Of a DNA stretch of 64,000 nucleotides, positions 1-64,000 are shown one piece after another. Where the stretch lies: the NCBI GenBank assembly GCA_964359735.1, contig CAYHTZ010000001.1:1457-65456 (forward strand). Reading direction: 5' to 3'. How positions within the stretch are numbered: position 1 is the stretch's first letter; each line of letters opens with the position of its first letter. The notes beneath the pieces are model-generated. The model saw only the letters and a list, made by a program, of their open reading frames with translations. It ran no database searches and was not told the origin of the DNA. Source of the DNA: an uncultured Candidatus Saccharibacteria bacterium (lineage in GTDB: Bacteria > Patescibacteriota > Andersenbacteria > UBA10190). A program made the translations under genes and the position numbers.

Positions 1-2063
1 CGCCCTCCAGGCCGAAAGTAAAATGACACAGAAAACTCCTGCTGTCCCTTTAGTTCATCGTGCTTCAACGGTATGGTCAGGCCGCTTCTTCCTTCCTGCT
101 GCACGAATGCGATGTCTGTCTCGAGAGGGTCGAACGGTCTAACTAACGCCGCCCCTTCCCCGTCAAATAGCAGGAAGACAGTGAATGCACCGCCCTTCAA
201 TGTTTCTTGTCTCCTTTGCTCCTCAAAATCCGATAGATCGAACGTAAGTGTTAACAGCTTTCCTTCAATCTCCGAAACTGAAATAACCTGCTCAGACAGT
301 AACACCGTAGGTTGTGTAAAGGCTAAGGAGGTACGCGGGTCAAGACGCCCACCCGGAAGCTGCCGCCACCGTCCATCCTCACCCACCAAAGTATCTTCGA
401 GAGTAAGAGGAGTTTCGTTGTACCGGTAGACATCAAAAACTGGCGTCGAGAGCATGCGCGGCAATTTTCTTCCCAAAAGTTCAGGCTGTCTTCCAAAACG
501 GCGAAGGTGTGTAAACGATCGTACGTACTGAAGAAATTCCTCTGCGAGCGTCGGCGTATACAGCTGATACCGAAAGGCGTGATCGTAATTCTCTGGTTCA
601 ATCGGCACGACCAGGTAGTTCGGCTGTCCAAACAAAAACATATGGGGGTCATCTTCGTGCGTGCGGATGCGCGTCGTGGCAGTGCGCCCCCGGTCAAATG
701 GCAGGCTCTGTCGGCCCCCCGCTTCGAATTCGCCCACGACTTCGCCGGGCTCAAGTGCCGACTCGACAAATTCCACTACCTGGATACGAATGTCTTTACC
801 CCAGGCAAAGATCGGGTAGGTTACCCACGTGACTCCAGCTGTGTAGACAAAAAGAAATAACGCCAGCACGGTGGCAAGTGTTCTACGCCCCCACACCTTC
901 GCGAAAGGGAAGTTGCCCGCGATCACCGCCGGGAAGAGCACTACGAAGGTAGAGAGCGGCATAGCATACCGATCGTCCAAAGGACCGGTGAAACTAAGAC
1001 TGTGGTAAACAAGCAGTGAAGCTAAAAGTGTCAGAAGATAAGGGACCGCTTGCTTCGCGCGCCAAGCCGCTACCACGAGCCCCGTAAAGAGAAGAGCCAT
1101 AAACGGAAACACCCGTCGCAGTGCTCCCCCAAAGATCATTTCCAAGAATACCCTGGGTGGCTCGTTATAATCCCGCCAGCTCGTGAGAAACGATTGAATC
1201 GTGGGTAGCCACTTCACCGTGAACACTTGCGTCGTAGGCTCCGTTAGCACCTTCCACCAACGAGCAAAATCAATGAATGGGTAAGGATACAGCGCGAAAA
1301 AAGCCGCCATTGCAGCTACTACGGCCGCGACAGGGTTGCCTCCCACGAGTAAACTCAGCCGTTTCTCGCGAGCAGCTCGTAGGATATGCGCCAGCAGCAC
1401 TACCGGCAGGACAACCACCACTGACGGCTTCGTTGCCGCCCCAATACCCGCCGTCAGCCCCGCCAGCACGTACCAAAATCGGCTACCACGATCGTAGATG
1501 CGAATCGCACATAAAAGTAGCAGCGCATCGTATGTAGCCACTAACAGATCCCCCTTCAGCAGCTGTGAGTAGTACCAATGGCCCGGCATAACAGCTAAGA
1601 GCGCCATGGCCAGCATGCCGCTTCTCACTCCGCCGAGCCGAACACCCAGAGCGTATACCGTGAGCAGCCCCAGCACGCCAAATACGCTATTCACTGCTCG
1701 CGCGGTGGCATACTCAAACACGACGTTCTGATCCGAGTTCCAACCTACCTTCTCACCTAGCGTAAACAGCGGCCGTGCGATGACACGCCACAGAAAAACC
1801 GGGCGCACAATCTCGTATTCATGGAACTGTTCCTTGTACTCACTCCAAGGAATTTTCAGGAAATGCATCACGTGCGGCTCATCGTGGTGGGGAGGTCCTA
1901 TGGGCTGCGTGTAAGAAAGTCCCCAATCCAGCCCACCGACTCGCAAATACACGCCGAGCAAAAAAATTGCCACCCAGAGCCAGCGGCCGGCTCGTGAGGC
2001 AGGAAGTCTCCACGCTCCCGACCACTCCTGTTTAAGATACGCCAATATTTTTTTCACCGTCAT
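1..2063 (-). CDS. GT39/ArnT/PMT-like GT-C membrane glycosyltransferase, partial (3' end beyond window start); absent from ORF track because it runs off the edge
   Basis: Manual reverse-complement translation gives an uninterrupted frame from ATG at 2063-2061 to position 1: MTVKKILAYLKQEWSGAWRLPASRAGRWLWVAIFLLGVY...SQLLKGDLLVATYDALLLLCAIRIY...KPSVVVVLPVVLLA..., multi-TM, resembling the other GT39 paralogs in the window. In-frame stop upstream at 2118-2120. Confidence 0.6.
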   Translation of the reverse strand, partial: MTVKKILAYLKQEWSGAWRLPASRAGRWLWVAIFLLGVYLRVGGLDWGLSYTQPIGPPHHDEPHVMHFLKIPWSEYKEQFHEYEIVRPVFLWRVIARPLFTLGEKVGWNSDQNVVFEYATARAVNSVFGVLGLLTVYALGVRLGGVRSGMLAMALLAVMPGHWYYSQLLKGDLLVATYDALLLLCAIRIYDRGSRFWYVLAGLTAGIGAATKPSVVVVLPVVLLAHILRAAREKRLSLLVGGNPVAAVVAAMAAFFALYPYPFIDFARWWKVLTEPTTQVFTVKWLPTIQSFLTSWRDYNEPPRVFLEMIFGGALRRVFPFMALLFTGLVVAAWRAKQAVPYLLTLLASLLVYHSLSFTGPLDDRYAMPLSTFVVLFPAVIAGNFPFAKVWGRRTLATVLALFLFVYTAGVTWVTYPIFAWGKDIRIQVVEFVESALEPGEVVGEFEAGGRQSLPFDRGRTATTRIRTHEDDPHMFLFGQPNYLVVPIEPENYDHAFRYQLYTPTLAEEFLQYVRSFTHLRRFGRQPELLGRKLPRMLSTPVFDVYRYNETPLTLEDTLVGEDGRWRQLPGGRLDPRTSLAFTQPTVLLSEQVISVSEIEGKLLTLTFDLSDFEEQRRQETLKGGAFTVFLLFDGEGAALVRPFDPLETDIAFVQQEGRSGLTIPLKHDELKGQQEFSVSFYFRPGG

Positions 2064-2119
2064 GCCTATCACTATCGCCCAGGCGCTCCCTAGTGTAAAG
2101 TAGTTGCGATAGATCGATT

Positions 2120-2854
2120 ATGATCCACATCGTTATCCCCGCGTACAACGAAGGCAAAAACCTACCCGCGCTGTTGCAAGATATTGCCAAAGCACTCGCA
2201 AAAGAACCCTACGCTGCTGCCATTGTAAATGACGGCAGCAAAGATAATACAGTAGAAGTTGCACGTGGTCTCGCCAAGCAATACCCCGTGACTGTGCTTG
2301 ATCATCACGTGAACCGCGGCGTGGCTGAGGCCTTCCGCACCGGTATAGCTCATACCAGCGCCAAGGCCGCACCGAATGACGTCATCGTAATCATGGAAGG
2401 CGACGGAACTTCCTCTCCAGTTGTTTTGCCCGAAATGGCCCGGCGCGTGCGAGCCGGCGCCGACATTGTTATTGCTTCGCGCTATGAAGCGGGCGGAAAG
2501 TATCAAAAATTCCCTCTCAAGCGGCTGATTCTCAGTAAAGGCGCAAATATTGTCTTTCAGCTCCTATTTCCGGTGAAGGGCGTTAAAGATTACTCAATTT
2601 TTTATCGCGCCTATCGAGCCGGCGCCTTGCAAGAAGCTCTCGCCCATTACGGCGACAAATTCATTACTGTGCAAACTTTTTTTGCAAACATTGAAATACT
2701 CTTGAACCTACGGCCATTTATTACACGAGTTGAAGAAGTGCCCTTTGTGTACGACTACGGTAAAAAAAGAGGTAAAAGCGGCATGAAAATCTGGAAAAAT
2801 TTGCGGTCGTATCTCTCCTTCATAGCCCAGCATGCCTTCCGAAGCGAAAAGTGA
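2120..2854 (+). CDS. GT2 polyprenol-phosphate sugar synthase (Dpm1/GtrB-like)
   Basis: MIHIVIPAYNEGKNLPALL...VNDGSKDNT...NRGVAEA: GT2 DxD-type signature, 244 aa, divergent from the GT39 gene. Confidence 0.7.
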   Translation: MIHIVIPAYNEGKNLPALLQDIAKALAKEPYAAAIVNDGSKDNTVEVARGLAKQYPVTVLDHHVNRGVAEAFRTGIAHTSAKAAPNDVIVIMEGDGTSSPVVLPEMARRVRAGADIVIASRYEAGGKYQKFPLKRLILSKGANIVFQLLFPVKGVKDYSIFYRAYRAGALQEALAHYGDKFITVQTFFANIEILLNLRPFITRVEEVPFVYDYGKKRGKSGMKIWKNLRSYLSFIAQHAFRSEK

Positions 2855-3770
2855 AGATAAATTCGTCTGTCACTTATGCGGAGCAGGCTCGTATAGAGTA
2901 GTTGTTCGAGGAAATACCAGCCGGCAACAGGCGGCGGGACATGGCGAAGTTTCCATGGAGGAGTATACGTGCACCAGCCGGCACCACGGACAATTCTTTC
3001 AGGTGGTGGAGTGTTTGCGCTGCCGCCTACGCTCCCTCTTCCCTCTGCCTCCAGCGCAGGCAGTTGAAGACGCCTACACGCGCGTTAAGGATAGCGAGTA
3101 CCTCTCCATTGAACCTCCGCGTAAAATAGCTTTCACAAAACTTCTGCAGCGGTTAAAGAATTACTCAAAGCCGCCAGGCAAGCTTCTCGATGTCGGCTGC
3201 TACACCGGCGTGTTTCCCTGGCTCGCAGAGCAGCATGGATACGATGCCTACGGAGTGGAGCCAAGCAAGTGGGCTGCAGACATTGCGGCAGAGCGACTGC
3301 CTGGCAGAATTCATCAAGGCTATTTAGAGAACGCTGCGTTTCCATCAGCCTCATTTGATCTGGTGACTTCCTGGGATGTTATCGAGCATGTCACCGACCC
3401 GGCCAAAGAAATTAAGCTCATGGCGGGCCTCCTTAAGCCGAGCGGCTGGCTTTGCCTATCCACCATGGCTTCTGAAGCGCTGATCGTAAAAACCCTCGGC
3501 TCGCGCTGGCCCTGGTACATGCCTATGCACCTTTTCTACTTCACTCCGCAAACATTAAGTGAATTTCTGCGCCGCGCTGGGCTCTCTCCAAAGCGTCCCG
3601 AGCCGTACCCGCACTACACCACTATGTCGTACGTGTTCTGGAAGTTAGAGCCAGCACTTGGGCTACTCGCCCGCGCCTTGTCCCGCAGCGCCAGGCAGTT
3701 GGGGTTTTCAGAGCGGGTTATAAAAATTGACCTAGGAGATTTCTTTCTCATCGCCGCCAAGAAGCAATGA
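2832..3770 (+). CDS. Class I SAM-dependent methyltransferase with N-terminal Cys4 zinc ribbon
   Basis: CHLCGAG...ECLRCRL zinc ribbon; LDVGCYTGVF (motif I); DLVTSWDVIEHV. Confidence 0.65.
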   Translation: MPSEAKSEDKFVCHLCGAGSYRVVVRGNTSRQQAAGHGEVSMEEYTCTSRHHGQFFQVVECLRCRLRSLFPLPPAQAVEDAYTRVKDSEYLSIEPPRKIAFTKLLQRLKNYSKPPGKLLDVGCYTGVFPWLAEQHGYDAYGVEPSKWAADIAAERLPGRIHQGYLENAAFPSASFDLVTSWDVIEHVTDPAKEIKLMAGLLKPSGWLCLSTMASEALIVKTLGSRWPWYMPMHLFYFTPQTLSEFLRRAGLSPKRPEPYPHYTTMSYVFWKLEPALGLLARALSRSARQLGFSERVIKIDLGDFFLIAAKKQ

Positions 3771-5416
3771 TAAAATACTTCTCAATGAACCGCCGCCTCC
3801 GTATCTTTGTTGATGTAACGCTGATTGTAGTGCTAGTAGCTTCCGCTCTTGCCGTCCGCGTCCCTATCGCGCTGGAGAGAAAAATCATGCCGGCCGGCGA
3901 CGTTTTTAACTTGCAACACATTGCCGATTTTATCCTGCGGTTCGACTATCCTAACCGAGAGAACCGTCTCCCAGGCTTCCCAGCCCTTTTGCTGCTAACT
4001 CGACCATTCCCCGTTGACCCAGTCCAAGCTGCGGTAGGCGTTAGCATTGCGCTCTCTTCTCTCATGCTGGCGTGCCTGTATGGCATAGGCCGCACGCTCG
4101 GCATTCACCGTGTGCCGCTTTTCGCCACATTAAGTCTGTCAATTTTTGACCCCCTTCTCACCATTGGCGCCGTGCGGCCGCTGTCCGACGCTACCTTTTT
4201 ATTCTTCTTAAGCCTGTATCTATTTTTGGTTATCCGTGTGCTGGCGGGAGAAGAAGCGCCCGCTAAGCGCTGGCTTGTCTTCATAGGGCTCGCCACTATC
4301 GCCATGATGTTTACTCGATTCGAAGGCGTCGTGGTGGCGGCTTTAACATTGCCACTTCTGTGGTTTAAACTTCCTTGGAAGAAAGTCGTGGCTACCATTG
4401 CGATTCCTTTCGTCACCGGGCTGCTCTGGATACCCGTCCACTTACATATCCACGGCTCTCTAGCCGGAGGGTACATAGCCGCCTTTGCGGACCCGAGCGG
4501 CGATTTTGGCAACCTCAGCACTGTTCCTAGCAAAATCCTCATCATGGTGAAAAGTGCTGGCTGGGGAACAGCATGGACACTTCCTGCATACGAACTCGAG
4601 CAAGAACCAAATGAAGAAGCCCTACAGCGCCTCGTGATCCAGGGCACGTGGTGGCTAAGCATTTTAGCAATACTTGGCATACCTTGGCTGCTCATTACCA
4701 AACGTTCCGCCGCCCTTCCTTTACTCCTAGCAGCTGCTGGGTACATGTGTATCCTCTCTCTTTGGTTCCTCTACAGCCGCTTTGTGGTACCGCTGGTGCC
4801 AATCTTTTATCTCACAGTCGCTGCCGGGGGAAGTTTTCTTATGAGTGCAATTGCAGGCGAGCGCAGCCGTCCAAATTATGGCGACTTAGCGCGCGGCGCG
4901 GGACTCCCAAGCTTAAGTCTTGCGAAGCAAGACGAGCAACGCATGAAAAATCGGAGCCATAATTTGGGGAGGCTGGAAGCGAGCCTCATCCTAGCCACAA
5001 TTTTCTTCGGCTGGATTCTCTGGACTGAGGCACCCCGGTTGTACCACCAAGCCCTCAGCCGCGCTTGGGAAAGCAACCAAAAAGGGTATTCGCTCTTCGA
5101 CGGCCTGCGCCAAACCGCCAAGCTAAAGGAGCCCACAGCTTATTGGACCGAGGCTCATGCCTTCGCCACACTGTATTTGAAAGAACACGGTTTCTACTTT
5201 AACCGTCGCCCTAATGACTCTCCCGAAGAGTTACATGAACTCATGCAGGAAAATAAAATTAAGCACCTCATTAATTCGGGTGACGATACACGCGTTCCCG
5301 AACTCAGAAAGCTCCTCCAAGAGCGCGGCAATGTTGCGTCCACCACCACGTACCGTGCACTCATTTGGGGCGATGGCAGCTTAGAAACAACGGACGTGGA
5401 TCACTTAGTCTGGTGA
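3767..5416 (+). CDS. Polytopic membrane protein, GT-C-like; carries an in-frame copy of the ~130-nt repeat element (family A)
   Basis: 549 aa with many TM segments; contains ERSRPNYGDLARGAGLPSLSLAKQDEQRMKNRSHNLGRLEAS encoded by 4852-4984. Confidence 0.5.
   Translation: MIKYFSMNRRLRIFVDVTLIVVLVASALAVRVPIALERKIMPAGDVFNLQHIADFILRFDYPNRENRLPGFPALLLLTRPFPVDPVQAAVGVSIALSSLMLACLYGIGRTLGIHRVPLFATLSLSIFDPLLTIGAVRPLSDATFLFFLSLYLFLVIRVLAGEEAPAKRWLVFIGLATIAMMFTRFEGVVVAALTLPLLWFKLPWKKVVATIAIPFVTGLLWIPVHLHIHGSLAGGYIAAFADPSGDFGNLSTVPSKILIMVKSAGWGTAWTLPAYELEQEPNEEALQRLVIQGTWWLSILAILGIPWLLITKRSAALPLLLAAAGYMCILSLWFLYSRFVVPLVPIFYLTVAAGGSFLMSAIAGERSRPNYGDLARGAGLPSLSLAKQDEQRMKNRSHNLGRLEASLILATIFFGWILWTEAPRLYHQALSRAWESNQKGYSLFDGLRQTAKLKEPTAYWTEAHAFATLYLKEHGFYFNRRPNDSPEELHELMQENKIKHLINSGDDTRVPELRKLLQERGNVASTTTYRALIWGDGSLETTDVDHLVW
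4852..4984. repeat. Family A structured repeat element (~130 nt), copy 1, in-frame inside CDS 3767..5416
   Basis: About 88% identical to 11950-12083; outer stem ccaaattatgg/ccataatttgg plus inner hairpin gtcttgc-gaa-gcaagac. Confidence 0.8.
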
Positions 5417-6279
5417 TACCACTCCACCGTTCGCCTGATTCCTTCCTCCAATGTAACTCCTGGCTCCCAGGCCAAGAGCCGCTTCGCTTTCGAATTATCG
5501 AGTACCCAGGAATCATCTCCTTTCCCCGGATATGGCGTTACCTGACGGGAGATCTTTTTTCCCGTCACCTGTTCGATCGCTTGCAAAATGTCTTCAAATG
5601 AATGGGCCTCATCTGCCGCGACATTGAATTCTTCATACTTTTCTCCGCTTCTCACCGAAGCTAAAAGATACACCTCCACGACATCATCAATATACGTAAA
5701 ATTGCGTACCAGCGGGCCTACCGAAATAGTAAACGGTGTACCTTCCAGCGCGGCGCGCACCGCCGTTAAAACAAAACGCGAGGGGGAGTCCCCTGGTCCA
5801 AAAACGGGAGACAAGCGCAATACACTGACTGAGATATCGTGTTTTTCAGAGAACAGCCGACAAAAAAACGTGGCCGCAGCCTTCGTCACCGCATAATCAT
5901 CCCACGGAGAGAGCGGCGTATCTTCCGTAATTGGCACGCGGCTGGTCGCATACTCTTTGGCACTGGCCGCAAAAATGAATCTCGTGCACCCATGCTTTAC
6001 TGCTGCTGAGAGCAAGTGATACGTCCCCGTGATATTCACCGCAACCATGCGCGGCACATCTTTTTCATGTCCGAATGTGCCATAGGCCGCCAAGTGAAAA
6101 ATAACTTCAGGCTTTGCCTCCTCCACTGCGCGCTCCACGGCCTCAACATCTGTGATATCTCCCTCCGGCAAAGAAAATGTTGCTACCTCAACCCCTTGCA
6201 CTTGCAACTGTCGAACCAAATGCGCCCCCACAAACCCCGTTGCCCCCGTGACCAGAGCGCGAGTGTACAGCACCTTCAT
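5401..6279 (-). CDS. NAD-dependent epimerase/dehydratase (SDR), possibly an NDP-sugar ketoreductase
   Basis: VTGATGFVGAHLV Rossmann motif; YAVTK catalytic YxxxK. Confidence 0.7.
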   Translation of the reverse strand: MKVLYTRALVTGATGFVGAHLVRQLQVQGVEVATFSLPEGDITDVEAVERAVEEAKPEVIFHLAAYGTFGHEKDVPRMVAVNITGTYHLLSAAVKHGCTRFIFAASAKEYATSRVPITEDTPLSPWDDYAVTKAAATFFCRLFSEKHDISVSVLRLSPVFGPGDSPSRFVLTAVRAALEGTPFTISVGPLVRNFTYIDDVVEVYLLASVRSGEKYEEFNVAADEAHSFEDILQAIEQVTGKKISRQVTPYPGKGDDSWVLDNSKAKRLLAWEPGVTLEEGIRRTVEWYHQTK

Positions 6280-7544
6280 ACAATTTCAATTTCCGGAAAG
6301 GGAATAATGATCTTGGCTCCTTGGTCTCGGTACGGCGATAATTTCTGCAAAATGGCATCGCGAAAGTTATAGGCAAGGAGCAGAAAGTAATCAACTTTTT
6401 CTTCTGCTAGCTTTTCTTCCGGATAAACCGGTATGTGCACACCTGGCATAAAACGGTGTTGCTTTAAGGGAGTACTATCCACCAAGTAATCTATAAGTTC
6501 GCCGTCGATTCTACAGTAATTAAGCAAAATCACACCCTTCGCTGGGGCTGCCACGCCCACTACCTTCTTACCTTGTCTCTTGAGCTTCTGCAGCAGGTTC
6601 CGCAGTCCTACGCGGTAGTCCGCTGCTTGCTTGGCAAATTTTTCGAATGCCTCTCGCTTGTGCAGCCCTGCCGCCCGCTCCTCGCGGACAACTCGCGCGA
6701 CTCCCGGTAAAATCTTGTGCTTTTTGCTCCCTGCATGGGCAACGTAAACGCGCAAACTACCGCCCTGCGTCAACACTTTCTTTACATCAAATACCTTCAT
6801 GTCATGCCCTTCAAAAAACGTGAGTAATGGTTCCAGCGCAAAGAAAGAAAGGTGTTCATGGTAAATCACATCAAAAAACTTCTGCTTAAACATTTCGAGC
6901 AAATGGGCGAATTCAATCACGAAAATTCCCTCGGGTTTAAGTAACTCTTTCACCCCGCTGGCGAAATCGTGAATATCGTTAGTGTGGGCAAAGACATTTG
7001 TAGCCGTGATGATGTCAAATTGCCCGTACTTTTTGCGCATCTTCTTCGCAAGCGCGTGAGAGAAAAACTCAGGCAACACTGTTACCCCCTTGGTCTTGGC
7101 AATGAGCACCACGTTCTTCGCCGGGTCAACACCAAGCGTTTCTGCCCCCAGAGCCTTGAACTCTAAGAGTAACGTGCCATCATTCGCCCCGACGTCGAGT
7201 ACTTTCGTCTTTTTCGTGACTCCGAACCGTTTCTTGCTCTCAGCCGCCAATTCTCGAAAGTGCGTCACCAGCGGCGCAGATGCCGAGGTCAGGTAATGAT
7301 ACGTCCCAAACAGTTTTTCCGGCGGCACGATCTCGTCGATTAAAGCCAAGCCACAGTCTGCACAGCGGCAAAACCGTAAGGGAAATAGCTCTTCCTTCTG
7401 AAAATCTCCTTCCGTTTCGAGGAATTTATTCGGCGCCGGCATCATGCCGAGGTCCAAAATCCTCGTAATTTCCCGTCCTCCACATATGCGGCAGCTGGTC
7501 ACTTTCATGGTGCTGATTGTAGACGGGCTTCCTGGAAACCTCAA
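6276..7544 (-). CDS. NDP-hexose C-methyltransferase family protein (zinc ribbon + SAM MTase + C-methyltransferase C-terminal domain)
   Basis: CRICGG...CRCADCG zinc ribbon; VLDVGANDG; 422 aa with the architecture of the TylC3-like family; 4-nt overlap with the neighbouring SDR. Confidence 0.6.
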   Translation of the reverse strand: MRFPGSPSTISTMKVTSCRICGGREITRILDLGMMPAPNKFLETEGDFQKEELFPLRFCRCADCGLALIDEIVPPEKLFGTYHYLTSASAPLVTHFRELAAESKKRFGVTKKTKVLDVGANDGTLLLEFKALGAETLGVDPAKNVVLIAKTKGVTVLPEFFSHALAKKMRKKYGQFDIITATNVFAHTNDIHDFASGVKELLKPEGIFVIEFAHLLEMFKQKFFDVIYHEHLSFFALEPLLTFFEGHDMKVFDVKKVLTQGGSLRVYVAHAGSKKHKILPGVARVVREERAAGLHKREAFEKFAKQAADYRVGLRNLLQKLKRQGKKVVGVAAPAKGVILLNYCRIDGELIDYLVDSTPLKQHRFMPGVHIPVYPEEKLAEEKVDYFLLLAYNFRDAILQKLSPYRDQGAKIIIPFPEIEIV

Positions 7545-8281
7545 CCGCGGACCGGTTGGAAGACAGGGTCCTTTCTTCCTGCTCTCGCCAGGTGGTAGCG
7601 CGCTAACGTCCAGAGCATCTCGGCCGTGTATTTAATACCTTTGCGCAGACCCATTTGCGTTACGCCCGGCGGGTATTCGCACACCACCGCTATCTCTGTA
7701 ATCGTAAAGCCGTGATAAATCGCCTGCAGAATAGTTTCAAAGCTGAATAAGTGATCATTTGAATTCGCCTCAAAGTTAACTCGCTCCAGGAACGGCCGCG
7801 TATATACGCGAAAGCCCGTCTGAAATTCCGTCAGGCGCGTGCCTAAACTTACGTTCGCAATCCAGGTCAAAATAATGTTCACCACGTACTTAATTAGCGA
7901 CATCCCCGCCTCCCGGGCCGTTCCCCCCTCCATGAGCCGAGAGCCCAGTAACATGCCGTCGGTGGGCTTTAGTGCCGCCAGCACTTTCGAGAGATCCCCG
8001 CCATTATATTGTCCGTCTGCGTGTAACTCAAAAAATATATCGCCGTCTGTCTCTAAAGCTTTTCTCAGCATCCCTTTCATATTGCCGCCATAGCCCAAAT
8101 TACGCTCATTCTGATACACCCGCGCTGGCAAGGTTTTAGCTAATTCAAATGTCTCATTATTATCGGGAGATTTATCATCCACTATAATAACTTCCTCTAC
8201 CAACTCCCGCGGGATTTTCCGAAACGTTTCAACCACACGTTTCCCAGCCCGATACGCCGGCATAAGCACTACAACCTTCAT
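7541..8281 (-). CDS. GT2 polyprenol-phosphate sugar synthase (Dpm1-like); track ORF extends to 8452 but the likely start is MKVVVLMPAY at 8281
   Basis: MKVVVLMPAYRAGK...IIVDDKSPDNN...NLGYGGNMKG...HADGQY. Confidence 0.7.
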   Translation of the reverse strand: MKVVVLMPAYRAGKRVVETFRKIPRELVEEVIIVDDKSPDNNETFELAKTLPARVYQNERNLGYGGNMKGMLRKALETDGDIFFELHADGQYNGGDLSKVLAALKPTDGMLLGSRLMEGGTAREAGMSLIKYVVNIILTWIANVSLGTRLTEFQTGFRVYTRPFLERVNFEANSNDHLFSFETILQAIYHGFTITEIAVVCEYPPGVTQMGLRKGIKYTAEMLWTLARYHLARAGRKDPVFQPVRG

Positions 8282-8309
8282 AAAAACAGTATAAACGTGG
8301 CCTTTAGTC

Positions 8310-9959
8310 TTACAACACCCATCTTGCTTTAGGATCAGAGACGATTTCCTCTTCAGCGCACTGCGGCAATTCAATAAGGTCACCGTCTCTAACTGCATCT
8401 CGCTCCTCCGTCGGCCGCTCGTTCTGCGGCAAACGTTCGAAAATCCAGACATGAGGCAGACCGTTCACAGTCAGCTGCCAGTTACATTTCCCTCGGCCAA
8501 AGTACGCCTGAAGATACCGTATAGATTCATGGCTCGGCCCACGACCGAACATGGTACGGTAAAGAATAACGTATTTGTAATCATCACGATCGTACTCATG
8601 TCCAATTGATTCAGCAATCCCCCCATAAAATTCCCGCAGGACAAACGCATATGCCACGGCGACTGGCGGCGGCTCTTCTCCTTCTAGAACGCCGCCTTGA
8701 ACCCACGCTGCTGCCCGCTCCAACCCCTCGCCCCACCCAAGCTTTTGTTGCGACGTAACGGGGTACAACGGGTTAAAATAGGTCAGATAATATGGGTGAA
8801 TGTAGCTAATATCCCAAGCCAAGATTCCAGCTAACACCAAACCTGCCACGAATGCCACCTTCTCAACTTTCCAACTCCGCGCAAGTTGCGTCACCAGAGA
8901 GGACAACCAGAGTATCCCTCCGGCTGCTACAATATCCGTAACCATAAACCCTAAGAGAAAATAGCGGTCGCTTTTCTGCCCGCTGAATGTAAGCATAACG
9001 CCGTACGCCACCGTACAAACGACCAGGAACAAAATGAGGTTCCTCGCCGGAAACTGCGGCAGGCTCTGATTCCACACCGGGAGTGGAACTTGCTTACTCT
9101 CCCGGTGTGGTCGCCAGGTTAATAGCATTCCTGCTAACCCCACCGCCCCAAACACCACTGCCACCGGCGTCACTCGAAACCACCATTCCCGAAGGTAATA
9201 GAATGGCTCCCCTCCACCCTTGCCTACTTCTGTCTCGGCAAGACTAAGTTTTGAATATTTAGTAATAATCGAAAGTGGCTCTGCTGGTGCAAACACCGTC
9301 GGCCAAATTACGGCGGATACTGCCAGCATGAGAAGAATAATCACTCCCATGCGTTTTCCCTGATGACCGTCTCCAAATCTCTTACTGAAACTGGCTGCCA
9401 ATACGAGAATTGGCAGCCACAAAGCAAAAAACTTAGAGAGAACAGCCAGGGCCGCTGCCGCTGCCGAAATATATAAGTATCGCCGGGAGTGCATCTGCCA
9501 GGCGAGCGCTAACAGCAGCAGCGCCACCAGCATAAACCCGGCTTGTAACGCATCTGTATGCACCAAGCGGCTTTGTGCAATGTGAAATGGATCTAGAGCC
9601 AAGAGCACTCCAGTCAGGACTGCCAAAGGCCAGCCCGCGAGCCGGCCGAGCAAGACTATTGCCATCAGTAAAAGAATGCTCACAGGAATCACAATCGCGG
9701 CCTGTGATGCTTTCCAGGAGTGAAGCTGGTCAGCTATGCCAGCAAATAGCATTGTCGTTACTCCCGGCTGCCCGCCCGAAAATGTCATAGCCGGGTCGAG
9801 CGTGGAAAGCCCCACCACATACCGGTGCGCCCGTCCCCGCCAAATAGGCTCATCGTTTACAATGACACTCCCCAGGTCAGCCAGGCGCGGCCAGAGAACC
9901 AAAAGAACAAGCCCCAGCGCAATCAGAATTGGTTGTAACGATTCATCGCTCGTTCGCAT
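8310..9959 (-). CDS. GT39/ArnT/PMT-like GT-C glycosyltransferase
   Basis: GGQPGVTT...AQSRLVHTDAL motif, many TM segments, C-terminal GWGEGLE domain. Confidence 0.7.
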   Translation of the reverse strand: MRTSDESLQPILIALGLVLLVLWPRLADLGSVIVNDEPIWRGRAHRYVVGLSTLDPAMTFSGGQPGVTTMLFAGIADQLHSWKASQAAIVIPVSILLLMAIVLLGRLAGWPLAVLTGVLLALDPFHIAQSRLVHTDALQAGFMLVALLLLALAWQMHSRRYLYISAAAAALAVLSKFFALWLPILVLAASFSKRFGDGHQGKRMGVIILLMLAVSAVIWPTVFAPAEPLSIITKYSKLSLAETEVGKGGGEPFYYLREWWFRVTPVAVVFGAVGLAGMLLTWRPHRESKQVPLPVWNQSLPQFPARNLILFLVVCTVAYGVMLTFSGQKSDRYFLLGFMVTDIVAAGGILWLSSLVTQLARSWKVEKVAFVAGLVLAGILAWDISYIHPYYLTYFNPLYPVTSQQKLGWGEGLERAAAWVQGGVLEGEEPPPVAVAYAFVLREFYGGIAESIGHEYDRDDYKYVILYRTMFGRGPSHESIRYLQAYFGRGKCNWQLTVNGLPHVWIFERLPQNERPTEERDAVRDGDLIELPQCAEEEIVSDPKARWVL

Positions 9960-10836
9960 ACCCTATAACTAACAAATCTAACGCTTCTTCTAGCCTATCC
10001 TTACCGACCCAAAAGCTCGACAAGGTAACCTCGTCAACATGAGCCTTCTCAGCTCGGTATGACAAAGATTTGATTGCACCTGCACCTAAGGTATAGAGCC
10101 CAAAAACGAGCGGCCGAGGCAGCCACTCTCGTGCACGCAAAAAATCTGCCCGTAGCATCATATCATTAAAATGCTGTTTTGCCCGCTTGTACCTGAGCAC
10201 ACCCTCATTGCCAAACACCCCATACAGTTCAAACCGCGAAAAATGCCTCTTTACAAGATCAGTTAACTGTGCCGGCGTGAGCTCCTTAATATGATACGGA
10301 TTAAACCCGGGAAACCTCTCTGCATTCGGAGTCGTAATAATCACTTCCCCGCCCGAGGCCGCTTGAGCCTTAAGCTGCTGCAAAAACTGGTCTTGGTCTT
10401 GAACATGTTCAACTGTTTGAAAACAGCAGACAACATCGAACTGCTTTTCTTTTATCTCAGAAGGCGGGCTATCGAGCGTCCCAGAGAAAAAAGAAAGATT
10501 CGTAGCTCGATACTTTTGTTTAGCCTCTTGAACTGTACCCGTATGCGGATCCAGCGCCACTACTTCTTGTGCCTGTTGAGCTACATACGCTGCCCCATAC
10601 CCCTCTCCGCTACCCACATCCAAAACACACTTGCCTGCCGCTCGCTGCCGGGCAAAGTCATAAGCAAATAGGCTTTCTTGATAGGTCACGTTAAATTTTC
10701 CACCCGGCAGAATTCGCTCTCCCGTGAACATATATGGTAGCGTAGCATACATGGACCAGGCAGCCTGGCAACATCTTGAAAAGCGTTTCTTCCTGGTTGT
10801 GATAATTATTCTCGTGGTTTTTCTTCTATCTGCCAT
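9943..10836 (-). CDS. Class I SAM-dependent methyltransferase (true start probably internal, about 10752)
   Basis: VLDVGSGEGYGAAYVA motif I; DVVCCFQTVEHV. Confidence 0.6.
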   Translation of the reverse strand: MADRRKTTRIIITTRKKRFSRCCQAAWSMYATLPYMFTGERILPGGKFNVTYQESLFAYDFARQRAAGKCVLDVGSGEGYGAAYVAQQAQEVVALDPHTGTVQEAKQKYRATNLSFFSGTLDSPPSEIKEKQFDVVCCFQTVEHVQDQDQFLQQLKAQAASGGEVIITTPNAERFPGFNPYHIKELTPAQLTDLVKRHFSRFELYGVFGNEGVLRYKRAKQHFNDMMLRADFLRAREWLPRPLVFGLYTLGAGAIKSLSYRAEKAHVDEVTLSSFWVGKDRLEEALDLLVIGYANER

Positions 10837-12524
10837 TGGAGAAAACCGGGTACAGCGCGCTGACCCGAATTATCAACCGATTGGCCGGGGCTATTAACTG
10901 TATGGCGTCGGACACCCCCCAAGTGCGCCAACTTGTTATCGCTCTTCTTGTTATTGCTGTCTTCCTGCCCAGGCTCACTTCGTTGGGCACCATGCTTACG
11001 GTTGATGAAGGCTTATGGCGCGGCCGTGGTGAACAGTTTATCAAATCATTTGCCTCTGGCCATTTTAACAAAACCTTGGTAGCTGGGCAGCCTGGCGTTA
11101 CTACCGCCTGGCTCGCCGGTCTAAGCCTTCCCTGGCGCTCTCTCGCTTCTGCCCAAGCGGCAATCGCAGTCACATGTGGCGCACTCATTCTTCTAATCAC
11201 GTATTCTTTGAGCCGCCTCTGGGGATTTTGGTGGGGGATGGCCAGCGGATTTCTCCTTGCGCTCGACCCCTTCCTACTCGCTCACAGCCGCCTCGTTCAC
11301 ACCGATGCCCTCTTCGCTCTTTTTTATTTAGCAAGCCTGCTATGGCTGCTCCTTGCCCTTGAGCCGGCCTGGCAAGCAGGACTGCCGAGCCGCCGTCACA
11401 TAGTAATCAGCGGCATTTTGGGGGGACTGGCGTTACTGACCAAAATATTTACGACCATACTTATCCCGACCGTCACCTGTATTTTTCTCTTAGCCGCATG
11501 GCGCAGCCGCAAGCACCTTGGGGAAACTTTCCGATCAGGAATTATCTGGCTCGTCGCCGTCGTACTAACCACACTTGCCCTCTGGCCCGCACTTTGGACC
11601 GCGCCTGACCAAGTGGCCCAGTACTTGACCGGCCGCGCTACATTGCATGTGGCCGAGGGCACCCACGTGGGCGAAACCACCGCCACCTGGTGGTACTACG
11701 GCCGGGAAAGTATTTTCCGCCTGAGCGCCATAACCACTCTTCTTCTCATTCCCGCGGCCATCGCTGCTTTCAAATCTCGAGATCGCATGTGGCGCACCGC
11801 TCTGATTCTGCTCATCAGCGGCATCGCATTTGCAATCGTTCTCAGCTTCAGCAGCGAAAAGAGCGACCGGTATATTTTAATTTCACTGCTTACGCTGGAT
11901 CTCTTTGCGGTAATGGGGCTGAGGAAAATAAATGAATGGGTTAGTTATCTGCAGAGCGAGCGCAGCCGTCCAAATTCTGGCGACTTAGCGCGCGGCGCGG
12001 GACTCCCAAGCTATAGCCCTGCGCAAGCAGGGCGAACAACGCAAGAAAATCGGAGCCAGGATTTGGGGAGGCTGGAAGCGAGCGATGGAGCGAGGAAAAC
12101 GACTGGGTGGGTTGCGCCAACTATCGCAATAACCCTTCTCGCCATCGGTGCGGCGCGAATCCATCCATACTATCTGGCGCATCACAACGCCCTCTACCCC
12201 GTGGAAGAACGTCACAAGTTAGGTTGGGGCGAGGGATTAGAACAAGCTGCGCAGTGGATTAAGAAACAAGGCTACACAGGCAAAATCGCCAGCTATTACG
12301 CCGGGGTGATGAAGTATTGGTATCCCGGCCCCGTCGATCCCTTAAACCACATTGACGGCACGAGCGCACGCTACATTGTTCTCTACCGCTCTATGTTTGA
12401 ACGCGGCCCCGGCCACGTCGACACCGAAATCGTTGCGGAGTACCTCGACAACGCATCCCGCCAACCCGCCCATATTATTTCTATCAACAACCTCCCCTAC
12501 GTTTGGATATTCGAGAGGGAATAA
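10836..12524 (+). CDS. GT39/ArnT/PMT-like GT-C glycosyltransferase carrying family A element copy 2
   Basis: AGQPGVTTAW...AHSRLVHTDAL...KLGWGEGLEQ; contains SERSRPNSGDLARGAGLPSYSPAQAGRTTQENRSQDLGRLEAS; track start is TTG. Confidence 0.7.
   Translation: MEKTGYSALTRIINRLAGAINCMASDTPQVRQLVIALLVIAVFLPRLTSLGTMLTVDEGLWRGRGEQFIKSFASGHFNKTLVAGQPGVTTAWLAGLSLPWRSLASAQAAIAVTCGALILLITYSLSRLWGFWWGMASGFLLALDPFLLAHSRLVHTDALFALFYLASLLWLLLALEPAWQAGLPSRRHIVISGILGGLALLTKIFTTILIPTVTCIFLLAAWRSRKHLGETFRSGIIWLVAVVLTTLALWPALWTAPDQVAQYLTGRATLHVAEGTHVGETTATWWYYGRESIFRLSAITTLLLIPAAIAAFKSRDRMWRTALILLISGIAFAIVLSFSSEKSDRYILISLLTLDLFAVMGLRKINEWVSYLQSERSRPNSGDLARGAGLPSYSPAQAGRTTQENRSQDLGRLEASDGARKTTGWVAPTIAITLLAIGAARIHPYYLAHHNALYPVEERHKLGWGEGLEQAAQWIKKQGYTGKIASYYAGVMKYWYPGPVDPLNHIDGTSARYIVLYRSMFERGPGHVDTEIVAEYLDNASRQPAHIISINNLPYVWIFERE
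11950..12083. repeat. Family A structured repeat element, copy 2, in-frame inside CDS 10836..12524
   Basis: Aligned to 4852-4984; inner hairpin gccctgc-gcaa-gcagggc has two compensatory base-pair changes relative to copy 1. Confidence 0.8.
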
Positions 12525-14891
12525 CTATTTCCTTCGATACAATCGAAATGGCTCTTCGGTGAGGTCATTGGGAACTTCGTCGACGAGTTCAAACTGCTCA
12601 CTCAGGATTTTTTGTCGCTCGGGGAAGTCGTCAAAATAAATTTCGCTGGTGCGCTCGTCGGTGACTACAAAACGGACGTCACGTTCGAGCCAGCGCGTTA
12701 TCTCCTCATCCTCAGCAAAGTAAATCTTGCGCAATTCTGGCGGTATGCCGCCAACCCGCGCTGCGCGGATCCACCCCGGGTGCGAGTATCCTCGAATAAT
12801 TCTGCGCTTGGCTGCAGCTGTCACCACCGGCTGGGCCGTGAATATTTCTTCTTCAGCAGACACATGCTCTTGTAAAAGATACGTCATCTCCTGAACCGAC
12901 TCCGGGGTAACAGTCCCCGAGATCGGGTGGTGAAGAACCACATTCACTCCCTGCCACCAGCTGGCTGCCAAAAGCCCTGCCAACACTCCCTGCGCCAGTG
13001 GCCGCCGAAAAAGCTGGGGGATTCCCTGCGCCAAAGCCACTGCGGCCAGTATCGCCGCTGGGGGGAGAAACTCTACAATGTAACTGGGCCGGAACATGCC
13101 CCACCCGCGGTAGAGAAGTACCAGCGCCGAAAGCCACACCACGCATACCACTGCCCATTTCCATCCTCCCTGCATAACTGTATCAGGAGCACGAGACTGC
13201 AATCGTTGTAAAAGCCACCAGGCTGGGATCCCAAACACAATGGCCAACATAGTAAAGCGCACCAGCGGCAACGAGCCCGGCAAACCATAGCCAATATCAA
13301 CGAGGTGGTAGATAGATACTCCCAAGATGGCCACCCAAACTCCGATGCCAAGCCACCTCAATGCGTCATTTTTAATACGACTCAACAGCAAAAGTGGCAG
13401 CCAAACAATACCAGCCAAGATCCAACCTCCTGCTCGCCACAATACTGTTGACGCTTCTGTTACCCACCGAATAACCGGCTCTACCCCACCCACTCTCTCT
13501 GTTTGAAGCCTGCCTACCGTAACCGCCTCAATATTGAGCATTACCGATACTTTCGCTGCATCCATCAAAAGCAGCGCAATACCGCTTACAAGAGCCATAG
13601 CAATGATTCCTGCTGCTACATACGCCCCTAAGTCCCGCCAGCGGCGTTGTGAAAATAAAAGTAAAAGCACGGCACCAGCTATACCTACGGCCACCGTGCT
13701 CGAGCGCGTAAGATACCCCACTGTCATGAGTAACCCTCCCAAACCGACAAGCCACACGCGATTCTCTTTCGACCCTTTCAGAAGTACAAGAACAGCCACC
13801 ACCGCAAAGAGCGTGCTCACCACTTGCAGGAGCAGCGGCGCTGAAGCGCTCACCACACCAGGGAGAAGCGCCAAGAGTGCCGCGGTTATGACCTGAACAG
13901 AGGCTGTCTGCCCAAACCGACGTGCGAGAAGCGCTGAAAAGCCCACCACTCCCGCCCAAAACAGCGCCGACAAGAGCCGCCAACCCGCCAGCACATCCGG
14001 CGTAATTTCTCGCCATATTTTAAGAAGGACAACATAGATTGGCCCCTTCGTCAGAAAATCTCGAAATGGTAGCAGGTCCGTAGAAGCTTGAAAAGCATCT
14101 TGAAGATAGGCTCCCTCATCAATGATCACGGGCGCATTATGCGAACGCCACACATGAAACACGATTGTTAAAATCATGAGAACTCCTATCCAGACAGATG
14201 CCGGTAATGTATACGTCTGCAACTTTCGCGCAAACACTGCGAAGCTAACCGCGACCACCACAAAAACAGCCAGCGACTGCTTCTCCCAGGGTGTAAGACT
14301 TTGAATCAACTGGTGTCCAACTCGCCGATACGTTCGGTCAATCCCAACTTGTTGAAACGCATAGTTGCCAGTCACCTTATTTCCTACGATGAATGCAGTG
14401 CCTTCGGGAAAAGCAGAGGCATCGAGTTCACGGTACACCCAGTAGGCATTGTGAGGGCCGTGAGGAGCTTCTAAAACCCACAAGAGCTTCGGGCCAGCTT
14501 CATGAATAGGGGGAAAGGTAAACACAAGGTCTTCAGTCTCCGGTTCAGGCTCAAAGATGACTGCCGCACGCACATCATCCCCAAAATACTCCCGTCGGAT
14601 GTGCAGAATCAGCGGCCCCTTTGCGCCCACATTCCTACCTACAGGCACGCGCACCTCTCGCATCCCAGGCAGCGGCACAAATACTTGTCCTACTGACTTC
14701 TCCCGGCCAAAGGTTACCTTCGCCGAATCATTGAAAGGTGCCAAAACTTCTTGCGATTGCTCCTGGGGAGACAGCAAGAACAGCACGGCTAAAACCGCCA
14801 AAACAGCGCCAACCACAACTACCGGGCGGCGCTGCAAAAAATTCACCATCGATATACGTTCACCGCTTCTGCGCATAAATCTCAAATTCAT
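12525..14891 (-). CDS. Large membrane protein: N-terminal soluble beta-rich domain plus polytopic GT-C-like region
   Basis: 788 aa; signal-anchor then soluble domain then more than 10 TM segments; abuts the convergent gene with back-to-back stops TAACTA. Confidence 0.5.
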   Translation of the reverse strand: MNLRFMRRSGERISMVNFLQRRPVVVVGAVLAVLAVLFLLSPQEQSQEVLAPFNDSAKVTFGREKSVGQVFVPLPGMREVRVPVGRNVGAKGPLILHIRREYFGDDVRAAVIFEPEPETEDLVFTFPPIHEAGPKLLWVLEAPHGPHNAYWVYRELDASAFPEGTAFIVGNKVTGNYAFQQVGIDRTYRRVGHQLIQSLTPWEKQSLAVFVVVAVSFAVFARKLQTYTLPASVWIGVLMILTIVFHVWRSHNAPVIIDEGAYLQDAFQASTDLLPFRDFLTKGPIYVVLLKIWREITPDVLAGWRLLSALFWAGVVGFSALLARRFGQTASVQVITAALLALLPGVVSASAPLLLQVVSTLFAVVAVLVLLKGSKENRVWLVGLGGLLMTVGYLTRSSTVAVGIAGAVLLLLFSQRRWRDLGAYVAAGIIAMALVSGIALLLMDAAKVSVMLNIEAVTVGRLQTERVGGVEPVIRWVTEASTVLWRAGGWILAGIVWLPLLLLSRIKNDALRWLGIGVWVAILGVSIYHLVDIGYGLPGSLPLVRFTMLAIVFGIPAWWLLQRLQSRAPDTVMQGGWKWAVVCVVWLSALVLLYRGWGMFRPSYIVEFLPPAAILAAVALAQGIPQLFRRPLAQGVLAGLLAASWWQGVNVVLHHPISGTVTPESVQEMTYLLQEHVSAEEEIFTAQPVVTAAAKRRIIRGYSHPGWIRAARVGGIPPELRKIYFAEDEEITRWLERDVRFVVTDERTSEIYFDDFPERQKILSEQFELVDEVPNDLTEEPFRLYRRK

Positions 14892-15759
14892 CGCCGAGGT
14901 TCACGGGTACTACGAACCCAGAACTCGATTGAGTCTTCGCTCTTAACTGCACGCCTAGCTGTGCCAAAAACCGGGCCCAAACATATTGCCAACCCAAATA
15001 ACGCGTATGCCGGTGTACGTGCTCCACTGTAAAGCCAGCCTGTTCCAATAGCCGCGTCAAAGACTCCCGCGTAAAATAATGAAGATGAGCTGGGAAAATA
15101 CAGTACCAGTTTTTTCCCATGAGACGTGCCAGCGGGCTGTCGAACCAGGGTGTCGTTATCACCAGCCATCCATCTGTCTTAAGTGCCTGGGCACCCGCTC
15201 TTAAAAACTCAATCGGTGACACCAAGTGCTCAATGACATCAAAGGCGCAGACCACGTCAAGAGACTGAGCCGGCCAGGTGAGGAGTTTCTTATAGTCGCC
15301 TTGCTCAATATCTAGGCCTAACTGTTCTCGTCCAAAAGTTGCCGCCCAGTTGGCCACTTCCAAACCCTTCACGGTCCAGCCCCGCGCCTCCGCCTCTGCC
15401 AGAAAAAACCCTGGTCCGCTGCCGACATCAGCTAACGCGCCTCGCGCGGGAGCGAGTGCCTCAATGCGGTACAAGACCTGACGGGCTGTTTTGCGCCGGC
15501 CCACTGACGTTGTAACATAGGACTCGTCTTGCTCCGCCGCCCGATACCAGGCCAGAATCGTGGCTTCGTCGGGAACGTGCGGCGTAAATCCATGACCGCA
15601 CCGCTGACACCGTACTACCGTCAAATGTTCCTTAGCATCGCCGGCCGCTACTTTATATGAAGATGGTCTACGAAAAAAGTCATCTGCCGGAACGGCACCG
15701 GGTTTAAATAGCTCTGTTTTTCCACCGCACACTGGACACACTTCATCTCGCTGCACCAT
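14860..15759 (-). CDS. Class I SAM-dependent methyltransferase with N-terminal zinc ribbon
   Basis: CPVCGG...CQRCGH; LADVGSGPGFF; DVVCAFDVIEHL. Confidence 0.65.
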   Translation of the reverse strand: MVQRDEVCPVCGGKTELFKPGAVPADDFFRRPSSYKVAAGDAKEHLTVVRCQRCGHGFTPHVPDEATILAWYRAAEQDESYVTTSVGRRKTARQVLYRIEALAPARGALADVGSGPGFFLAEAEARGWTVKGLEVANWAATFGREQLGLDIEQGDYKKLLTWPAQSLDVVCAFDVIEHLVSPIEFLRAGAQALKTDGWLVITTPWFDSPLARLMGKNWYCIFPAHLHYFTRESLTRLLEQAGFTVEHVHRHTRYLGWQYVWARFLAQLGVQLRAKTQSSSGFVVPVNLGDEFEIYAQKR

Positions 15760-15783
15760 ATAGGCATTTCACCACTATTTGCT

Positions 15784-16092
15784 ATGCTGATCAATATGAA
15801 AGTCACCGCGGTGTTGCCGGCCTTTAACGCCGAAAAGACCTTACAGAAAACGTACGACGCCATTCCCAAGGGCCACGTTCACGAAATTATTCTGGTCGAC
15901 GACGCCAGCACGGATAATACGGTGGCACGAGCCCAAACTATTCCCGATTTAATTGTTGTCATACATCAGAAAAACCGCGGGTATGGTGGCAACCAAAAAA
16001 CGTGCTACGACGAAGCCTTACGCCGCGGCGCATCGCTTCGCGCCGGCAGGTACGCTGACAGGCGCGGGGGCCTCCACACGCGAACGTCTTGA
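15784..16092 (+). pseudogene. GT2 (Dpm1-like) N-terminal fragment, truncated after about 100 aa
   Basis: MKVTAVLPAFNAEKTL...ILVDDASTDNT...NRGYGGNQK, then similarity ends (RRGASLRAGRYADRRGGLHTRTS*) where paralogs continue DIVV..HGDGQY; the 3' end overlaps the convergent gene. Confidence 0.45.
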
Positions 16093-17330
16093 GTGGGATT
16101 CACGGGCCATGCCCAGAACAAAAGTTCGAGACCTACCACTGCCAGAACTACCTGTGAGAAATAGGGAACTTTCTGCCACCAGCTCCGTGCCATCAGCGCC
16201 CCTGCCCCCAACGCCGCGAGTAGCGACCAACCCACGTGCACGAAGACAATTGCTCGCCCTGGGTTCGCAAAGCGAGCCACGAGCCAAACATGCTCGTGCA
16301 ACCAGCGAAAAATGGGGGAATACTCACCTCCGGCTAAAGCAAATCCGACAACTATCAGAGCAATGGCACTCCTTCCCGCGGATTCCTGCCACGTGCGACG
16401 TCGCATGAGGGCTACTACTCCTAGCATCAACCCTGCAATTCCAAAGTAGGTCATGAGCTCGGGCTCATTTTTGGCCCCGCGATACTGCGCTTGGTGGCCG
16501 AAGATACTCGGCTTAAACCACGTGAGAAGATGTTGCGTGGGATAGCTTACGTCAAAGGCCTCGGGGCCCTCGAGTTCTTGTGCTCTTCGGGAAGAGCCTA
16601 CGAGCTCCGCCGCCGGCAAAATGTGGACCGCCGTCAAACCAAAAAGAATCAGGGGCACTAATAAGAGGCGCCAGCGCATCTTCCATGTGCGCGGCGCAGT
16701 TACCGAAAGCTCACCCACAAGCACAATTATTCCCATAAGCGCCGCGTACACCGCCATTTGAATGTGGCCGGCAAATACGAGCCCGGCGGCGGTGACGCAG
16801 GCCACTGCCACCCGCTTCCAAGAAGGTTGCCGCCAGGCAGAGACAGCCGCCCACATCACCAGCGGAATCCACGTGGCCGGGAAAAAGAGGTGCGGTAATG
16901 TGATCCGCCCAATGAAGTAACCTCCCATCGCAAATATGATCCCGCCGAGTGCCGCCGCCGCGCGAGGTAGCCGATAGAGCGAAAGCCACGCGTACATTCC
17001 GAAGGCGGCTAGCCATAGATGCAGCAAGAGAGAAAAATTAACCGCGAGGACACCGGGCAATACGGCACGCAGCACCACATGTGGCACGTAGAAAAAACTT
17101 TGAAAGGCATTGGCCATGAGCGGGAACCCACCGTGAAATTCCGGTGCCCACAGTGGAATCTCGCCCGCCCGCTGGTAGCGCGCAAAAAGATCTTCCAGCG
17201 CAATTGCCATGTGCCCTAGGTCGAACGTTCCAAAAACTTTTCCCGACACCCACATGGGCACAAACAATAATGCTGGCACTACTACCAGCCACACGAAAGG
17301 AGCCCATGTCTTCACCTGCTTCATTTCCAT
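16005..17330 (-). CDS. YfhO-family-like membrane protein, N-terminal TM domain only (possibly truncated)
   Basis: 441 aa; FDLGHMAIALEDLFARYQRAGEIPLWAPEFHGGFPLMANAFQSFFYVPHVV is homologous to the N-termini of 17971 and 24834, but the large C-terminal periplasmic domain is absent. Confidence 0.5.
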   Translation of the reverse strand: MEMKQVKTWAPFVWLVVVPALLFVPMWVSGKVFGTFDLGHMAIALEDLFARYQRAGEIPLWAPEFHGGFPLMANAFQSFFYVPHVVLRAVLPGVLAVNFSLLLHLWLAAFGMYAWLSLYRLPRAAAALGGIIFAMGGYFIGRITLPHLFFPATWIPLVMWAAVSAWRQPSWKRVAVACVTAAGLVFAGHIQMAVYAALMGIIVLVGELSVTAPRTWKMRWRLLLVPLILFGLTAVHILPAAELVGSSRRAQELEGPEAFDVSYPTQHLLTWFKPSIFGHQAQYRGAKNEPELMTYFGIAGLMLGVVALMRRRTWQESAGRSAIALIVVGFALAGGEYSPIFRWLHEHVWLVARFANPGRAIVFVHVGWSLLAALGAGALMARSWWQKVPYFSQVVLAVVGLELLFWAWPVNPTQDVRVWRPPRLSAYLPARSDAPRRKASS

Positions 17331-17376
17331 ACTGTTACTCTATACTCTGCTTACACCCTCATGCTACACTGCCGCC

Positions 17377-17910
17377 ATGACGCGCCCTCAAATTGAGTAT
17401 ACTATTGCCGGCGTCATCGCGATCTTCCTACTCGCCCTCCTACTGAACGCCATCGTTCATGCCCGCGCCGCCGTCAGAGACGATTTACGTAAAACCGACG
17501 TAACGACCCTTAAACGCGGAGCCGAGATATACTACAACCAACATGTGTTTTACCCGACGCCACCCAGCCAAGAGCCTGGCTGCACCGAAGTAGCCGACGA
17601 AGATAGCTGGCTTTTCAGCTCAGCTTCTCTGTTGCTCAGAGAGCAGCATTTAGATGCCATCCCTCACGATGTTCGCGAATCGCGCGGCCACACGTATAGA
17701 TACTGCACGACTCATATCGAATCAGGGAAGACTAACGGATACTTCTTTGAAGCTCAATTGGAAGTAGAACAGCCGGACACCATTGCTCTCGACGAAGACG
17801 AGACGCGGAACTTTACATATCGTATCCTTCACGAAGATGGCAAAATCCTCTACCGCGTCTGCGGCGGAACAGAAAATCAATGTACGCCGCAAGAGAACGC
17901 GGCTGAATAA
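17377..17910 (+). CDS. Hypothetical membrane-anchored protein
   Basis: MTRPQIEYTIAGVIAIFLLALLLNAIV hydrophobic N-terminus; track ORF starts upstream at 17209. Confidence 0.4.
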   Translation: MTRPQIEYTIAGVIAIFLLALLLNAIVHARAAVRDDLRKTDVTTLKRGAEIYYNQHVFYPTPPSQEPGCTEVADEDSWLFSSASLLLREQHLDAIPHDVRESRGHTYRYCTTHIESGKTNGYFFEAQLEVEQPDTIALDEDETRNFTYRILHEDGKILYRVCGGTENQCTPQENAAE

Positions 17911-17970
17911 ACATGAAGCGGGTGGCACAGCGGAAAACCGGCCCGAGGACGAATTGCAGAGGCTCCTATC

Positions 17971-20844
17971 ATGAGTAATTTTAAAAATGACGGAGAAGTG
18001 CAATTCGAACCGCAGGGCCGGAAGGCTGCTGCAGTGACAGGACCCGCCTTCAATAAAGCTTCAGTGGGCAGACCCGCCGACTTCATTGCCATATCGCTCA
18101 TCGCCCTCACGTGGCTGATTTTTTTCTGGCGCATTATTTTCGGCGGGCAAGTTTATTTTTTGGACGATCTCAAAATCCTCTACTACCCCATCGAAGCTGC
18201 GTATAGCCAGTTCCAATCGCAGTGGCAACTTCCCGTCTGGAGCCCGCTCTTTGGGTTCGGCCAACCCTTGCTCGCTTGGGGGCAACTCGGTTTCTTTACA
18301 CCCGTTCATCTTGTATTACGGCTCTTCCAGCTTCACCCTGTCACTCTCTTGAACGCATCTATCGCTATATACAGCGCCGTGGGACTGATTGGGACATATG
18401 TATTTTTGCGTCGCCACAAACTTTCTTCACTCGCAAGTTCTTTGGGCGCCATTGTCTTCGGCTTCTGCGGCTTCACCATCGGTCACTTGAATCACGTTAA
18501 CTTTTATACAGCTACGATGCTATTGCCCTGGCTACTCTTTGCGACCTACTCGCTCATTCAGAAACCGACGCTGCCACGAACTGCTGCCCTCGCCCTCATC
18601 GCGGCCGCTATTCCCATAAGCGGACAGCCGCAGGTATCGCTGTATACATTCATAACCGCCGGAATTTGGGGTCTTGTGCTACTGATCTCTCAAAGGAAAA
18701 AGCTACTCACTACAAACTACTCACTACAAACTATTAGCTTCACTATCCTCGCCGGCGTGTTGGCCTTCTCCCTCGCCTCTTTTTCTATTCTCCCCCTCAA
18801 AGAATTCCTGCCCAGCACCGACCGCTCAGGCGACCTCCCCATTATCGAACTCTACGAATTTAGCTATCCTCCCTCGCATGCCATTACCCTTCTCTCTCCC
18901 TACTATTTTGGTAATCACGATCTTTACCGCGGCGCTAAAAACTTCCAAGAGCTCGCTGCGTATGTCGGCATCGTCCCGCTCCTCCTGGCCCTGCTTGCTC
19001 TTTTTACCTGGCGAAATTTCATAGCACTACGCATCACCGCACTTGTACTCATCGTAATTGCAATCCTCTTTACTCCGGGAATCTACTCACCCATTTACAG
19101 ATACCTGGTTGAGAATCATATTCTCACTTCTCTCGCCGTCCCCGGCCGTTTTGTGTACTTTTTTGACGTCGGCGTCGCGATCTTGGCGGCATTGGGATTA
19201 GAGACAATAGTAAAGAGCAGCCAGCAATTTGCTCGAATGGGCTTTCGGAATCCACGCCGGTATGGTCTGTCAAGGCAAGCACTTGACAGCGGCGAGGATG
19301 AGACTAAGCGCGGCCCGCTCGCTGGGCGGGACGACGCGGCCCTGAGAGCAAAGTGGTGGATGCTCTTCCCACTTTCTCTAGTCCTTCTCACCGCCGCCAA
19401 CCTCATCTGGTGGGGCTGGGATTATAACCCCATGGTGAGCCGCGAGAGCGCTCTGGCGGAATCCCCCCTCGCCGACACCCTGCAGCAATACCAAAAAACT
19501 CACGGCGTCCCCCCACGCCTCTACGCCAGTGAAAATATACCGTTAGCCGGTATCGGTGCTGTTGCTTCGGAACCTACCGAACCAATTGGACCCAACTTTA
19601 CTATTCATCAGCCGCTGCGCATTCGCGAGAATGTCGCCTGTCTGTCTCTACCCTTCATGGTGACCAATGAATATCCTGACGGCGAAGTTACTCTTTCCCT
19701 AAGTGATTTGCTTCAAGCCCAGCCATTCTTTTCAGCACAAATCTCGTCTCAAAACATTCGTGATCGATCTTTACAGAAGTTCTGTATTGAAGAGCTCCGC
19801 AGTCGCAGCGGCCAAGATGTTATTCTCACCCTGAGAAGCAGTGAGCCTTCCAACCTCCAAACCTTCCAGCGTCTCCCCCAAGGCGCCGAACTTGGCGCCT
19901 CGTACGTGCGCGTTGAAAATCCCACCCCACAGCAACTCGAACAATCTCGCAAAATTGCCCACCTCGTCGTGACTCAAGACCAACCCATTCATACAGACCT
20001 TGAGAAAAACCTCCTGCTGCGCCACATCCAAGCCACGGCAGGTACCAGCGCCGCCCGTTGGATCGGCGCGCTCGGAATCGATAATTTTCGCTCTTTCATC
20101 GACGCCTTCTTTGCCAACGACCACGATCCCATCGATGGCGAGGGCATTCACGCCTTAACCCGTCACCAAAACCTCGTCAACATGAGCGGTATCACCCACC
20201 TGGCGCAAGCCTTGCCCGACCACGAAGCCGACCGCGATCCGGTGCTGGCGGCGGGATATCCACTAGCCACTGAGACGACTATCGGGACTACCCGCTTTCG
20301 CTTGTATGAGAATCCGAAAGCTTTTCCTAAAGCCTTCCTCGTCGGCACTGCTATCTGGGAATCTGGGCCAGATCAAACGCGCCACGCCTTGAGCTCTCCT
20401 GAATACGAAGGGGAGCGCCTTATCTTCATAAGCGGACCTACACCCCCGGAGACAGGAACAATTCCGAACGCCGAAACGCCTGAAGCTCTCAACATGCGCC
20501 GCTTCCCTCGTACGGCATTTGATACCGGCACTGCCAACATTACTCGCTACGAAAGTACGCAGGTAGACATTAATGTCAAAACATCTGAGCCCGCCTGGCT
20601 CGTGCTTACCGACTCATACACACCCCAGTGGCACACATTCATTGATAACGTCGAAGCGCGACAATACATCGCCAACACCGTCTTCCGCGCCGCCCAAGTC
20701 CCCGCCGGTTCCCACACTGTTTCGTTCCGCTACATCTCCCAGGCCATTGCCCAAGCGAAAATTCTTACGCTGGCCGGCCTCATAGTTACTGCCCTAATTC
20801 TCGCTCTACCTTTGCTTCAATTGCGTCATTCTCCACGTAAATAG
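17971..20844 (+). CDS. YfhO-family GT-C-like membrane protein
   Basis: 957 aa; YFLDDLKILYYPIEAAYSQF...WSPLFGFGQP; N-terminal polytopic domain, large periplasmic domain, C-terminal TM segment. Confidence 0.65.
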   Translation: MSNFKNDGEVQFEPQGRKAAAVTGPAFNKASVGRPADFIAISLIALTWLIFFWRIIFGGQVYFLDDLKILYYPIEAAYSQFQSQWQLPVWSPLFGFGQPLLAWGQLGFFTPVHLVLRLFQLHPVTLLNASIAIYSAVGLIGTYVFLRRHKLSSLASSLGAIVFGFCGFTIGHLNHVNFYTATMLLPWLLFATYSLIQKPTLPRTAALALIAAAIPISGQPQVSLYTFITAGIWGLVLLISQRKKLLTTNYSLQTISFTILAGVLAFSLASFSILPLKEFLPSTDRSGDLPIIELYEFSYPPSHAITLLSPYYFGNHDLYRGAKNFQELAAYVGIVPLLLALLALFTWRNFIALRITALVLIVIAILFTPGIYSPIYRYLVENHILTSLAVPGRFVYFFDVGVAILAALGLETIVKSSQQFARMGFRNPRRYGLSRQALDSGEDETKRGPLAGRDDAALRAKWWMLFPLSLVLLTAANLIWWGWDYNPMVSRESALAESPLADTLQQYQKTHGVPPRLYASENIPLAGIGAVASEPTEPIGPNFTIHQPLRIRENVACLSLPFMVTNEYPDGEVTLSLSDLLQAQPFFSAQISSQNIRDRSLQKFCIEELRSRSGQDVILTLRSSEPSNLQTFQRLPQGAELGASYVRVENPTPQQLEQSRKIAHLVVTQDQPIHTDLEKNLLLRHIQATAGTSAARWIGALGIDNFRSFIDAFFANDHDPIDGEGIHALTRHQNLVNMSGITHLAQALPDHEADRDPVLAAGYPLATETTIGTTRFRLYENPKAFPKAFLVGTAIWESGPDQTRHALSSPEYEGERLIFISGPTPPETGTIPNAETPEALNMRRFPRTAFDTGTANITRYESTQVDINVKTSEPAWLVLTDSYTPQWHTFIDNVEARQYIANTVFRAAQVPAGSHTVSFRYISQAIAQAKILTLAGLIVTALILALPLLQLRHSPRK

Positions 20845-21001
20845 TTTACCGCATTCGTGGCCTAATTGTCGCGTCTGGTCTATCCGTTCGCTCTGCCTTC
20901 TCTTCCCCCCGCTCCCCGCGGATGCTCTCCGCTACCTCCCTGACAGTATCGCCAAAAATTTCGTATTCATGACCCATCTCTGCAAATTGATCTTGTATAG
21001 C

Positions 21002-21199
21002 TCAAATAATATCGTCACCCTCTTCTTCTTCCGCATTCAAAGCGTCCTGGATAATTCCGCGCAATTGCTCATCTACTTGTTTAGCGTGATTTACGGTGCC
21101 TTCATCGTCACCTCTCCTTATCGCACCACTGACATCCTTCTGCATCCACGCTGCATTTCTCAAAATACGTCGCACAAATTCTTCTGGTTGGTATTTCAT
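21002..21199 (-). CDS. Small acidic hypothetical protein (65 aa)
   Basis: ORF in the 400-bp gap between convergent genes; followed in frame, after a single TGA, by a further 43-codon ORF. Confidence 0.2.
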   Translation of the reverse strand: MKYQPEEFVRRILRNAAWMQKDVSGAIRRGDDEGTVNHAKQVDEQLRGIIQDALNAEEEEGDDII

Positions 21200-21251
21200 A
21201 ACTCGATGTTACCAAACATATAATCCCTTGTCAAGCGCAATATTTACTGCT

Positions 21252-23327
21252 CTAATTAGCCAATAGTTTCGTATCCTCCTCCGTCGCTTCCTGACCGTTC
21301 ACTTTATAACGCAAGCGGACTGCCAAGCGGTCCGCATGACGTCTCAACGTCGGCGCATTTCCTACCGATGTGCCTTTCGCCGAAACTTCAACCATAACTT
21401 GTTCGCCTTTTAGATCCATGGGATCCGGTAACTTCAACGTCAGCCAGCGATCATCTTGAATTTCTGACACAGGAACGTGCCAAGTGCGCAACACTTGATC
21501 CTGAGCCTGTCGAAGGACCACTACCAGCTCTCCAGCTTTCGCTTTTCCCGAATAGGTAGCAACCATTACGTCAATCCCAACCAGATTATCGTACCTGACT
21601 TCAACTTCTTGACTTACCTTTTTACCTGGCACCAGTTCCCCAACAATTCTGTCGAACACCCATTTCTCATACACCCAGGCAAATTCCTCACCAGCCACCT
21701 TTGCCACAAATATCGGCTCGCGTTTTTTGTAATACTCATCGATAAAATTATTTGCGTAATGGTCAGGTGCTCGCCCAAACATGTTTCGGTACAAAACCAC
21801 GTATTTCACTTTGCTCTGCTCATGGGCGTTAATATGGGCTACCTGCGCCGAAGTATATGCACCCAATTCTTCCGGGTACCACGAGGCCACCACCGCATCT
21901 GGATCGTTTTCGTTTAGCCACTTCGCCACTTGCTCCAAGCCCTCGCCCCATCCCAATTCTTGACTCAAGTCATCACGAAAGAGAGGGTTACTGTAAGCAA
22001 TGGCATACGGATGGTAATTGAAAACCACTGCCACTAAGTAAACAATCGCTGCAACACCAAGAATGTGCTCAAAACGCAATCGCCAATGACGAATTCCTAA
22101 CGACAAATGGCTAAGGAACGAACTAATGCCCAAGATCCCAACTACCGCCAAAGCGTCGAGCGCCGGAAACACGGGCAATATGTACCGGTCCCCTTTCTTA
22201 GCAACGATTGTCATCATAATCACAAAAAAGAATACATACGCGACTAGCAGCCACGAAGTAGTAGCAGGTAGTAAGTAGTAAGTATCATGCTTCCTGTTTC
22301 TTGCTGCTTGATACATGCTACTTGCTACTAGATACACGACGCCGACGGCTGCAAAAATGAGAGTTATGGGCGTAGTTCTAGTTAATAGCGCCAATGGATA
22401 ATGGAATGTATTAAGCGTGTAATCTTCTACCATGTGGTGCGGAGTCAGCGCGGCAGCGCTTAGATCACGTTTCAATATTAATGCATTCCCCTTTGGATCT
22501 GGCACAAAGAGCATGGCTGGCCAAATGATAACGAACATAAGTGCTACAATGATGAACCACAATGTCAGATCCCGCGCTCGCAGAATGAGTGACTCCTTTC
22601 TCAACCAGAACTTTGGTTCGTATACCGAGACTACCAGCACAAAAAATGGCAAAAGAAACATCGCCGGAACTTTGGTTAAGATCGCCAGCCCCGATAACAC
22701 CGACGAAGTAATCAGCCAATTCCTTCTATATCCACTCTGTACATATATCATTGTCGCTAGCGCTGCTAAAAACATAAGGCTGGCGAGTAAGGCATCCACA
22801 TGAATTACGCGCGAGTAGCCGATAAGCAATGGATTCAGTGCAATGAAAAGGGAAGCAAGAAGAGGCATGAAACCCCCACCCAGCCTCCCCCTGTCAGGGG
22901 AGGCACTTTGAGATCCCCCTGACAGGGGGGATAGAGGGGGGTCAAGCAATCTCCGCAAGAATAAATAGATAACAGGCACTGCCAGACTATTCACGAGCGC
23001 GACAGGGAACTGCGCCGCGGCGGCAAAATGCGCCAGATTCTCATACGAAAATGGTGTATGGCTTAAGTATATCTTGGCCGTGATGGCGAGCCCACTGAGC
23101 CACGTGACCGTTACCCCGGGGTGAGTCGTCTGCAATGTGTCATTAAACCGCCAATCCTTGATTGCGCGAATAAACTCATAGCTCCTCCCCATCCAATTCT
23201 TTTCGTCCGCTGTAAGAAACGTCCCCAAATCTGTCATTCTCGGCACCGCCGCGACAATAAACAAAACCAGAGCAATTGCAACATCGACTCGATTCTCCGA
23301 GAGCCAGTTTTTAAGCTTCGCAAGCAT
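21252..23327 (-). CDS. GT39/ArnT/PMT-like GT-C glycosyltransferase with C-terminal soluble domain; carries family C and family D insertions
   Basis: HPGVTVTW...YSRVIHVDALL...ELGWGEGLEQVAKW; 691 aa. Confidence 0.7.
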   Translation of the reverse strand: MLAKLKNWLSENRVDVAIALVLFIVAAVPRMTDLGTFLTADEKNWMGRSYEFIRAIKDWRFNDTLQTTHPGVTVTWLSGLAITAKIYLSHTPFSYENLAHFAAAAQFPVALVNSLAVPVIYLFLRRLLDPPLSPLSGGSQSASPDRGRLGGGFMPLLASLFIALNPLLIGYSRVIHVDALLASLMFLAALATMIYVQSGYRRNWLITSSVLSGLAILTKVPAMFLLPFFVLVVSVYEPKFWLRKESLILRARDLTLWFIIVALMFVIIWPAMLFVPDPKGNALILKRDLSAAALTPHHMVEDYTLNTFHYPLALLTRTTPITLIFAAVGVVYLVASSMYQAARNRKHDTYYLLPATTSWLLVAYVFFFVIMMTIVAKKGDRYILPVFPALDALAVVGILGISSFLSHLSLGIRHWRLRFEHILGVAAIVYLVAVVFNYHPYAIAYSNPLFRDDLSQELGWGEGLEQVAKWLNENDPDAVVASWYPEELGAYTSAQVAHINAHEQSKVKYVVLYRNMFGRAPDHYANNFIDEYYKKREPIFVAKVAGEEFAWVYEKWVFDRIVGELVPGKKVSQEVEVRYDNLVGIDVMVATYSGKAKAGELVVVLRQAQDQVLRTWHVPVSEIQDDRWLTLKLPDPMDLKGEQVMVEVSAKGTSVGNAPTLRRHADRLAVRLRYKVNGQEATEEDTKLLAN
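22262..22336. repeat. Family D low-complexity repeat (TAGTAAG/TAGCAAG units), in-frame in the GT39 CDS
   Basis: gtagtaagtagtaagtatca...gcttgatacatgctacttgctactagataca; related to 30713-30758. Confidence 0.6.
22884..22940. repeat. Family C double-hairpin element, in-frame in the GT39 CDS
   Basis: cctcccc-tgtca-ggggagg (7-bp stem), then atccccc-tgaca-gggggat (7-bp stem); contains two G6 tracts. Confidence 0.65.
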
Positions 23328-23351
23328 GCGCCTTGAGTACCAGAAAAACGG

Positions 23352-24809
23352 CTAGTTAGCAACTACTTGAAAGTGAGCAAGCTCTGGGCAGAGGTCGCCG
23401 GGGTCGGGTTGCTTGGCATCACGGTAATGCACAAGCCACTCGGCATGGGAACTGTCGTCTTGAGGTACGACCTTAAGGTCAGAATACCCATGGCTCAAAA
23501 ACTGCAACCGGTTCCAAATGTGCACGTTTTCGGAGGAAACTGGGCCGGCACCGCGTAGACACTCTATGAGCGGACGCGTATCCACCAAAGCTGCAGCGCT
23601 ATCCGTGCGGTTTCCCAGCGAAAAATCCGCCGTGCTGCCGCCAGTTTTAAGAAATGGAATCAAAACAACAAAAGCAGACCAACCTACTAAAACTATAGAA
23701 AACAAAATAGGTATCCCCCACTTTACGCTCCCGGAGCGTAAAGTGGGGAAAGATTCAATTAAAGTTCCCAACCCCACCCCCGCCAACATCCACGCCGCTA
23801 TCACAAACATGACAAAGTAGCGCAATGTGAACCGGTCGATCATGTATAGCAGAACAGCAAGATGAATAATCATCCCGAGCAGCCACAGCAGCACCACTTT
23901 GCGCGGCCGCACGAGTAAGACGGCGGCTAATCCCAAAAGAGCTATCACTGCTGTAACTACCCAAACAACCGCCGGCGCGAACTCTACCCCTGTATATCGC
24001 GCTACGTATGAAGATCCAGATAAAACAAGTGGCAAAAGCCTAGGCAAATCGGCCAGGCGCTCCCAAAAACTCTGCGCCACTTCCACCACATCCCCTTGAT
24101 CTTCCCGAAAACTCAACAACACCCATAATTGCAGCGCGAATCCCGCAGCAAAGCCAGCAAATGCTAGTAAAGTGGACAGAACTTTTCTGCCCACTGAAAG
24201 AGCTTTCCGCAACCATAATACCAACGTTCCCGCCACTACAACTGCTGTCAGAGTTGGTAAGAACAAAATATGGTTAGAGAGAGCTATTCCGGCCGCGAAT
24301 CCTGCCAGCAACACCCGCACCGGCCTGCTCGCCGAAGCTTTAGGGAAAGCCGGCTCCCCCAGTAACCACAAAATCAGAAAGAAGAAAAAAGGGAACAATG
24401 CAATTGCCCAACCGATTCGCTCCTGGGTTAGGTATATAGGATTAAAAAACCCAAACACAAGCGCAAAAAGTGCTTGAGCTTGTCCCCCGCTCTCCGCTCC
24501 AAAAGCTCTCAGAAACACACAGGCAGCCAACCAAAAAGCCGCAAAAGATGCGAGCACCACCACGAGCCGTAATGCCAGGGGTGTATAACCAAACCCCAGA
24601 ATAAATGGCACGCGCGCATAATCAATAAGAGGCCCTATATACGATCGCTCACCCTGCACCACAAACTTTTCTGATTGTAACAGCTCGTACACATTTTCGC
24701 CCTCTGAGGCTTCATCCCCCATGAGCCCGGGCACGCTGTGTAAGAATGCCGCGTTCGCCGCTACAAAAATTCCGAATAAAATCCACACCGTTTTCCAGTA
24801 CGCACCCAT
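23352..24809 (-). CDS. Polytopic membrane protein, GT-C (PMT_2/ArnT)-like
   Basis: 485 aa, more than 10 TM segments, first periplasmic loop rich in D/E. Confidence 0.45.
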   Translation of the reverse strand: MGAYWKTVWILFGIFVAANAAFLHSVPGLMGDEASEGENVYELLQSEKFVVQGERSYIGPLIDYARVPFILGFGYTPLALRLVVVLASFAAFWLAACVFLRAFGAESGGQAQALFALVFGFFNPIYLTQERIGWAIALFPFFFFLILWLLGEPAFPKASASRPVRVLLAGFAAGIALSNHILFLPTLTAVVVAGTLVLWLRKALSVGRKVLSTLLAFAGFAAGFALQLWVLLSFREDQGDVVEVAQSFWERLADLPRLLPLVLSGSSYVARYTGVEFAPAVVWVVTAVIALLGLAAVLLVRPRKVVLLWLLGMIIHLAVLLYMIDRFTLRYFVMFVIAAWMLAGVGLGTLIESFPTLRSGSVKWGIPILFSIVLVGWSAFVVLIPFLKTGGSTADFSLGNRTDSAAALVDTRPLIECLRGAGPVSSENVHIWNRLQFLSHGYSDLKVVPQDDSSHAEWLVHYRDAKQPDPGDLCPELAHFQVVAN

Positions 24810-24833
24810 TGCTGCTTAGTGTAATCTATCCAC

Positions 24834-26771
24834 ATGCCCCAGTGGGAATTTATCGTCGAAGTTACGCAGCATCTCTGGCCGGGGCTATTCGCCGCATTGG
24901 CCTTTGCTCTGGGAGCAGTCGTCATCCATATCCTCCCCAAATACAAATGGCTGGCCGCCGCCATTCTTATAGTGGCCATTACGCCTGTGGCCATACCTGG
25001 TTTCTGGATCTCCAGCGCTGACTTAGGCATTTCCGACTGGGACCAGTACTTTTCCCACTACCACTACTTGCGACGCATCATTACGGAATTTAAAGAATTC
25101 CCCCTTTGGAACCCGTGGATGTGCGGCGGCACCGCCGCGTGGGGAGACCCTGAGTTCACCGGCTTCTCCCCTACCTTTCTAGCCGTTCTCGCTCTCGGCG
25201 TTGAACGGGGCTTGAAACTCATCATCTACATCGCCACTATCGTGGGCGCACTGGGCATGCTCATGCTGGGAAAGCGCCTAGGTTTTTCCGTATACGCCGC
25301 GCTCCTGGCCGCCATAGGAGTGACATTCAGCAGCGTCAACTTGCTCGAAATCGTCGAAGGCCACCCTAATATTTTCTCGGCCATGTGGATTCCGTGGATA
25401 TTCTGGTCGTGGCTGGCTGCATACCGATCAGCAAGTGATCGGCGGAAAGCAAGCGTCTGGTCAATAATCTGCGGCATCTTCTTAGCACTGACATTCTTCC
25501 AGGGCGGCATTTATCTTTTGTCGTATACCACGCTTGCATTTCTGGTTTTGATACTGCTGGCCTCTAATCATAAGCAAGCTTTCTTAGTTACTCTGAAGTC
25601 TGGGCTTTGGGCGCTGGGCTTTGCCGGAATCAAGCTCATTCCCGCGCTCTTCTGGCTCTCCCAATTTCCGGACAAAACCTACGCGGGATCTACGTACACA
25701 TTGCCCTATTTGCACCACGTTCTCTTTGGCCGCTACTTGCACAGCCATGGCGACCCAAAAGGAATTATTCCGAATCAAGGCAGCGGCTGGCATGAATACG
25801 GCGCTTATATCGGCCCATTCATCGGCGCTCTTGCTTTGATTGGCCTTACCAAAATCCGCAAAACTCGCATCGTCCTTGCGCTAGCCATAGCAGCGATCCT
25901 TGCCATTATACTCTCCTCGGCTGGTCCAGTACTCAAATCTGTCTTTGATCAAATCCCCTTCATCCCGCGCTCCAATATCTCGCGCGTGATTCTCTTCGCC
26001 GTGATTCCCCTGGCCCTCCTCGCGGGATATGGTCTCGATGTTTTGCGGGAGCGCGCCAGTCGAAAATGGGTAGCAGCCTTGTTCTCAGTTGCACTCCTTA
26101 CATATGTTGCTGGTGACCTATTCACGCTCTCTCAGCAGCTGTCTCAACAGGCCTTCGTGATCCCGTACCCCGAGATTCCCATCTCGCCTGCACCAGCTCC
26201 CATTGCCCACCTTACCCACACATACGAATATCGCCACCATGGCGTTGATTACACGCGAGCGTACGCCGCCAGCCTCCAGGGCTACGGCACCAACGCGCAT
26301 TGTACGGTCTTAGGACCTCCACAAACCATCCGGACCATTCACGATAAAGAAAACTTCGGTCCTGTTCTACAGAATGAGCGACTCGTCATTCTTAATATCC
26401 AGTGGGCACCCAGCCAAGTCACCACTCGTGTCCAAGCGCTCAAGCCGCCGCCGAACAGCCCATGGGGCGCCGGTGTTCAACTCAACACCAATTATGCGAA
26501 AGGCTGGTGGGTAGAGTTCGAAGGGGACGACACCCCAAAACCGGCTCAAAATCTTGAAGGACATGTCGGCACATTTGCCCCTCTCGGAGAGCATACCATG
26601 ACGTTTTACTACCGCCCCCGCGGCATGTGGGCAGGCATCGTTGTCAGTGCTCTCACCATCCTTAGCGCGATCATTTGGGGAGCCGGTAAGCGACGTCACG
26701 GCCAGGCAGAGACGTTCCGTTCTTCACCATCTCCCCCGCCGCCAGATCCGAGTTCGCAAACCGCACCGTAA
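24834..26771 (+). CDS. YfhO-family-like membrane protein
   Basis: EFPLWNPWMCGGTAAWGDPEFTGFSPTF is homologous to the N-termini of 16005 and 17971; 645 aa. Confidence 0.55.
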   Translation: MPQWEFIVEVTQHLWPGLFAALAFALGAVVIHILPKYKWLAAAILIVAITPVAIPGFWISSADLGISDWDQYFSHYHYLRRIITEFKEFPLWNPWMCGGTAAWGDPEFTGFSPTFLAVLALGVERGLKLIIYIATIVGALGMLMLGKRLGFSVYAALLAAIGVTFSSVNLLEIVEGHPNIFSAMWIPWIFWSWLAAYRSASDRRKASVWSIICGIFLALTFFQGGIYLLSYTTLAFLVLILLASNHKQAFLVTLKSGLWALGFAGIKLIPALFWLSQFPDKTYAGSTYTLPYLHHVLFGRYLHSHGDPKGIIPNQGSGWHEYGAYIGPFIGALALIGLTKIRKTRIVLALAIAAILAIILSSAGPVLKSVFDQIPFIPRSNISRVILFAVIPLALLAGYGLDVLRERASRKWVAALFSVALLTYVAGDLFTLSQQLSQQAFVIPYPEIPISPAPAPIAHLTHTYEYRHHGVDYTRAYAASLQGYGTNAHCTVLGPPQTIRTIHDKENFGPVLQNERLVILNIQWAPSQVTTRVQALKPPPNSPWGAGVQLNTNYAKGWWVEFEGDDTPKPAQNLEGHVGTFAPLGEHTMTFYYRPRGMWAGIVVSALTILSAIIWGAGKRRHGQAETFRSSPSPPPPDPSSQTAP

Positions 26772-28689
26772 TAGCATCACCCGGGGCAGATGTAGGGCTC
26801 TCCAAAAAAATGTAGTACGTTTTTCCCGCGGAATCTACGATCGGCTCGAACTCAAAGCGGTGGTAGAAGCTGTCCTGAACATCACTAGCATTCACCCGCA
26901 CTGTCCGTACATCCTGTTGCGAAGCAACAAGCCCTGAGCCTGCTTGCAGTGAGCCCGTCGAAGGGCCAACCACTTCACGCACATGCATAATGACATCCTG
27001 CGTGTTATGGCGGCTGCTGAACGTGGCCATGCCGACCTCGATAGCATGCCACCCATTTGTAAGTATCGGCACAAGTTGTCCAACAGTTGCCCCGCCATAT
27101 AACTCACCCACGTGGTTAGGAAAATAGTGCAGCCCACGCGTGTCGTAGACCCATACATACGGCACCCCTTGTATCTCCACCACGTGCGCTACTTTCTCAT
27201 TCTGGAATTCCTCCCATACCTCTGTCGCTGAATTTGCCGGCCCTCTTCCCAGCATGTTTCGATAGAGCACCACAAATCCTACTCGCTCATCAGCCCGTGA
27301 GCTTAAGCCCAACGTTTTTCCTTGAAAATACGCTCGCATGACCCCCGGATACCAGGAAGCTACAAACAACTCCTCCACACTTGGCTGTCTATTAAGCCAA
27401 GCGGCCGCTTCCTCCAAACCCTCTCCCCACCCTTGCTGCGACAGCGGGCGCACATCAAAAAATGGGTTGTTATAGGCAATGCTGTGGGGAATCCAAATAA
27501 AAAGCTGGGCCGCAATTAAAATAGCTATCAGAGACAGGCCTGCCCCGCGAAGCTTTAGCGAAGTGGGGACCCATCCAGAAGCGGTAAATGCAATAGCCAA
27601 CGCCCACCCTGCCACCACTGGCAACACCACCAACCCCGGCAACGCATACCGATCCGCTTTCTTCGCAGCGATCGTTATAAAAATCAAGAATCCTAAAGCA
27701 TAAACAATTAACCAAATGACATTAGAAGCCTGTGGAGACACCGTAGAGCGAAGATCCCGCGAAGCTTTAGCGAAGTGGGATCGCAGCAGAGTCATTGCAC
27801 AAGCAATTAGCGCTCCCGCGCCCAAAATCAATACAAACGGCGTTGTTCTCCCCAGAATCGTACGCACATAGAAGCTAGCGGGGGAAGTCGGCTCTTCTGA
27901 CTCTTCCAATACCACGTGAGTATCCTGAATAACGTAAGGGACTTCACGGCGGAAGTATTTCTCAAGGTCGGCGTAAAACCATAATGCCGGCCATAGGATA
28001 TAGAAAACCAGCGCCGCTATACCTAAGGTGAACCCTAGTCGCCGTACCACCTCCCCTACCCGGGTGCGATAGTCCCAAAGCAGGACCGCAGCGAAGAAGA
28101 GCACTACCCACGCCGTTGGTAAAAATTTCGTCGCCATCGCCAGCCCCAGGAAAACTCCTGCGGCAGCTAACCCTACAAAACCCCCTGCCCGGCGATAGAG
28201 GAGAAAACACAACGCTGCATTCAGCATAAATAGCGCCAGCAGCGCATCCAAGTGCACAATCTGGCTCATACCCACGCCATACGGCTCAAGCGCGAGCAAA
28301 ACTCCGGCAACCACGCCCGGCCACACGCCAAAGAGGCGTTGCAACAGCCAAGTGGCAGCACCAATCAGCCCAGCCACCACTAATACAATCGGCCAGAGTG
28401 CGGCTCGACGGAACTGCACCAAATTCGCTGGCTCCTGAGTAACTCCTAAGCGCTGCTCTTGCAGCATGATTCCCGCGCCAGCTATCCACATAGCCGTGGC
28501 CCCAGGGTGAGTCGTCATAAACGCTCCCCCGGGATCGTGGTCAATGAAGAGGTTGCGATAGAGTCCGGCGCTGCGCAGCATCCAATTTTCCTCATCCACC
28601 GTCATGAAACTGCCCAGCCCGGGCAGGCGCGCTCCTAGGGCAATGATGCCTACTCCAAGAGCAGCCCAAAATACTTTTGATATCCGCAT
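26671..28689 (-). CDS. GT39/ArnT/PMT-like GT-C glycosyltransferase with C-terminal soluble domain; carries two family B insertions
   Basis: HPGATAMW...SQIVHLDALL...QQGWGEGLEEAAAW; C-terminal domain has FYHRFEFEPIVDSAGKTYYIFL. Confidence 0.7.
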   Translation of the reverse strand: MRISKVFWAALGVGIIALGARLPGLGSFMTVDEENWMLRSAGLYRNLFIDHDPGGAFMTTHPGATAMWIAGAGIMLQEQRLGVTQEPANLVQFRRAALWPIVLVVAGLIGAATWLLQRLFGVWPGVVAGVLLALEPYGVGMSQIVHLDALLALFMLNAALCFLLYRRAGGFVGLAAAGVFLGLAMATKFLPTAWVVLFFAAVLLWDYRTRVGEVVRRLGFTLGIAALVFYILWPALWFYADLEKYFRREVPYVIQDTHVVLEESEEPTSPASFYVRTILGRTTPFVLILGAGALIACAMTLLRSHFAKASRDLRSTVSPQASNVIWLIVYALGFLIFITIAAKKADRYALPGLVVLPVVAGWALAIAFTASGWVPTSLKLRGAGLSLIAILIAAQLFIWIPHSIAYNNPFFDVRPLSQQGWGEGLEEAAAWLNRQPSVEELFVASWYPGVMRAYFQGKTLGLSSRADERVGFVVLYRNMLGRGPANSATEVWEEFQNEKVAHVVEIQGVPYVWVYDTRGLHYFPNHVGELYGGATVGQLVPILTNGWHAIEVGMATFSSRHNTQDVIMHVREVVGPSTGSLQAGSGLVASQQDVRTVRVNASDVQDSFYHRFEFEPIVDSAGKTYYIFLESPTSAPGDAITVRFANSDLAAGEMVKNGTSLPGRDVAYRLPK
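27539..27568. repeat. Family B palindromic element, copy 1 (encodes PTSLKLRGAG in the host frame)
   Basis: cctgccccgcgaagctttagcgaagtgggg. Confidence 0.8.
27753..27782. repeat. Family B element, copy 2 (encodes HFAKASRDLRS); perfect 6-bp TIR gatccc/gggatc
   Basis: gatcccgcgaagctttagcgaagtgggatc. Confidence 0.8.
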
Positions 28690-29486
28690 CTACCCTGTAT
28701 GATGGGCGCATGTTTCGCCAATGTAAAATTTGTGGAGGAGCGGTTACTCCTCGGCATACGGTAAGCAGCATTACCTACTATCACTGCTCCAGCTGCGATT
28801 TTCTACAGAATTATCATTGGGAGGACCATCACTTCTCCGCCCCGGAACAAGCAGTGGCCAACGATGAAGCCCGGGCCGACCGCTGGCCGGCCGGGAAAAA
28901 GAAAGATATGTATGAAGCCGGCTGGCGCATGCTGGAGCTTCTCACGTCCCCTATCGCCTGGGGCTCTCGGAAGGTTCACAACGTCTTTAAAATAATCCCC
29001 GGATACACTCATCTCACCCGCACCCTCGCCAAACGTCGCCTAAAGCGCGTTCTCGATTTCGGCTGCGGCCACGGCGTCAGCGTACTGGAAATACGCAATC
29101 GCGACGGTATCGACATTATCGGCCTAGACCCCTACAGCCCCACAGCTAGCCCCCACATCGTGCGCAAACCCATTCATGACGCTAACCTCGAACCTGAGTC
29201 TCTTGATGCTATTATCTCTGTGGAAACAATGGAGCACATCTCCGATGTCCTCCCCACATTCCGGGCTCTCCACCGCATACTTCGCCCCGGCGCTGCACTT
29301 TTGATACAAACTCACCGCCTGGAAGACCCCGGGTACATTCGCGACCAAGACAAATGGTTTTACCTAAAAGACCCCAAAACTCACGTCAGTATTTACAGTG
29401 ACCGCGCTCTAGACGAGATCGCCAAGAGAACCGGATTTAGCCGAGCCGAAACCCGCGACATCCGCACCGCCCGCCTTTGGAAATAA
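28677..29486 (+). CDS. Class I SAM-dependent methyltransferase with N-terminal zinc ribbon
   Basis: CKICGG...CSSCDF; VLDFGCGHGV; DAIISVETMEHI. Confidence 0.65.
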   Translation: MISASTLYDGRMFRQCKICGGAVTPRHTVSSITYYHCSSCDFLQNYHWEDHHFSAPEQAVANDEARADRWPAGKKKDMYEAGWRMLELLTSPIAWGSRKVHNVFKIIPGYTHLTRTLAKRRLKRVLDFGCGHGVSVLEIRNRDGIDIIGLDPYSPTASPHIVRKPIHDANLEPESLDAIISVETMEHISDVLPTFRALHRILRPGAALLIQTHRLEDPGYIRDQDKWFYLKDPKTHVSIYSDRALDEIAKRTGFSRAETRDIRTARLWK

Positions 29487-29492
29487 ACCCAA

Positions 29493-30017
29493 CTAGGCCA
29501 GTGTTGGATATATGCCTGGCGGTTCCGGCTCACGGAATACCTCTGCTCGTTGGATTAGTTCCGTAGTAGTCGCTTGTACTTGCCCCGAACGCTCTAACGC
29601 TTGTATCTCCGAAAGTGTTTTCCACTCTGCTCTAACATGGCCCCCACGAGCCACTACATCAGGCTTTTGCCCCGGAGGAAACTCCACAATCAGAATATCA
29701 ATAGAGCGGTCAACAAATTTAGTTTCATCACGCGGATCAGGCAATCTTCGAAAGACATGGCCACCGCGGCGAAGGTCGTCCTGCCCCACAAGAATCCCTG
29801 TCTCTTCCTCTAATTCACGTGCCGCAGCTTTCCAGGCCAGATCCCCGTCCTCTTCTTCAACCTTACCTCCTGGCAGATTTAATTGATTCGCCCAACGTTT
29901 GCCTGGCGCTCTCTCGAGCAGCAAGTATTCATCCCCGCATTTCACAACAATAACCACAAATGGTCGCACGCCATCCCGCCCGAAATCTGGAATGTCCGCG
30001 GCCTTATTCGTTAACAT
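29493..30017 (-). CDS. NUDIX hydrolase
   Basis: NUDIX box GGKVEEEDGDLAWKAAARELEEETGI. Confidence 0.7.
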   Translation of the reverse strand: MLTNKAADIPDFGRDGVRPFVVIVVKCGDEYLLLERAPGKRWANQLNLPGGKVEEEDGDLAWKAAARELEEETGILVGQDDLRRGGHVFRRLPDPRDETKFVDRSIDILIVEFPPGQKPDVVARGGHVRAEWKTLSEIQALERSGQVQATTTELIQRAEVFREPEPPGIYPTLA

Positions 30018-30027
30018 CCCTCTTCTT

Positions 30028-32682
30028 CTACCGCACCCGCCGGTAAAAGGTCAATGGGTTTGAGCCGTTCTCAACTTCGTGTACCTTCACGAAATCTCTA
30101 GGTAAACCTTGCTCTAAATCGGCGTACTCCACGAAGAAAGAAAATTGGGTTTGCGACTCGTGCAATACCCACTTCGCATCTTTGAATGCTTGTACCATTT
30201 CCTCCGCCGGGGGCAAGAAGGTGTTGAGGCGCTCAGTATCTTTCCTCGTGAACTCATACGCGTACCAACGCGGGTGGGCAATGTCAAGCGACACCGCGTG
30301 CCCTGAAACATACGGAACAAGAGCAGCGCCAGTGAAAACGGGGTCGTCAGGCGGAACATGTTCTTTGGCCCACTGGGCAGCTTCATTAATCGAGCTTTGG
30401 CCAAACGTACCGGTGTGCTCAAACAAGAACGTAATGTAACTTCCCGTATACAGCGCCCAGAACATCACTGCGACCGCGCCAGCCACCACTAGTTTCCGCA
30501 GCACTGCGATCGGCGGGTAATCGCTAGAAAGGAACAAGGGCGCCCGTAAGCGGTCAAAGAGGTACATCACCCCGGGAGCCGCCAATAAAATAAGCGGGGG
30601 AATAAACTCGGCTATATAATTGGCATGGAATTTAATCCAGTTCGTATAGAACACCACAAGTCCCAACATCCACAGCGGCCCCACGAGCGCTGCAGTAACC
30701 TTTGGTAGGAAATCTTTCTGCTTGCTACTTGATATCTGATACTTACTACTAGACATTGGTTGCGTGCTCTTCGGAACTACTGGCGGCTCTTCGAGAAGGC
30801 GAAGCGCATCTTCTTGCTGCCGCGGCATGAGCGCAACCAGCAAAACTCCCAACCCCATCACCCACCACAGCGTGGGAATACCGAGAATACGAAAGGCCTC
30901 GCCTTCATATTCGTTAAAGAATCCCCACGCCCAGCCGAACACTAACAGAGCAGGCACCCAACCCAGCTTTGGCACGTAATGATCCAGGAAGCGAATAGTT
31001 ACGCGAGAGAGGCTGTCCCGCGTAGCCTTGGCGAAGTGGGACAGCCATTCTATGCCAGCGCGTATCGCCCGCTCGCAGGCAATGCCAAACCCTAACAGTC
31101 CAAACCAAATGAGCGCTAACGACTCGCGGAAAAAGGGTGTCATCCCCCGCAGAGAATACGCGCGTATTAATCCGGCATCTTCTTCTGCCACGTTGATCCC
31201 GTCTTCGGCTGAGTTAGCGCCTAACGCTTCCCAAACTCCCTCTACCCCATACGTGAGCCAGGCTACTCCCAAGAAGAGACCGATGACTACTGCAAAACTA
31301 ATGCCCACAGTAAAAAATTGCCGCCAAACCTGCCTGCCCCGCGAAGCCTTGGCGAAGTGAGGGCCATAGAGAAGTATGAAAAGTATCGGGACAAGCCCCA
31401 ACGCCAACATGCTCTTCCGCGAGGCCACGGCGAGTCCCAGCAACACCCCAGCGAGCGCAAACCACCAACTCGCGGCCGGCGCCCTTGGCGCAAAAAGAGA
31501 GGCGCGTGGCGTGGTTCCCCTTAGTGCCATCAGAAGCACGGCGAGACCTGAGATGCCCAAAAATATTGCCACCGGCTGCGTGTGCACGTAGATATCGAAA
31601 ACAATCGCGCTGCCGAAGAATGCCCAAGCCGCAGCTGCTACCAGCCCTGTTTTCTTATCAAATAAATCCCGACCTAAGGAGTAGATGGGGAGAAGTGTTA
31701 AGGCACCGATCACAACACTCGAAAGTCTGCCTGCCAAAATGGTATGGCCAAAAATGAATTGCCAAATTGAAATCCACGCTACTACGAGCGGCGCTTTTAC
31801 ATATCCATCCCCACCCGCGAGGTTCCCCTTGAGTAAAGTCCAGGCATCGTATAAATAGTTTCCTTCATCGGTGGTGAGCGGCAGCTCCAATGCGTACCAG
31901 AGACGCATAAAGAACGCGGCTAAGAGAAGTATGGGCAACCATACGGCCAAGCTTAAAGTATGACGGCGAATCAAGCCTACGCAGACGAGAAACAGCACCG
32001 CGGGGAGCGCTAGCCTAGCCCACAACCAATATGTGCTTTTTTTCTCATCCCACGTGCCGATAAACGTCCGCGCGTATCCTTGTGCCTTGGTCCAGACAGC
32101 CTCGCGCGCTGTGACCGTGTGGTACGTTTCAAAAACCACATCAATCGTCGGCTTCCCGGCCGCGGCCAGGGTTGCCGGATCAGTCACCGCCGAGCCTTGA
32201 TCCTTGACTATAAATGCCGAGCCTAAGTGATAAGGGTCTTGGGTATTGAGATCCACCGTCACCGCGTTACCCGGCGTACTCTCCGGCGAAACCAAAAAGA
32301 AGAAGTATGTTTTGCCTTTAGAATCAGGAATTGGATCAAAAGTAAAACGATGGAATTGATTGTCACGAAGCTCGCTGGCTGACACCGACGCCACTCGTAC
32401 ATCTTCTTTTGCCGAAAGCCCCTCGCGTACATGGAGCTTCACAAGCTGCGTGTTGTCTCGATTCGAGTACGTCGCGAACATCACCGAGAGGCCCGATAAA
32501 TCATCTTTCTGTGCTACGAATGTCTGCCCCACCAACACATCGCGCACTATTTCCCCCGCGTTCGTGGTGTATTTCCCAATTTGCGTCTCAACTAATCTCA
32601 CTTTCACAAATTGGCTCGCAATCGTAGCCGCCGCTACCAGAAGTACAATCATCCCCAGCGCAAATTTTGTCGTCGTCTTCAC
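30028..32682 (-). CDS. Large membrane protein: N-terminal soluble beta domain plus GT-C-like polytopic region; carries two family B copies and one family D copy
   Basis: 884 aa; N-terminal domain has NQFHRFTFDPIPDSKGKTYFFFL; more than 12 TM segments. Confidence 0.55.
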   Translation of the reverse strand: MKTTTKFALGMIVLLVAAATIASQFVKVRLVETQIGKYTTNAGEIVRDVLVGQTFVAQKDDLSGLSVMFATYSNRDNTQLVKLHVREGLSAKEDVRVASVSASELRDNQFHRFTFDPIPDSKGKTYFFFLVSPESTPGNAVTVDLNTQDPYHLGSAFIVKDQGSAVTDPATLAAAGKPTIDVVFETYHTVTAREAVWTKAQGYARTFIGTWDEKKSTYWLWARLALPAVLFLVCVGLIRRHTLSLAVWLPILLLAAFFMRLWYALELPLTTDEGNYLYDAWTLLKGNLAGGDGYVKAPLVVAWISIWQFIFGHTILAGRLSSVVIGALTLLPIYSLGRDLFDKKTGLVAAAAWAFFGSAIVFDIYVHTQPVAIFLGISGLAVLLMALRGTTPRASLFAPRAPAASWWFALAGVLLGLAVASRKSMLALGLVPILFILLYGPHFAKASRGRQVWRQFFTVGISFAVVIGLFLGVAWLTYGVEGVWEALGANSAEDGINVAEEDAGLIRAYSLRGMTPFFRESLALIWFGLLGFGIACERAIRAGIEWLSHFAKATRDSLSRVTIRFLDHYVPKLGWVPALLVFGWAWGFFNEYEGEAFRILGIPTLWWVMGLGVLLVALMPRQQEDALRLLEEPPVVPKSTQPMSSSKYQISSSKQKDFLPKVTAALVGPLWMLGLVVFYTNWIKFHANYIAEFIPPLILLAAPGVMYLFDRLRAPLFLSSDYPPIAVLRKLVVAGAVAVMFWALYTGSYITFLFEHTGTFGQSSINEAAQWAKEHVPPDDPVFTGAALVPYVSGHAVSLDIAHPRWYAYEFTRKDTERLNTFLPPAEEMVQAFKDAKWVLHESQTQFSFFVEYADLEQGLPRDFVKVHEVENGSNPLTFYRRVR
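30713..30758. repeat. Family D repeat, in-frame (encodes MSSSKYQISSSKQKD)
   Basis: gcttgctacttgatatctgatacttactactagaca, related to 22262-22336. Confidence 0.55.
31011..31046. repeat. Family B element, copy 3 (encodes SHFAKATRDSLS); 9-bp perfect TIR ggctgtccc/gggacagcc
   Basis: ggctgtcccgcgtagccttggcgaagtgggacagcc. Confidence 0.8.
31333..31365. repeat. Family B element, copy 4 (encodes GPHFAKASRGRQ)
   Basis: cctgccccgcgaagccttggcgaagtgagggcc. Confidence 0.8.
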
Positions 32683-33644
32683 CAGTAATGCTTCCTATAC
32701 TTTTTGTAGTACTCCACCATCTGCCGGATGCCATCTTTCAAAGAAACTCTAGCCTGCCAGCCGGTGAGGGATTCTATCTTAGACGTGTCGGCCACGTAGT
32801 TGCCCGTCTCATTCTTCTCATAATTTTCCGGCCAGGGCACGTGCTTTTTGCTGCCGCTACCTACTTCGGCCAGCACCGCGTCCACCATGTCCACAAACTT
32901 CACGCGCTCGTGCGTGCCAATGTTATAGATTTCACCTGCCTCGCCTTTGCCTGCCAGCTGTAAGAACGCATCGACGATGTCGTCCACGTACATGTAATCC
33001 CGCTCCTGTTGGCCATCGCCAAATATTTGGATTTCTTTATCCTCCATGGCGAGCCGCACAAACCAGCCCACAATAGAGTACTTGCTGTGTTTCATCTGCT
33101 GCCTGGGCCCATACGGGTTAGGAATATGTACTGACACCGTGTGTAAGCCAAATGTGTCCGCGTAGTAACGGTAATATTTTTCTCCGAGAAGTTTATGAAT
33201 CCCGTAAACCGAAAGGGGATTCGTAGGGTGGTCCTCTTTCACTGGTGTCGTCAAAATCTTCCCGTACGCCAAGCGCGAGGAGGAAAACAAAATCTTGGCC
33301 TTCGGGTTATGCTCGCGCATGGCTTCTAGCACATTGAGATGTCCCCGGCCATTGATATCTAAATCCAAAAACGGCTGGTCTTTTGAGTCTATGTAGCTCA
33401 CCTGCGCCGCGAAATTGAAGATTAAGTCTTTTTCCTGAACCAGCTTGTCTATTACCTCTTTGTCGCGAATGTCACCTCTAATAAATTCAACCTTGTCCCG
33501 AATCCCTTCCAAATTAAATTCATTTCCTCCGTAGAGAGGCAACATCGCGTCAAGGACAGTCACGGTATCTCCGCGTGCCACCAAAGCATGAGCAAGATTG
33601 CTGCCTATAAATCCGGCGCCGCCCGTAATGAGAACTTTCGCCAT
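32679..33644 (-). CDS. NAD-dependent epimerase/dehydratase (GalE-like extended SDR)
   Basis: ITGGAGFIGSNL; YGIHKLLGE (YxxxK). Confidence 0.7.
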   Translation of the reverse strand: MAKVLITGGAGFIGSNLAHALVARGDTVTVLDAMLPLYGGNEFNLEGIRDKVEFIRGDIRDKEVIDKLVQEKDLIFNFAAQVSYIDSKDQPFLDLDINGRGHLNVLEAMREHNPKAKILFSSSRLAYGKILTTPVKEDHPTNPLSVYGIHKLLGEKYYRYYADTFGLHTVSVHIPNPYGPRQQMKHSKYSIVGWFVRLAMEDKEIQIFGDGQQERDYMYVDDIVDAFLQLAGKGEAGEIYNIGTHERVKFVDMVDAVLAEVGSGSKKHVPWPENYEKNETGNYVADTSKIESLTGWQARVSLKDGIRQMVEYYKKYRKHYW

Positions 33645-33653
33645 TCCTTTAGC

Positions 33654-34796
33654 TTACGACTTCGCGTACTTCAAGTACAGTTCGTGATACTGCTGCATAA
33701 TGTTGCCCCAATCGTACTTCATAGCCATCTCTCGGCTGACGTTCCCCATTTTTTTGCGCACCTCCACATTGTTAATTAGGGTAGCCAAATCCTGGGCTAG
33801 TTTTTCAGTGTCTTCACCAGGAATCAAGAATCCATTTCCACCTTCTTTGACAATCTCGTTATTACCTCCGACATCACTGGCCACGATGGGGAGCCCTACG
33901 CCCATCGCCTCTAAAATCACCGCTGGCATGCCTTCATAAAGAGAAGTCAGCACAAAAATATCCGCATACTGATACGACTTCTCCAGCTGGTCGTAGGGAA
34001 CTGTACCTACGTACTGGATCAAGTCCGTCACACCACGTTCCTCGGCCATTTGGTCGAGGGTAGTACGAAACGCGCCGCTGCCCACCACTTCCACTACAAA
34101 GGGAACCTTTGCCAGCTCGCGCAAGCGCGGCAGCGCCTTAATCACTCGCTGGAAACCCTTGCGCTCAATCAGGCGGCCGATAAACAATACTTTTACTTTA
34201 GCGTTTGCCGGCCGTTCGATAGGCTTAAAACGCTCAGTCTCTACCCCATTCGGTATCATCAAGAACTCGCTTTCTGGGTCAGCCTTCTTTCCCAACCGCA
34301 CCAGCTCATCTGAACACACCGTCCGAAACTCGGCGCGGCGCCAGATCACGCGCAGGAGTGGAGCAATAATCGGATATAAATTTTTGTAGCGCGAAGGGTT
34401 AGCGCCAGGGATGTCCGAACCGCCAAAATACACCGCGTAGGGAATGCCTCGCAGGTATGAAATGATCCACGCCACCCAACCTGCCGGCAAGGCAAAATAC
34501 GCCTGAATAAAATCCATTTGGTGCTGCAACGTATAGAAGAGTGTATAAACCAATGCGGAGACACCAAACGTTACCAATTCCCACGGCGCGGAGAAATCCT
34601 TAAAGCGACGGATTGCCGGAATACGGATCACCTTCGCTCCTTCCACCGTCTCTGTTTTAGGCAACCCCTTGAAAGAAGAGGTAATGAGCGTCACCTCATG
34701 CCCCGCTTTCACAAGATATCGCAGGGCGTATTTCGTTACCGTTGAACCACCGCCGCCGATCGGCGGGAACTCATTGTTAATCAGCAGCAGCTTCAT
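33654..34796 (-). CDS. GT4 glycosyltransferase
   Basis: N-terminal FPPIGGGGS; C-terminal E-x7-E region LYEGMPAVILEAMGVGLPIVASDVGG. Confidence 0.7.
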   Translation of the reverse strand: MKLLLINNEFPPIGGGGSTVTKYALRYLVKAGHEVTLITSSFKGLPKTETVEGAKVIRIPAIRRFKDFSAPWELVTFGVSALVYTLFYTLQHQMDFIQAYFALPAGWVAWIISYLRGIPYAVYFGGSDIPGANPSRYKNLYPIIAPLLRVIWRRAEFRTVCSDELVRLGKKADPESEFLMIPNGVETERFKPIERPANAKVKVLFIGRLIERKGFQRVIKALPRLRELAKVPFVVEVVGSGAFRTTLDQMAEERGVTDLIQYVGTVPYDQLEKSYQYADIFVLTSLYEGMPAVILEAMGVGLPIVASDVGGNNEIVKEGGNGFLIPGEDTEKLAQDLATLINNVEVRKKMGNVSREMAMKYDWGNIMQQYHELYLKYAKS

Positions 34797-35730
34797 TAAA
34801 CCCCTTCGTTGTCTTAATTGAATATAGTTTCTTTTCCGCGTAGTAGGTGTGCGCCACTACATCCGCCAGCACTCCCGTGAGCAAAAACTGAAACCCCAGC
34901 AGTACCAGCAGCACGGCCAAGAGCGGAGATGACCGCCCTGCCAAGCTAATCACTCTGAGTAGCCACAGGAGCCCCAACATCCCGCCAAGGATGAACCCAA
35001 CCGCGATAAAGGCCGCCCCAATCGCCCCGAAGAAGTGCATCGGGCGGGCCGAATACTGAATCCAAAACTTCACCACCAAAAGATCCAAAAACCCCTTGAG
35101 CTTCTTTTTAATAGAATATTTGGTTTGCCCGCTCTGGCGCGGATGGTGTCGGACGGGAGCCTCTCCCACTTTAAACCCCTTCCAGGCTAGGAGCGCCGTA
35201 ATATACCGATGCATCTCCCCGTACAACTCTAAGTCCTGCAGGGCCTCCCGCCGGTACACTTTGAGGCTGCAACCATGGTCATGAATTTTTTCACCAGTAA
35301 CCCACCGACGTAGTGAATTTCCAATTCTGCTGCCCAACATGAGTAGCTGGTTATCTTTCCGCTTTTGCCGCCAACCGGATACCACGTCGTAGCCTTCTTC
35401 TAATTTGGCGAGCAGCTTAGGAATGTCCTCTGGATCATTCTGCAAATCTGCATCGAGCACGATCACTACCTCTCCCGCGGCGTGGTCAAACCCAGCCGAC
35501 CACCCGGCAGTTTGCCCGAACTTTTTGCGAAATTGGATCAGCTTGACTCGAGGGTCCTGCCCAGCGAGCTGGCTAATAATTTCTCCGGTACGGTCGGTGG
35601 AGCCGTCGTCAACCATGATCAGTTCCCACTCGCCAACGGCATCCATAACTTTCTTCACAGCGTCGTGGAGCGGGCGAACGTTTTCCTCCTCATTATGTGC
35701 GGGGACAACAATCGAATATTTCACTGGCAT
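34777..35730 (-). CDS. GT2 polyprenol-phosphate glycosyltransferase (ArnC/GtrB-like) with C-terminal TM helices
   Basis: YSIVVPAHNEEEN...MVDDGSTDRT...VLDADLQNDPEDIP; two C-terminal TM segments. Confidence 0.7.
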   Translation of the reverse strand: MPVKYSIVVPAHNEEENVRPLHDAVKKVMDAVGEWELIMVDDGSTDRTGEIISQLAGQDPRVKLIQFRKKFGQTAGWSAGFDHAAGEVVIVLDADLQNDPEDIPKLLAKLEEGYDVVSGWRQKRKDNQLLMLGSRIGNSLRRWVTGEKIHDHGCSLKVYRREALQDLELYGEMHRYITALLAWKGFKVGEAPVRHHPRQSGQTKYSIKKKLKGFLDLLVVKFWIQYSARPMHFFGAIGAAFIAVGFILGGMLGLLWLLRVISLAGRSSPLLAVLLVLLGFQFLLTGVLADVVAHTYYAEKKLYSIKTTKGFNEAAAD

Positions 35731-35808
35731 AGACTTTAGTATAGGCTACGAAAACCAAATAATATGGAAAAATAGCGAAAAGTCAACCTTCCACTACCTG
35801 GTCAATCC

Positions 35809-36690
35809 CTACGGATTCTCTTCAACAATCTCCAGCAAATACTCGCCGTACCCACTTTTGATAAGATCTTGAGCTAGCTGTTTTAATTGGCCTTTGCCAA
35901 TGTACCCCATCCGGTAGGCAACCTCTTCTAGGCAACCAATCTTGAGCCCCTGTCGCTCTTCAATGATCTGCACGAAATTAGCGGCCTGTAGGAGAGATCG
36001 ATGCGTTCCTGTATCCAACCAGGCCGTCCCGCGGCTCAAGACTGAGACGCGCAGTTTTCCTTCTGATAAATAGCGATTGTTAACATCGGTGATTTCCAGT
36101 TCCCCGCGGTCAGAAGGGCTGAGACCCTTGGCAATACCTACTACCTCGTTATCAAAGAAATACACCCCCGGTACCGCAAAATGGGATTTAGGCTGTTTCG
36201 GTTTCTCTTCAATCGAGACCGCCTTGCCGTCCTCATCGAATTCAACTACGCCGTATCGCCCTGGGTCGACGACGTGGTAGGCGAAAATCATTCCGCCGCC
36301 TTCATCCTCAACCTGCGCGCGGGCAGATTGCACCGTCGTACTTAACTCATTCCCATAAAAAATATTATCGCCTAAAATGAGCGCCACACCATCTTTACCT
36401 ACAAATTTCTGGCCGATAATGAAGGCTTGCGCCAAGCCTTCCGGCTTGGGCTGGGAAGCATACTGGAATTTCATACCTAACCGCGAGCCGTCGCCTAAGA
36501 GTTTTTCGTACTGAGGCAAGTCATACGGAGTGGAAATAATCAAAATTTCACTAATGCCTGCCAGCATGAGCGTGCTAATGGGGTAGTACACCATCGGCTT
36601 GTCATAAACAGGCATGAGCTGTTTACTCACCGGGATGGTCAGCGGGTACAGCCGCGTTCCCGATCCCCCGGCCAGAACAATTCCTTTCAT
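35809..36690 (-). CDS. rmlA: Glucose-1-phosphate thymidylyltransferase
   Basis: [18 protein letters not shown]...[16 protein letters not shown]. Confidence 0.85.
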
Positions 36691-36699
36691 AGGCTCATA

Positions 36700-37710
36700 T
36701 TATTCTCCCAGACTCTTTTTGGGAATGAGATAATTCTGCACATAATCAGCAATGGCATCCTCCAGCTCCGTCATCTCTTCTCCATAGCCAGTGGCTCTGA
36801 GTTTAGAAATATCCGCCTGGGTAAAATTCTGGTACTGGTTTTTCAAGTTGGCCGGCATATCCACGTAGCGAATGTTCGGCATTTTCCCCACCGCGAAAAA
36901 CATCGCCCTCGCCACGTCGTTCCAACTCCTGGCTTTGCCAGTACCAACATTGTATATACCCGCGGCCTCGCGGTGATCCAGTAACCACAAAGTAGCAGCT
37001 AGTACATCTTTAATGTAAATGAAGTCTCGCTTCTGCTCGCCATCACCGAAGTCGGGGTGGTTCGACTTAAAGAGCTCAACCACTCCCTCCTGCTGCATCT
37101 GGTGAAACTTCTTAAACGGCACGCTAGCCATTTCTCCCTTGTGGTACTCATTAGGTCCAAACACATTAAAGTAGCGCACCCCCGCCACTCCGCCAGTTGG
37201 CGGATTGAGGTAGCCCCCGTCCCGCGCCCAAATATCTACCAGCAACTTGGATTTCCCATACAGGTTGAGCGGCACCAGTTCCCCAAAGAGAGCATGGTCA
37301 TCGCTGTATCCCCGCGCGCCATCGCCGTAGGTTGCCCCGCTTGAGGCATATACGCAGCGCGCCCCGCGGTCTGAACACCAGCGGATAATATCCTTAGAAT
37401 ACTCAACGTTATTATCCAACAAGTATTCCCAGTCCGTTTCCGTTGTACTGCTACATGCCCCCATGTGCAGTATGGCTTCGATGCCTGCCCCGCGAAGCCT
37501 CGGTGAAGTGGGGTCGTAATCGCCTGCCCGCAGCCTTTCTCGAAATTCTTTGATTCCAACCAACTCCTCATACTTGAGCGGAGCAATGTTGCACTCCTTC
37601 TCGTCGTGACCAACATCGTCTACCAAGAGAATATTGCTTTCTCCGCGCTCGTTTAAAGCCCATAACAGCGCCGAGCCGATAAAGCCCGCCGCGCCAGTGA
37701 TAACAATCAT
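36700..37710 (-). CDS. hldD: ADP-L-glycero-D-manno-heptose 6-epimerase (HldD/RfaD); carries a family B insertion
   Basis: MIVITGAAGFIGSAL...ILHMGACSSTTE...YASSGATYG aligns along its length with E. coli HldD; ATGA overlap with the upstream gene; track ORF extends to 37803. Confidence 0.75.
   Translation of the reverse strand: MIVITGAAGFIGSALLWALNERGESNILLVDDVGHDEKECNIAPLKYEELVGIKEFRERLRAGDYDPTSPRLRGAGIEAILHMGACSSTTETDWEYLLDNNVEYSKDIIRWCSDRGARCVYASSGATYGDGARGYSDDHALFGELVPLNLYGKSKLLVDIWARDGGYLNPPTGGVAGVRYFNVFGPNEYHKGEMASVPFKKFHQMQQEGVVELFKSNHPDFGDGEQKRDFIYIKDVLAATLWLLDHREAAGIYNVGTGKARSWNDVARAMFFAVGKMPNIRYVDMPANLKNQYQNFTQADISKLRATGYGEEMTELEDAIADYVQNYLIPKKSLGE
37484..37514. repeat. Family B element, copy 5, in-frame in hldD (encodes PTSPRLRGAG)
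   Basis: cctgccccgcgaagcctcggtgaagtgggg. Confidence 0.8.
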
Positions 37711-38219
37711 GTCCGTATCTTGGCGATGAGGCGCGTAGTTGACAAGTGATTGCGTCGCGGAGTGGTGTATCCTTTCGCCCCCACTTCTTGCATGGCGGGC
37801 CACTCAACCCACGTTTCCGGCAGGCCATAATCCGGGCCGTTGATATGCACGTGCGGTTTCACTGCTCGCACGAGCGCCTGCGGCACTCCGCCTCCATACG
37901 GGGCATCAATGACTATCACATAATCCACACACGCGAGCGCTGCTAACATAGCGGCGCGGGCTGCCTCAGGAATATAAGGACGGCTGGTCCCTTTCCCCTG
38001 CTGCACAGATTCATCTGAGTTCAGTCCCACGAATAACACATCGCCTTGGCGCCTCGCCTCTTCGAGCTGGTCAAGATGCCCGGCGTGTAAAAAGTCGAAC
38101 GAACCATTCACCGTCACAATCTTCTTGCCAGCACCCCGCAGCTCCCCAGCAACCTTGGCCGCCTCCTCGAGCGTTTTCATTTTCTCAGTCCGCCAGTTCG
38201 TTGTATCGAATTCAGGCAT
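37707..38219 (-). CDS. hldE: D-glycero-beta-D-manno-heptose 1-phosphate adenylyltransferase (stand-alone HldE domain II)
   Basis: KIVTVNGSFDFLHAGHLDQLEEAR...LFVGLNSDESV matches the E. coli HldE C-terminal domain. Confidence 0.7.
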   Translation of the reverse strand: MPEFDTTNWRTEKMKTLEEAAKVAGELRGAGKKIVTVNGSFDFLHAGHLDQLEEARRQGDVLFVGLNSDESVQQGKGTSRPYIPEAARAAMLAALACVDYVIVIDAPYGGGVPQALVRAVKPHVHINGPDYGLPETWVEWPAMQEVGAKGYTTPRRNHLSTTRLIAKIRT

Positions 38220-39207
38220 GTTTATGGACTACCATATTAAGCAATACCTCTGGGGTGATACCAACCGCTCCCACCCTACTGACTACTATAGCACCTGCCG
38301 CATTCGCGAGCTCAGCGGCTTCCACATCCGTCCCTCCCGCGAGCTTAGATAGTGCAATGGCCACCGCAGCCGTATCGCCAGCGCCGGAGGTGTCGGCTAC
38401 CTCCACTTCATGCTCCTGGCGTACATGGCGGCCTTCCCGATCCTTCCCCAGCACGTAGATGCCCTCTTCCGAGAGAGTGAGGTATATGTCTGATCCGAAT
38501 TTTTTGCGTAACTCCTGTGCCAATTCCTCCTTCGGTCTCCCCCCTTTATCGTACATATCTACTCCTAGATACTCATGCGCTTCTTTGCGATTAGGAGAAA
38601 TAATAGACACACCCACAAAGTATGCCGCCCGCGAAGGCTTTACGTCTGCCATGACCAACACATGTTCCTGTGTTTGCTTGCGCATAACAGCCTCTGCCAC
38701 TTTCGCCGTCACTACCCCCTTGGCGTAGTCAGACACAATAATCGCGTCGATATTTCCTACACTCTCCAGTGCCCGGAGCAATTCTTTTTCAATATCTTCT
38801 GGAATCTCCCGTGCCTCCTCATAATCAACTCTGAGCATTTGCTGGCTGCGTACGATATATCGAATCTTCTCAGTGGTGGGCCGGCTGGCGTCGCGCACCA
38901 GGTTAAGTTCATAGCCTTCCTCGCGAGCCGCTGCCTCCACGCGCCGGGCGATATCGTCATCACCCACCACCCCGATTAGCACCGCCTTAGCCCCTAGGGT
39001 TGCCACGTTCTTAGCTGTGTTGCCGGCCCCCCCCGTGGCGTATTTCTCCTCCTTGGCATGCAAAATTGGCACTGGCGCTTCAGGGTTAAGCCGCTCCACG
39101 TTGCCGAATACATACCGGTCCAACATGACGTCGCCCACCACCAGTACACGTTTGCCCGCGAACTGATCAATTATTTCCTTGGCTCGCTTCGGGTTCAAAG
39201 GATTCAC
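38212..39207 (-). CDS. hldE: D-glycero-beta-D-manno-heptose-7-phosphate kinase (stand-alone HldE domain I, PfkB family)
   Basis: RVLVVGDVMLDRY...PEAPVPIL...DTSGAGDT matches the E. coli HldE N-terminal domain. Confidence 0.7.
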   Translation of the reverse strand: MNPLNPKRAKEIIDQFAGKRVLVVGDVMLDRYVFGNVERLNPEAPVPILHAKEEKYATGGAGNTAKNVATLGAKAVLIGVVGDDDIARRVEAAAREEGYELNLVRDASRPTTEKIRYIVRSQQMLRVDYEEAREIPEDIEKELLRALESVGNIDAIIVSDYAKGVVTAKVAEAVMRKQTQEHVLVMADVKPSRAAYFVGVSIISPNRKEAHEYLGVDMYDKGGRPKEELAQELRKKFGSDIYLTLSEEGIYVLGKDREGRHVRQEHEVEVADTSGAGDTAAVAIALSKLAGGTDVEAAELANAAGAIVVSRVGAVGITPEVLLNMVVHKHA

Positions 39208-39739
39208 AAATTAAGTGTATAGCGTGCAAATGGAGCTCCTGCATGCGGGATGGCGTCTCACTCGGGGAGATAACCGCATAGTCGGCCGTATTCTTGAACG
39301 TGCCGCGCGGCCCGGTAAATGCAATCACTGTCATACCTTGATCGTGCGCAGCTTCAGCAGCCTTCAAAATATTCTTGGAAGTACCTGAAGTCGTGAGCCC
39401 AATAAAAATGTCTCCCTCATTCCCCAGCGCCCGCACCTGCCGAGCGAATACTTCTTCGTACCCGTAATCATTGCCAATACAGGTAATGACAGCGCCATCG
39501 GCCGTAAGCGCTACCACGGGATAGGCCGGCCGGTCCTCCTTGTAGCGGCCCACCATCTCATCAGAAAAATGTAGGGCTTCGGCCGCACTACCGCCATTGC
39601 CAGCCACCAAAACCTTATTCCCATTCCCAAATGCCTCTTTCAGCTGTTGCACCACCATGGCTACTTGTCCATGAAATTCTCCCAGATTACCGAGCACTGC
39701 TTGCAATTCCTGCGAATGTTTTTGGAACACATCTTTCAT
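39167..39739 (-). CDS. gmhA: Phosphoheptose isomerase (SIS domain)
   Basis: KVLVAGNGGSAAEALHFSDEMVGRY...RPAYPVVALT matches E. coli GmhA. Confidence 0.8.
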   Translation of the reverse strand: MKDVFQKHSQELQAVLGNLGEFHGQVAMVVQQLKEAFGNGNKVLVAGNGGSAAEALHFSDEMVGRYKEDRPAYPVVALTADGAVITCIGNDYGYEEVFARQVRALGNEGDIFIGLTTSGTSKNILKAAEAAHDQGMTVIAFTGPRGTFKNTADYAVISPSETPSRMQELHLHAIHLICESFEPEASQGNN

Positions 39740-39754
39740 AGGCGCTAACAGTAC

Positions 39755-40624
39755 CTACATTGTAGCCGAAGTCAAATACTCCTGCAGCGCGTCTTGCCAA
39801 TGGCGCAGCTTCGGTCCGCGCGTGTTCTGAAGAATACTGTATTTCGGCCGCTTAGCCGGTCGTACAAACTTATCCGAGGTGGTCGGCTGTACATCCACCG
39901 AGATTCCCGCCGTCTCAAAAATCTTCTTCGCAAAATCATACCACGTGGTCTCACCAAAGTTCACCGCGTGGTAAATTCCTGGCGGATACTTTTCCCGATT
40001 CTCTAAAACAGCCCGGGTGGCCCCTGCCACATCCTTCGTAAACGTCGGGCTGCCGTGCTGGTCATCAACTACCTGCAACGCAGGTAACCCTGAGCTTGTC
40101 GAAGGGCTGCTTCGCTCTTTGCCCAGCTTCAGCATAGTATCCACAAAGTTTTTACCCCCCGGCCCATAGAGCCAAGCCGTGCGCAGAAGATAAAATCGTC
40201 CACCTACTTCCTTCAGCGCGCGCTCACCCGCCAGTTTGGATTGGCCGTAATAGTTAACCGCCGGCCCCGGCGCGTCGTCCTCGGCATAGCCCGTTTTCTT
40301 ATCGCCCGGGAACACGTAGTCAGTACTATAGTGCACCAATGGAATATCCAACTCTTTGGCCACACTCGCCAAGTAGCGCACCGCGTTTCCGTTTACCGTA
40401 AGACAAACCTCTTGGTTCGCTGAATCCTCTGCGCCATCGACATTGGTGTAGGCAGCCGCATTTACAACTACATTAGGGCGAAGTTCGATGACTTTCTGCC
40501 GCACTTCCGCTTCGTTGGTAATGTTGAGCTCTTCCTTATCCCATGGCGCAACGTCCCAGTCGTTCAACACTTTTTGCAGCATGCCCCCAAGCATACCCTT
40601 GGCACCTAAGATCAACACCTTCAT
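39755..40624 (-). CDS. rmlD: dTDP-4-dehydrorhamnose reductase
   Basis: MKVLILGAKGMLG...VVVNAAAYTNVDGAED. Confidence 0.8.
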   Translation of the reverse strand: MKVLILGAKGMLGGMLQKVLNDWDVAPWDKEELNITNEAEVRQKVIELRPNVVVNAAAYTNVDGAEDSANQEVCLTVNGNAVRYLASVAKELDIPLVHYSTDYVFPGDKKTGYAEDDAPGPAVNYYGQSKLAGERALKEVGGRFYLLRTAWLYGPGGKNFVDTMLKLGKERSSPSTSSGLPALQVVDDQHGSPTFTKDVAGATRAVLENREKYPPGIYHAVNFGETTWYDFAKKIFETAGISVDVQPTTSDKFVRPAKRPKYSILQNTRGPKLRHWQDALQEYLTSATM

Positions 40625-40676
40625 ATAACGAAATTATTATATCAGACTCTTCAGTCAGTTTTGCACCTACCAATCA

Positions 40677-40706
40677 ATGTTACAATTAATCGATATATTG
40701 TAACAT
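40677..40706. promoter_or_regulatory. AT-rich palindromic operator-like site immediately upstream of the TrpR/YerC-like gene
   Basis: atgttacaat-taatcgatat-attgtaacat: 10-bp inverted arms; shares the 17-mer tacaattaatcgatata with the site at 41201. Confidence 0.5.
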
Positions 40707-40712
40707 AAGCCT

Positions 40713-41189
40713 ATGGGAAAAGTGGATTACACAACTGTGCCAACTCCAGAACGGCAGACGATGATTCGAGAGCTCGCCAAGTTTCTTCTCTCAGTCAAGG
40801 ATGAGAAAGACATGATCCAAGTACTGTACCGTCTTCTCACCCACAGTGAAGTTGTTATGCTCGGCCGCCGCTTGCAAATCGCGGAGGAGCTTCTGCAAGG
40901 AAGTCCCTATCACACGATCCGCGAAAAACTCAAAGTCGGCATTACGACCATTAAGTCGATCGACAACTGGCTCGAATACGCCGTTCGCGACTACGACATG
41001 TATCGAAGCAAAAAACACCATGAGGAAACAACTCGAGAAGCGCGGGAACGATCCCGACAGCGCCTTGAACCTGGTATGCCGGGGTCCTTTACACACCTTC
41101 GCCGCAGTCATCCTGGCCACTTTCTACTTCTCAATCTTCTCCTTGACCTCCCTTCGAAAAATCCTAAACCAAGCAAAGCGAAATCATGA
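40713..41189 (+). CDS. TrpR/YerC/YecD-family DNA-binding protein (paralog 1)
   Basis: LTHSEVVMLGRRLQIAEELLQGSPYHTIREKLKVGITTIKSIDNWL helix-turn-helix region typical of the family; paralogous to 49459..49890. Confidence 0.6.
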   Translation: MGKVDYTTVPTPERQTMIRELAKFLLSVKDEKDMIQVLYRLLTHSEVVMLGRRLQIAEELLQGSPYHTIREKLKVGITTIKSIDNWLEYAVRDYDMYRSKKHHEETTREARERSRQRLEPGMPGSFTHLRRSHPGHFLLLNLLLDLPSKNPKPSKAKS

Positions 41190-41202
41190 TCTGGTGTACA
41201 TA

Positions 41203-41228
41203 CAATTAATCGATATATCGATTAATTG
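41203..41228. promoter_or_regulatory. Perfect 26-bp palindrome downstream of the TrpR-like gene
   Basis: caattaatcgatatatcgattaattg; inverted CGATAT half-sites. Confidence 0.5.
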
Positions 41229-41246
41229 ATACAGGAACCAAACTCC

Positions 41247-41618
41247 CTATTCTGCTTTGACGCGGACAAAGAAGTACTCGCTCGTCTCGTTACCAGTCGC
41301 CTCAATTTTGTGTCGGCCACCTGCAGGAATTGTTACGACATCTCCTTTCCGGTAATCCACTACCTCAGCCTCAAAGTAAAATTTGCCCTCCCCACGCAGC
41401 ACAACAAAGAACTCATCTACAGTGTCGTGAGAGTGCCAGTCAAATACTGAGCCTGATTCCAGATATCCCTTCGTCATGGCCTCAACATGCGAGCCTACTA
41501 GCATATCTGATGTGATCAGGACTTGCCTCGAACCTGATCCCCCATGCGCTTGTTCAATTGGAATATCGCCAAGGTTTCGCTTGGTAAATCGCTTCGTCAT
41601 TTCAGAAGCGCATTCCAA
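41247..41618 (-). CDS. Cupin-domain protein
   Basis: VFDWHSHDTVDEFFVVLRGEGKFYFE...VVTIPAGGRHKIEA. Confidence 0.55.
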   Translation of the reverse strand: MECASEMTKRFTKRNLGDIPIEQAHGGSGSRQVLITSDMLVGSHVEAMTKGYLESGSVFDWHSHDTVDEFFVVLRGEGKFYFEAEVVDYRKGDVVTIPAGGRHKIEATGNETSEYFFVRVKAE

Positions 41619-42463
41619 TCGTCCGAGAATCGCTTCAAACCCACGTCGGTCAGCTCGTGATGCAAGTTATACTCGCGCCACGGTTTCCCCAGCTCAATCT
41701 CCTCATAAGAGATATCTTTACCTTCAAATACATAAGTAAAATTTTCATCAGGTAGCGGAAACCCAGCATCTGCCCATAGCTGAAATCGCTCGTAGTTAAT
41801 TGTTAAAATATCAGCCCCCGCTTGGATGATCGCCAAAATATTCTCTACCCGCCGAAAACTCGCTGCCAATACTTTCACATGACCATCACCCTGCTTCAAC
41901 ATGCGTACTACATTACTCACAAATTGCACACCGTTCTCTCCCCGGTCATCTAACCTGCCCACAAAGGGAGAGATCACAACGGGCTCTTTTGCCCCCGCTG
42001 TGGCGGAATATACTGCAGCGGCCTGCTGCTGCGAAAAGCAAAGTGTCATATTAAGCCGAAGTTCGTTCTTCAACGTTTCCGCTGCTATTAGCCCCTGCTT
42101 GACCGTTGGCAATTTAATCCTGGCTGTTGGTATCCAGGTATACATTTCCCGAGCTTGGCGAATCATCTCTTCCGCCAATGTGGTTGCATCAGCATACACC
42201 TCTACCGAAATATCACCTCCGGGAATAATCTCCAGCAGCTTTTCTACGGCCTCACGATAGGCCCCGAGCAACTCCTCACGGGTGTACTTTTTCCCTTCTT
42301 TGATACGTGTCTGAACTTCAGGATTCTTGGCAAAATAGGAAGGATTAGTGGTAGCACCGTCTAAACCACCATATCCCGCACCCTGCACCATACCCTGAAC
42401 CTTCTCCGCCTCGCCGGGGTCCCCGGTATCAACAAAGAGACTTGCTTGTGTAAGTCGCTTCAT
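41597..42463 (-). CDS. tal: Transaldolase (short subfamily)
   Basis: GLDGATTNPSYFAK motif; 288 aa. Confidence 0.75.
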   Translation of the reverse strand: MKRLTQASLFVDTGDPGEAEKVQGMVQGAGYGGLDGATTNPSYFAKNPEVQTRIKEGKKYTREELLGAYREAVEKLLEIIPGGDISVEVYADATTLAEEMIRQAREMYTWIPTARIKLPTVKQGLIAAETLKNELRLNMTLCFSQQQAAAVYSATAGAKEPVVISPFVGRLDDRGENGVQFVSNVVRMLKQGDGHVKVLAASFRRVENILAIIQAGADILTINYERFQLWADAGFPLPDENFTYVFEGKDISYEEIELGKPWREYNLHHELTDVGLKRFSDDWNALLK

Positions 42464-43386
42464 TTCAAGAATGATTTAGTCGTCTGATAGATTCCCTCGG
42501 CATCAATCCCGAGTTTACCGATCAGATCAGCATATTTCCCAGATTCTCCGAATTGTGTCACACCAATGCGCTTCAAGCGCGTCGGCTGATACTCTGAGAG
42601 AACCTCTGCCACGGCAGAGCCTAAGCCCCCGTTAATATTGTGGTCCTCGACTGTTACCACCTTCCCAGTTTTCTTCGCCGAGGCGGCCACAGTTTTCGCA
42701 TCGATTGGCTGAAGGGTATGAACATTCACCACTTCGGCATCGATCCCCCCACCCTTCAGCTTCTCCGCAGCCTCCAACGCAAAAGCTACTTGCGGCCCGG
42801 TGCCTATAATTGTCACATCTTTCCCGGGGCGCACCACCTTGGCTTTGCCGATGGCAAATTTCTCTTGAGGTTTCGTAAAGAGAGACGTCGGTTCGCGGTA
42901 GAGTCGCAGATACACCGGCCCTTTGGCGGCCACTACAGCTTTCAGTGCCTGCTTCATTTCATTCGCGTCTGCCGGAAATATCACTGTCATATTGGGAAGG
43001 GCCCGCATATATGCGAGGTCTTCCAGAGCATGGGCGCTGCCGCCATCAAGCGCATTCGAAACTCCTCCGTGGGAGCCCACCATCACCGCGTGGACATTAT
43101 TCTGGCAGATTTGCATGCGGATATGGTCGAATGCCCGCGTCATAAAGATTCCAAATGTCCCCGCCACCGGTATATAACCAGCCAGAGCCAATCCAGCGGA
43201 AACTCCGGCCATGTTCGCCTCAGCCACACCGGTATCAATGAACCGCTCGGGCATTTCCTCCCGAATTTTCAGCATGCGTAGGCTCTCGCCCAAATCGGCT
43301 GTGAGCGCCACAACCTTCTCATTCTTTTCCATGATTTCGTATAACCCATCCCCGAATGCCTGCCGTGTTGCCACCAGTTCTTTCAT
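42460..43386 (-). CDS. Transketolase, C-terminal subunit
   Basis: Pyrimidine-binding and C-terminal domains; GVAEANMAGVSAGLALAGYIPVAGTF. Confidence 0.8.
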   Translation of the reverse strand: MKELVATRQAFGDGLYEIMEKNEKVVALTADLGESLRMLKIREEMPERFIDTGVAEANMAGVSAGLALAGYIPVAGTFGIFMTRAFDHIRMQICQNNVHAVMVGSHGGVSNALDGGSAHALEDLAYMRALPNMTVIFPADANEMKQALKAVVAAKGPVYLRLYREPTSLFTKPQEKFAIGKAKVVRPGKDVTIIGTGPQVAFALEAAEKLKGGGIDAEVVNVHTLQPIDAKTVAASAKKTGKVVTVEDHNINGGLGSAVAEVLSEYQPTRLKRIGVTQFGESGKYADLIGKLGIDAEGIYQTTKSFLK

Positions 43387-44207
43387 GCAAGTTCCTTCTT
43401 AGCAATTTCATATTGTTCAGCCGATATCGCCCCCGCGTGCCAGTGGTCGCTGCCTTCCATGTAAGAAACCCCTTTGCCGCGCACCGTGTGCGAGATTAAG
43501 ACCGTCGGCCCTTCCATTCCTTTTGCATCTTGAAACGCGCGCAGCACCGCCTCGATATCATGGCCATCCACTTCAATCACATTCCAGTTAAAAGCCTGGT
43601 ACTTATCTGGGAGAGGATCAAGCGTAGGCATGACGTCCTCCGTGGCCCCATCGATCTGAAACTTGTTTTTGTCGACAATCGCCACTAAATTATTCAGCCC
43701 AAGCTTTGGGGCCAGCATGACTGCTTCCCAGGTTGAGCCTTCCTGCTGCTCGCCATCGCTCATCATAACGTAGATGCGATTGCCTTTCTTCTGCAGCCTA
43801 TGCGCATACGCGAGCCCGATGCCCACCGAAAGGCCTTGCCCCAGGCTGCCCGATGAGATCTCAATCCCTGGTAAGCTCCCTCGGTGAGGGTGGCCTTGCA
43901 CGCGAGCGCCCAGCTGCCTCAAGTTCTTCAATTCTTTCTTGGGAAAGTACCCCGACTCTGCTAAAACTACATACAATCCCGGGCACGCGTGGCCATTACT
44001 CAGTAAGAAGTAATCCCGCGCAGGGTCCTGGGGCTTCTTCGGGTCATGGCGCAGAACTCCGCCAAAGTAGAGTGCCACTAATACCTCCATGATCGACAGG
44101 GCGCTCCCCGGATGCCCCGACTGCGCTGCATATAACATTCCAATCGCATCCCACTTGAGTTTTCGTACCAACGGTGCCAGCTCGTCAACTTTCATCATAG
44201 GCATCAT
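43383..44207 (-). CDS. Transketolase, N-terminal subunit (TPP-binding)
   Basis: AQSGHPGSALSIMEVLVALYF...MMSDGEQQEGSTWEA; 4-nt overlap with the C-terminal subunit gene. Confidence 0.8.
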   Translation of the reverse strand: MMPMMKVDELAPLVRKLKWDAIGMLYAAQSGHPGSALSIMEVLVALYFGGVLRHDPKKPQDPARDYFLLSNGHACPGLYVVLAESGYFPKKELKNLRQLGARVQGHPHRGSLPGIEISSGSLGQGLSVGIGLAYAHRLQKKGNRIYVMMSDGEQQEGSTWEAVMLAPKLGLNNLVAIVDKNKFQIDGATEDVMPTLDPLPDKYQAFNWNVIEVDGHDIEAVLRAFQDAKGMEGPTVLISHTVRGKGVSYMEGSDHWHAGAISAEQYEIAKKELA

Positions 44208-44210
44208 ACG

Positions 44211-45158
44211 TTAGGGCTGCGTCTTCATCCAGTCCATTAAACGTTGTGCACCTTCGGCCAGGGAAACCTTCGGGTTATAGCCCAGCATCTCCCGCGCCTT
44301 ATCAATGTTGGCATAGGTAATCGTCAGTTCCCCCTCTGGCGCCTCGCGCGCCTCAATGCGCGGAGTTTTATGGGCGGCGCGGGAGAGCGCCGCCACCAAC
44401 TCGTGCAGCGACTGCGGCTCTCCTCTACCAATATTGAAAATTTCAAACGCAAATTGACGCTGCGTTGCGGCCATCACCCCGGCCACTACATCATCGATAT
44501 ACGTAAGATCGCGCTTCCTTCCCTCAGTAACATAGAGCGGCTCATCGTTCAGAATTTGCCGGGCGAAAACCGCGGGCGCCATATCCGGCCTGCCCCACGG
44601 GCCGTACACGCTGAAGAAACGCAGCACCGTCATCGGCAAACCGTGCAGCTCATGCCACATAGCGCAAAACGCCTCCGCCGATGCCTTAGACGCTCCATAC
44701 GGAGAGCGAGGCAGGAGCGGCCACATATCTTCTTTAAACGGCGTTTGCTCGTCGTTATACACGCTCGAACTCCCCGCAAAAATGAAGCGGGGAATTTCAT
44801 GCACGGAAGCTGCCTCCAGCACATTTACCGTACCCAAGACGTTAACCAGCGTATATTCTTGCGCGCTTTCAAGACTGCGCGCCGGATTGGCGAGAGCGGC
44901 AAAATGCAGCACGGTGTCGAACTTTTCCTCCGTAAACACCGTATTCAGAAGCTGGGAGTCTAAGACATTACCAACGACGAGGCGCGGTCGCTCTGATTGC
45001 TGGGGAAAGAGGTGGCTGAGCCGCACTTCCTTGAGCTCCGCCGGATACAAGAAGCTATTCATGTCGTCGTACAGCACAACCGTATCTCCCCGGTCTACCA
45101 AGGCGCGCGAGACAAATGCCCCAATAAACCCCGCCCCGCCTGTGATGAGCACCTTCAT
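44211..45158 (-). CDS. NAD-dependent NDP-sugar epimerase (UDP-glucuronate 4-epimerase-like)
   Basis: ITGGAGFIGAFV...YGASKASAE...RFFSVYGPWGRPDMA. Confidence 0.7.
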   Translation of the reverse strand: MKVLITGGAGFIGAFVSRALVDRGDTVVLYDDMNSFLYPAELKEVRLSHLFPQQSERPRLVVGNVLDSQLLNTVFTEEKFDTVLHFAALANPARSLESAQEYTLVNVLGTVNVLEAASVHEIPRFIFAGSSSVYNDEQTPFKEDMWPLLPRSPYGASKASAEAFCAMWHELHGLPMTVLRFFSVYGPWGRPDMAPAVFARQILNDEPLYVTEGRKRDLTYIDDVVAGVMAATQRQFAFEIFNIGRGEPQSLHELVAALSRAAHKTPRIEAREAPEGELTITYANIDKAREMLGYNPKVSLAEGAQRLMDWMKTQP

Positions 45159-45709
45159 ACAGTGAAATTACTTTCGGCGCTCGCAAGCCCCGGGTACACC
45201 TGGTCTTTGCCGGATAGTACGGGAGTAGATGTCGGCCAAGGGATACCGAGCGCGGGATCATTCCAGATAATTCCACGCTCACGTTCAGGAGAGTACACGT
45301 CGGTCACATAGTACATAACCTCGGCTGTCTCCGACGTCACACAAAAACCGTGGGCAAACCCCTCTGGCACGTAAACCAGGTTTTTCTTCGCGGACGACAG
45401 CTGCAGACTCACCCATCTCCCGAAAGTGGGGGAACCTTTGCGGATATCCACGGCTACATCAAAAACTTCCCCTGAGATAGCCGTGAGTAACTTCCCTTGG
45501 GCTTTCGGGTTGAGCTGGTAATGCAAACCTCGGAGAACGTTCCGGGAACTCCGGGAATAATTAAACTGCACGAATTGGACCTCTATACCCGCCTCAACAA
45601 AATCCTTTTCCTTATACATCTCCGCAAAGCCGCCGCGCTCATCCCCAAATACCTGTGGAATTACCTCAACTACGTCCGGAATTTCAAGCGGCCGAAATTG
45701 AAAAGCCAT
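45155..45709 (-). CDS. rmlC: dTDP-4-dehydrorhamnose 3,5-epimerase
   Basis: RGGFAEMYK...LRGLHYQ...KLLTAISGEVFDVAVDIRKGSPTFG...VPEGFAHGF. Confidence 0.8.
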   Translation of the reverse strand: MAFQFRPLEIPDVVEVIPQVFGDERGGFAEMYKEKDFVEAGIEVQFVQFNYSRSSRNVLRGLHYQLNPKAQGKLLTAISGEVFDVAVDIRKGSPTFGRWVSLQLSSAKKNLVYVPEGFAHGFCVTSETAEVMYYVTDVYSPERERGIIWNDPALGIPWPTSTPVLSGKDQVYPGLASAESNFTV

Positions 45710-45721
45710 GCTACGAGAATA

Positions 45722-46072
45722 TCACTTCCGCTGCTGCTTCACCAAGAAATCATCAAGCCACTGCCGTGCTTGCTCAGAGGAAAAAATATGGTCTTCCACC
45801 CGAAATGGCGCGGCTGGTTTCTCTTTCATTTCGGAAACCGCCGGAGGTTCGGGTAAGGTCGCGGAGGAACCTGGCTGCTCTCCCCCGTTCCATCTTCGAT
45901 ACGTCCCAGTAAACCCAAACCAACCCACTGCCAGGCCAAGAGCCGCAAAAAACACAATCACCCGGAACGGCAGGTCTAAAGCAACACCTAAGGCCAGGCC
46001 CGAGAGGAGCCCAATCAGGCTCCAGGCGGCTCCGGCCGCAAACGATGGTACTTGAGGGCTCTTATTGTTCAT
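45722..46072 (-). CDS. Small membrane protein, hypothetical
   Basis: Two predicted TM helices; 116 aa. Confidence 0.4.
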   Translation of the reverse strand: MNNKSPQVPSFAAGAAWSLIGLLSGLALGVALDLPFRVIVFFAALGLAVGWFGFTGTYRRWNGGEQPGSSATLPEPPAVSEMKEKPAAPFRVEDHIFSSEQARQWLDDFLVKQQRK

Positions 46073-46140
46073 AAACGCGCCATCGTAAGCTATTGCGCCC
46101 CGTTTGGCAACAGGAGTACACTAGTGGTATACAAACGGCC

Positions 46141-46416
46141 ATGGACAAGAATAAATTCACAACCGGGCTGTTAGCACAGGTGTGGCGGGTGGACCGCCGG
46201 GGATCTGGCCGCGGAAAAGACGCGCAGCTGCGCCTGGTTCATATTGAGTTCCGCATCGAGAAAGCGCGCCGGGTGTTGCAGCAGATCGAGCAGCACGCTG
46301 AGAAAGCCCTCGAAGAGGTTGAACAAGCCCAGCGCCGCTTTGAAGCTATCAAGGATTCTTTTACCTCTCTCCAACAAGAGTGGAGAAACTGGAAAAACGA
46401 GCAGGATAACAATTAA
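46141..46416 (+). CDS. Hypothetical coiled-coil protein (track ORF 46093..46416)
   Basis: MDKNKFTTGLLAQ...KARRVLQQIEQHAEKALEEVEQAQRRFEAIKDS. Confidence 0.35.
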   Translation: MDKNKFTTGLLAQVWRVDRRGSGRGKDAQLRLVHIEFRIEKARRVLQQIEQHAEKALEEVEQAQRRFEAIKDSFTSLQQEWRNWKNEQDNN

Positions 46417-46428
46417 GACGGAATCTGC

Positions 46429-46788
46429 ATGACCGATACCGAACCCGTCATTCGTCCGGAGGATTTTAGTGGCACGCTAGAAAATTACTTGAGACGGAAA
46501 TTTGGCCTTCCCACCACTGAAGACAGCCAAGAGTCAGACATCCGGATCAGACTTGGTCCCTTCCCCAAGGAAGGAGCACCCACCGAGGAAGAAGTTGCCG
46601 AACACATCAAGCGATACTACGCGCAACCCAGTGCCCCCGGCGGTCCTTACGAATTTCGTTTGCAGAGGGGGACAGGCCTCATTTACAAGGCAGGAGACGG
46701 CAAGCCCGTGAGTATAGCTATTACTGTACTGAGTCAATCACCCAACGAAGTAGTAGTGCAAATTACGATCGTCAAAAAGCAAGATTGA
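46429..46788 (+). CDS. Hypothetical protein
   Basis: 119-aa ORF immediately after the previous ORF on the same strand. Confidence 0.4.
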   Translation: MTDTEPVIRPEDFSGTLENYLRRKFGLPTTEDSQESDIRIRLGPFPKEGAPTEEEVAEHIKRYYAQPSAPGGPYEFRLQRGTGLIYKAGDGKPVSIAITVLSQSPNEVVVQITIVKKQD

Positions 46789-46791
46789 ATC

Positions 46792-47547
46792 TTACCCCTC
46801 CTGCACAGCTCTCTTGCGCAATACAACCGGGTGACCGTGTAACTCGACGAGCGTTTCAAATCGCCGCTGTTCGGACTTAATATCCTCTTCTACCACATAA
46901 TCAATGAGTTGCTGGTCGAGAAAAATAACACTACCGTCCCTTTGGTCTCGGGACTCCACGGAATTTCCTGCTCCCATTATCAGCTGCCCAGGAGAACACA
47001 CTCGCATCATTTCCCGCGCCACGGCCCGAGCTTTCTCCTCACCAAGCACCACTCCAAAAACTGCTACCGAACGCGGCGCCAAAGCCTGATCTTCTCCATC
47101 AGGCATCCGCTGAAGAGCATCTAACACATCAGCGCGGACATTGATGTCGGGACCGTGGACAGAATACGGCACGCCTTGACTAGTCTCCTGGTTGGCCCTG
47201 GCAACTACATTAATGTTCACATGATGCTGTACTTGAACACCTACCCGCTCACGAAGTAACGCTGGGAAGGAACCTGTGCCTCCAACTTCAACAAGTACTC
47301 CCGTCGGAAAAGACTCAGCCATAACATCCTTCATTGTGTGGTCCCCAACTGTGAGCAAATGCGCTTGATGCAAAAACCCATGGTATCCTCCTGGTCTAGT
47401 GTTCACACCCAGCATGCTTGGTTCTTGCCGGATCAAGTGCTCGTCCACTCTCCTACCATCTGGGTGAGTCGGCGGCTGCCGGCTAAAAAGCGCTTCTACG
47501 TTTAAAGGTTGCGGCCTGGGCTCATGACCATTAAGTCCCTGAGACAT
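46792..47547 (-). CDS. Conserved hypothetical protein (251 aa)
   Basis: Long clean ORF; VEVGGTGSFPALL...GQLIMGAGNS glycine-rich motifs; family not recognised. Confidence 0.5.
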   Translation of the reverse strand: MSQGLNGHEPRPQPLNVEALFSRQPPTHPDGRRVDEHLIRQEPSMLGVNTRPGGYHGFLHQAHLLTVGDHTMKDVMAESFPTGVLVEVGGTGSFPALLRERVGVQVQHHVNINVVARANQETSQGVPYSVHGPDINVRADVLDALQRMPDGEDQALAPRSVAVFGVVLGEEKARAVAREMMRVCSPGQLIMGAGNSVESRDQRDGSVIFLDQQLIDYVVEEDIKSEQRRFETLVELHGHPVVLRKRAVQEG

Positions 47548-47562
47548 ACCTTCACATTATGC

Positions 47563-49362
47563 CTACCTCTTCAACACCTCAATGTAGGCGCTGGGGGGAA
47601 TGTCAACCCGGCCCTTCGAGGCCAGTTTCTTCTTGCCCTTCTTTTGCTTGGCCAAAAGTTTCTTTTTGCGGGTGACATCACCCCCATACAAATAGCCAGT
47701 GACATCTTTGCGCATGGCGGCCAACGTCTCGCGCGCCACCACTTTACCCCCGACGGCGGCTTGAATGGGGACCGCAAAGAGTTGCTTCGGGATCACTATC
47801 TTTAATTTCTCAGTCATTCGGCGCCCTATTCGCTCGGCTTTCGTGCGAGGGGTGATTACCGACAGCGCCTCCACCGGCTCAAAATTAATTAGTATTGAAA
47901 GCTTGACTACGTCCGTGAGACGCCAATCGGTTACTTCGTAACTCATTGACCCATACCCGGCCGTAGCCGATTTAAGCTGGTCGTACAGATCCACCACCAG
48001 CTCCCTGAGTGGCAAGCTGTAGCGCAACACCACGCGCTCCTTGCCTAAAAATTCCTGGTGCTCCAGTGCTCCTTCACGGTCCTTCATAATTTCAAACACC
48101 GCGCCTATGTATTCCTTCGGTACAATTACCTCCACACGCGCCAACTGTTCCTCCACTTGCTCAATCTGCCCGGCATCGGGAAATTGATCAGGTGTTTTCA
48201 CGAGAATAATCTCCCCACCCCTCACTTTCACCCGGTACATCACGCTCGGCGTGGTCACCACTACATCTAAGTTGTGCTCGCGCTTCAAGCGCTCCTGAAT
48301 AATTTCCAGGTGCAACATGCCTAAGAAGCCGCAACGGAATCCTTGCCCCAGAGCTTGGCTTCGCTCTTGCTGTGCGGCTAGGCTCGCGTCGTTTAACTGC
48401 AATTTCGCGATTGCCTCCCTCAGCAAATGAAAATCATCGCCCTGCGCCGGATATATCCCGGCAAACACCTTGGGTTGAGGAATAGTAAACCCGGCGAGCG
48501 GCTCGGCCTTAACGTCAGAGGCTATAGTATCCCCCACCCGCGCTTGCCGGATATCTTTTAAGCCCGTCGCAACATACCCTATCTCCCCCGGACCAATGCC
48601 CTCCGACGCCATCAGCTGCGGCTTAAAAAAGCCCACTTCTACCACTCGGTCACTGGCATCTGTGCTCAGAAAGCGCACTGTATCCCCCCGCGCCACGTTG
48701 CCTTCCATCACCCGCACGTACGCCACCACTCCTTTGTAATCGTCGTAAATAGAATCGAAAATAAGCGCCCGCAGACCCTCTGACATGCGGGATAGAGGAG
48801 GCTTTACTCCTGCAACTACCGCATCCAAAACCTCCCGTACGCCTTCGCCCGTTTTCGCCGAAATTTTTAGAATTTCGTTCTCGCTCACACCGAGCAAGTT
48901 CACAAACTCTTGAGTAACGCCTTCGACATCCGCCGCCGGCAAGTCAATCTTATTAATCACCGGAATCACAGCTAGGTTCTGCTCCAAGGCCAAATACAAG
49001 TTTGCCAACGTTTGCGCCTGCACGCCCTGCGTGGCGTCCACCAGTAGAATGGCCCCCTCCACCGCCTGTAAGCTGCGGCTGACCTCGTACTGGAAATCGA
49101 CATGACCGGGAGTATCAATCAGGTTCAAGACAAACGTCTTTTTACCCTGAGCGGAGTCGAAGGGCCACTCCATGCGCACAGGCTGCAGCTTAATGGTGAT
49201 TCCCTTCTCGCGCTCCAATTCCATCTGGTCCAACACTTGCTCGCGCATCTCGCGCTTCGAAATCGTTCCCGTCATCTCCAACATCCGATCCGCCAAGGTT
49301 GATTTCCCATGGTCAATGTGAGCGATTATGGAAAAGTTACGAATATTTTCTGTCTGAACCAT
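47563..49362 (-). CDS. lepA: Elongation factor 4 (LepA)
   Basis: IRNFSIIAHIDHGKSTLADRML...LIDTPGHVDF; 599 aa. Confidence 0.9.
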   Translation of the reverse strand: MVQTENIRNFSIIAHIDHGKSTLADRMLEMTGTISKREMREQVLDQMELEREKGITIKLQPVRMEWPFDSAQGKKTFVLNLIDTPGHVDFQYEVSRSLQAVEGAILLVDATQGVQAQTLANLYLALEQNLAVIPVINKIDLPAADVEGVTQEFVNLLGVSENEILKISAKTGEGVREVLDAVVAGVKPPLSRMSEGLRALIFDSIYDDYKGVVAYVRVMEGNVARGDTVRFLSTDASDRVVEVGFFKPQLMASEGIGPGEIGYVATGLKDIRQARVGDTIASDVKAEPLAGFTIPQPKVFAGIYPAQGDDFHLLREAIAKLQLNDASLAAQQERSQALGQGFRCGFLGMLHLEIIQERLKREHNLDVVVTTPSVMYRVKVRGGEIILVKTPDQFPDAGQIEQVEEQLARVEVIVPKEYIGAVFEIMKDREGALEHQEFLGKERVVLRYSLPLRELVVDLYDQLKSATAGYGSMSYEVTDWRLTDVVKLSILINFEPVEALSVITPRTKAERIGRRMTEKLKIVIPKQLFAVPIQAAVGGKVVARETLAAMRKDVTGYLYGGDVTRKKKLLAKQKKGKKKLASKGRVDIPPSAYIEVLKR

Positions 49363-49423
49363 GGCCAGACAATATCACTTCCGCCCACGTTCCGTCCACG
49401 CAAATGACACCGCTCGGCTTATC

Positions 49424-49443
49424 ACGATATTTCGTAATATCGT
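49424..49443. promoter_or_regulatory. Palindromic site downstream of TrpR-like paralog 2
   Basis: acgatat-ttcgta-atatcgt; shares the 11-mer cgtaatatcgt with 49911-49921. Confidence 0.45.
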
Positions 49444-49458
49444 ATTGCATCTCCAGGT

Positions 49459-49890
49459 TCAGTGGCCGAGCATCAGACTCACCAATAAAAAATGCAGCGG
49501 GTAACGGCGGCGTAAACTGTCAAAGGACCCCAATGTATCACCGTATCGGCGGCGAAATTCTTTCTTTTTAGTCTTAGGATCCTTCCGGAAAGTAGCCAGA
49601 ATCTGGGGATAATTATCCAAGGACTTACGTAACCACCGATCAACAGATTCAATGGTCGAAAATCCTACTCCCAGTTTGAAGCGAATATCAAAATAGGACT
49701 TTTCCTCAAGCAACATTTTCGCAATCTGCCAACGCCGGCCAACCATCGCCAACTCGCTTGGCGTGAGAAGCTGCTCAAGAAATCGTCGCACATCTTCTGT
49801 GCTCTCAAGTTTTCGAATGGACATTGCCATCTCGCGAAGCAGGTTGTCTCGCTGTACTTTCTCCAATTTCCGATAATCAAACCTTGCCAC
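49459..49890 (-). CDS. TrpR/YerC/YecD-family DNA-binding protein (paralog 2)
   Basis: LTPSELAMVGRRWQIAKMLLEEKSYFDIRFKLGVGFSTIESVDRWL; the C-terminal tail LRRRYPLHFLLVSLML parallels paralog 1. Confidence 0.6.
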   Translation of the reverse strand: MARFDYRKLEKVQRDNLLREMAMSIRKLESTEDVRRFLEQLLTPSELAMVGRRWQIAKMLLEEKSYFDIRFKLGVGFSTIESVDRWLRKSLDNYPQILATFRKDPKTKKKEFRRRYGDTLGSFDSLRRRYPLHFLLVSLMLGH

Positions 49891-49904
49891 CTAGGAATAT
49901 TACC

Positions 49905-49918
49905 ATATTACGTAATAT
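49905..49918. promoter_or_regulatory. Perfect 14-bp palindrome upstream of TrpR-like paralog 2
   Basis: atattacgtaatat, followed by cg to give an ATATCG half-site. Confidence 0.45.
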
Positions 49919-49964
49919 CGTGATAGAACAAATACCAGAGTTAACAATTGTGGATAGGCAATAC

Positions 49965-51578
49965 TTACTCCAGCAACCCGCCGAAGCGCGTGGTTTCGGT
50001 AGCCGCCAGCGGCAGGAAGCGCCGCGGAATGTAACGCCTCAGCGCCTGCAATTCTTCACACCGTAAAATCCAGCACATGAAAATATAGACCCCGACTCCC
50101 GCCCCACCCGCCACCACCAGCTGAGTAGCCACCCCCCAGAACCGCTGCATATCCACCACCGCCGCAATCGGATACTTAAGGAATTGGACGACTCCACCCG
50201 CCACCAGTGCAGCCAACACCATCCGCGCTCCGCTGCGTAGTAAATCCCGCCCATCAAAGCCATGGAGTTGCCCGCGCAAGGTCAGGATGAGGAGGAGGAG
50301 ATTCAGGACTGCGGCTGCAGAAAACGCTAACGCCAACCCCTGCACTCCCATAATGGGAGCCAAGTACACCGCCAAAAAAACGTTGACCGCAATGCTCGCT
50401 GAGGAAATAAGAACCGGGGTCATCGTGTTCTGCCGCACGTAAAACGCCCTGGTGAGAAGCGGAATCGTAGCCTGCGCAAAGATGCTCAAGGTTAACCACC
50501 CGAACGTTTCGAAAGTAAGAATGGTGTCTTCCCAGTCGAAAGCGCCGTCTCCAAAGAGAACACGAATGATTTGGGCACGCAGTAAAAAGAAAAAAACCGA
50601 GAGGGGAATAACGAAGAAGAGAATATAACGAAACGTCTGCGTGAGCGTATGCAAAAACTGGCGATGCTCCCTTCTGGCCTCATGTTCCGCCAAAGTAGGA
50701 AAAGCCGCTTGGGCAAAGGCCAAGCCAAAAATGGCTACCGGGAGAGTTTGGACGTTGTTAGCCAGGTGAAATGCGCTAATGCTCCCTGCCAGCAGCGTTG
50801 AGCCGATGATAGTCACAATCAGAAGGTTAATTTGCTGAGCCGCTAAACCAAAAACACGCGGCACCAACATACGCCAGAGCGCCGTGAGATCCTTGCTTCC
50901 CCAACGGATGTCGGATCGCCAACGAAAGCCAGATCTCCATACGCTCGGGAACTGTACCAGCATATGCAAGAACGCTCCGAGCACCACCCCCCACCCCAAC
51001 CCCGTCACGCCCATCATCGGAACCAGAGCGAGCACGCCAAAAATAATTCCCACGTTGTACAAAATGGGAGCGAGCGCATACATCACAAATTTTTTGAAAG
51101 AGTTTAAGATCCCAGAGAACACAAAACTGATCGAGAGAAGAATCGGCTGCCAGGCCATGATGCGCGAGAGCAAAATGGTAAGTTCCAGTTTCTCGCCGGT
51201 GAAACCAGGAGTGATCAGCGGCACAATCCTGTCCGCCAGCAGCGCATACGCCGCCATACAGGCAGCCACGATCAGAAGGACGGCATTCAGAACAGCTAGT
51301 GCGAAATCAAACGCCCGCTTCTTGCCTTCCTTCCCCTGAACCAATTTATCCGTAAAAAGCGGAATAAAGGTGGCGGACAGCGCACCTACCACTACCAAGT
51401 TAAATACGAGGTCGGGAATACGAAAAGCGGCCACAAATGCGTCGAACGTATCCCCCGCGCCAAACGTAGTCGTAAAGACACGCTGCCGCACGAGCCCAAC
51501 CAGTGCGCTGGCCAGCGAGGAAGCGCCCAAAACGAGAGCTGCACCTACCACCGAACCATTCTTCGTGGACTCTGACAT
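49965..51578 (-). CDS. murJ: Lipid II flippase MurJ
   Basis: 537 aa, 14 TM segments; FRIPDLVFNLVVVGALSATFIPLF. Confidence 0.8.
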   Translation of the reverse strand: MSESTKNGSVVGAALVLGASSLASALVGLVRQRVFTTTFGAGDTFDAFVAAFRIPDLVFNLVVVGALSATFIPLFTDKLVQGKEGKKRAFDFALAVLNAVLLIVAACMAAYALLADRIVPLITPGFTGEKLELTILLSRIMAWQPILLSISFVFSGILNSFKKFVMYALAPILYNVGIIFGVLALVPMMGVTGLGWGVVLGAFLHMLVQFPSVWRSGFRWRSDIRWGSKDLTALWRMLVPRVFGLAAQQINLLIVTIIGSTLLAGSISAFHLANNVQTLPVAIFGLAFAQAAFPTLAEHEARREHRQFLHTLTQTFRYILFFVIPLSVFFFLLRAQIIRVLFGDGAFDWEDTILTFETFGWLTLSIFAQATIPLLTRAFYVRQNTMTPVLISSASIAVNVFLAVYLAPIMGVQGLALAFSAAAVLNLLLLILTLRGQLHGFDGRDLLRSGARMVLAALVAGGVVQFLKYPIAAVVDMQRFWGVATQLVVAGGAGVGVYIFMCWILRCEELQALRRYIPRRFLPLAATETTRFGGLLE

Positions 51579-51599
51579 GGGTCGATTGTAGCAGGCCGC

Positions 51600-54137
51600 C
51601 TACCGGCGCTCAAACACGGCACCTAAAACGAGATCTTGTGAGAGTTCTCCCCGAAAGACCAGTTCGCTCGCGCTCACTGGCGTAACACCATTTTCAGGAA
51701 TGTGCGTGATCATACGCATCTCTTCCGGCAACTGTAGCGCCACTCGCAGCGAGGTGCGCGCCTCTCCCGGCTGCTTCGCTATATACGTAGAGAGGCGTGA
51801 AGCTTCATCAATCATGCCGGGCATTGCGAGTCGGCCAGGTAACTGGTAGCGCAAAAACGTCTCGTTCGTTTGCCCAGGTGGAGTGATCACCCAATTCGCA
51901 AAAAAAGTATAGCCAGCTTCCCGGCCAACCATCGTTCCGCTCTTGTGGGCTACCTGTCCACGCTGCCACTCGGCAACATCGGCATCTACTGAAAGTGGTA
52001 TCCCCTCTTCTGCCTCAACTAATCGCGGCACCGTGGCCGCCGGCGAAAACCCCCGCGCTTCGATAAGCGTGGCTCCCGCTGGGACCAGAACTCGCTGATA
52101 AACAATGTTATCCTTCACCGCCGGGTCTTCTCCAGGTGAATACGGATAGTCTCCTTTCTCACTCGGTCCACGGTGGGTGCGCCGGACGGCGACTGTCGCC
52201 GCGGCAGTTCCATCGCTGTCCACCTCCAGGCGGTAATCAATTTCCTGTTCTATAAACTGATCGCTTTTATGGCCGCCAATATTCGCATTATTGACCATCA
52301 GGAAATGCGGCGCGTCAGGCGGTAGTTTTCCTCCCCACCCTAGCTCCACGACCTTCTTCTGTAATTCATCATCTCGAAAAAAGAGGAGTAAGTGCTTCTG
52401 GGCTAAGTTACGAGTTAACACCGAGAGCAGAGCGAGCGGTTCTGTCTCCTCGGCTTGAAAGAGACGATTGAGTAAAATAGGTGTCAAGTCAGCCAAAAAT
52501 TGCTTAGGCCGGTTAAGACTTCTGTCATACTCGTACGTTACTTCCCGCTGGGTAACTTCCGTAAAATTATCAGCGGTAACCACCACATCATAGCCAGGCA
52601 TGGAAATCGGGCCGGCCGCTCGGAGCAAATCCTGAATAACCTGGGGCGTGAGTAAAATTACGCCATCAACTGTTTGTCCCCCTTCCTTCTCGAAGAACTG
52701 AGCTGCCTTCGCGGCGCTCACGGCGTAATCGACAAACCAGTTAGAGTCGCGCAGATACCATCGATTGACAATGGGTGTGAGTGGATCAGGCGGAGCGATG
52801 AAATCCTTCAGCTGGCCGTCTCCTTCGTATACAGTCTTAACATCGATCTCCTCAACTACCCCTTGATCGATGCTAATGAGGCCCAAACTTCCGATAAAGC
52901 CTCCCACCGGCCGCAGTTCATGGTTATTCGCAAATAGTACAAGGTATTCTCGTTCCCGTTCATGCCCCAACAACGTCAGGAAACCATCCGCTTGTTCGTC
53001 AAACTGGGCCAGCAGCGTTCGAATCCGGGGCAGAGCTGCCGCAATTCCCTTTACATCAGTCTGAACCTCGGCCGGTAACAGGCTGCTTTGCACAACCGCA
53101 AATTCCTTTTCAGCATGGGCCAAGAGATCTTCAGCTTGCATAAACTCACTCCGCGCCTGCCGAGTGGCCGCTATCAGCGAATTACTCTCGCTTGAAGCCT
53201 CTTTATTAATCAGGACATCGGCGGAAAGAAGCGCCGCTAGCGCCCGTGAAACATGCTGCCCCGCCTGAGTAAGCGCCTCTCCCCCGGCGAGCAATGCTTC
53301 TCCAGAACGAACTGTGCCGGTGACATCTACGAGCTTAAGAGCATGCCGGGAAGTTGAGAGAGCACCTTCCAGCTCAGCCCTGGCGGAAGCAATAATCACT
53401 TCAGCGTCAGCAAAGGCAGTTTCACTGCGAGCAAAGTCGGCTTCCGCTAAAGCCGACCGTGCACTCGTAAGACGCGCTAACGCCTGTTGGGCCTGGTGCT
53501 CCACGCTTCGAAAAACTTTCCAGCCCTGCCCCGCACCCTGCAAGTTCCAGATCACGCCGGTCGCAAAAAGACAGCCCGCCAGCAGCAAGCTAAGATTGAG
53601 CGAGCCTATCGGGACTTTTTTTTTAGCCACCACGCGACGGGGGGTACCCTCTTCAACATGGGACCTCCCAAACAGCGCCATCGGCCAAACACTTATGTGA
53701 AATGGCAACCGTAGCGCACGTTTTGGCTCAGCAATCACTCTGGGAGAAGCCACGGCTGCCGGCTGTACCGAAGTAGCAGGCGCCCGAGGGAAATCATGTT
53801 GCGGCCACTGCCTGGCTCTGCCGCCACGATCCAAGGCACCTTTCATAATCGAACCCATGTAGGGGGGCGAGATCAAACGCAACTGCGGCCGGCTCCCGCG
53901 CTCTACCTCCCTCCGACGGCGCTCCGCTCGGGTCGCTGGCTCACCGACAATGCGCTGCGTATTGAGCGGCCGGCGGCGGAAGCCTTGCACCGCCAGCTGC
54001 TGCCTCGCGGACTTACGCAGCCTGGCCGGTAACTTCCACTGTATTTTCAAAACGTGTCGACTAGCTCGAGAACGCGAGGGCGGCCTGCCCCGCGCCGCGG
54101 CGCTCTGCGGAGTGGAGTAGGGAACCACATCAAGCAT
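51600..54137 (-). CDS. Large membrane-anchored extracytoplasmic protein (DUF4012-like?); true start probably an internal Met
   Basis: Basic N-terminus, single TM (SLNLSLLLAGCLFATGVIWNL), long coiled-coil region, about 500-aa C-terminal domain. Confidence 0.5.
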   Translation of the reverse strand: MLDVVPYSTPQSAAARGRPPSRSRASRHVLKIQWKLPARLRKSARQQLAVQGFRRRPLNTQRIVGEPATRAERRRREVERGSRPQLRLISPPYMGSIMKGALDRGGRARQWPQHDFPRAPATSVQPAAVASPRVIAEPKRALRLPFHISVWPMALFGRSHVEEGTPRRVVAKKKVPIGSLNLSLLLAGCLFATGVIWNLQGAGQGWKVFRSVEHQAQQALARLTSARSALAEADFARSETAFADAEVIIASARAELEGALSTSRHALKLVDVTGTVRSGEALLAGGEALTQAGQHVSRALAALLSADVLINKEASSESNSLIAATRQARSEFMQAEDLLAHAEKEFAVVQSSLLPAEVQTDVKGIAAALPRIRTLLAQFDEQADGFLTLLGHEREREYLVLFANNHELRPVGGFIGSLGLISIDQGVVEEIDVKTVYEGDGQLKDFIAPPDPLTPIVNRWYLRDSNWFVDYAVSAAKAAQFFEKEGGQTVDGVILLTPQVIQDLLRAAGPISMPGYDVVVTADNFTEVTQREVTYEYDRSLNRPKQFLADLTPILLNRLFQAEETEPLALLSVLTRNLAQKHLLLFFRDDELQKKVVELGWGGKLPPDAPHFLMVNNANIGGHKSDQFIEQEIDYRLEVDSDGTAAATVAVRRTHRGPSEKGDYPYSPGEDPAVKDNIVYQRVLVPAGATLIEARGFSPAATVPRLVEAEEGIPLSVDADVAEWQRGQVAHKSGTMVGREAGYTFFANWVITPPGQTNETFLRYQLPGRLAMPGMIDEASRLSTYIAKQPGEARTSLRVALQLPEEMRMITHIPENGVTPVSASELVFRGELSQDLVLGAVFERR
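53616..53624. repeat. T9 (A9 on the coding strand) homopolymer inside the CDS
   Basis: gggactttttttttagcc encodes VAKKKVP just before the TM anchor. Confidence 0.6.
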
Positions 54138-54166
54138 AGCATTCAGTATATATCAGTTTTGAATTT

Positions 54167-54195
54167 CCTGCCCCGCGAAGCTTCAGCGAAGTGGG
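54167..54195. repeat. Family B element, copy 6, overlapping the 3' end and stop codon of the GT4 gene
   Basis: cctgccccgcgaagcttcagcgaagtgggg; host frame reads ...T P L R TGA. Confidence 0.8.
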
Positions 54196-55328
54196 GTGCG
54201 TTCCGACTTTTGAGCCTTGGCATACACCTCAAGCGTGGCTCTGGCACAATCGTCCCAAGAAAACTGCTGCGCTCTCTCCTTGCCCTGTGCAATGAGCCTT
54301 TCTCTGACTGCTGAATCAGTGACAATGTGCTTGAGCGCCCGCACTATACCCGGCACGTACTCGGGGTTCACAAGCCGAGCCGCTCCCTCCATGATTTCCG
54401 CTGACCCAGCCACATTAGAGGTAATAACGGGCGCACCCGCCGCTGCTGCTTCCAGCGCGGGCAGCCCGAACCCCTCGTAGAGGCTGGGGAGTAAGAGGCA
54501 CACTGATTCAGCATACAACGCCGGCAAAAGCTCTTCCGGCACAAATCCAGGGAAAACAACGTGCTTTGTGATCCCGAAGCGCTGGACTAACTTCACCATA
54601 TTGATATACCGGGGCCGAGGCTTGCCAATTAAGACAAGTTTCAGCTGGGGCATGTGCTCGCGTACCTGAGAAAAAGCAGTCAAAAGGCGCGGCAAATTCT
54701 TGTGGCTCATCCAAACACCCACGTAGAGCACAAATGGATCGCGGGATCCTATCAGGGCGCGCACCTTTGCCTTATGGGTGGCGCTCACGGGCTGGAAAAA
54801 TTGCTCATCGACTCCCTCGTATATAACCGACGGCCGTGGGAGCTTGAGAGGTAAGCGCTCTAATTCCTCCCGCGTGGTTTTCGAAACGCAGATCACTGCT
54901 CGAGCGCGGACCACCGCCCGGGCAAATACCAATTCATACACAAATTGCTTAAGTAAGCTCTGTTGTATCTGTCCCGGAAAAAGAAACCGCGTGGCATCGT
55001 GGATTGTCACCACATATGGCTTACGAAATAACATAGGCACGTTGAAATGGGTAAAGTGAAAAAGATCAGCCTTCACCGCTTCTGCTTGCCTCCAAAAAAC
55101 AGTTTGTTCTTTAACCGAGTAGTATTCGCCTTCGACTGCCACGACCGAAAAGCGATCGTGCAATAAATGCTGCCGGCGAAAGGTTTCAAACTCGGCGCGG
55201 TCCGCGCGCGGCAGCAGCACCACATATTCGTGTCCTACCGGCGTCCGGCTTAGGCTCGCAAGCAGCGAGCGCGTATACCGCCCTAAGCCCGGCCAGCCAA
55301 ATGCCCGAGCATCAATAGCAACCTTCAT
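54183..55328 (-). CDS. GT4 glycosyltransferase
   Basis: MKVAIDARAF N-terminal domain; C-terminal LYEGFGLPALEAAAAGAPVI. Confidence 0.7.
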   Translation of the reverse strand: MKVAIDARAFGWPGLGRYTRSLLASLSRTPVGHEYVVLLPRADRAEFETFRRQHLLHDRFSVVAVEGEYYSVKEQTVFWRQAEAVKADLFHFTHFNVPMLFRKPYVVTIHDATRFLFPGQIQQSLLKQFVYELVFARAVVRARAVICVSKTTREELERLPLKLPRPSVIYEGVDEQFFQPVSATHKAKVRALIGSRDPFVLYVGVWMSHKNLPRLLTAFSQVREHMPQLKLVLIGKPRPRYINMVKLVQRFGITKHVVFPGFVPEELLPALYAESVCLLLPSLYEGFGLPALEAAAAGAPVITSNVAGSAEIMEGAARLVNPEYVPGIVRALKHIVTDSAVRERLIAQGKERAQQFSWDDCARATLEVYAKAQKSERTPLR

Positions 55329-55331
55329 TTC

Positions 55332-56456
55332 TCAAGGGTAGGCAACTCGTGCCAAAACGCCTAGGGTCTCGCGCGCCGCCCTCTCCCACGAAAATCGAGC
55401 CCGGATAGTCTCCTGAACAAATCCTGGGACAAGGGGGAGTTCTCCCAGAAGCTCGCGCAGCACCAGCGCTAACTCCCCCACGTCGTACGGATCCACCAGC
55501 GTGGCCCACTCGCCTACCACCTCAGGCAGCGCCGAGTTAAACGATGTCACCACCGGCGTGCCGGCCAGTAGCGCCTCGAGCGGGGGAAAGCCGAACCCTT
55601 CATATAAGCTGGGGTAAACAAACAAATCGGCCGCGGTATAGAGAGCTGCCTTTTCCTCCTCAGGGATAAAACCAAGCACATGAATGCGATCGCGGGCCCG
55701 GGAAGCGCGCATCGCTTTGTCAATTTCACCCGTTGACCACCCAGCCGCACCCGCGATCACAAGATCCTGCGCCACGTGATCAGCAATCGCCGAATAGGCG
55801 CAGATTAAGCTATCAACATTCTTACGCGGCTCTAATGTACCCAAGTAAAGAACGAAGTGTGCAGGAAGCCCAGCGACAGGCCTACCCGCCGAAGCCTTGG
55901 CGAAGGCGGGACCCGTCGTGAGTCCCAACGAGACCCCTGAATATACCACCTGAACCTTTTCCTCTGGCACCCCGTACACATTCACTAAATCTTGTTTGGT
56001 GTGTTCGGACACCGCTATCACCGCCTGCGAGCGTTGCGCCAGCTGACGCGGCTTCATCACCGCGTGCCAAACCCGCTGCTTAAAATTAAATAACTCAGGA
56101 AAATGCTCATACGACAAGTCATGGAAAACCGACACCAGGGGGAGGCCGGCCGAAAGCGGAACGAGCCCCAGACTCGGCATAAATACGCAATCAACAGCGG
56201 GGAGCCAGCGGTCCCATTTGGGCGCGTCCAGGAAACGCTGGGCCAGTTTGAATACTTTATTCGGGTAGCGAAACTCGTGCACGGCTACGCCGCTGCCAAA
56301 ATCCGGCAGCGTAACCTTGCGCGCCGAATTGTAAAACAAGTGGTACTCATTCTGCGGCGCGACGGCCGCCAAGGCTCGCACCATCTCAGCCGTGTACCGC
56401 TCTATGCCGCTAACACCCCCCTCCATCAGCGAGCGAACGTCAATGGCAATTTTCAT
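55332..56456 (-). CDS. GT4 glycosyltransferase; carries a family B variant copy
   Basis: C-terminal LYEGFGFPPLEALLAGTPVV; contains PAFAKASAGRPVAG. Confidence 0.7.
   Translation of the reverse strand: MKIAIDVRSLMEGGVSGIERYTAEMVRALAAVAPQNEYHLFYNSARKVTLPDFGSGVAVHEFRYPNKVFKLAQRFLDAPKWDRWLPAVDCVFMPSLGLVPLSAGLPLVSVFHDLSYEHFPELFNFKQRVWHAVMKPRQLAQRSQAVIAVSEHTKQDLVNVYGVPEEKVQVVYSGVSLGLTTGPAFAKASAGRPVAGLPAHFVLYLGTLEPRKNVDSLICAYSAIADHVAQDLVIAGAAGWSTGEIDKAMRASRARDRIHVLGFIPEEEKAALYTAADLFVYPSLYEGFGFPPLEALLAGTPVVTSFNSALPEVVGEWATLVDPYDVGELALVLRELLGELPLVPGFVQETIRARFSWERAARETLGVLARVAYP
55881..55912. repeat. Family B element, copy 7 (variant)
   Basis: cctacccgccgaagccttggcgaaggcgggac. Confidence 0.7.
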
Positions 56457-56507
56457 GGAAGTTGGAATTTAGGATTTGGAATTTAGAAAAAATCCAGATT
56501 CCATATT

Positions 56508-57143
56508 CTATATTCCGGATTCTCTATTCTTCAGGCTCTCAACCAACAAAACCCCATTCAAAGTAACTAAGAAAGTAAATAGAAAAGCAGCGGTCACCAC
56601 CAGCAGAACTGACAGCCGGACGACCCCGCTCCACGCCTCGGTGGATACCACGGCGAATGAGACCGCCGGCACCCCTTCATTATGGTAGCGGGCCACGTTG
56701 TGTTCCATCACGCGGCGGACTCCCTCGGCCAGAACAGCGGCTTCCTCGCGTGTTGCCCCCCGCACGGTGACCGTCACCAATTGCGGGGCCACTTTCTCTG
56801 CTTTGACAATTCTCGCCAACGCCCGAGGGTCATCGCTGGGTAATTCCAAATTCGCTTCTTGGTGCGCAGCCACAACTACTTCAGGAATGGCTACCCAGCG
56901 GGCAAGCGTGGCGGCGAAGAGGTCGGTGGCTTGAAGCGCGTAGTAACCGTCAAAACGAAAATCTTGGCTCGGGTCTCTGGCACTCAGCGATATCAAATAG
57001 GAAAAGTGGACTTCGTGGCTAGGTTTAACCTGCTTTGCTGCGAACAGCGCGGCCACGGCCACGGTCACACTGATGAGGATAATCATGGGGAGGCGTTCTC
57101 TCACCACTCCCCAGTAATGTTCCAGGCTAGATTTCATATTCAA
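56508..57143 (-). CDS. Wzz-like polysaccharide chain-length determinant protein (short form)
   Basis: 211 aa; TM, periplasmic region, TM topology; 4-nt overlap with the downstream GT4. Confidence 0.5.
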   Translation of the reverse strand: MNMKSSLEHYWGVVRERLPMIILISVTVAVAALFAAKQVKPSHEVHFSYLISLSARDPSQDFRFDGYYALQATDLFAATLARWVAIPEVVVAAHQEANLELPSDDPRALARIVKAEKVAPQLVTVTVRGATREEAAVLAEGVRRVMEHNVARYHNEGVPAVSFAVVSTEAWSGVVRLSVLLVVTAAFLFTFLVTLNGVLLVESLKNRESGI

Positions 57144-58267
57144 GGCTCTGTATTCTGCCTAAAGGCTAACCACTCAGTATGCACGAATTCGGTAATTTTA
57201 TCCATAAACACCTGCGGGCGATACCGCTCGGCGTGAGCGCGGATTACGCCCCGCTCCCACCGCCGCTGCTCCGACGCAGTTATCGCCTGCGAGAGAGCCT
57301 GAGGTGACTGCTCATAAAAAAGCATCCCCGTCACATTCGGGATAATAGTCTCGAGCGCGCCGCCGGCCCCATACGCAATGGTAGGTTTGCCGCTGGCCGC
57401 CGCTTCCAAGGGAGTAATGCCGAAATCTTCCTCCTGAGGAAAAAGGAGTGCCTTCGCTCCGGCGTATAAGGCAGGCAACTGGGCATCTGGCACAAACCCC
57501 AGGAATTCGGTCCGCGAAGTGGACCGCCCGCCGTATTGGCGGGCCAGCGTTTTCAAGACTTCTGCCTCCGGACCCGTACCCGCCACCTTCAGACGCCGGC
57601 CTAATCTCTCACAAGCCTCAATCGCAATTTCAATCCGCTTATACGGCACCAGCCGGGAGACCACCAAGTAGTATCCCTCATCATGCTCACTCACCGTAAA
57701 CCGATCCACTTCAACAGGAGGAGCAATCACCGTGGCTGCGCGGTGGTAATACTTCTTGATCCGCTGCGCGACATAACGCGACAACGTTAGGTACGAATCC
57801 ACGCGCGCAGATGCGTAGTAATCCCAAATACGGATGTAGGAGAGACCCAATGGAGCCAAACGCTGGAAAAAACGGCTGCGGGAAAACTCCCGCACATAGC
57901 GGTGGCTATCATCCCACACGTACCGCGTAGGGGTAAAGCAGTACGATATGTGCAGCGTCTGGGGGCTGGTTACCACCCCTTTCCCAAAACTATGGCTGGC
58001 TGAAAGCACCACGTCGTAGTCGGAAAGATCAAATTGTTCTACCGCCAACGGCATGAGCAAGGGGAAGTACCGGTGGTGCCGGCGCGCGCCGGGAATACGC
58101 TGTAAAAACGAGGTCTTGAGCCTCGGACCAGAAAACTCCGGCAACTGCTGCGGGTCATGGGCCAAGGTAAATACCGGCGCATATGGAAAGGCGCGCATTA
58201 AATTCAACAGCACCCGCTCCGCCCCACCCAGCTGGGTCAAATAGTCATGTACCAGCGCCACCCGCAT
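57140..58267 (-). CDS. GT4 glycosyltransferase
   Basis: MRVALVHDYLTQLGGAERV; E-x7-E region FPQEEDFGITPLEAAASGKP. Confidence 0.7.
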   Translation of the reverse strand: MRVALVHDYLTQLGGAERVLLNLMRAFPYAPVFTLAHDPQQLPEFSGPRLKTSFLQRIPGARRHHRYFPLLMPLAVEQFDLSDYDVVLSASHSFGKGVVTSPQTLHISYCFTPTRYVWDDSHRYVREFSRSRFFQRLAPLGLSYIRIWDYYASARVDSYLTLSRYVAQRIKKYYHRAATVIAPPVEVDRFTVSEHDEGYYLVVSRLVPYKRIEIAIEACERLGRRLKVAGTGPEAEVLKTLARQYGGRSTSRTEFLGFVPDAQLPALYAGAKALLFPQEEDFGITPLEAAASGKPTIAYGAGGALETIIPNVTGMLFYEQSPQALSQAITASEQRRWERGVIRAHAERYRPQVFMDKITEFVHTEWLAFRQNTEP

Positions 58268-58289
58268 ATTCCCCCTGCATGGAATAAGC

Positions 58290-59711
58290 CTACACCGCGT
58301 TGGGGTCTGTGAACAGAATCTTGAAGGTCTTCAGCAGTAAAATCACGTCTAGGCGCAGGGACCATTGTTCGATGTAGGCGATATCCAGCTTCGCTTCCTC
58401 ATCGAACGGCAAGCTGGACGATCCCGCCACTTGCGCCATGCCCGACATACCCGGCTTAATCGTAAACAATTTACGCTGGAACTTATCATACCGGGCTACT
58501 TCCTTGGCTAAGTGGGGGCGGGGTCCCAAAAGACTCATCTCGCCTCGTAAAACATTGATAAGCTGCGGCAACTCGTCGATGCGCCACCTGCGCAAAAATC
58601 GGCCCACACGGGTAATTCGAGGATCCTGCTTCATCTTAAAAAGCGGCCCCCGCCGCTCATTCACTGCCTGGCGTAACCTCTCGTCGAAGGCGGCGGCCTT
58701 GACGCCTCCATATGCCTCGCCCACGCAGTACTCCGCGTGCATGCTGCGGAATTTATACATTTCAAACGGGCGCATATTGCGCCCGACTCTCACCTGTTTG
58801 TAGAAAATCGGACCGGGAGTATCGAGCCTAATCCAAAGCGTCACCAACGCCAAAAACGGGCTCAGCAGAGTGAGCCCAAACACGGCTCCCACAATATCCA
58901 TGGTGCGCTTTGCGATTCTGCCCCACCCATCGAGCGGCGTACGCAGGAGCTCCATGATAGGCACGGATCCCAACTGGCGAAACCGCATGTGCGCGGCATG
59001 GGTTTCGAAGAGATTCGGAATATATTTATAATCAATTTTGTATTGCTCGCAAAAATCAAGCAGCAGCAAGTTATCTTCCTCCGGCAAGGTTGGATCAGTT
59101 TGAATAACTTCATCAACGCCTTGCTCGCGCAATACGGCCTCGAGTATATCCCAACGCACAATGGGGAGGTTCGCCACGACCCAATAGCCCAGCTCCCGTC
59201 GCGCGCCAAACACGCGCGAGAGCTTTTCGGCGAGGCGCCCATTGCCTGCCAAGAGCACGCGGTGCACGCCATACCCTCGGGAAAGGAGCCAACGCTGTAT
59301 TCGGCGTACGCCAAACCGTCCCGCGAGCACAAAAGCCACGGCAAAGGAGTACGCCGCTAATAAGATAAAACGCGAATGGAAAACTTCAGCGCGCAAGAAC
59401 ATGGCTACAATCACCAGCATCACGCCCAACGTGATGCCTGAGAAAATACTCGTTGTTTCATCCAACGCTCGCCGGGTGGCCTGCATCGAGTACAACCCCT
59501 GAATGGAAAAAATCGCCACAATGACCGCGGCGACTATGGCCACGAGTTGCATAAACTCGGCGAAGGGCAGATCAACTTGGAAGACAGCCGGCCGCAGCCG
59601 CTGCACGAGCGGACTCACGCGCAAGTAGTAAGCCGCCGCCCCCGCGAGAAGCAAAGCCACAAAATCTATAGGCAGAACTATGGCTCCAAAAAAGAGCTCT
59701 GACTTTTTCAT
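58290..59711 (-). CDS. Undecaprenyl-phosphate sugar phosphotransferase (WbaP/CpsE bacterial sugar transferase family)
   Basis: N-terminal TM segments; C-terminal GPLFKMKQDPRITRVGRFLRRWRIDELPQLINVLRGEMSLLGPRP. Confidence 0.8.
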   Translation of the reverse strand: MKKSELFFGAIVLPIDFVALLLAGAAAYYLRVSPLVQRLRPAVFQVDLPFAEFMQLVAIVAAVIVAIFSIQGLYSMQATRRALDETTSIFSGITLGVMLVIVAMFLRAEVFHSRFILLAAYSFAVAFVLAGRFGVRRIQRWLLSRGYGVHRVLLAGNGRLAEKLSRVFGARRELGYWVVANLPIVRWDILEAVLREQGVDEVIQTDPTLPEEDNLLLLDFCEQYKIDYKYIPNLFETHAAHMRFRQLGSVPIMELLRTPLDGWGRIAKRTMDIVGAVFGLTLLSPFLALVTLWIRLDTPGPIFYKQVRVGRNMRPFEMYKFRSMHAEYCVGEAYGGVKAAAFDERLRQAVNERRGPLFKMKQDPRITRVGRFLRRWRIDELPQLINVLRGEMSLLGPRPHLAKEVARYDKFQRKLFTIKPGMSGMAQVAGSSSLPFDEEAKLDIAYIEQWSLRLDVILLLKTFKILFTDPNAV

Positions 59712-59825
59712 GGTTGGCTCTTACGAAACCCCTACAATACCCCCGCCTGACGATTTGTCAACATTTCCCTGCATCCTTCCCTAGTATACGTTCCCTTGAC
59801 AAAAAATCTAAAGCCAGCAGAGTAA

Positions 59826-60296
59826 AGGCGAGGTAGGTGGATGGTCGCTCCTCGCGAGTCGAGGGGAGGAAAGTCCGGACACCTGTGTTCCTTTGAACAT
59901 ATCGTGGTGGCAGGTAACGCCTGCCGGGCGCAAGCCCAGGGAAAGTGCAACAGAAACATACCGCCCTTCGACAAAACCTCAGGGTAAACTGAGCAAGTTT
60001 ACTCTGAGCGAGGCGAAAGCCGAGTCGAAGAGCAATGGTGAAATCGTGAGGTAAGAGCTCACGCATTACGGCAGTAATGCCGCGATGGTGCAAACCCCAC
60101 CTGGTGCAACTTCAAGCAGCCCCGCACCCTTGTGAAATGACAAGGGTGCGGGGCGGGTAGAAGGCAAACTGTTCTGTAGCTCGTCATGACGCTAGAGAAC
60201 GACGAAGCCTGCCGCGAGGCAGGCTCCAGAGAGATGATCATTCATGACCCCGCCTCGGCGGGGCAAGACAGAATCCGGCTTATAGCCTACCTCAGA
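59826..60296 (+). ncRNA. rnpB: RNase P RNA, bacterial type A
   Basis: P4 strands GGAAAGTCCGGAC and ACAGAATCCGGCTTA; GGCAGGTAACGCCTGCC; AGTGCAACAGAAA; GGTAAGAGCTCAC; P1 pairing gaggtaggt/acctacctc; possible TTGACA -35 at about 59797. Confidence 0.8.
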
Positions 60297-60337
60297 CCCC
60301 GTGGTCGCTTTCCAGAGCGCTACGGGGTTTTCTTTTT
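60294..60337 (+). terminator. Putative rho-independent terminator after rnpB
   Basis: ccccgt...acgggg stem followed by ttttcttttt; overlaps the 3' codons of the convergent rnhA. Confidence 0.4.
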
Positions 60338-60736
60338 CGCGAGCTCAGCATCAATAGCCTGATTCACGAGAGCGTCCGCTTCGGCATTCTGCTGGCGGGG
60401 CACATGTTCAAAGACAACTTGGAAGAATCCGGAAGCAATACTTTTTACCTCATCGAATAAGGGCTTTAAATCCGGGTCTTTAACTCGGTACTCGCCGCTG
60501 AGCTGCTTCACAGCCAACTCGCTGTCGAGCCGACACAGCAGCTGACTCACCCCTTCCGCCCGGGCGCGCGCCATCCCTGCGCGCAGCGCCTTGTATTCCG
60601 CTTGGTTGTTGGTAGCTTCCCCAATGTACGTTCCCTTGCTAACCTCCCTGCCATCTTCAAAAGACAGTATGTAGCCAATGCCTCCGGGGCCCGGATTCCC
60701 GCGCGCGCCCCCGTCAGTGTACAGCGTGGCCTGCAT
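60320..60736 (-). CDS. rnhA: Ribonuclease HI
   Basis: LYTDGGARGNPGPGG...NNQAEYKAL...EADAL. Confidence 0.8.
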   Translation of the reverse strand: MQATLYTDGGARGNPGPGGIGYILSFEDGREVSKGTYIGEATNNQAEYKALRAGMARARAEGVSQLLCRLDSELAVKQLSGEYRVKDPDLKPLFDEVKSIASGFFQVVFEHVPRQQNAEADALVNQAIDAELAKKKTP

Positions 60737-62417
60737 CCCCTACTTGTACACGAACGCGGCCTGCCGGCGCAATCTCACGCAGTTTCAACGAGAGCTGCCG
60801 GCGCCCCCCAAATTCATTCGTCTCCACCGTGAAGAGAGCATCAATGCGCCTGCCCACCTCTTTGCGCGCCTGGGCTAATCCAAAGCCGATGGCATCAACC
60901 GCCTCGCTCCCCGCTGCCAACTTCAGCTTCAAGTGGTCTTTGCTCTTGCCCACTACGCGCGCATCGAGAACAGGCAGTCCCCGCGCCACGAAGACCGGCT
61001 CCTGGTTGCCCTCGCCAAAGGGTGCGAAAGACTCTATGAGCTCAAGTAAATCCCACGAGAGGAGGGAATGATCTACCCAGGCGTCAGCCACCACTGCTGC
61101 GGGCGCTCGCGCCGAGAGCCCTCCATACGCCTTCCGCAAAGCCTGGTGAAAACGAGGGATGCTGGCAGGCGTGAGCGAAAATCCAGCCGCGCGCGTGTGC
61201 CCTCCCAACCGAAGCAGATGTGTCCGCCCCAGTTCCAGAATTTGTAATACATTCGCTCCGCTGCCAGCGCGCGCCGATCCAACCGCCCCGTCTCCCGCTC
61301 CTCCCACCACAATCGCCGGCTTGGCAAACTCTTCCGCGAGCTTTGCTGCGGCTAACCCCAATACTCCCGCCGGCCAGTCTGTGCTCGCCACAAAGACAAA
61401 AGGGGAGGCAGGATCAACCTGCCCCCTCGCCTCTGCCATAACACGCCGCGTAACTATTTGCCTTTCGCTATTATATGCATTAAGGCGCAAAACCAAGTCC
61501 CGAGCTTGCTGCGCACTCTGGGTAAGGAGCAGATCGAGCGCGGGCTGAGGGTGGTCCATCCTCCCTGCCGCATTGAGCCGAGGGAGCAAGCGGAAGGCCG
61601 CGTCTTGAGCTGTCACTGCCTTGCCCTGGGCAAGGCGGCATTCGGATAAGAGACATGACAACCCCACCCGGCTGCGACGGCCAAGCATAGAGAGTCCAAA
61701 CCGCGCAATGGCTCGATTTTCTCCCAGCATCGGCACCACATCCGCAATTGTTCCGAGCGCTGCCAAGTCCAGTAACGCATGCTCGTCGTGAGCTTCCCCG
61801 ACCCGCCGCGCCCGCGCGTCCCGAAGTAAGCCTTGCGCTAGTTTGAAGGCCACGCCGGCGCCGGACAGATAAGGAAAAGGGTAGCTGGGAAGACGCGGGT
61901 GTAATATGGCAAAGGCCGACGGCAAGTGCGCGGGAAGTTCATGGTGGTCAACAATTATGACGTCCTTCCCGCGGCTCGCCAGGTAAGCAATCTCCTCTGC
62001 ATTGCTAATGCCGCAGTCAGCCGAAATAAGGAGATCAAACTCAGGCAGTAGGCGTTCCAACGCTCGGCGGTTAAGCCCGTAGCCATCCTCCAGACGGTGA
62101 GGGAGATACGGTATCACTTGAATACCAAGTTTCCTAAGCACTGTCACCAAGAGCGCCGTCGCAGTGACGCCATCCGCATCGTAGTCTCCGTAGACCAGCA
62201 CGCGCTCGCCTGCCTCCCGCGCGGCAAATAGGCGGTCGACCGCCCGGCGCATACCCCGCATCAGCAGGGGAGCGTGAATCGTACTGTCGTACTCAGGTAA
62301 AAAAAATCCCGCGGCCTCCTCCGGGTCAATGCCCCGCAATCCCAGGAGCACCTCCCGCAGGCGTTCCAGGGTGGCAACAACTTCGGTTCCTGCTCCTACC
62401 TTCCAGGAAAGCGCCAT
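60714..62417 (-). CDS. recJ: Single-stranded-DNA-specific exonuclease RecJ
   Basis: DHH motifs VYGDYDADGVTA and IIVDHH; DHHA1 domain GGHTRAAG. Confidence 0.8.
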   Translation of the reverse strand: MALSWKVGAGTEVVATLERLREVLLGLRGIDPEEAAGFFLPEYDSTIHAPLLMRGMRRAVDRLFAAREAGERVLVYGDYDADGVTATALLVTVLRKLGIQVIPYLPHRLEDGYGLNRRALERLLPEFDLLISADCGISNAEEIAYLASRGKDVIIVDHHELPAHLPSAFAILHPRLPSYPFPYLSGAGVAFKLAQGLLRDARARRVGEAHDEHALLDLAALGTIADVVPMLGENRAIARFGLSMLGRRSRVGLSCLLSECRLAQGKAVTAQDAAFRLLPRLNAAGRMDHPQPALDLLLTQSAQQARDLVLRLNAYNSERQIVTRRVMAEARGQVDPASPFVFVASTDWPAGVLGLAAAKLAEEFAKPAIVVGGAGDGAVGSARAGSGANVLQILELGRTHLLRLGGHTRAAGFSLTPASIPRFHQALRKAYGGLSARAPAAVVADAWVDHSLLSWDLLELIESFAPFGEGNQEPVFVARGLPVLDARVVGKSKDHLKLKLAAGSEAVDAIGFGLAQARKEVGRRIDALFTVETNEFGGRRQLSLKLREIAPAGRVRVQVGDAGHAVH

Positions 62418-62418
62418 G

Positions 62419-62820
62419 TCACCGCGCCTTACGGCGTTCCACCCGAAAACGCGGTGCCGCCTGCCGCGTGAGTCGCCCGAGCAGCTCTACAATTGCCGAG
62501 TATTGATTAATGATTCCAGAAAGATCGCGCTGGACTTCGTCTTCTTGCTGCAACAGGTAGAGAAGCCGCAACCAGTAATCAGTCTCGATTGCCGAAAGAC
62601 GCGCCTCCTCTAACGCTTCCTTAAACCGCGCCGCCTCGTCAGCGGCGTTGGCGCGCACCAAGTGGCGGCCTACATTCATGGCTGATTTTACCATTTCCGT
62701 TTTACATACGTTCATGCCTGTGCCCTCGCCGGGGAGATCAGCCAGCGACACGACATCCTGGGTTACTTGGAATACCCGTTCCCATAACTCCCCCTGCTTT
62801 TGCTCCCAGCCCGGATTCAT
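62419..62820 (-). CDS. Four-helix-bundle protein (23S rRNA intervening-sequence protein family-like)
   Basis: 133 aa, all-helical; ANAADEAARFKEALEEARLSAIETDYWLRLL pattern. Confidence 0.4.
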   Translation of the reverse strand: MNPGWEQKQGELWERVFQVTQDVVSLADLPGEGTGMNVCKTEMVKSAMNVGRHLVRANAADEAARFKEALEEARLSAIETDYWLRLLYLLQQEDEVQRDLSGIINQYSAIVELLGRLTRQAAPRFRVERRKAR

Positions 62821-62827
62821 AGCACTG

Positions 62828-64000
62828 CTAAGTATACACTATCTCCCGTGAGCCCCTATACCGCTCGGAAAGGCGTGTGCGATACCCCTGCAGTGGCTGT
62901 GCCAGGGGGAGCTGCAAGCGTTCTTCTATTTCGAGTAAACGATTGTACTTTTCGGTTCTTTCGCTTCTCGCTGGAGCGCCGGCTTTGATTTGTCCCGCGC
63001 CGCACGCTACGGCAAGGTCGGCAATGAATGTATCTGCCGTTTCCCCCGAACGATGCGAAATTATTACATTCATGCCTGCTTTTTGGGCAAGGGCAATAGC
63101 CTGAAGCGTCTCCGAAAGCGTTCCAATCTGGTTGGGTTTCACCAGCACCGCCGTCGCAGCCTTCTCCCGTATGCCACGCTCAATCCGCGTAGGGTTTGTC
63201 ACAAAAAAGTCATCTCCGATTATCTGGCACACTGAACTGTGCTCTTTCGTAAACACACTCCAGTCCTGCCAGCCTTCTTCCTGGAACGGATCTTCGATCG
63301 AAATGATAGGGAACTGCGCTGTCCATTGCCGATATAGCTCTGAGAGCCCATCGGCCTCGACATCTCTGCGGTCTATCTGGTATTGATTTTTCTCAGCTTC
63401 AAAAAATTCTGAAGCGGCCACATCGATGCCCAGCACTACTTGGGAAGCGGGGTCGTACCCGGCTCTCTCGATTGCCCGTACCAAGAACGTGAAAGCCTCT
63501 GCCGATTCGTCGAGAGCTTTTGAGCCAAGGGCATCATATCCCCCTTCGTCTCCCAACCCCACGGCGACATTCGCCTCTTTCACTACTTCCCTGAGCGTAT
63601 GGTACACCTCCGCCCCCCAGCGCAACGCTTCACTAAAGGTCGCCGCTCCCACAGGGATGATTTGAAATTCCTGCACAGAAAGGGGGTTATTCGCGTGTTT
63701 ACCTCCGTTAATCACATTGATGAGCGGCACCGGCAAGCTTGGTTTTCCTCCCGGGAACAGCTGTTGCAGGTATAAGTAGAGCGGCAGTCCCTGGGATGCC
63801 GCCTCTGCCCGCGCACAGGCGAGGGAAACAGCTAGAATTGCATTGGCCCCCAGGCGCCGTTTACTGGGCGTGCCGTCCAGGTCAAGCATGGTGCGGTCAA
63901 TGTCCCTCTGCTTTCCCGCATCTTTACCCAAGAGCGCGGCATGAATTTCATTATTGACGTGGGCAACGGCTGTCAGTACTCCTTTCCCACGATACCGCTT
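62828..64000 (-). CDS. eno: Enolase, partial (N-terminus beyond window end; track start 63931 is an internal Met)
   Basis: GANAILAVSLA...SHRSGETADTFIADLAV...KYNRLLEIEE; the reading frame continues open to position 64000. Confidence 0.85.
   Translation of the reverse strand, partial: KRYRGKGVLTAVAHVNNEIHAALLGKDAGKQRDIDRTMLDLDGTPSKRRLGANAILAVSLACARAEAASQGLPLYLYLQQLFPGGKPSLPVPLINVINGGKHANNPLSVQEFQIIPVGAATFSEALRWGAEVYHTLREVVKEANVAVGLGDEGGYDALGSKALDESAEAFTFLVRAIERAGYDPASQVVLGIDVAASEFFEAEKNQYQIDRRDVEADGLSELYRQWTAQFPIISIEDPFQEEGWQDWSVFTKEHSSVCQIIGDDFFVTNPTRIERGIREKAATAVLVKPNQIGTLSETLQAIALAQKAGMNVIISHRSGETADTFIADLAVACGAGQIKAGAPARSERTEKYNRLLEIEERLQLPLAQPLQGYRTRLSERYRGSREIVYT

Follow-up and report, generated by a model that had tools for sequence, protein, structure and literature searches.

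The heptose and rhamnose genes described here are probably the nucleotide-sugar core of an envelope-glycan island passed on by vertical inheritance, in which the transketolase and transaldolase genes (tkt/tal) are most likely resident housekeeping genes rather than a dedicated duplicate, and from which gmhB has been deleted. The intact ADP-heptose pathway found here adds one more case of a known pathway rather than a new type of system, and its layout is inherited within the clade.

Gene content and setting of the heptose and rhamnose genes

The window, i.e., the whole 64-kb stretch of DNA analysed, amounts to an envelope-glycan island of ~57 kb and is 99.7% identical to a contig from an environmental metagenome assembly (ENA; L001). 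Pfam scans of the island recovered GT2 and GT4 glycosyltransferases, five PMT_2-type GT-C proteins, YfhO, a MurJ-like flippase, Bac_transf and methyltransferases, which corroborates the surface-glycan setting proposed by the first-pass annotation. The same scans found no GT9 heptosyltransferase in the window, nor was one present within ±10 kb in six relatives. The closest named homologs belong to Candidatus Andersenbacteria (CPR), a placement in line with the earlier view that the host is unlikely to make classical LPS; the CPR/Patescibacteria group is known to have neither an outer membrane nor LPS. The host is a tiny, Andersenbacteria-like groundwater bacterium.

All gene families named in the first-pass annotation were found where it had placed them, with strong scores (Table 1). 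The gmhA, hldA and hldC products had the correct best match by a wide margin, yet scored under the NCBIfam equivalog cut-offs; for hldA, the runner-up family was ribokinase, at 76 bits. Conservation among HldA homologs begins at R8, and hldD, called as 336 aa in L001, starts at an internal ATG of a longer ORF.

Table 1 Features of the heptose and rhamnose region and its flanks, in window coordinates
Feature	Position	Strand	Basis
rmlC, dTDP-4-dehydrorhamnose 3,5-epimerase; opens upstream unit	45155..45709	-	TIGR01221 234 bits (cut-off 156)
sdrX, SDR epimerase most like UDP-glucuronate 4-epimerase	44211..45158	-	best PDB 5u4q, 6zl6
tktN, transketolase N-terminal (ThDP-binding) subunit	43383..44207	-	PF00456 at 1.4e-56; NF004559 positions 13-279, 288 bits
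tktC, transketolase pyrimidine-binding and C-terminal subunit	42460..43386	-	PF02779, PF02780; NF004559 positions 316-624, 309 bits
tal, short-type transaldolase with insertions, 288 aa	41597..42463	-	PF00923 at 9.7e-42
Small cupin; closes upstream unit	41247..41600	-	Cupin_2 at 9.7e-15; 117 aa in L001 call
Perfect 26-nt palindrome CAATTAATCGATATATCGATTAATTG	41203..41228	.	between 3' ends of trpR-like and cupin genes
TrpR/YerC-like HTH gene	40713..41189	+	PF01371 (Trp_repressor family) at 1.3e-12; gene call in L001
Near-palindrome, same 18-nt core (TACAATTAATCGATATAT)	40677..40706	.	88-nt divergent rmlD/trpR-like intergenic region
rmlD, dTDP-4-dehydrorhamnose reductase; opens downstream unit	39755..40624	-	TIGR01214 275 bits (cut-off 224)
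gmhA, sedoheptulose-7-phosphate isomerase	39167..39739	-	TIGR00441 193 bits (cut-off 209), E = 3e-57; SIS_2 domain
hldA, stand-alone heptose kinase	38212..39207	-	TIGR02198 284 bits (cut-off 345); GDVMLDRY, DTSGAGD motifs
hldC, stand-alone heptose-1-phosphate adenylyltransferase	37707..38219	-	TIGR02199 132 bits (cut-off 181.5); PF01467; HAGH motif
hldD, ADP-glyceromanno-heptose 6-epimerase	36700..37710	-	TIGR02197 365 bits (cut-off 275)
rmlA, glucose-1-phosphate thymidylyltransferase	35809..36690	-	TIGR01207 467 bits (cut-off 361)
GT2 like ArnC, PgfS, GtrB; likely polyprenyl-phosphate sugar synthase	34777..35730	-	PF00535; best NCBIfam ArnC, PgfS, both under cut-off
GT4 glycosyltransferase	33654..34796	-	PF00534 at 2.7e-41
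sdrY, SDR epimerase like GalE or CDP-tyvelose 2-epimerase	32679..33644	-	best PDB 4zrm, 7ys8, 9rl0
Large PMT_2 (GT-C fold) membrane glycosyltransferase	30028..32682	-	PF13231 at 1.5e-8
Nudix hydrolase; closes downstream unit	29493..30017	-	weak MutT/Nudix matches

As the earlier reading had it, the kinase and adenylyltransferase genes overlap by 8 nt (ATGCCTGA) and hldC and hldD share an ATGA, both read directly in the sequence; the upstream ATG of hldC is backed by an N-terminal FDTTNWRxEK motif conserved in relatives. In some relatives gmhA is fused to hldA, and further fusions occur (hldC~HAD, gmhB~hldC and hldA~hldC); because these fusions join the heptose steps, the latter can be regarded as one pathway. 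The genes rmlD-gmhA-hldA-hldC-hldD-rmlA would form one tightly coupled unit continuing into GT2-GT4-SDR-PMT_2, where sdrY and PMT_2 overlap by 4 nt and where the GT2, GT4 and large PMT_2 genes are conserved downstream neighbours in relatives.

The rhamnose gene set in the window is incomplete: a motif scan of the 64 kb found no RmlB, i.e., no 4,6-dehydratase with a TDE motif. Both SDR proteins were ruled out as RmlB, given that sdrX carries GSSSVYN with YxxxK in its active-site region and no TDE motif, and that sdrY reads SSSRLAYG instead of TDE. The first-pass annotation had counted two further NDP-sugar epimerases beside the heptose genes; both SDRs are indeed epimerase-like, but only sdrX (44211-45158) lies inside the segment it described, sdrY (32679-33644) being outside.

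Transketolase and transaldolase in the cluster

Split transketolase and transaldolase had previously been viewed as co-operonic with the heptose genes. However, the plus-strand trpR-like gene, which converges on cupin/tal and diverges from rmlD, splits the string; therefore, tkt/tal cannot be on one transcript with gmhA-hldD in the window and appear co-operonic with rmlC instead. Orthologs of this trpR-like gene are present in L002 and L172. Overlaps of 4 nt occur at rmlC/sdrX, tktN/tktC, tktC/tal and tal/cupin, and the upstream unit (rmlC-SDR-tktN-tktC-tal-cupin) most probably supplies the cell's ordinary non-oxidative pentose-phosphate enzymes. The cupin is found in this lineage only, and its search gave no informative PDB relative. 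We noticed three copies of the palindrome motif in the window, where chance would give 0.06. A scan for sigma-70-type promoters and terminators returned 12 sites against 13.4 expected, i.e., not above chance, and the putative operon boundaries are therefore placed by strand, spacing and overlaps only.

The chance-level scan, the opposite-strand gene parting the two units, and the presence of lepA and of a gene for RNase P RNA inside the same island could all reflect purely incidental co-localisation, in which compact-genome neighbours lack shared regulation. We give this explanation very little credence, because tkt/tal, given the 4-nt overlaps, are very likely co-translated with rmlC and sdrX, because the tkt/tal insertion is always at the same spot (between rmlC/sdrX and rmlD) across lineages, and because the GmhA enzyme encoded next to it takes its product directly as substrate. 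Together, transketolase and transaldolase would convert two fructose-6-phosphate into sedoheptulose-7-phosphate and xylulose-5-phosphate; as the former is the GmhA substrate, the position of tkt/tal is metabolically convenient.

We compared gene order in an HldA-centred census of GTDB species, with a few loci added by exact-protein look-up. Relatives share the backbone murJ-lepA-rmlC-(sdrX)-[tktN-tktC-tal]-rmlD-gmhA-hldA-gmhB-hldC-hldD-rmlA-GT2-GT4-sdrY-PMT_2. Among the 31 Andersenbacteria-type loci with a complete rmlC-rmlD interval, that interval held tkt and tal in nine, tal only in two, and neither in 20. Look-ups starting from tal (53-68% identity) all fell in the same cluster, and 11 further tal matches were on contigs equal in size to the HldA-match contigs. 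No second Andersenbacteria tal outside the cluster was seen among the tal loci examined, suggesting that tkt/tal may be single-copy. At outgroup tal loci (≤50% identity), heptose genes occurred in 0/80, and tkt adjoined tal in 10/80. As a control, lepA lay ≤2.5 kb from rmlC in 23/24 loci, a more constant neighbour than tkt/tal; given that lepA is unrelated to sugars, conserved synteny alone is no proof of a dedicated supply.

The nearest solved structures to Tal are 1wx0, 3s0c and 1vpx; its K117 column does not vary across the family alignment, and its SPFVGR motif has Phe, as in transaldolases. The protein shares ~50% identity with proteins of Daviesbacteria and Microgenomates and is thus of the general CPR transaldolase family, and so is probably the housekeeping copy. 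Alternatively, the supply could be dedicated, as the first-pass annotation suggested, the cluster tkt/tal being extra copies, or specialised enzymes, for sedoheptulose-7-phosphate destined for the heptose glycan, with their linkage under selection. Such a dedicated supply would be consistent with the translational coupling of tkt/tal to rmlC and sdrX, with retention of the insertion in roughly ten species-level lineages (to ~53% tal identity), with rmlD-gmhA directly following tal on the same strand in relatives, with an unusual ThDP motif in tktN, which reads SDG...N clade-wide, and with tal and heptose genes lying side by side, independently, in a Methanosarcinales MAG (L054). We nevertheless consider it unlikely: tal is of the ordinary CPR type and without a second copy among the loci examined, in about two-thirds of the related clusters the heptose genes occur with no tkt/tal beside them, lepA is the steadier neighbour, and in the window a gene on the other strand stands between tkt/tal and gmhA. 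Furthermore, CPR genomes are small (~1 Mb) and duplicates are rare in them. Hence, embedding of tkt/tal with the heptose genes is metabolically sensible and recurs in related species, but the term "dedicated" is not supported.

We favour the reading that tkt/tal are housekeeping genes, which settled in the cluster in an Andersenbacteria ancestor and whose placement would give co-expression with the glycan genes. The linkage of tkt/tal in roughly one-third of the related clusters, their 4-nt coupling to glycan genes and the L054 adjacency are compatible with some selection for linkage.

Loss of gmhB

Consistent with the first-pass annotation, no GmhB or HAD protein was found in the 64 kb by Pfam scans, tblastn with a relative's GmhB, or a motif scan. 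Of 36 relatives, 34 carry gmhB, placed between hldA and hldC, and L172, which shares the layout of the window including the opposite-strand trpR-like gene, retains it. The gene is also absent from the sister locus L002 and was independently lost in L010. In the three gmhB-less loci, the ATGCCTGA junction matches the hldA/gmhB overlapping start of relatives, and gmhB was removed in this lineage by a clean deletion that preserved this start. Dephosphorylation of heptose-1,7-bisphosphate would then presumably fall to a phosphatase encoded in another part of the genome; in E. coli and Klebsiella, GmhB shows partial redundancy (PMC9302095).

Absence of gmhB from both the window and L002 could also mean that the pathway is disabled or altered, with either decaying genes or an HldC that acts on heptose-1,7-bisphosphate to yield ADP-heptose-7-phosphate. 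Such an outcome would agree with the lack of any replacement phosphatase candidate common to the gmhB-less loci within ±10 kb, and with the split of L002 tktN into two ORFs, although the latter break may be an assembly error. We regard it as quite improbable, since the five genes that remain are undamaged and keep their catalytic motifs and overlaps in two species only ~62% identical in HldA, and have therefore been kept since gmhB was lost. The independent loss in L010 likewise left the other genes intact, and in E. coli and Klebsiella the effect of losing GmhB has only partial penetrance (PMC9302095).

Comparison with known heptose and glycosylation systems

Neisseria and Ralstonia also encode HldA and HldC separately, and their pathway shares GmhA, a PfkB-type kinase, a cytidylyltransferase-fold adenylyltransferase and HldD with the one predicted here (PMC10221265). 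In contrast, the present genes belong to a CPR host without LPS, have no GT9 nearby, lack GmhB at the locus, and have rml, tkt and tal genes among them. For the CPR class Paceibacteria, from the same superphylum, a genome survey had reported this predicted ADP-heptose pathway together with dTDP-rhamnose synthesis, but that survey lists the pathway only, and gene order, the tkt/tal insertion and recurrent gmhB loss are not described there (PMC9166423).

The downstream GT2-GT4-SDR-PMT_2 block, with four further PMT_2 proteins and YfhO, resembles three-component extracytoplasmic glycosylation (GtrB/ArnC/PgfS-type GT2 with ArnT/PMT/YfhO-type GT-C), although all scores here are far under the equivalog cut-offs. 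In Aneurinibacillus, GmhA-HddA-GmhB-HddC, with a GHMP kinase and a guanylyltransferase, makes GDP-D-glycero-alpha-D-manno-heptose for S-layer glycans. This is likewise heptose for a monoderm surface glycan, derived from sedoheptulose-7-phosphate via GmhA; however, a PfkB-type kinase, an HldC-type transferase and HldD are present here, indicating the ADP-linked beta route, and the HddC model reached only 42 bits, on rmlA. Finally, Gram-positive Streptomyces makes ADP-heptose for septacidin and hygromycin B, a precedent in bacteria not building LPS (PMC10221265); there the sugar feeds secondary metabolites, whereas here the genes lie in an envelope-glycan island with GT2, GT4, GT-C and flippase genes, and the predicted product would be a surface glycan.

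Gene content of the heptose and rhamnose cluster

The gene calls of the first-pass annotation were borne out by an ORF listing combined with Pfam and NCBIfam scans of the window, and an ADP-heptose route is predicted from the gene families and their motifs. HldD, RmlA, RmlC and RmlD all cleared their curated NCBIfam equivalog cut-offs, and GmhA, HldA and HldC, though somewhat under theirs, found the correct best match by a wide margin. Of the dTDP-L-rhamnose enzymes that had been listed alongside, RmlA, RmlC and RmlD were found, but the set is not complete, as no short-chain dehydrogenase/reductase (SDR) of the TDEVYG type, and hence no RmlB (dTDP-glucose 4,6-dehydratase), occurs in the 64 kb. 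The two epimerase-like genes, sdrX and sdrY, were rejected as RmlB: neither has the Thr-Asp-Glu motif, and epimerases are their nearest matches, GalE or CDP-tyvelose 2-epimerase in the case of sdrY. Canonical RmlB is likewise absent from every related cluster of the Andersenbacteria type (loci L002-L039, L086, L088 and L171), in which rmlA, rmlC and rmlD are always present; in this class, RmlB is either always encoded elsewhere or non-canonical.

Both halves of the two-subunit transketolase (tktN and tktC) align to NF004559. At the ThDP motif (residues ~148-182), tktN reads SDG...N, not GDG...N, in every Andersenbacteria-type transketolase examined, and split transketolases of outgroups carry GDG or GDS. 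The transaldolase (Tal) is of the short type (TAL_FSA barrel; nearest structures 1wx0 and 3s0c), with K117 (the putative Schiff-base lysine) and F167 invariant in the family alignment and an SPFVGR stretch that has Phe rather than Tyr, as in transaldolases; it scores below every NCBIfam transaldolase cut-off. In L002, the sister locus, tktN is split into 2-3 ORFs (L002:5760-6679), reflecting either a frameshift or an assembly error.

Features of the window and of related loci (prefixed L) from other genomes
Feature	Coordinates	Strand	Evidence or remark
GT2, GT4, sdrY, 884-aa PMT_2 membrane protein, Nudix hydrolase	downstream of rmlA to 29493	-	
rmlA	35809-36690	-	above NCBIfam equivalog cut-off
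hldD (ADP-heptose 6-epimerase)	36700-37710	-	TIGR02197, 365 bits (cut-off 274.6); YGKSK intact
hldC (heptose-1-phosphate adenylyltransferase type)	37707-38219	-	TIGR02199, 132 bits (cut-off 181.5); PF01467; HxGH present as LHAGH
hldA (PfkB-type heptose-7-phosphate 1-kinase)	38212-39207	-	TIGR02198, 284 bits vs ribokinase 76 (cut-off 345); GDVMLDRY and DTSGAGD intact
hldA/hldC junctions	window 38212-38219; L002:10962-10969; L010:11013-11020		ATGCCTGA
gmhA (sedoheptulose-7-phosphate isomerase, SIS fold)	39167-39739	-	top NCBIfam match TIGR00441, 193 bits, E = 3e-57 (cut-off 209); SIS_2
rmlD	39755-40624	-	after the plus-strand gene in transcription order
TrpR/YerC-like gene, 158 aa	40713-41189	+	Trp_repressor, 1.3e-12
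Window palindromes	40677-40706 and 41203-41228		
cupin	41247-41600	-	
tal	41597-42463	-	PF00923
tktC	42460-43386	-	PF02779 and PF02780
tktN	43383-44207	-	PF00456
sdrX (SDR)	44211-45158	-	closest to UDP-glucuronate 4-epimerases
rmlC	45155-45709	-	above NCBIfam equivalog cut-off
251-aa ORF between lepA and rmlC	46792-47547	-	unmatched in Pfam, NCBIfam and PDB; no related locus has a counterpart
RNase P RNA, bacterial class A	59829-60298	+	197 bits; edge of glycan island
L002 palindromes	11585-11615 and 12115-12144		
L172 palindromes	~10 nt upstream of 10001 start; ~55-85 nt past 10414 stop		
L173 palindrome	10487-10514		
L174 palindromes	7824-7851 and 8460-8473		
Fusion-related loci	L003:11542-12627; L086:11834-13429 and 14757-15827; L027, L031, L037, L039, L011, L013		

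Transcription units and linkage of transketolase and transaldolase

Direct reading of the sequence confirmed both overlaps reported for the heptose genes, namely the translationally coupled ATGA of hldC and hldD and the 8 nt shared by hldA and hldC, which read ATGCCTGA. On L001, a 99.7%-identical contig of 11 kb (ENA metagenome assembly, contig name starting Hain_H51), public annotation places the hldC start 13 codons downstream, without the 8-nt overlap. We rejected that start because the HldC residues that it skips (residues 4-13, FDTTNWRxEK) are conserved among relatives, which makes the overlapping start the genuine one.

The proposal that transketolase and transaldolase are co-operonic with the heptose genes does not hold in the window, since the plus-strand TrpR-like gene, convergent with cupin/tal and divergent from rmlD, breaks the same-strand run and divides the region into two or more transcription units. 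Upstream, rmlC-sdrX-tktN-tktC-tal-cupin form one unit, its genes overlapping by 4 nt or set apart by a 3-nt gap; the downstream unit extends from rmlD to hldD and probably takes in rmlA too, with overlaps or gaps of no more than 15 nt at its junctions. The window's tkt/tal genes are co-operonic with rmlC and an epimerase gene instead. In relatives such as L171, L086 and L002, the same-strand run from tkt/tal to the heptose genes is unbroken. Window genes that follow an intergenic gap (starts 40624, 36690, 45709, 49362, 47547 and 35730) often lack a Shine-Dalgarno and show a TATAAT-like box whose end lies ~7-14 nt ahead of the ATG, and internal genes of overlapping runs have AGGA/GGAG-type sites. 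This suggests that the first genes of the runs are leaderless or near-leaderless. A generic scan for sigma-70 promoters and intrinsic terminators, which we left out of the operon definition, gave counts in the window at or below shuffled expectation.

Copies of a palindromic 26-30-nt motif lie on both sides of the TrpR-like gene (3 matches against 0.06 expected) and nowhere else in the window. TrpR-like orthologs occur in four other CPR lineages at differing genomic positions (the tal/rmlD junction, the hldC/hldD junction, beside a ribosomal-protein operon and beside GT4 genes), each flanked by its own lineage-specific, different palindrome. The gene looks like a regulator that carries putative operators along, or like a small mobile cassette.

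A panel made up of the window's proteins served to annotate 80 species-level loci centred on HldA homologs. Andersenbacteria-type loci follow, on one strand, the order murJ-lepA-rmlC-(sdrX)-[tktN-tktC-tal]-rmlD-gmhA-hldA-gmhB-hldC-hldD-rmlA-GT2-GT4-sdrY-PMT_2. Where the rmlC-rmlD interval was complete (31 loci, including a few from an exact-protein look-up), tkt and tal were both present in 9, tal alone in 2, and neither in 20. Tal homologs at 53-68% identity all occupied the same cluster position, and many further Tal matches lay on contigs sized exactly as those of HldA matches; one homolog of 53% identity, on an 804-kb contig, is located elsewhere. Around outgroup Tal (no more than 50% identity), heptose genes were found in none of 80 loci, and tkt adjoined tal in 10 of them. 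In a rough neighbour-joining tree, tkt/tal-bearing loci were spread over several sub-clades, suggesting an old insertion that was later lost or relocated. The linkage of tkt/tal to the heptose genes is real, clade-specific and old. Independently of Andersenbacteria, a Methanosarcinales MAG (L054, 8726-12235) carries gmhA-gmhB-hldE followed directly by a transaldolase-family gene, and ADP-heptose genes were also present in many DPANN and Methanococcales loci.

The linkage is also metabolically plausible. From two fructose-6-phosphate, transketolase and transaldolase together would yield sedoheptulose-7-phosphate and xylulose-5-phosphate, and the locus would thereby encode a contiguous route from hexose phosphate to ADP-heptose, minus the phosphatase step. 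The first-pass annotation had proposed enzymes dedicated to precursor supply, which we consider unlikely because 1) Tal is of the general CPR type and no second Andersenbacteria copy was seen, 2) the heptose genes are kept without tkt/tal in two thirds of the related clusters, and 3) lepA, which has no connection to sugars, is found no more than 2.5 kb from rmlC at 23 of 24 loci, so that a conserved neighbourhood is weak evidence of shared function in this clade. There is instead a good chance that the cell has no pentose-phosphate genes other than tkt and tal, and that these, located in the glycan cluster, are expressed together with it.

Recurrent absence of gmhB

The first reading had found no GmhB (heptose-1,7-bisphosphate phosphatase of the HAD family), and Pfam, tblastn with a relative's GmhB and HAD domain, and a motif scan, including one for HAD motif I, likewise returned none in the 64 kb. 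Of the 36 related loci holding both hldA and hldC, 34 have a GmhB-type HAD gene between the two or fused to hldC, and the only loci without the gene are the window, its sister L002 and, at greater distance, L010. L172 matches the window's layout exactly, down to the TrpR-like gene on the opposite strand, and has kept gmhB. In many relatives, the gmhB start overlaps the hldA end by 8 nt (ATGnnTRA); in the three gmhB-less loci, hldC begins at this former overlap position and the HldC N-terminus is Met-Pro-Glu. Such junctions fit a clean deletion of the gmhB body that kept translational coupling, and suggest that it happened at least two independent times. The other heptose genes have stayed intact since the loss, and therefore the pathway is probably still in use. 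A tie between gmhB loss and tkt/tal presence was rejected, as L010 lacks both, and L172, L171, L088 and others have both.

No substitute for GmhB was visible within ±10 kb, and no gene was exclusive to the three gmhB-less loci. Among candidates in the window, the Nudix protein gave weak MutT-like matches only, and the 251-aa ORF matched nothing in Pfam, NCBIfam or PDB; its GxGxG-like VEVGGTGS hints at a nucleotide- or SAM-binding fold. GmhB is partly redundant in E. coli and Klebsiella (PMC9302095), so the simplest explanation is that a phosphatase encoded elsewhere in the genome would perform the missing step. A phosphatase-free variant with ADP-heptose-7-phosphate as its product is a low-probability alternative. 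We regard as quite improbable a joint reading in which this sub-lineage makes ADP-heptose without a GmhB-family phosphatase (either through a non-HAD takeover or because HldC acts on heptose-1,7-bisphosphate, leading to a surface glycan with heptose-7-phosphate) and has the cell's only transketolase and transaldolase under envelope-glycan operon control; if true, heptose synthesis would be a main outlet of pentose-phosphate metabolism.

Several pathway genes are fused in relatives (gmhA~hldA, hldC~HAD phosphatase, gmhB~hldC and hldA~hldC). L003 and L086 have two HAD domains within the cluster, and in L086 an inositol-monophosphatase-family gene lies immediately downstream. In Opitutales MAGs of the Verrucomicrobiota (L009, L011, L013 and L030; Opitutaceae, Pelagisphaera and others), some of which have the gmhB~hldC fusion, HldA and GmhA share 52-66% identity with the CPR proteins and fall within Andersenbacteria sequences in a rough tree, suggesting horizontal transfer (possibly CPR-to-Verrucomicrobia) or mis-binning.

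Glycan island and comparison with known systems

HldA and Tal have their best named homologs in Candidatus Andersenbacteria and 'Patescibacteria group' MAGs, indicating that the organism is a CPR bacterium. As CPR bacteria are not known to make classical LPS, this membership supports the earlier guess that none is made here. An envelope-glycan island fills nearly all of the window (2-59 kb) and comprises GT2 and GT4 transferases, five PMT_2-type GT-C proteins, YfhO, a MurJ-like flippase, DUF4012, an initiating Bac_transf, a sugar C-methyltransferase and several methyltransferases; lepA, RNase P RNA, recJ and enolase, all housekeeping genes, are scattered through it or lie at its edge. No GT9 heptosyltransferase (WaaC/WaaF type, PF01075) was found among the window's proteins or among the genes listed for six related loci.

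Uncultivated and minimal in metabolism, CPR bacteria are thought to be host-attached, so surface glycans probably matter for their lifestyle. As this locus shows, a whole CPR class retains a complete-looking ADP-heptose and rhamnose toolkit in a large glycosylation island, with presumably no LPS to receive the heptose. This makes concrete targets of the polymer that carries the heptose, of a heptosyltransferase outside GT9 and of the way in which the pathway works once gmhB is gone. ADP-heptose is also an innate-immune agonist, which makes its predicted production in monoderm CPR lineages noteworthy.

Neisseria and Ralstonia are well-known cases in which HldA and HldC are encoded by separate genes, and Streptomyces are bacteria without LPS that have ADP-heptose (PMC10221265). 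Our literature search found no match for ADP-heptose with the Candidate Phyla Radiation, nor for a transketolase-GmhA gene cluster. The tkt/tal linkage is a clade-specific gene-order feature, with no new mechanism shown. No earlier description seems to exist of the conserved gene order, of the inserted tkt/tal, of the repeated deletion of gmhB, or of a cluster of this kind without RmlB and GT9.

Follow-up and report, generated by a model that had tools for sequence, protein, structure and literature searches.

A short hairpin repeat found across Patescibacteria occurs as an in-frame insertion in the heptose epimerase HldD

The HldD gene in the 64-kb stretch of Patescibacteria (CPR) DNA analysed here (the window) contains a copy of a short hairpin repeat, family B, which entered the gene as a unit, in the antisense orientation, after the split from a relative whose HldD is 83% identical. 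Family B is not peculiar to the present genome and occurs across Patescibacteria. In our best reading it is probably a selfish hairpin element of the REP or RPE kind, whose copies survive in permissive protein loops.

Identity and context of the host gene

The earlier note on this DNA, made from the sequence alone, had described the protein as aligning with HldD over its whole length. This was borne out by a phmmer search of the PDB, in which residues 1–325 aligned end to end with the solved structures 4EJ0 (E=5e-68) and 1EQ2 (E=9e-64). The ORF gave a Pfam Epimerase match of 4.7e-36, and a Foldseek comparison of its AlphaFold (AF2) model with the same structures (TM 0.84–0.94) showed the HldD fold. 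The extended-SDR motifs (N-terminal GxxGxxG with G6, G9 and G12, the catalytic Ser at S123/S124, and YxxxK with Y151 and K155) show no variation in a set of 59 homologues that includes the query, and the catalytic Y151/K155 motif was aligned with YGYSK of E. coli; the catalytic and cofactor motifs are intact in the protein with the insert. The ATG start at 37710 and the upstream gene's stop codon share bases (ATGA), and the context of the ADP-heptose pathway is present in the SIS, PfkB and CTP_transf_like genes directly upstream (Table 1).

Table 1. Positions of HldD, the parts of its repeat copy, the upstream genes and the other family-B copies in the window
Feature	Positions	Strand	Remarks
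HldD (ADP-L-glycero-D-manno-heptose 6-epimerase) CDS	36700..37710	-	336 aa; from the ORF list
Family-B copy in HldD, 5-nt flank + 26-nt imperfect hairpin	37483..37513	+	antisense to HldD
Codons P67-G76 (PTSPRLRGAG), translated form of the element	37483..37512	-	reverse complement of the repeat
5' flank GCCTG	37483..37487	+	single-stranded, conserved; family consensus GCTTG
Outer stem, left arm CCCCGC	37488..37493	+	partner 37508-37513
Inner stem-loop GCC-TC-GGT	37497..37504	+	the G10-C17 pair is G·T here
Outer stem, right arm GTGGGG	37508..37513	+	carries the family-wide G·T, pair 5-22
Heptose-pathway adenylyltransferase (CTP_transf_like)	37707..38219	-	upstream of HldD; synteny with L126 and L002
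PfkB kinase	38212..39207	-	upstream of HldD; synteny with L126 and L002
SIS/GmhA-like	39167..39739	-	upstream of HldD; synteny with L126 and L002
Family-B copy, most diverged	24321..24357	+	membrane ORF 23352..24809, in frame PAFPKASASRP, E=2.4e-7
Family-B copy	27536..27572	+	PMT-type glycosyltransferase 26671..28689, PTSLKLRGAG
Family-B copy	27748..27784	+	glycosyltransferase 26671..28689, SHFAKASRD; present at the orthologous site in L002
Family-B copy	31009..31045	+	PMT_2 protein 30028..32682, SHFAKATRD
Family-B copy	31330..31366	+	PMT_2 protein 30028..32682, PHFAKASRG; L002 orthologue without copy
Family-B copy	54164..54200	+	spans the stop codon of GT4 gene 54183..55328
Family-B copy	55878..55914	+	GT4 gene 55332..56456, inter-domain linker aa 182-193, PAFAKASAGRP

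The insertion in HldD

The repeat had been placed at 37484–37514, which is correct within 1–2 nt; the actual copy (37483–37513, plus strand) reads GCCTGCCCCGCGAAGCCTCGGTGAAGTGGGG. A covariance model of the family matched it at 37481–37517 with 47.4 bits (E=1.5e-10), and the plus strand folded as RNA gave -16.8 kcal/mol. The reverse complement of 37512 to 37483 supplies codons P67–G76, and the extra residues PTSPRLRGAG are, as claimed, the translation of the repeat.

In the alignments with 4EJ0 and 1EQ2, gaps of 9 and 8 residues fell exactly at the insert, and the HldD proteins of E. coli and Burkholderia lack the segment. Apart from the query, 117 of the 119 nearest homologues have a short loop of four residues here. 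This loop is DPKN in L001, the closest relative outside this population (83% aa identity), and neither L001 nor the syntenic relative L002 has the repeat at the DNA level, the net difference being 21 nt. The short loop in the homologues and the empty sites in L001 and L002 therefore identify the segment as a derived insertion and not an ancestral motif. The earlier note had proposed this, with an alignment of orthologs as the check; in that alignment a segment of similar length was not widespread, and only two of the 119 homologues had inserts in the loop. The note's figure of 8–10 extra residues needs a refinement. The net gain over the nearest relative is 7 residues (21 nt), not 10, because the 11-residue DPTSPRLRGAG took over an ancestral 4-residue loop (33 nt for 12). 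The gain can be put at 7–8 residues; the flanking D-P and A-G may overlap residues that already existed.

The two homologues with inserts carry different ones in the same loop; counting the query, P0016 is the third HldD with an insert. One of the two homologues, P0009, has a distinct hairpin here, whose GCCTG flank and CCCCG/CGGGG outer stem match those of the copy in the query; the loop has therefore been hit repeatedly. A metagenome scan for the empty or the filled allele of the HldD junction gave 0 matches.

Ordinary lineage-specific variation in loop length, combined with a chance resemblance to the repeat or an assembly artefact, is scarcely credible as an explanation. It would fit the finding of this particular insert in one species-level population only, and the variation of the loop in two other homologues. 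However, the covariance model match has E=1.5e-10, 0.00 chance matches are expected for the 31-mer, and an identical insert is present in a contig from an independent assembly (L126, 99.7% nucleotide identity over 11.1 kb), so that the insert is not an assembly artefact. The HldD gene is also in frame and collinear on either side of the insert.

In the AF2 model of HldD (mean pLDDT 95.2), residues 63–78 form a coil with a block pLDDT of 86–88, between a helix (residues 53–62) and a strand (residues 79–82). The distance of the insert from NADP+ and from the oligomer interface was judged from fold topology; in a Rossmann fold this coil would lie at the N-terminal end of beta-4, at the sheet edge that lies opposite NADP+ and the active site. 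Given such a position, the extra residues are most likely carried as a tolerated passenger and play no part in catalysis.

Copies of the repeat in the window

A repeat search found 8 family-B copies in the window. The covariance model recovered all of them at E<=2.4e-7 and gave the next best match at E=0.24, a gap that is partly by construction because the 8 copies were among the 125 sequences from which the model was built. The exact 31-mer with up to 3 mismatches was found twice, with a chance expectation of 0.00. Of the 8 copies, 7 are contained entirely in an ORF and one runs across a stop codon. Compensatory changes (CCCGCC/GGCGGG) are seen in the stem of the copy at 55878–55914.

Structure and conservation of the element

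Family B is dispersed and strand-asymmetric. Its GCYTG flank is followed by a 26-nt imperfect hairpin, which comprises a 6-bp stem containing a fixed G·T, then a symmetric internal loop (GAA/GAA), 2–3 further pairs and a tiny loop. Each position of the 5' flank is conserved in 59–97 of 117 copies, the 3' flank is not conserved, and no pairing signal was detected outside the hairpin in these copies. The loop-closing pair 12–15 covaries, being UA in 64, CG in 59, UG in 2 and CA in 0 of 125 copies, and pair 1–26 also covaries across the family. Standard pairs fill 99.4% of cells versus 93.7% in shuffles, and 0 of 500 shuffles reached the observed value. Pair 5–22 is G·U in 123 of the 125 copies and C-G in the other 2. 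With this constant G·T in a covarying stem, only the plus strand pairs fully, and it is therefore the folding strand. In Rfam 15, RNase P was the sole match in the whole window at gathering thresholds, and a search of one region with two copies at permissive E-values gave no overlap with either copy.

Across phyla, the 26-nt core hardly varies: differences are limited to 5 positions, 4 of which covary. GCGAAG forms a direct repeat with an 11-nt period. In orthologous copies, third-codon positions were kept in 17 of 22 cases, compared with 39% elsewhere in these genes (p=5.6e-4). The kept third-codon positions and the near-invariant core suggest that the element is constrained or homogenised and is not neutral junk.

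Spread across Patescibacteria and position in genes

An exact 23-nt pattern matched at least 119 loci in a collection of species-representative genomes, and the labelled loci among them belong to many Patescibacteria phyla. HldD, LeuRS and the other genes compared are only about 55–85% identical between lineages, whereas the element is nearly identical. Open frames of at least 150 aa contain 69 of the 115 copies examined, 57 in antisense and 12 in sense; the host genes outside the window encode LeuRS, a ValRS-type class I synthetase, AtpD, UvrC, TGT and EF-G. A replication-linked orientation bias was not supported, since copies outside ORFs are unbiased (10 vs 8). Many of the non-coding copies are found 5–75 nt downstream of a stop codon, and the gene pairs around copies are convergent in 6 cases versus divergent in 2.

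The element is open in nearly all six frames and encodes a short peptide rich in Pro, Gly, Ser, Ala, Arg and Lys. One frame would run into a stop in the TAAA-loop variant, and only the CCAAGG- and CCAAAG-loop variants use it. Intron-like removal at the RNA level was rejected on the grounds that copies within genes avoid the frame with the stop codon and preserve the frame of the host gene.

If the peptide itself were selected, HldD and other host proteins would gain function from it as a flexible, basic loop. The coding copies are indeed biased in orientation and frame towards PHFAKASRGK and PTS(L/P)(K/R)LRGA, and the insert sites are loops and linkers. Yet at least five frames and both orientations occur among the coding copies, in some cases at one and the same site of a protein, intergenic copies also occur, the DNA itself is conserved at synonymous sites as well, and the host proteins are functionally unrelated. 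We consider selection for the peptide very improbable.

A nucleic-acid signal selected by the host deserves more weight but is still unlikely. The repeat would then be, for example, a site of binding or processing by a conserved Patescibacteria protein, a tag of the DNA-uptake type or a 3' RNA hairpin, and copies would be kept even in genes to maintain a required chromosomal density. The near-invariant core with its covarying positions, the conserved synonymous positions, the GCGAAG period, and the placement of non-coding copies past stop codons and between convergent genes are all consistent with such a signal. Against it, the element arrives as a unit and not by stepwise point mutation, and nested copies exist, L035 and L047 each having a copy within the loop of another. 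Syntenic relatives differ about five-fold in the number of copies (1 in L002 vs 5 in the corresponding part of the window), and density is uneven, with about 1 copy per 8 kb in the window versus about 1 extra per 34 kb elsewhere. The covariation and the G·T pair speak against a double-stranded binding site, and the foldable strand is antisense to the mRNA in most coding copies.

Search for mobility functions and net length changes

A Pfam search of the 52 window ORFs found genes for glycan synthesis and housekeeping functions only, with no transposase, integrase or HUH protein among them. All-against-all clustering of 1,325 ORFs from the 119 loci gave no recurrent neighbour gene. A small GIY-YIG protein present in 5 loci was rejected as coincidental; its distance is variable and it is often near tRNA genes. 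Matching k-mers across the element were not in excess over shuffled pairs, and target-site duplication was thus not detected. A scan of IMG/VR for the element gave 0 matches and therefore no evidence for a phage vector. The stem resembles type I-E CRISPR repeats; a CRISPR origin was rejected, the copies being solitary and kilobases apart.

Net length change at filled sites was compared with empty relatives. At one site in LeuRS, each of three genomes that have the element exceeds the empty relative by 18 nt (27 nt for 9), and in the ValRS-type class I synthetase of L061, PHFAKASRGKP stands in place of a segment of equal length. The net changes across filled sites were 0, +18, +21 and +30–33 nt with a core of 26 nt, and a cut-and-paste unit of fixed length does not predict this variation. 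Such replacement of sequence, in HldD, LeuRS and L061 alike, would be expected of templated copying, in which another copy serves as template, through microhomology-mediated gene conversion or by template switching, and a stretch of the target is overwritten. The plausible ancestral HldD loop DPAG (GAC CCC GCA GGC) already resembles both element ends, GCCTGC and GGGGTC, and templated copying would also fit the lack of a target-site duplication and of a transposase among the window ORFs. However, the ancestral sequence is drawn from relatives that are only 72–83% identical, microhomologies of 5–6 nt are possible by chance, and between genomes a given loop may be filled in either orientation, which is not a prediction of simple conversion. 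Templated copying is accordingly a less promising candidate than a host signal, and we think it decidedly unlikely.

Discussion

In the reading that we favour, the repeat would be selfish and of a REP- or RPE-like kind, and it would spread within Patescibacteria genomes and possibly between them. Spread would take place via a single-stranded hairpin form, recognised in trans by a putative enzyme. Most insertions into genes would probably be lost, and the survivors would be copies that encode a short, tolerable peptide in a permissive loop or linker. Against this reading, no mobilising enzyme turned up among the 52 window ORFs or as a recurrent neighbour in the 119 loci, target-site duplications and copies in IMG/VR were not detected, the net length changes are not those of a fixed-length unit, and the sequence of the element bears signs of constraint or homogenisation. 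No published description of the repeat in Patescibacteria, within genes or otherwise, was found in the searchable literature, and searches on the DNA and peptide strings of the element, on REP, MITE or palindromic elements in CPR and on RAYT in CPR returned nothing relevant.

Rickettsia palindromic elements (RPEs) are about 100–150 bp long, belong to one genus and are translated in frame as tolerated surface segments. Described reportedly by Ogata et al. in 2000, they resemble family B as dispersed palindromic repeats that lie in frame in unrelated, often essential genes of small, host-dependent genomes. Family B is likewise translated, in HldD and in the PMT-type and GT4 genes of the window and elsewhere in LeuRS, the ValRS-type synthetase, AtpD, UvrC, TGT and EF-G. 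It differs in being only 31 nt long, in its 5-nt asymmetric flank and in its near identity across many Patescibacteria phyla, and the two have no sequence relationship.

REP/BIME sequences number tens to hundreds per genome and are mobilised by RAYT (HUH Y1) transposases, the gene for which is normally present and flanked by REPs. They have in common with family B a length of about 20–40 nt, an imperfect GC-rich hairpin, a strand-marking mismatch and no target-site duplication. As a palindrome of this type, family B has a 26-nt hairpin, with 8 copies per 64 kb and at least 119 loci elsewhere. REPs have a short conserved GTAG-like motif on the 5' side only; family B has a one-sided GCYTG flank with the fixed G·T, which differs from GTAG but may play a comparable part. 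By definition REPs lie outside genes, and their sequences are specific to a species, whereas about 60% of family-B copies (69/115) are intragenic and the sequence is common to the superphylum. No RAYT was found among the 52 window ORFs or as a recurrent neighbour in the 119 loci.

The Correia/NEMIS elements are bacterial MITEs that insert into genes. The QMITEs of Coxiella are reported as another case (PMC5896051). MITEs are, like family B, non-autonomous with inverted ends and can extend or alter ORFs, but they are 50–500 bp or longer, IS-derived and flanked by target-site duplications, in contrast to the 31 nt of family B with no duplication. IS elements were not seen in the window or in the 119 loci.

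The uptake sequences USS and DUS of Pasteurellaceae and Neisseriaceae are also short, dense motifs shared by related species, often coding in tolerated frames, and they sometimes form terminator hairpins. They have cores of 9–12 nt, arise by mutation or recombination and show no hairpin covariation, whereas filled family-B sites are 18–33 nt longer than empty ones and copies can be nested. The GC clusters of yeast mitochondria are hairpin repeats. Coding palindromes or hairpin repeats are reported in mitochondrial genes of Nematomorpha (PMC6649704). Such mitochondrial repeats are similarly in frame in conserved genes of reduced genomes but are organellar, of other size and sequence, and without a conserved one-sided flank.

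The HldD case alone is a modest result, a tolerated passenger loop of 7 residues, and the family is of more interest. The ultra-small Patescibacteria have very small, gene-dense genomes for which streamlining is generally assumed. These genomes nevertheless contain a GC-rich hairpin repeat, much of which is translated in aminoacyl-tRNA synthetases, ATP synthase, UvrC, TGT and cell-envelope enzymes. A further-reaching proposal, possible but doubtful, is that a putative conserved machinery acting on a single strand keeps the 31-nt hairpin near-identical throughout the radiation, and that the hairpin repeatedly enters loops of essential proteins, in some cases one and the same loop in either orientation. 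If this were true, the element would be both sequence-constrained and a general generator of protein-loop diversity in reduced genomes, and it would count as a mobile or homogenised element of a new class, not as a small REP.

If confirmed, the family would provide a marker of, and a handle on, a putative DNA- or RNA-processing activity common to the whole radiation. It would also account for some of the unexplained insertions in CPR proteins that trouble alignments, phylogenies and structure prediction, and would offer natural experiments on the tolerance of protein loops to insertion. The precedent of Rickettsia, selfish DNA inside genes, would then reach a far broader clade, and with an element that is much smaller.

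Insertion of the repeat into HldD

The HldD gene encodes an epimerase, and its start codon shares bases with the upstream gene's stop codon (table). The protein aligned over essentially its whole length with Burkholderia HldD (4EJ0, E=5e-68) and E. coli HldD (1EQ2, E=9e-64), confirming the full-length match to the E. coli enzyme described in an earlier note. Both alignments contain a gap (9 residues for 4EJ0, 8 for 1EQ2) between ...AGD(Y/F) and (I/V)EAI.H. Codons P67-G76 read PTSPRLRGAG and are translated from the reverse complement of the family-B copy, as the note had stated; its repeat coordinates were correct to within 1-2 nt.

A short loop of constant length (e.g. DPKN, DRAG, NKAG) was found in 117 of the 120 nearest database proteins, one of the 120 being the query itself, so no similar segment is widespread among orthologues. 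The closest relative outside the population, P0002 (83% identity, 325 aa), reads AGDY-DPKN-IEAILH, compared with AGDY-DPTSPRLRGAG-IEAILH in the window HldD. Codon-level DNA alignment showed a clean 21-nt gap in contig L001, which carries P0002, and in L002, a syntenic contig from a relative at 72% identity. The 33-nt stretch GAC CCC ... GCA GGC effectively substitutes for a 12-nt loop. These comparisons show that the HldD segment is derived: a dispersed hairpin repeat was inserted there as a unit and is translated in frame. The note's insertion was borne out, with its size of 8-10 aa refined: the net gain is 7 aa relative to close relatives and 8 aa relative to E. coli.

The insert is not a mis-assembly, because it is identical in L126, a second assembly from Hainich groundwater that matches window 35937-47076 at 99.7% identity, and an artefact is an unlikely explanation of the element. 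The L126 HldD is named at NCBI under 'Patescibacteria group bacterium', and more distant homologues under Candidatus Andersenbacteria.

Among the 120 nearest proteins, only the homologues P0009 and P0016 carry different inserts at this loop. P0009 has GCCTG-CCCCGTGGCCAGC-GTCA-GCTGGCTTTACGGGG, a net gain of 11 aa; its hairpin differs from family B and has in common with it the GCCTG flank and the CCCCG/CGGGG outer stem. Judged from its sequence, P0009 is an independent hit on the HldD loop. The P0016 insert is NASPLLGSGASSEE.

Place of the insert in the HldD fold

An AlphaFold2 model of HldD (59 homologues, mean pLDDT 95.2) was superposed on 4EJ0, 1EQ2 and 2X6T with TM scores of 0.84-0.94. In the model, coil 63-78, which includes one turn at 70-72, joins helix 53-62 to strand 79-82; the pLDDT values of 88 (block 61-70) and 86 (block 71-80) are among the lowest of the 10-residue blocks in the chain. 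The glycine motif, S123/S124, Y151 and K155, invariant across the family, are kept. Since the insert comes ahead of beta-4, a strand whose C-terminal end runs into the cofactor-contacting segment HxGAxSS, Rossmann-fold topology would place it at the sheet edge opposite NADP+. On this model, the insert is most likely a tolerated passenger loop.

The gene lies in a complete-looking ADP-heptose pathway of a Patescibacteria genome, with kinase and adenylyltransferase as separate genes, adjoining dTDP-rhamnose genes inside a ~60-kb glycosyltransferase and methyltransferase island.

Coordinates of the features, with loci carrying doubtful labels
Feature	Location	Strand	Remarks
HldD, ADP-L-glycero-D-manno-heptose 6-epimerase	36700..37710	-	full-length, 336 aa from ATG
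Family-B copy in HldD	37483-37513	+	GCCTGCCCCGCGAAGCCTCGGTGAAGTGGGG
P0009 insert	L122 598-640		at HldD insert position
ADP-heptose pathway	35809-45709
Different hairpin at site orthologous to window copy 27538	L002 ~19183-19224		CCCCTATTTTACAC...GTGTAAAATGGGG
Copy nested in loop of another copy	L035 ~888-924; L047 ~1402-1438
Tandem family-B pair	L099 876-950		N-terminus of UvrC-like protein
Other strong GC-rich hairpins inside ORFs	23716-23748; 22887-22929; 9072-9110; 9392-9419; 56758-56788		perfect stems 7-15 bp, four of them 11-15 bp
Bacterial RNase P RNA	59829-60298	+	197 bits; 470 nt against 367-position model
Hairpin in RNase P RNA	60119-60154		15 bp
Trp_repressor-family genes	40678-41233; 49420-49925		small; each between 21-25-nt inverted repeats
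Trp_repressor-family gene in L002	L002 9457-9846		directly upstream of HldD; none there in window
Near-identical stretches	4857-4984; 11956-12083		93-95% identical
ORFs with these stretches	3767..5416; 10836..12524	+	no Pfam match; PMT_2 match
Small ORF	62419-62820	-	between enolase and RecJ genes
Gammaproteobacteria/Pseudomonadales-labelled loci			L004, L008, L009, L017, L023, L024, L031, L035, L038, L041, L048, L049, L058-L061, L063-L066, L074, L079

Anatomy of family B

A repeat search found eight 34-nt copies in the window, all on the + strand. All eight scored E<=2.4e-7 with a covariance model and the next match E=0.24, a separation that is partly by construction, as the eight are included in the model's 125 training sequences. 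By dinucleotide shuffling, the 31-mer was expected 0.00 times at <=3 mismatches. The core is CCCCGC-GAA-GC-YTYR-GC-GAA-GTGGGG, and the + strands of the window copies are predicted to fold as RNA at -15 to -20 kcal/mol; the HldD copy gave -16.8 kcal/mol, compared with -9.7 for its opposite strand.

Pairs were counted across an alignment of 125 distinct copies, of which 8 are those of the window and 117 were drawn from other genomes. The outermost pair 1-26 varies (C-G 76, U-A 40, U-G 5, A-U 1, unpaired 3), as does the loop-closing pair 12-15 (U-A 64, C-G 59, U-G 2, C-A 0), and 123 copies have G·U at pair 5-22, the other 2 having C-G. Standard pairs made up 99.4% of cells against 93.7% in shuffles, none of 500 shuffles reached this value, and the signal was lost when the register was slid; most remaining columns are fixed by the search pattern and so are uninformative on pairing. 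Because of the fixed G·T pair, the full stem is possible on one strand only, and the hairpin is shown to be maintained on that strand. The 5' flank GCTTG is conserved at 59, 73, 77, 87 and 97 of 117 copies, position by position. Downstream of the hairpin, the same 117 copies have no conserved positions and no further pairing; this makes the element asymmetric, with a 5-nt flank on one side of a 26-nt hairpin.

The five other GC-rich hairpins in the table do not belong to family B and carry no GCYTG flank; they look like additional intragenic hairpin-repeat families. The hairpin in RNase P RNA may be an extra helix.

Distribution across genomes

An exact scan with CCGCGWAGCYTYRGCGAAGTGGG of GTDB representative genomes, one for each species, matched at least 119 loci, against ~0.3 expected by chance from a hand estimate. 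The 80 titled loci name Berkelbacteria, Nomurabacteria, Staskawiczbacteria, Zambryskibacteria, Woesebacteria, Daviesbacteria, Gottesmanbacteria, Beckwithbacteria, Wildermuthbacteria, Colwellbacteria, Saccharibacteria, Kazan and unclassified Patescibacteria, and GC around the copies was 31-60% at the loci examined. Family B is thus shown to span Patescibacteria. IMG/VR contained no copies. Across 100 loci (712 kb), the model gave 121 matches; leaving aside the copy by which each locus was recruited, this amounts to ~1 extra copy per 34 kb. The density in the window is 1 per 8 kb.

About 20 of the 80 titled loci carry the label 'uncultured Gammaproteobacteria' or 'uncultured Pseudomonadales' (table). 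The label of L049, the one tested, is wrong, because its LeuRS is 65-74% identical to Beckwithbacteria LeuRS; the public labels of the other such contigs also appear to be wrong.

Coding context

Seven window copies lie wholly within minus-strand ORFs and one runs across a stop codon. They are read in two frames, PTS(L/P)(K/R)LRGAG and (P/S)(H/A)FAKA(S/T)(R/A)(G/D), in two PMT-type membrane glycosyltransferases (two copies apiece), two GT4 transferases (one copy in an inter-domain linker), an unannotated membrane ORF and HldD. Outside the window, 69 of 115 copies are within open frames of 150 aa or more, 57 antisense and 12 sense. Hosts include LeuRS, identified by sequence comparison, and proteins that we take from recognised motifs to be a ValRS-type class I synthetase, ThrRS, EF-G, UvrC, ATP synthase beta subunit and tRNA-guanine transglycosylase (TGT).

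The 57 antisense copies read PHFAKASRGK (22), PTSxxLRGA (32) or PLRQGFAGQ (3). One antisense frame would meet a stop codon in TAAA-loop copies, and it is taken solely by CCAAGG- and CCAAAG-loop variants; this avoidance indicates that the copies are carried into protein and not spliced out. Outside ORFs, copies showed no preferred orientation relative to flanking genes (10 vs 8). The coding bias is therefore attributed to selection on the translated product in preference to a strand-specific insertion step. A function at the level of the peptide is unlikely; in TGT, UvrC and AtpD, copies occupy one and the same loop in opposite orientations in different genomes, as in the TGT variants SPREALAKW, PHFAKATRG and empty.

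Presence, absence and change of copies

In L002, the orthologue of ORF 26671..28689 has an element at the site of window copy 27750, with differences confined to the polymorphic, covarying positions of the family. L002 is without copies 31332 and 37483, and no counterpart of 31011 could be recognised in it. At the site of copy 27538, the L002 hairpin has only the CCCC/GGGG ends in common with family B. In two orthologous pairs, third-codon identity was 17/22 inside the element and 481/1226 elsewhere in the genes (p=5.6e-4), which suggests constraint or homogenisation of the nucleic-acid sequence, or else two hits on the site. A nucleic-acid signal selected by the host is accordingly one reading of family B, which we regard as doubtful.

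The N-terminal site of LeuRS is empty in most relatives; one genome has an intact copy there. At LeuRS codons ~26-37, L124 and L125 have a 27-nt core with 1 nt added at a different place in each, and the frame changes mid-element (first half NPT.., second half KASRGK). All three element-bearing LeuRS genes gain 18 nt over an 81%-identical empty relative, and net changes at filled sites range from 0 to +33 nt. Nested and tandem copies also occur (table). No target-site duplication was detectable at family-B copies.

Other features were seen in the window. The Trp_repressor-family genes with their inverted repeats may form a small mobile cassette, and the near-identical stretches suggest recent duplication or conversion between paralogues. 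The small ORF 62419-62820 weakly resembles '23S rRNA intervening sequence protein' (29 bits, below cut-off).

Origin and relation to known elements

We infer that family B is a selfish REP- or RPE-like repeat. It would move as a single-stranded hairpin acted on by an enzyme in trans, and the surviving coding copies would be those filtered for permissive loops and loop-friendly peptides. The 52 window ORFs include no transposase, integrase or HUH protein, and no neighbour gene recurs across element loci; both results count against a simple transposon model, as do the variable net insert lengths and the unusually strong sequence constraint. A plausible ancestral loop, DPAG (GAC CCC GCA GGC), resembles both element ends, which favors spread by microhomology-templated copying, a route we consider quite improbable overall.

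In behaviour, family B is closest to Rickettsia palindromic elements, which are in-frame, translated selfish DNA within essential genes; however, it is far smaller, has no sequence relation to them and falls outside their definition. In looks it is closest to REP sequences (~30-nt hairpin, marking mismatch, one-sided flank), but it is mostly intragenic, is not species-specific and has no RAYT in the DNA examined, and thus is not a REP by definition either. Size and target-site duplication separate it from MITEs, and it is no USS/DUS, since it is inserted as a unit.

No Rfam family matched family B, and the full-text literature, with most subscription journals outside it, gave no account of its sequence or peptides, nor of a CPR counterpart. 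With no prior description found, the HldD insert exposes a hairpin element that is superphylum-wide and largely coding.
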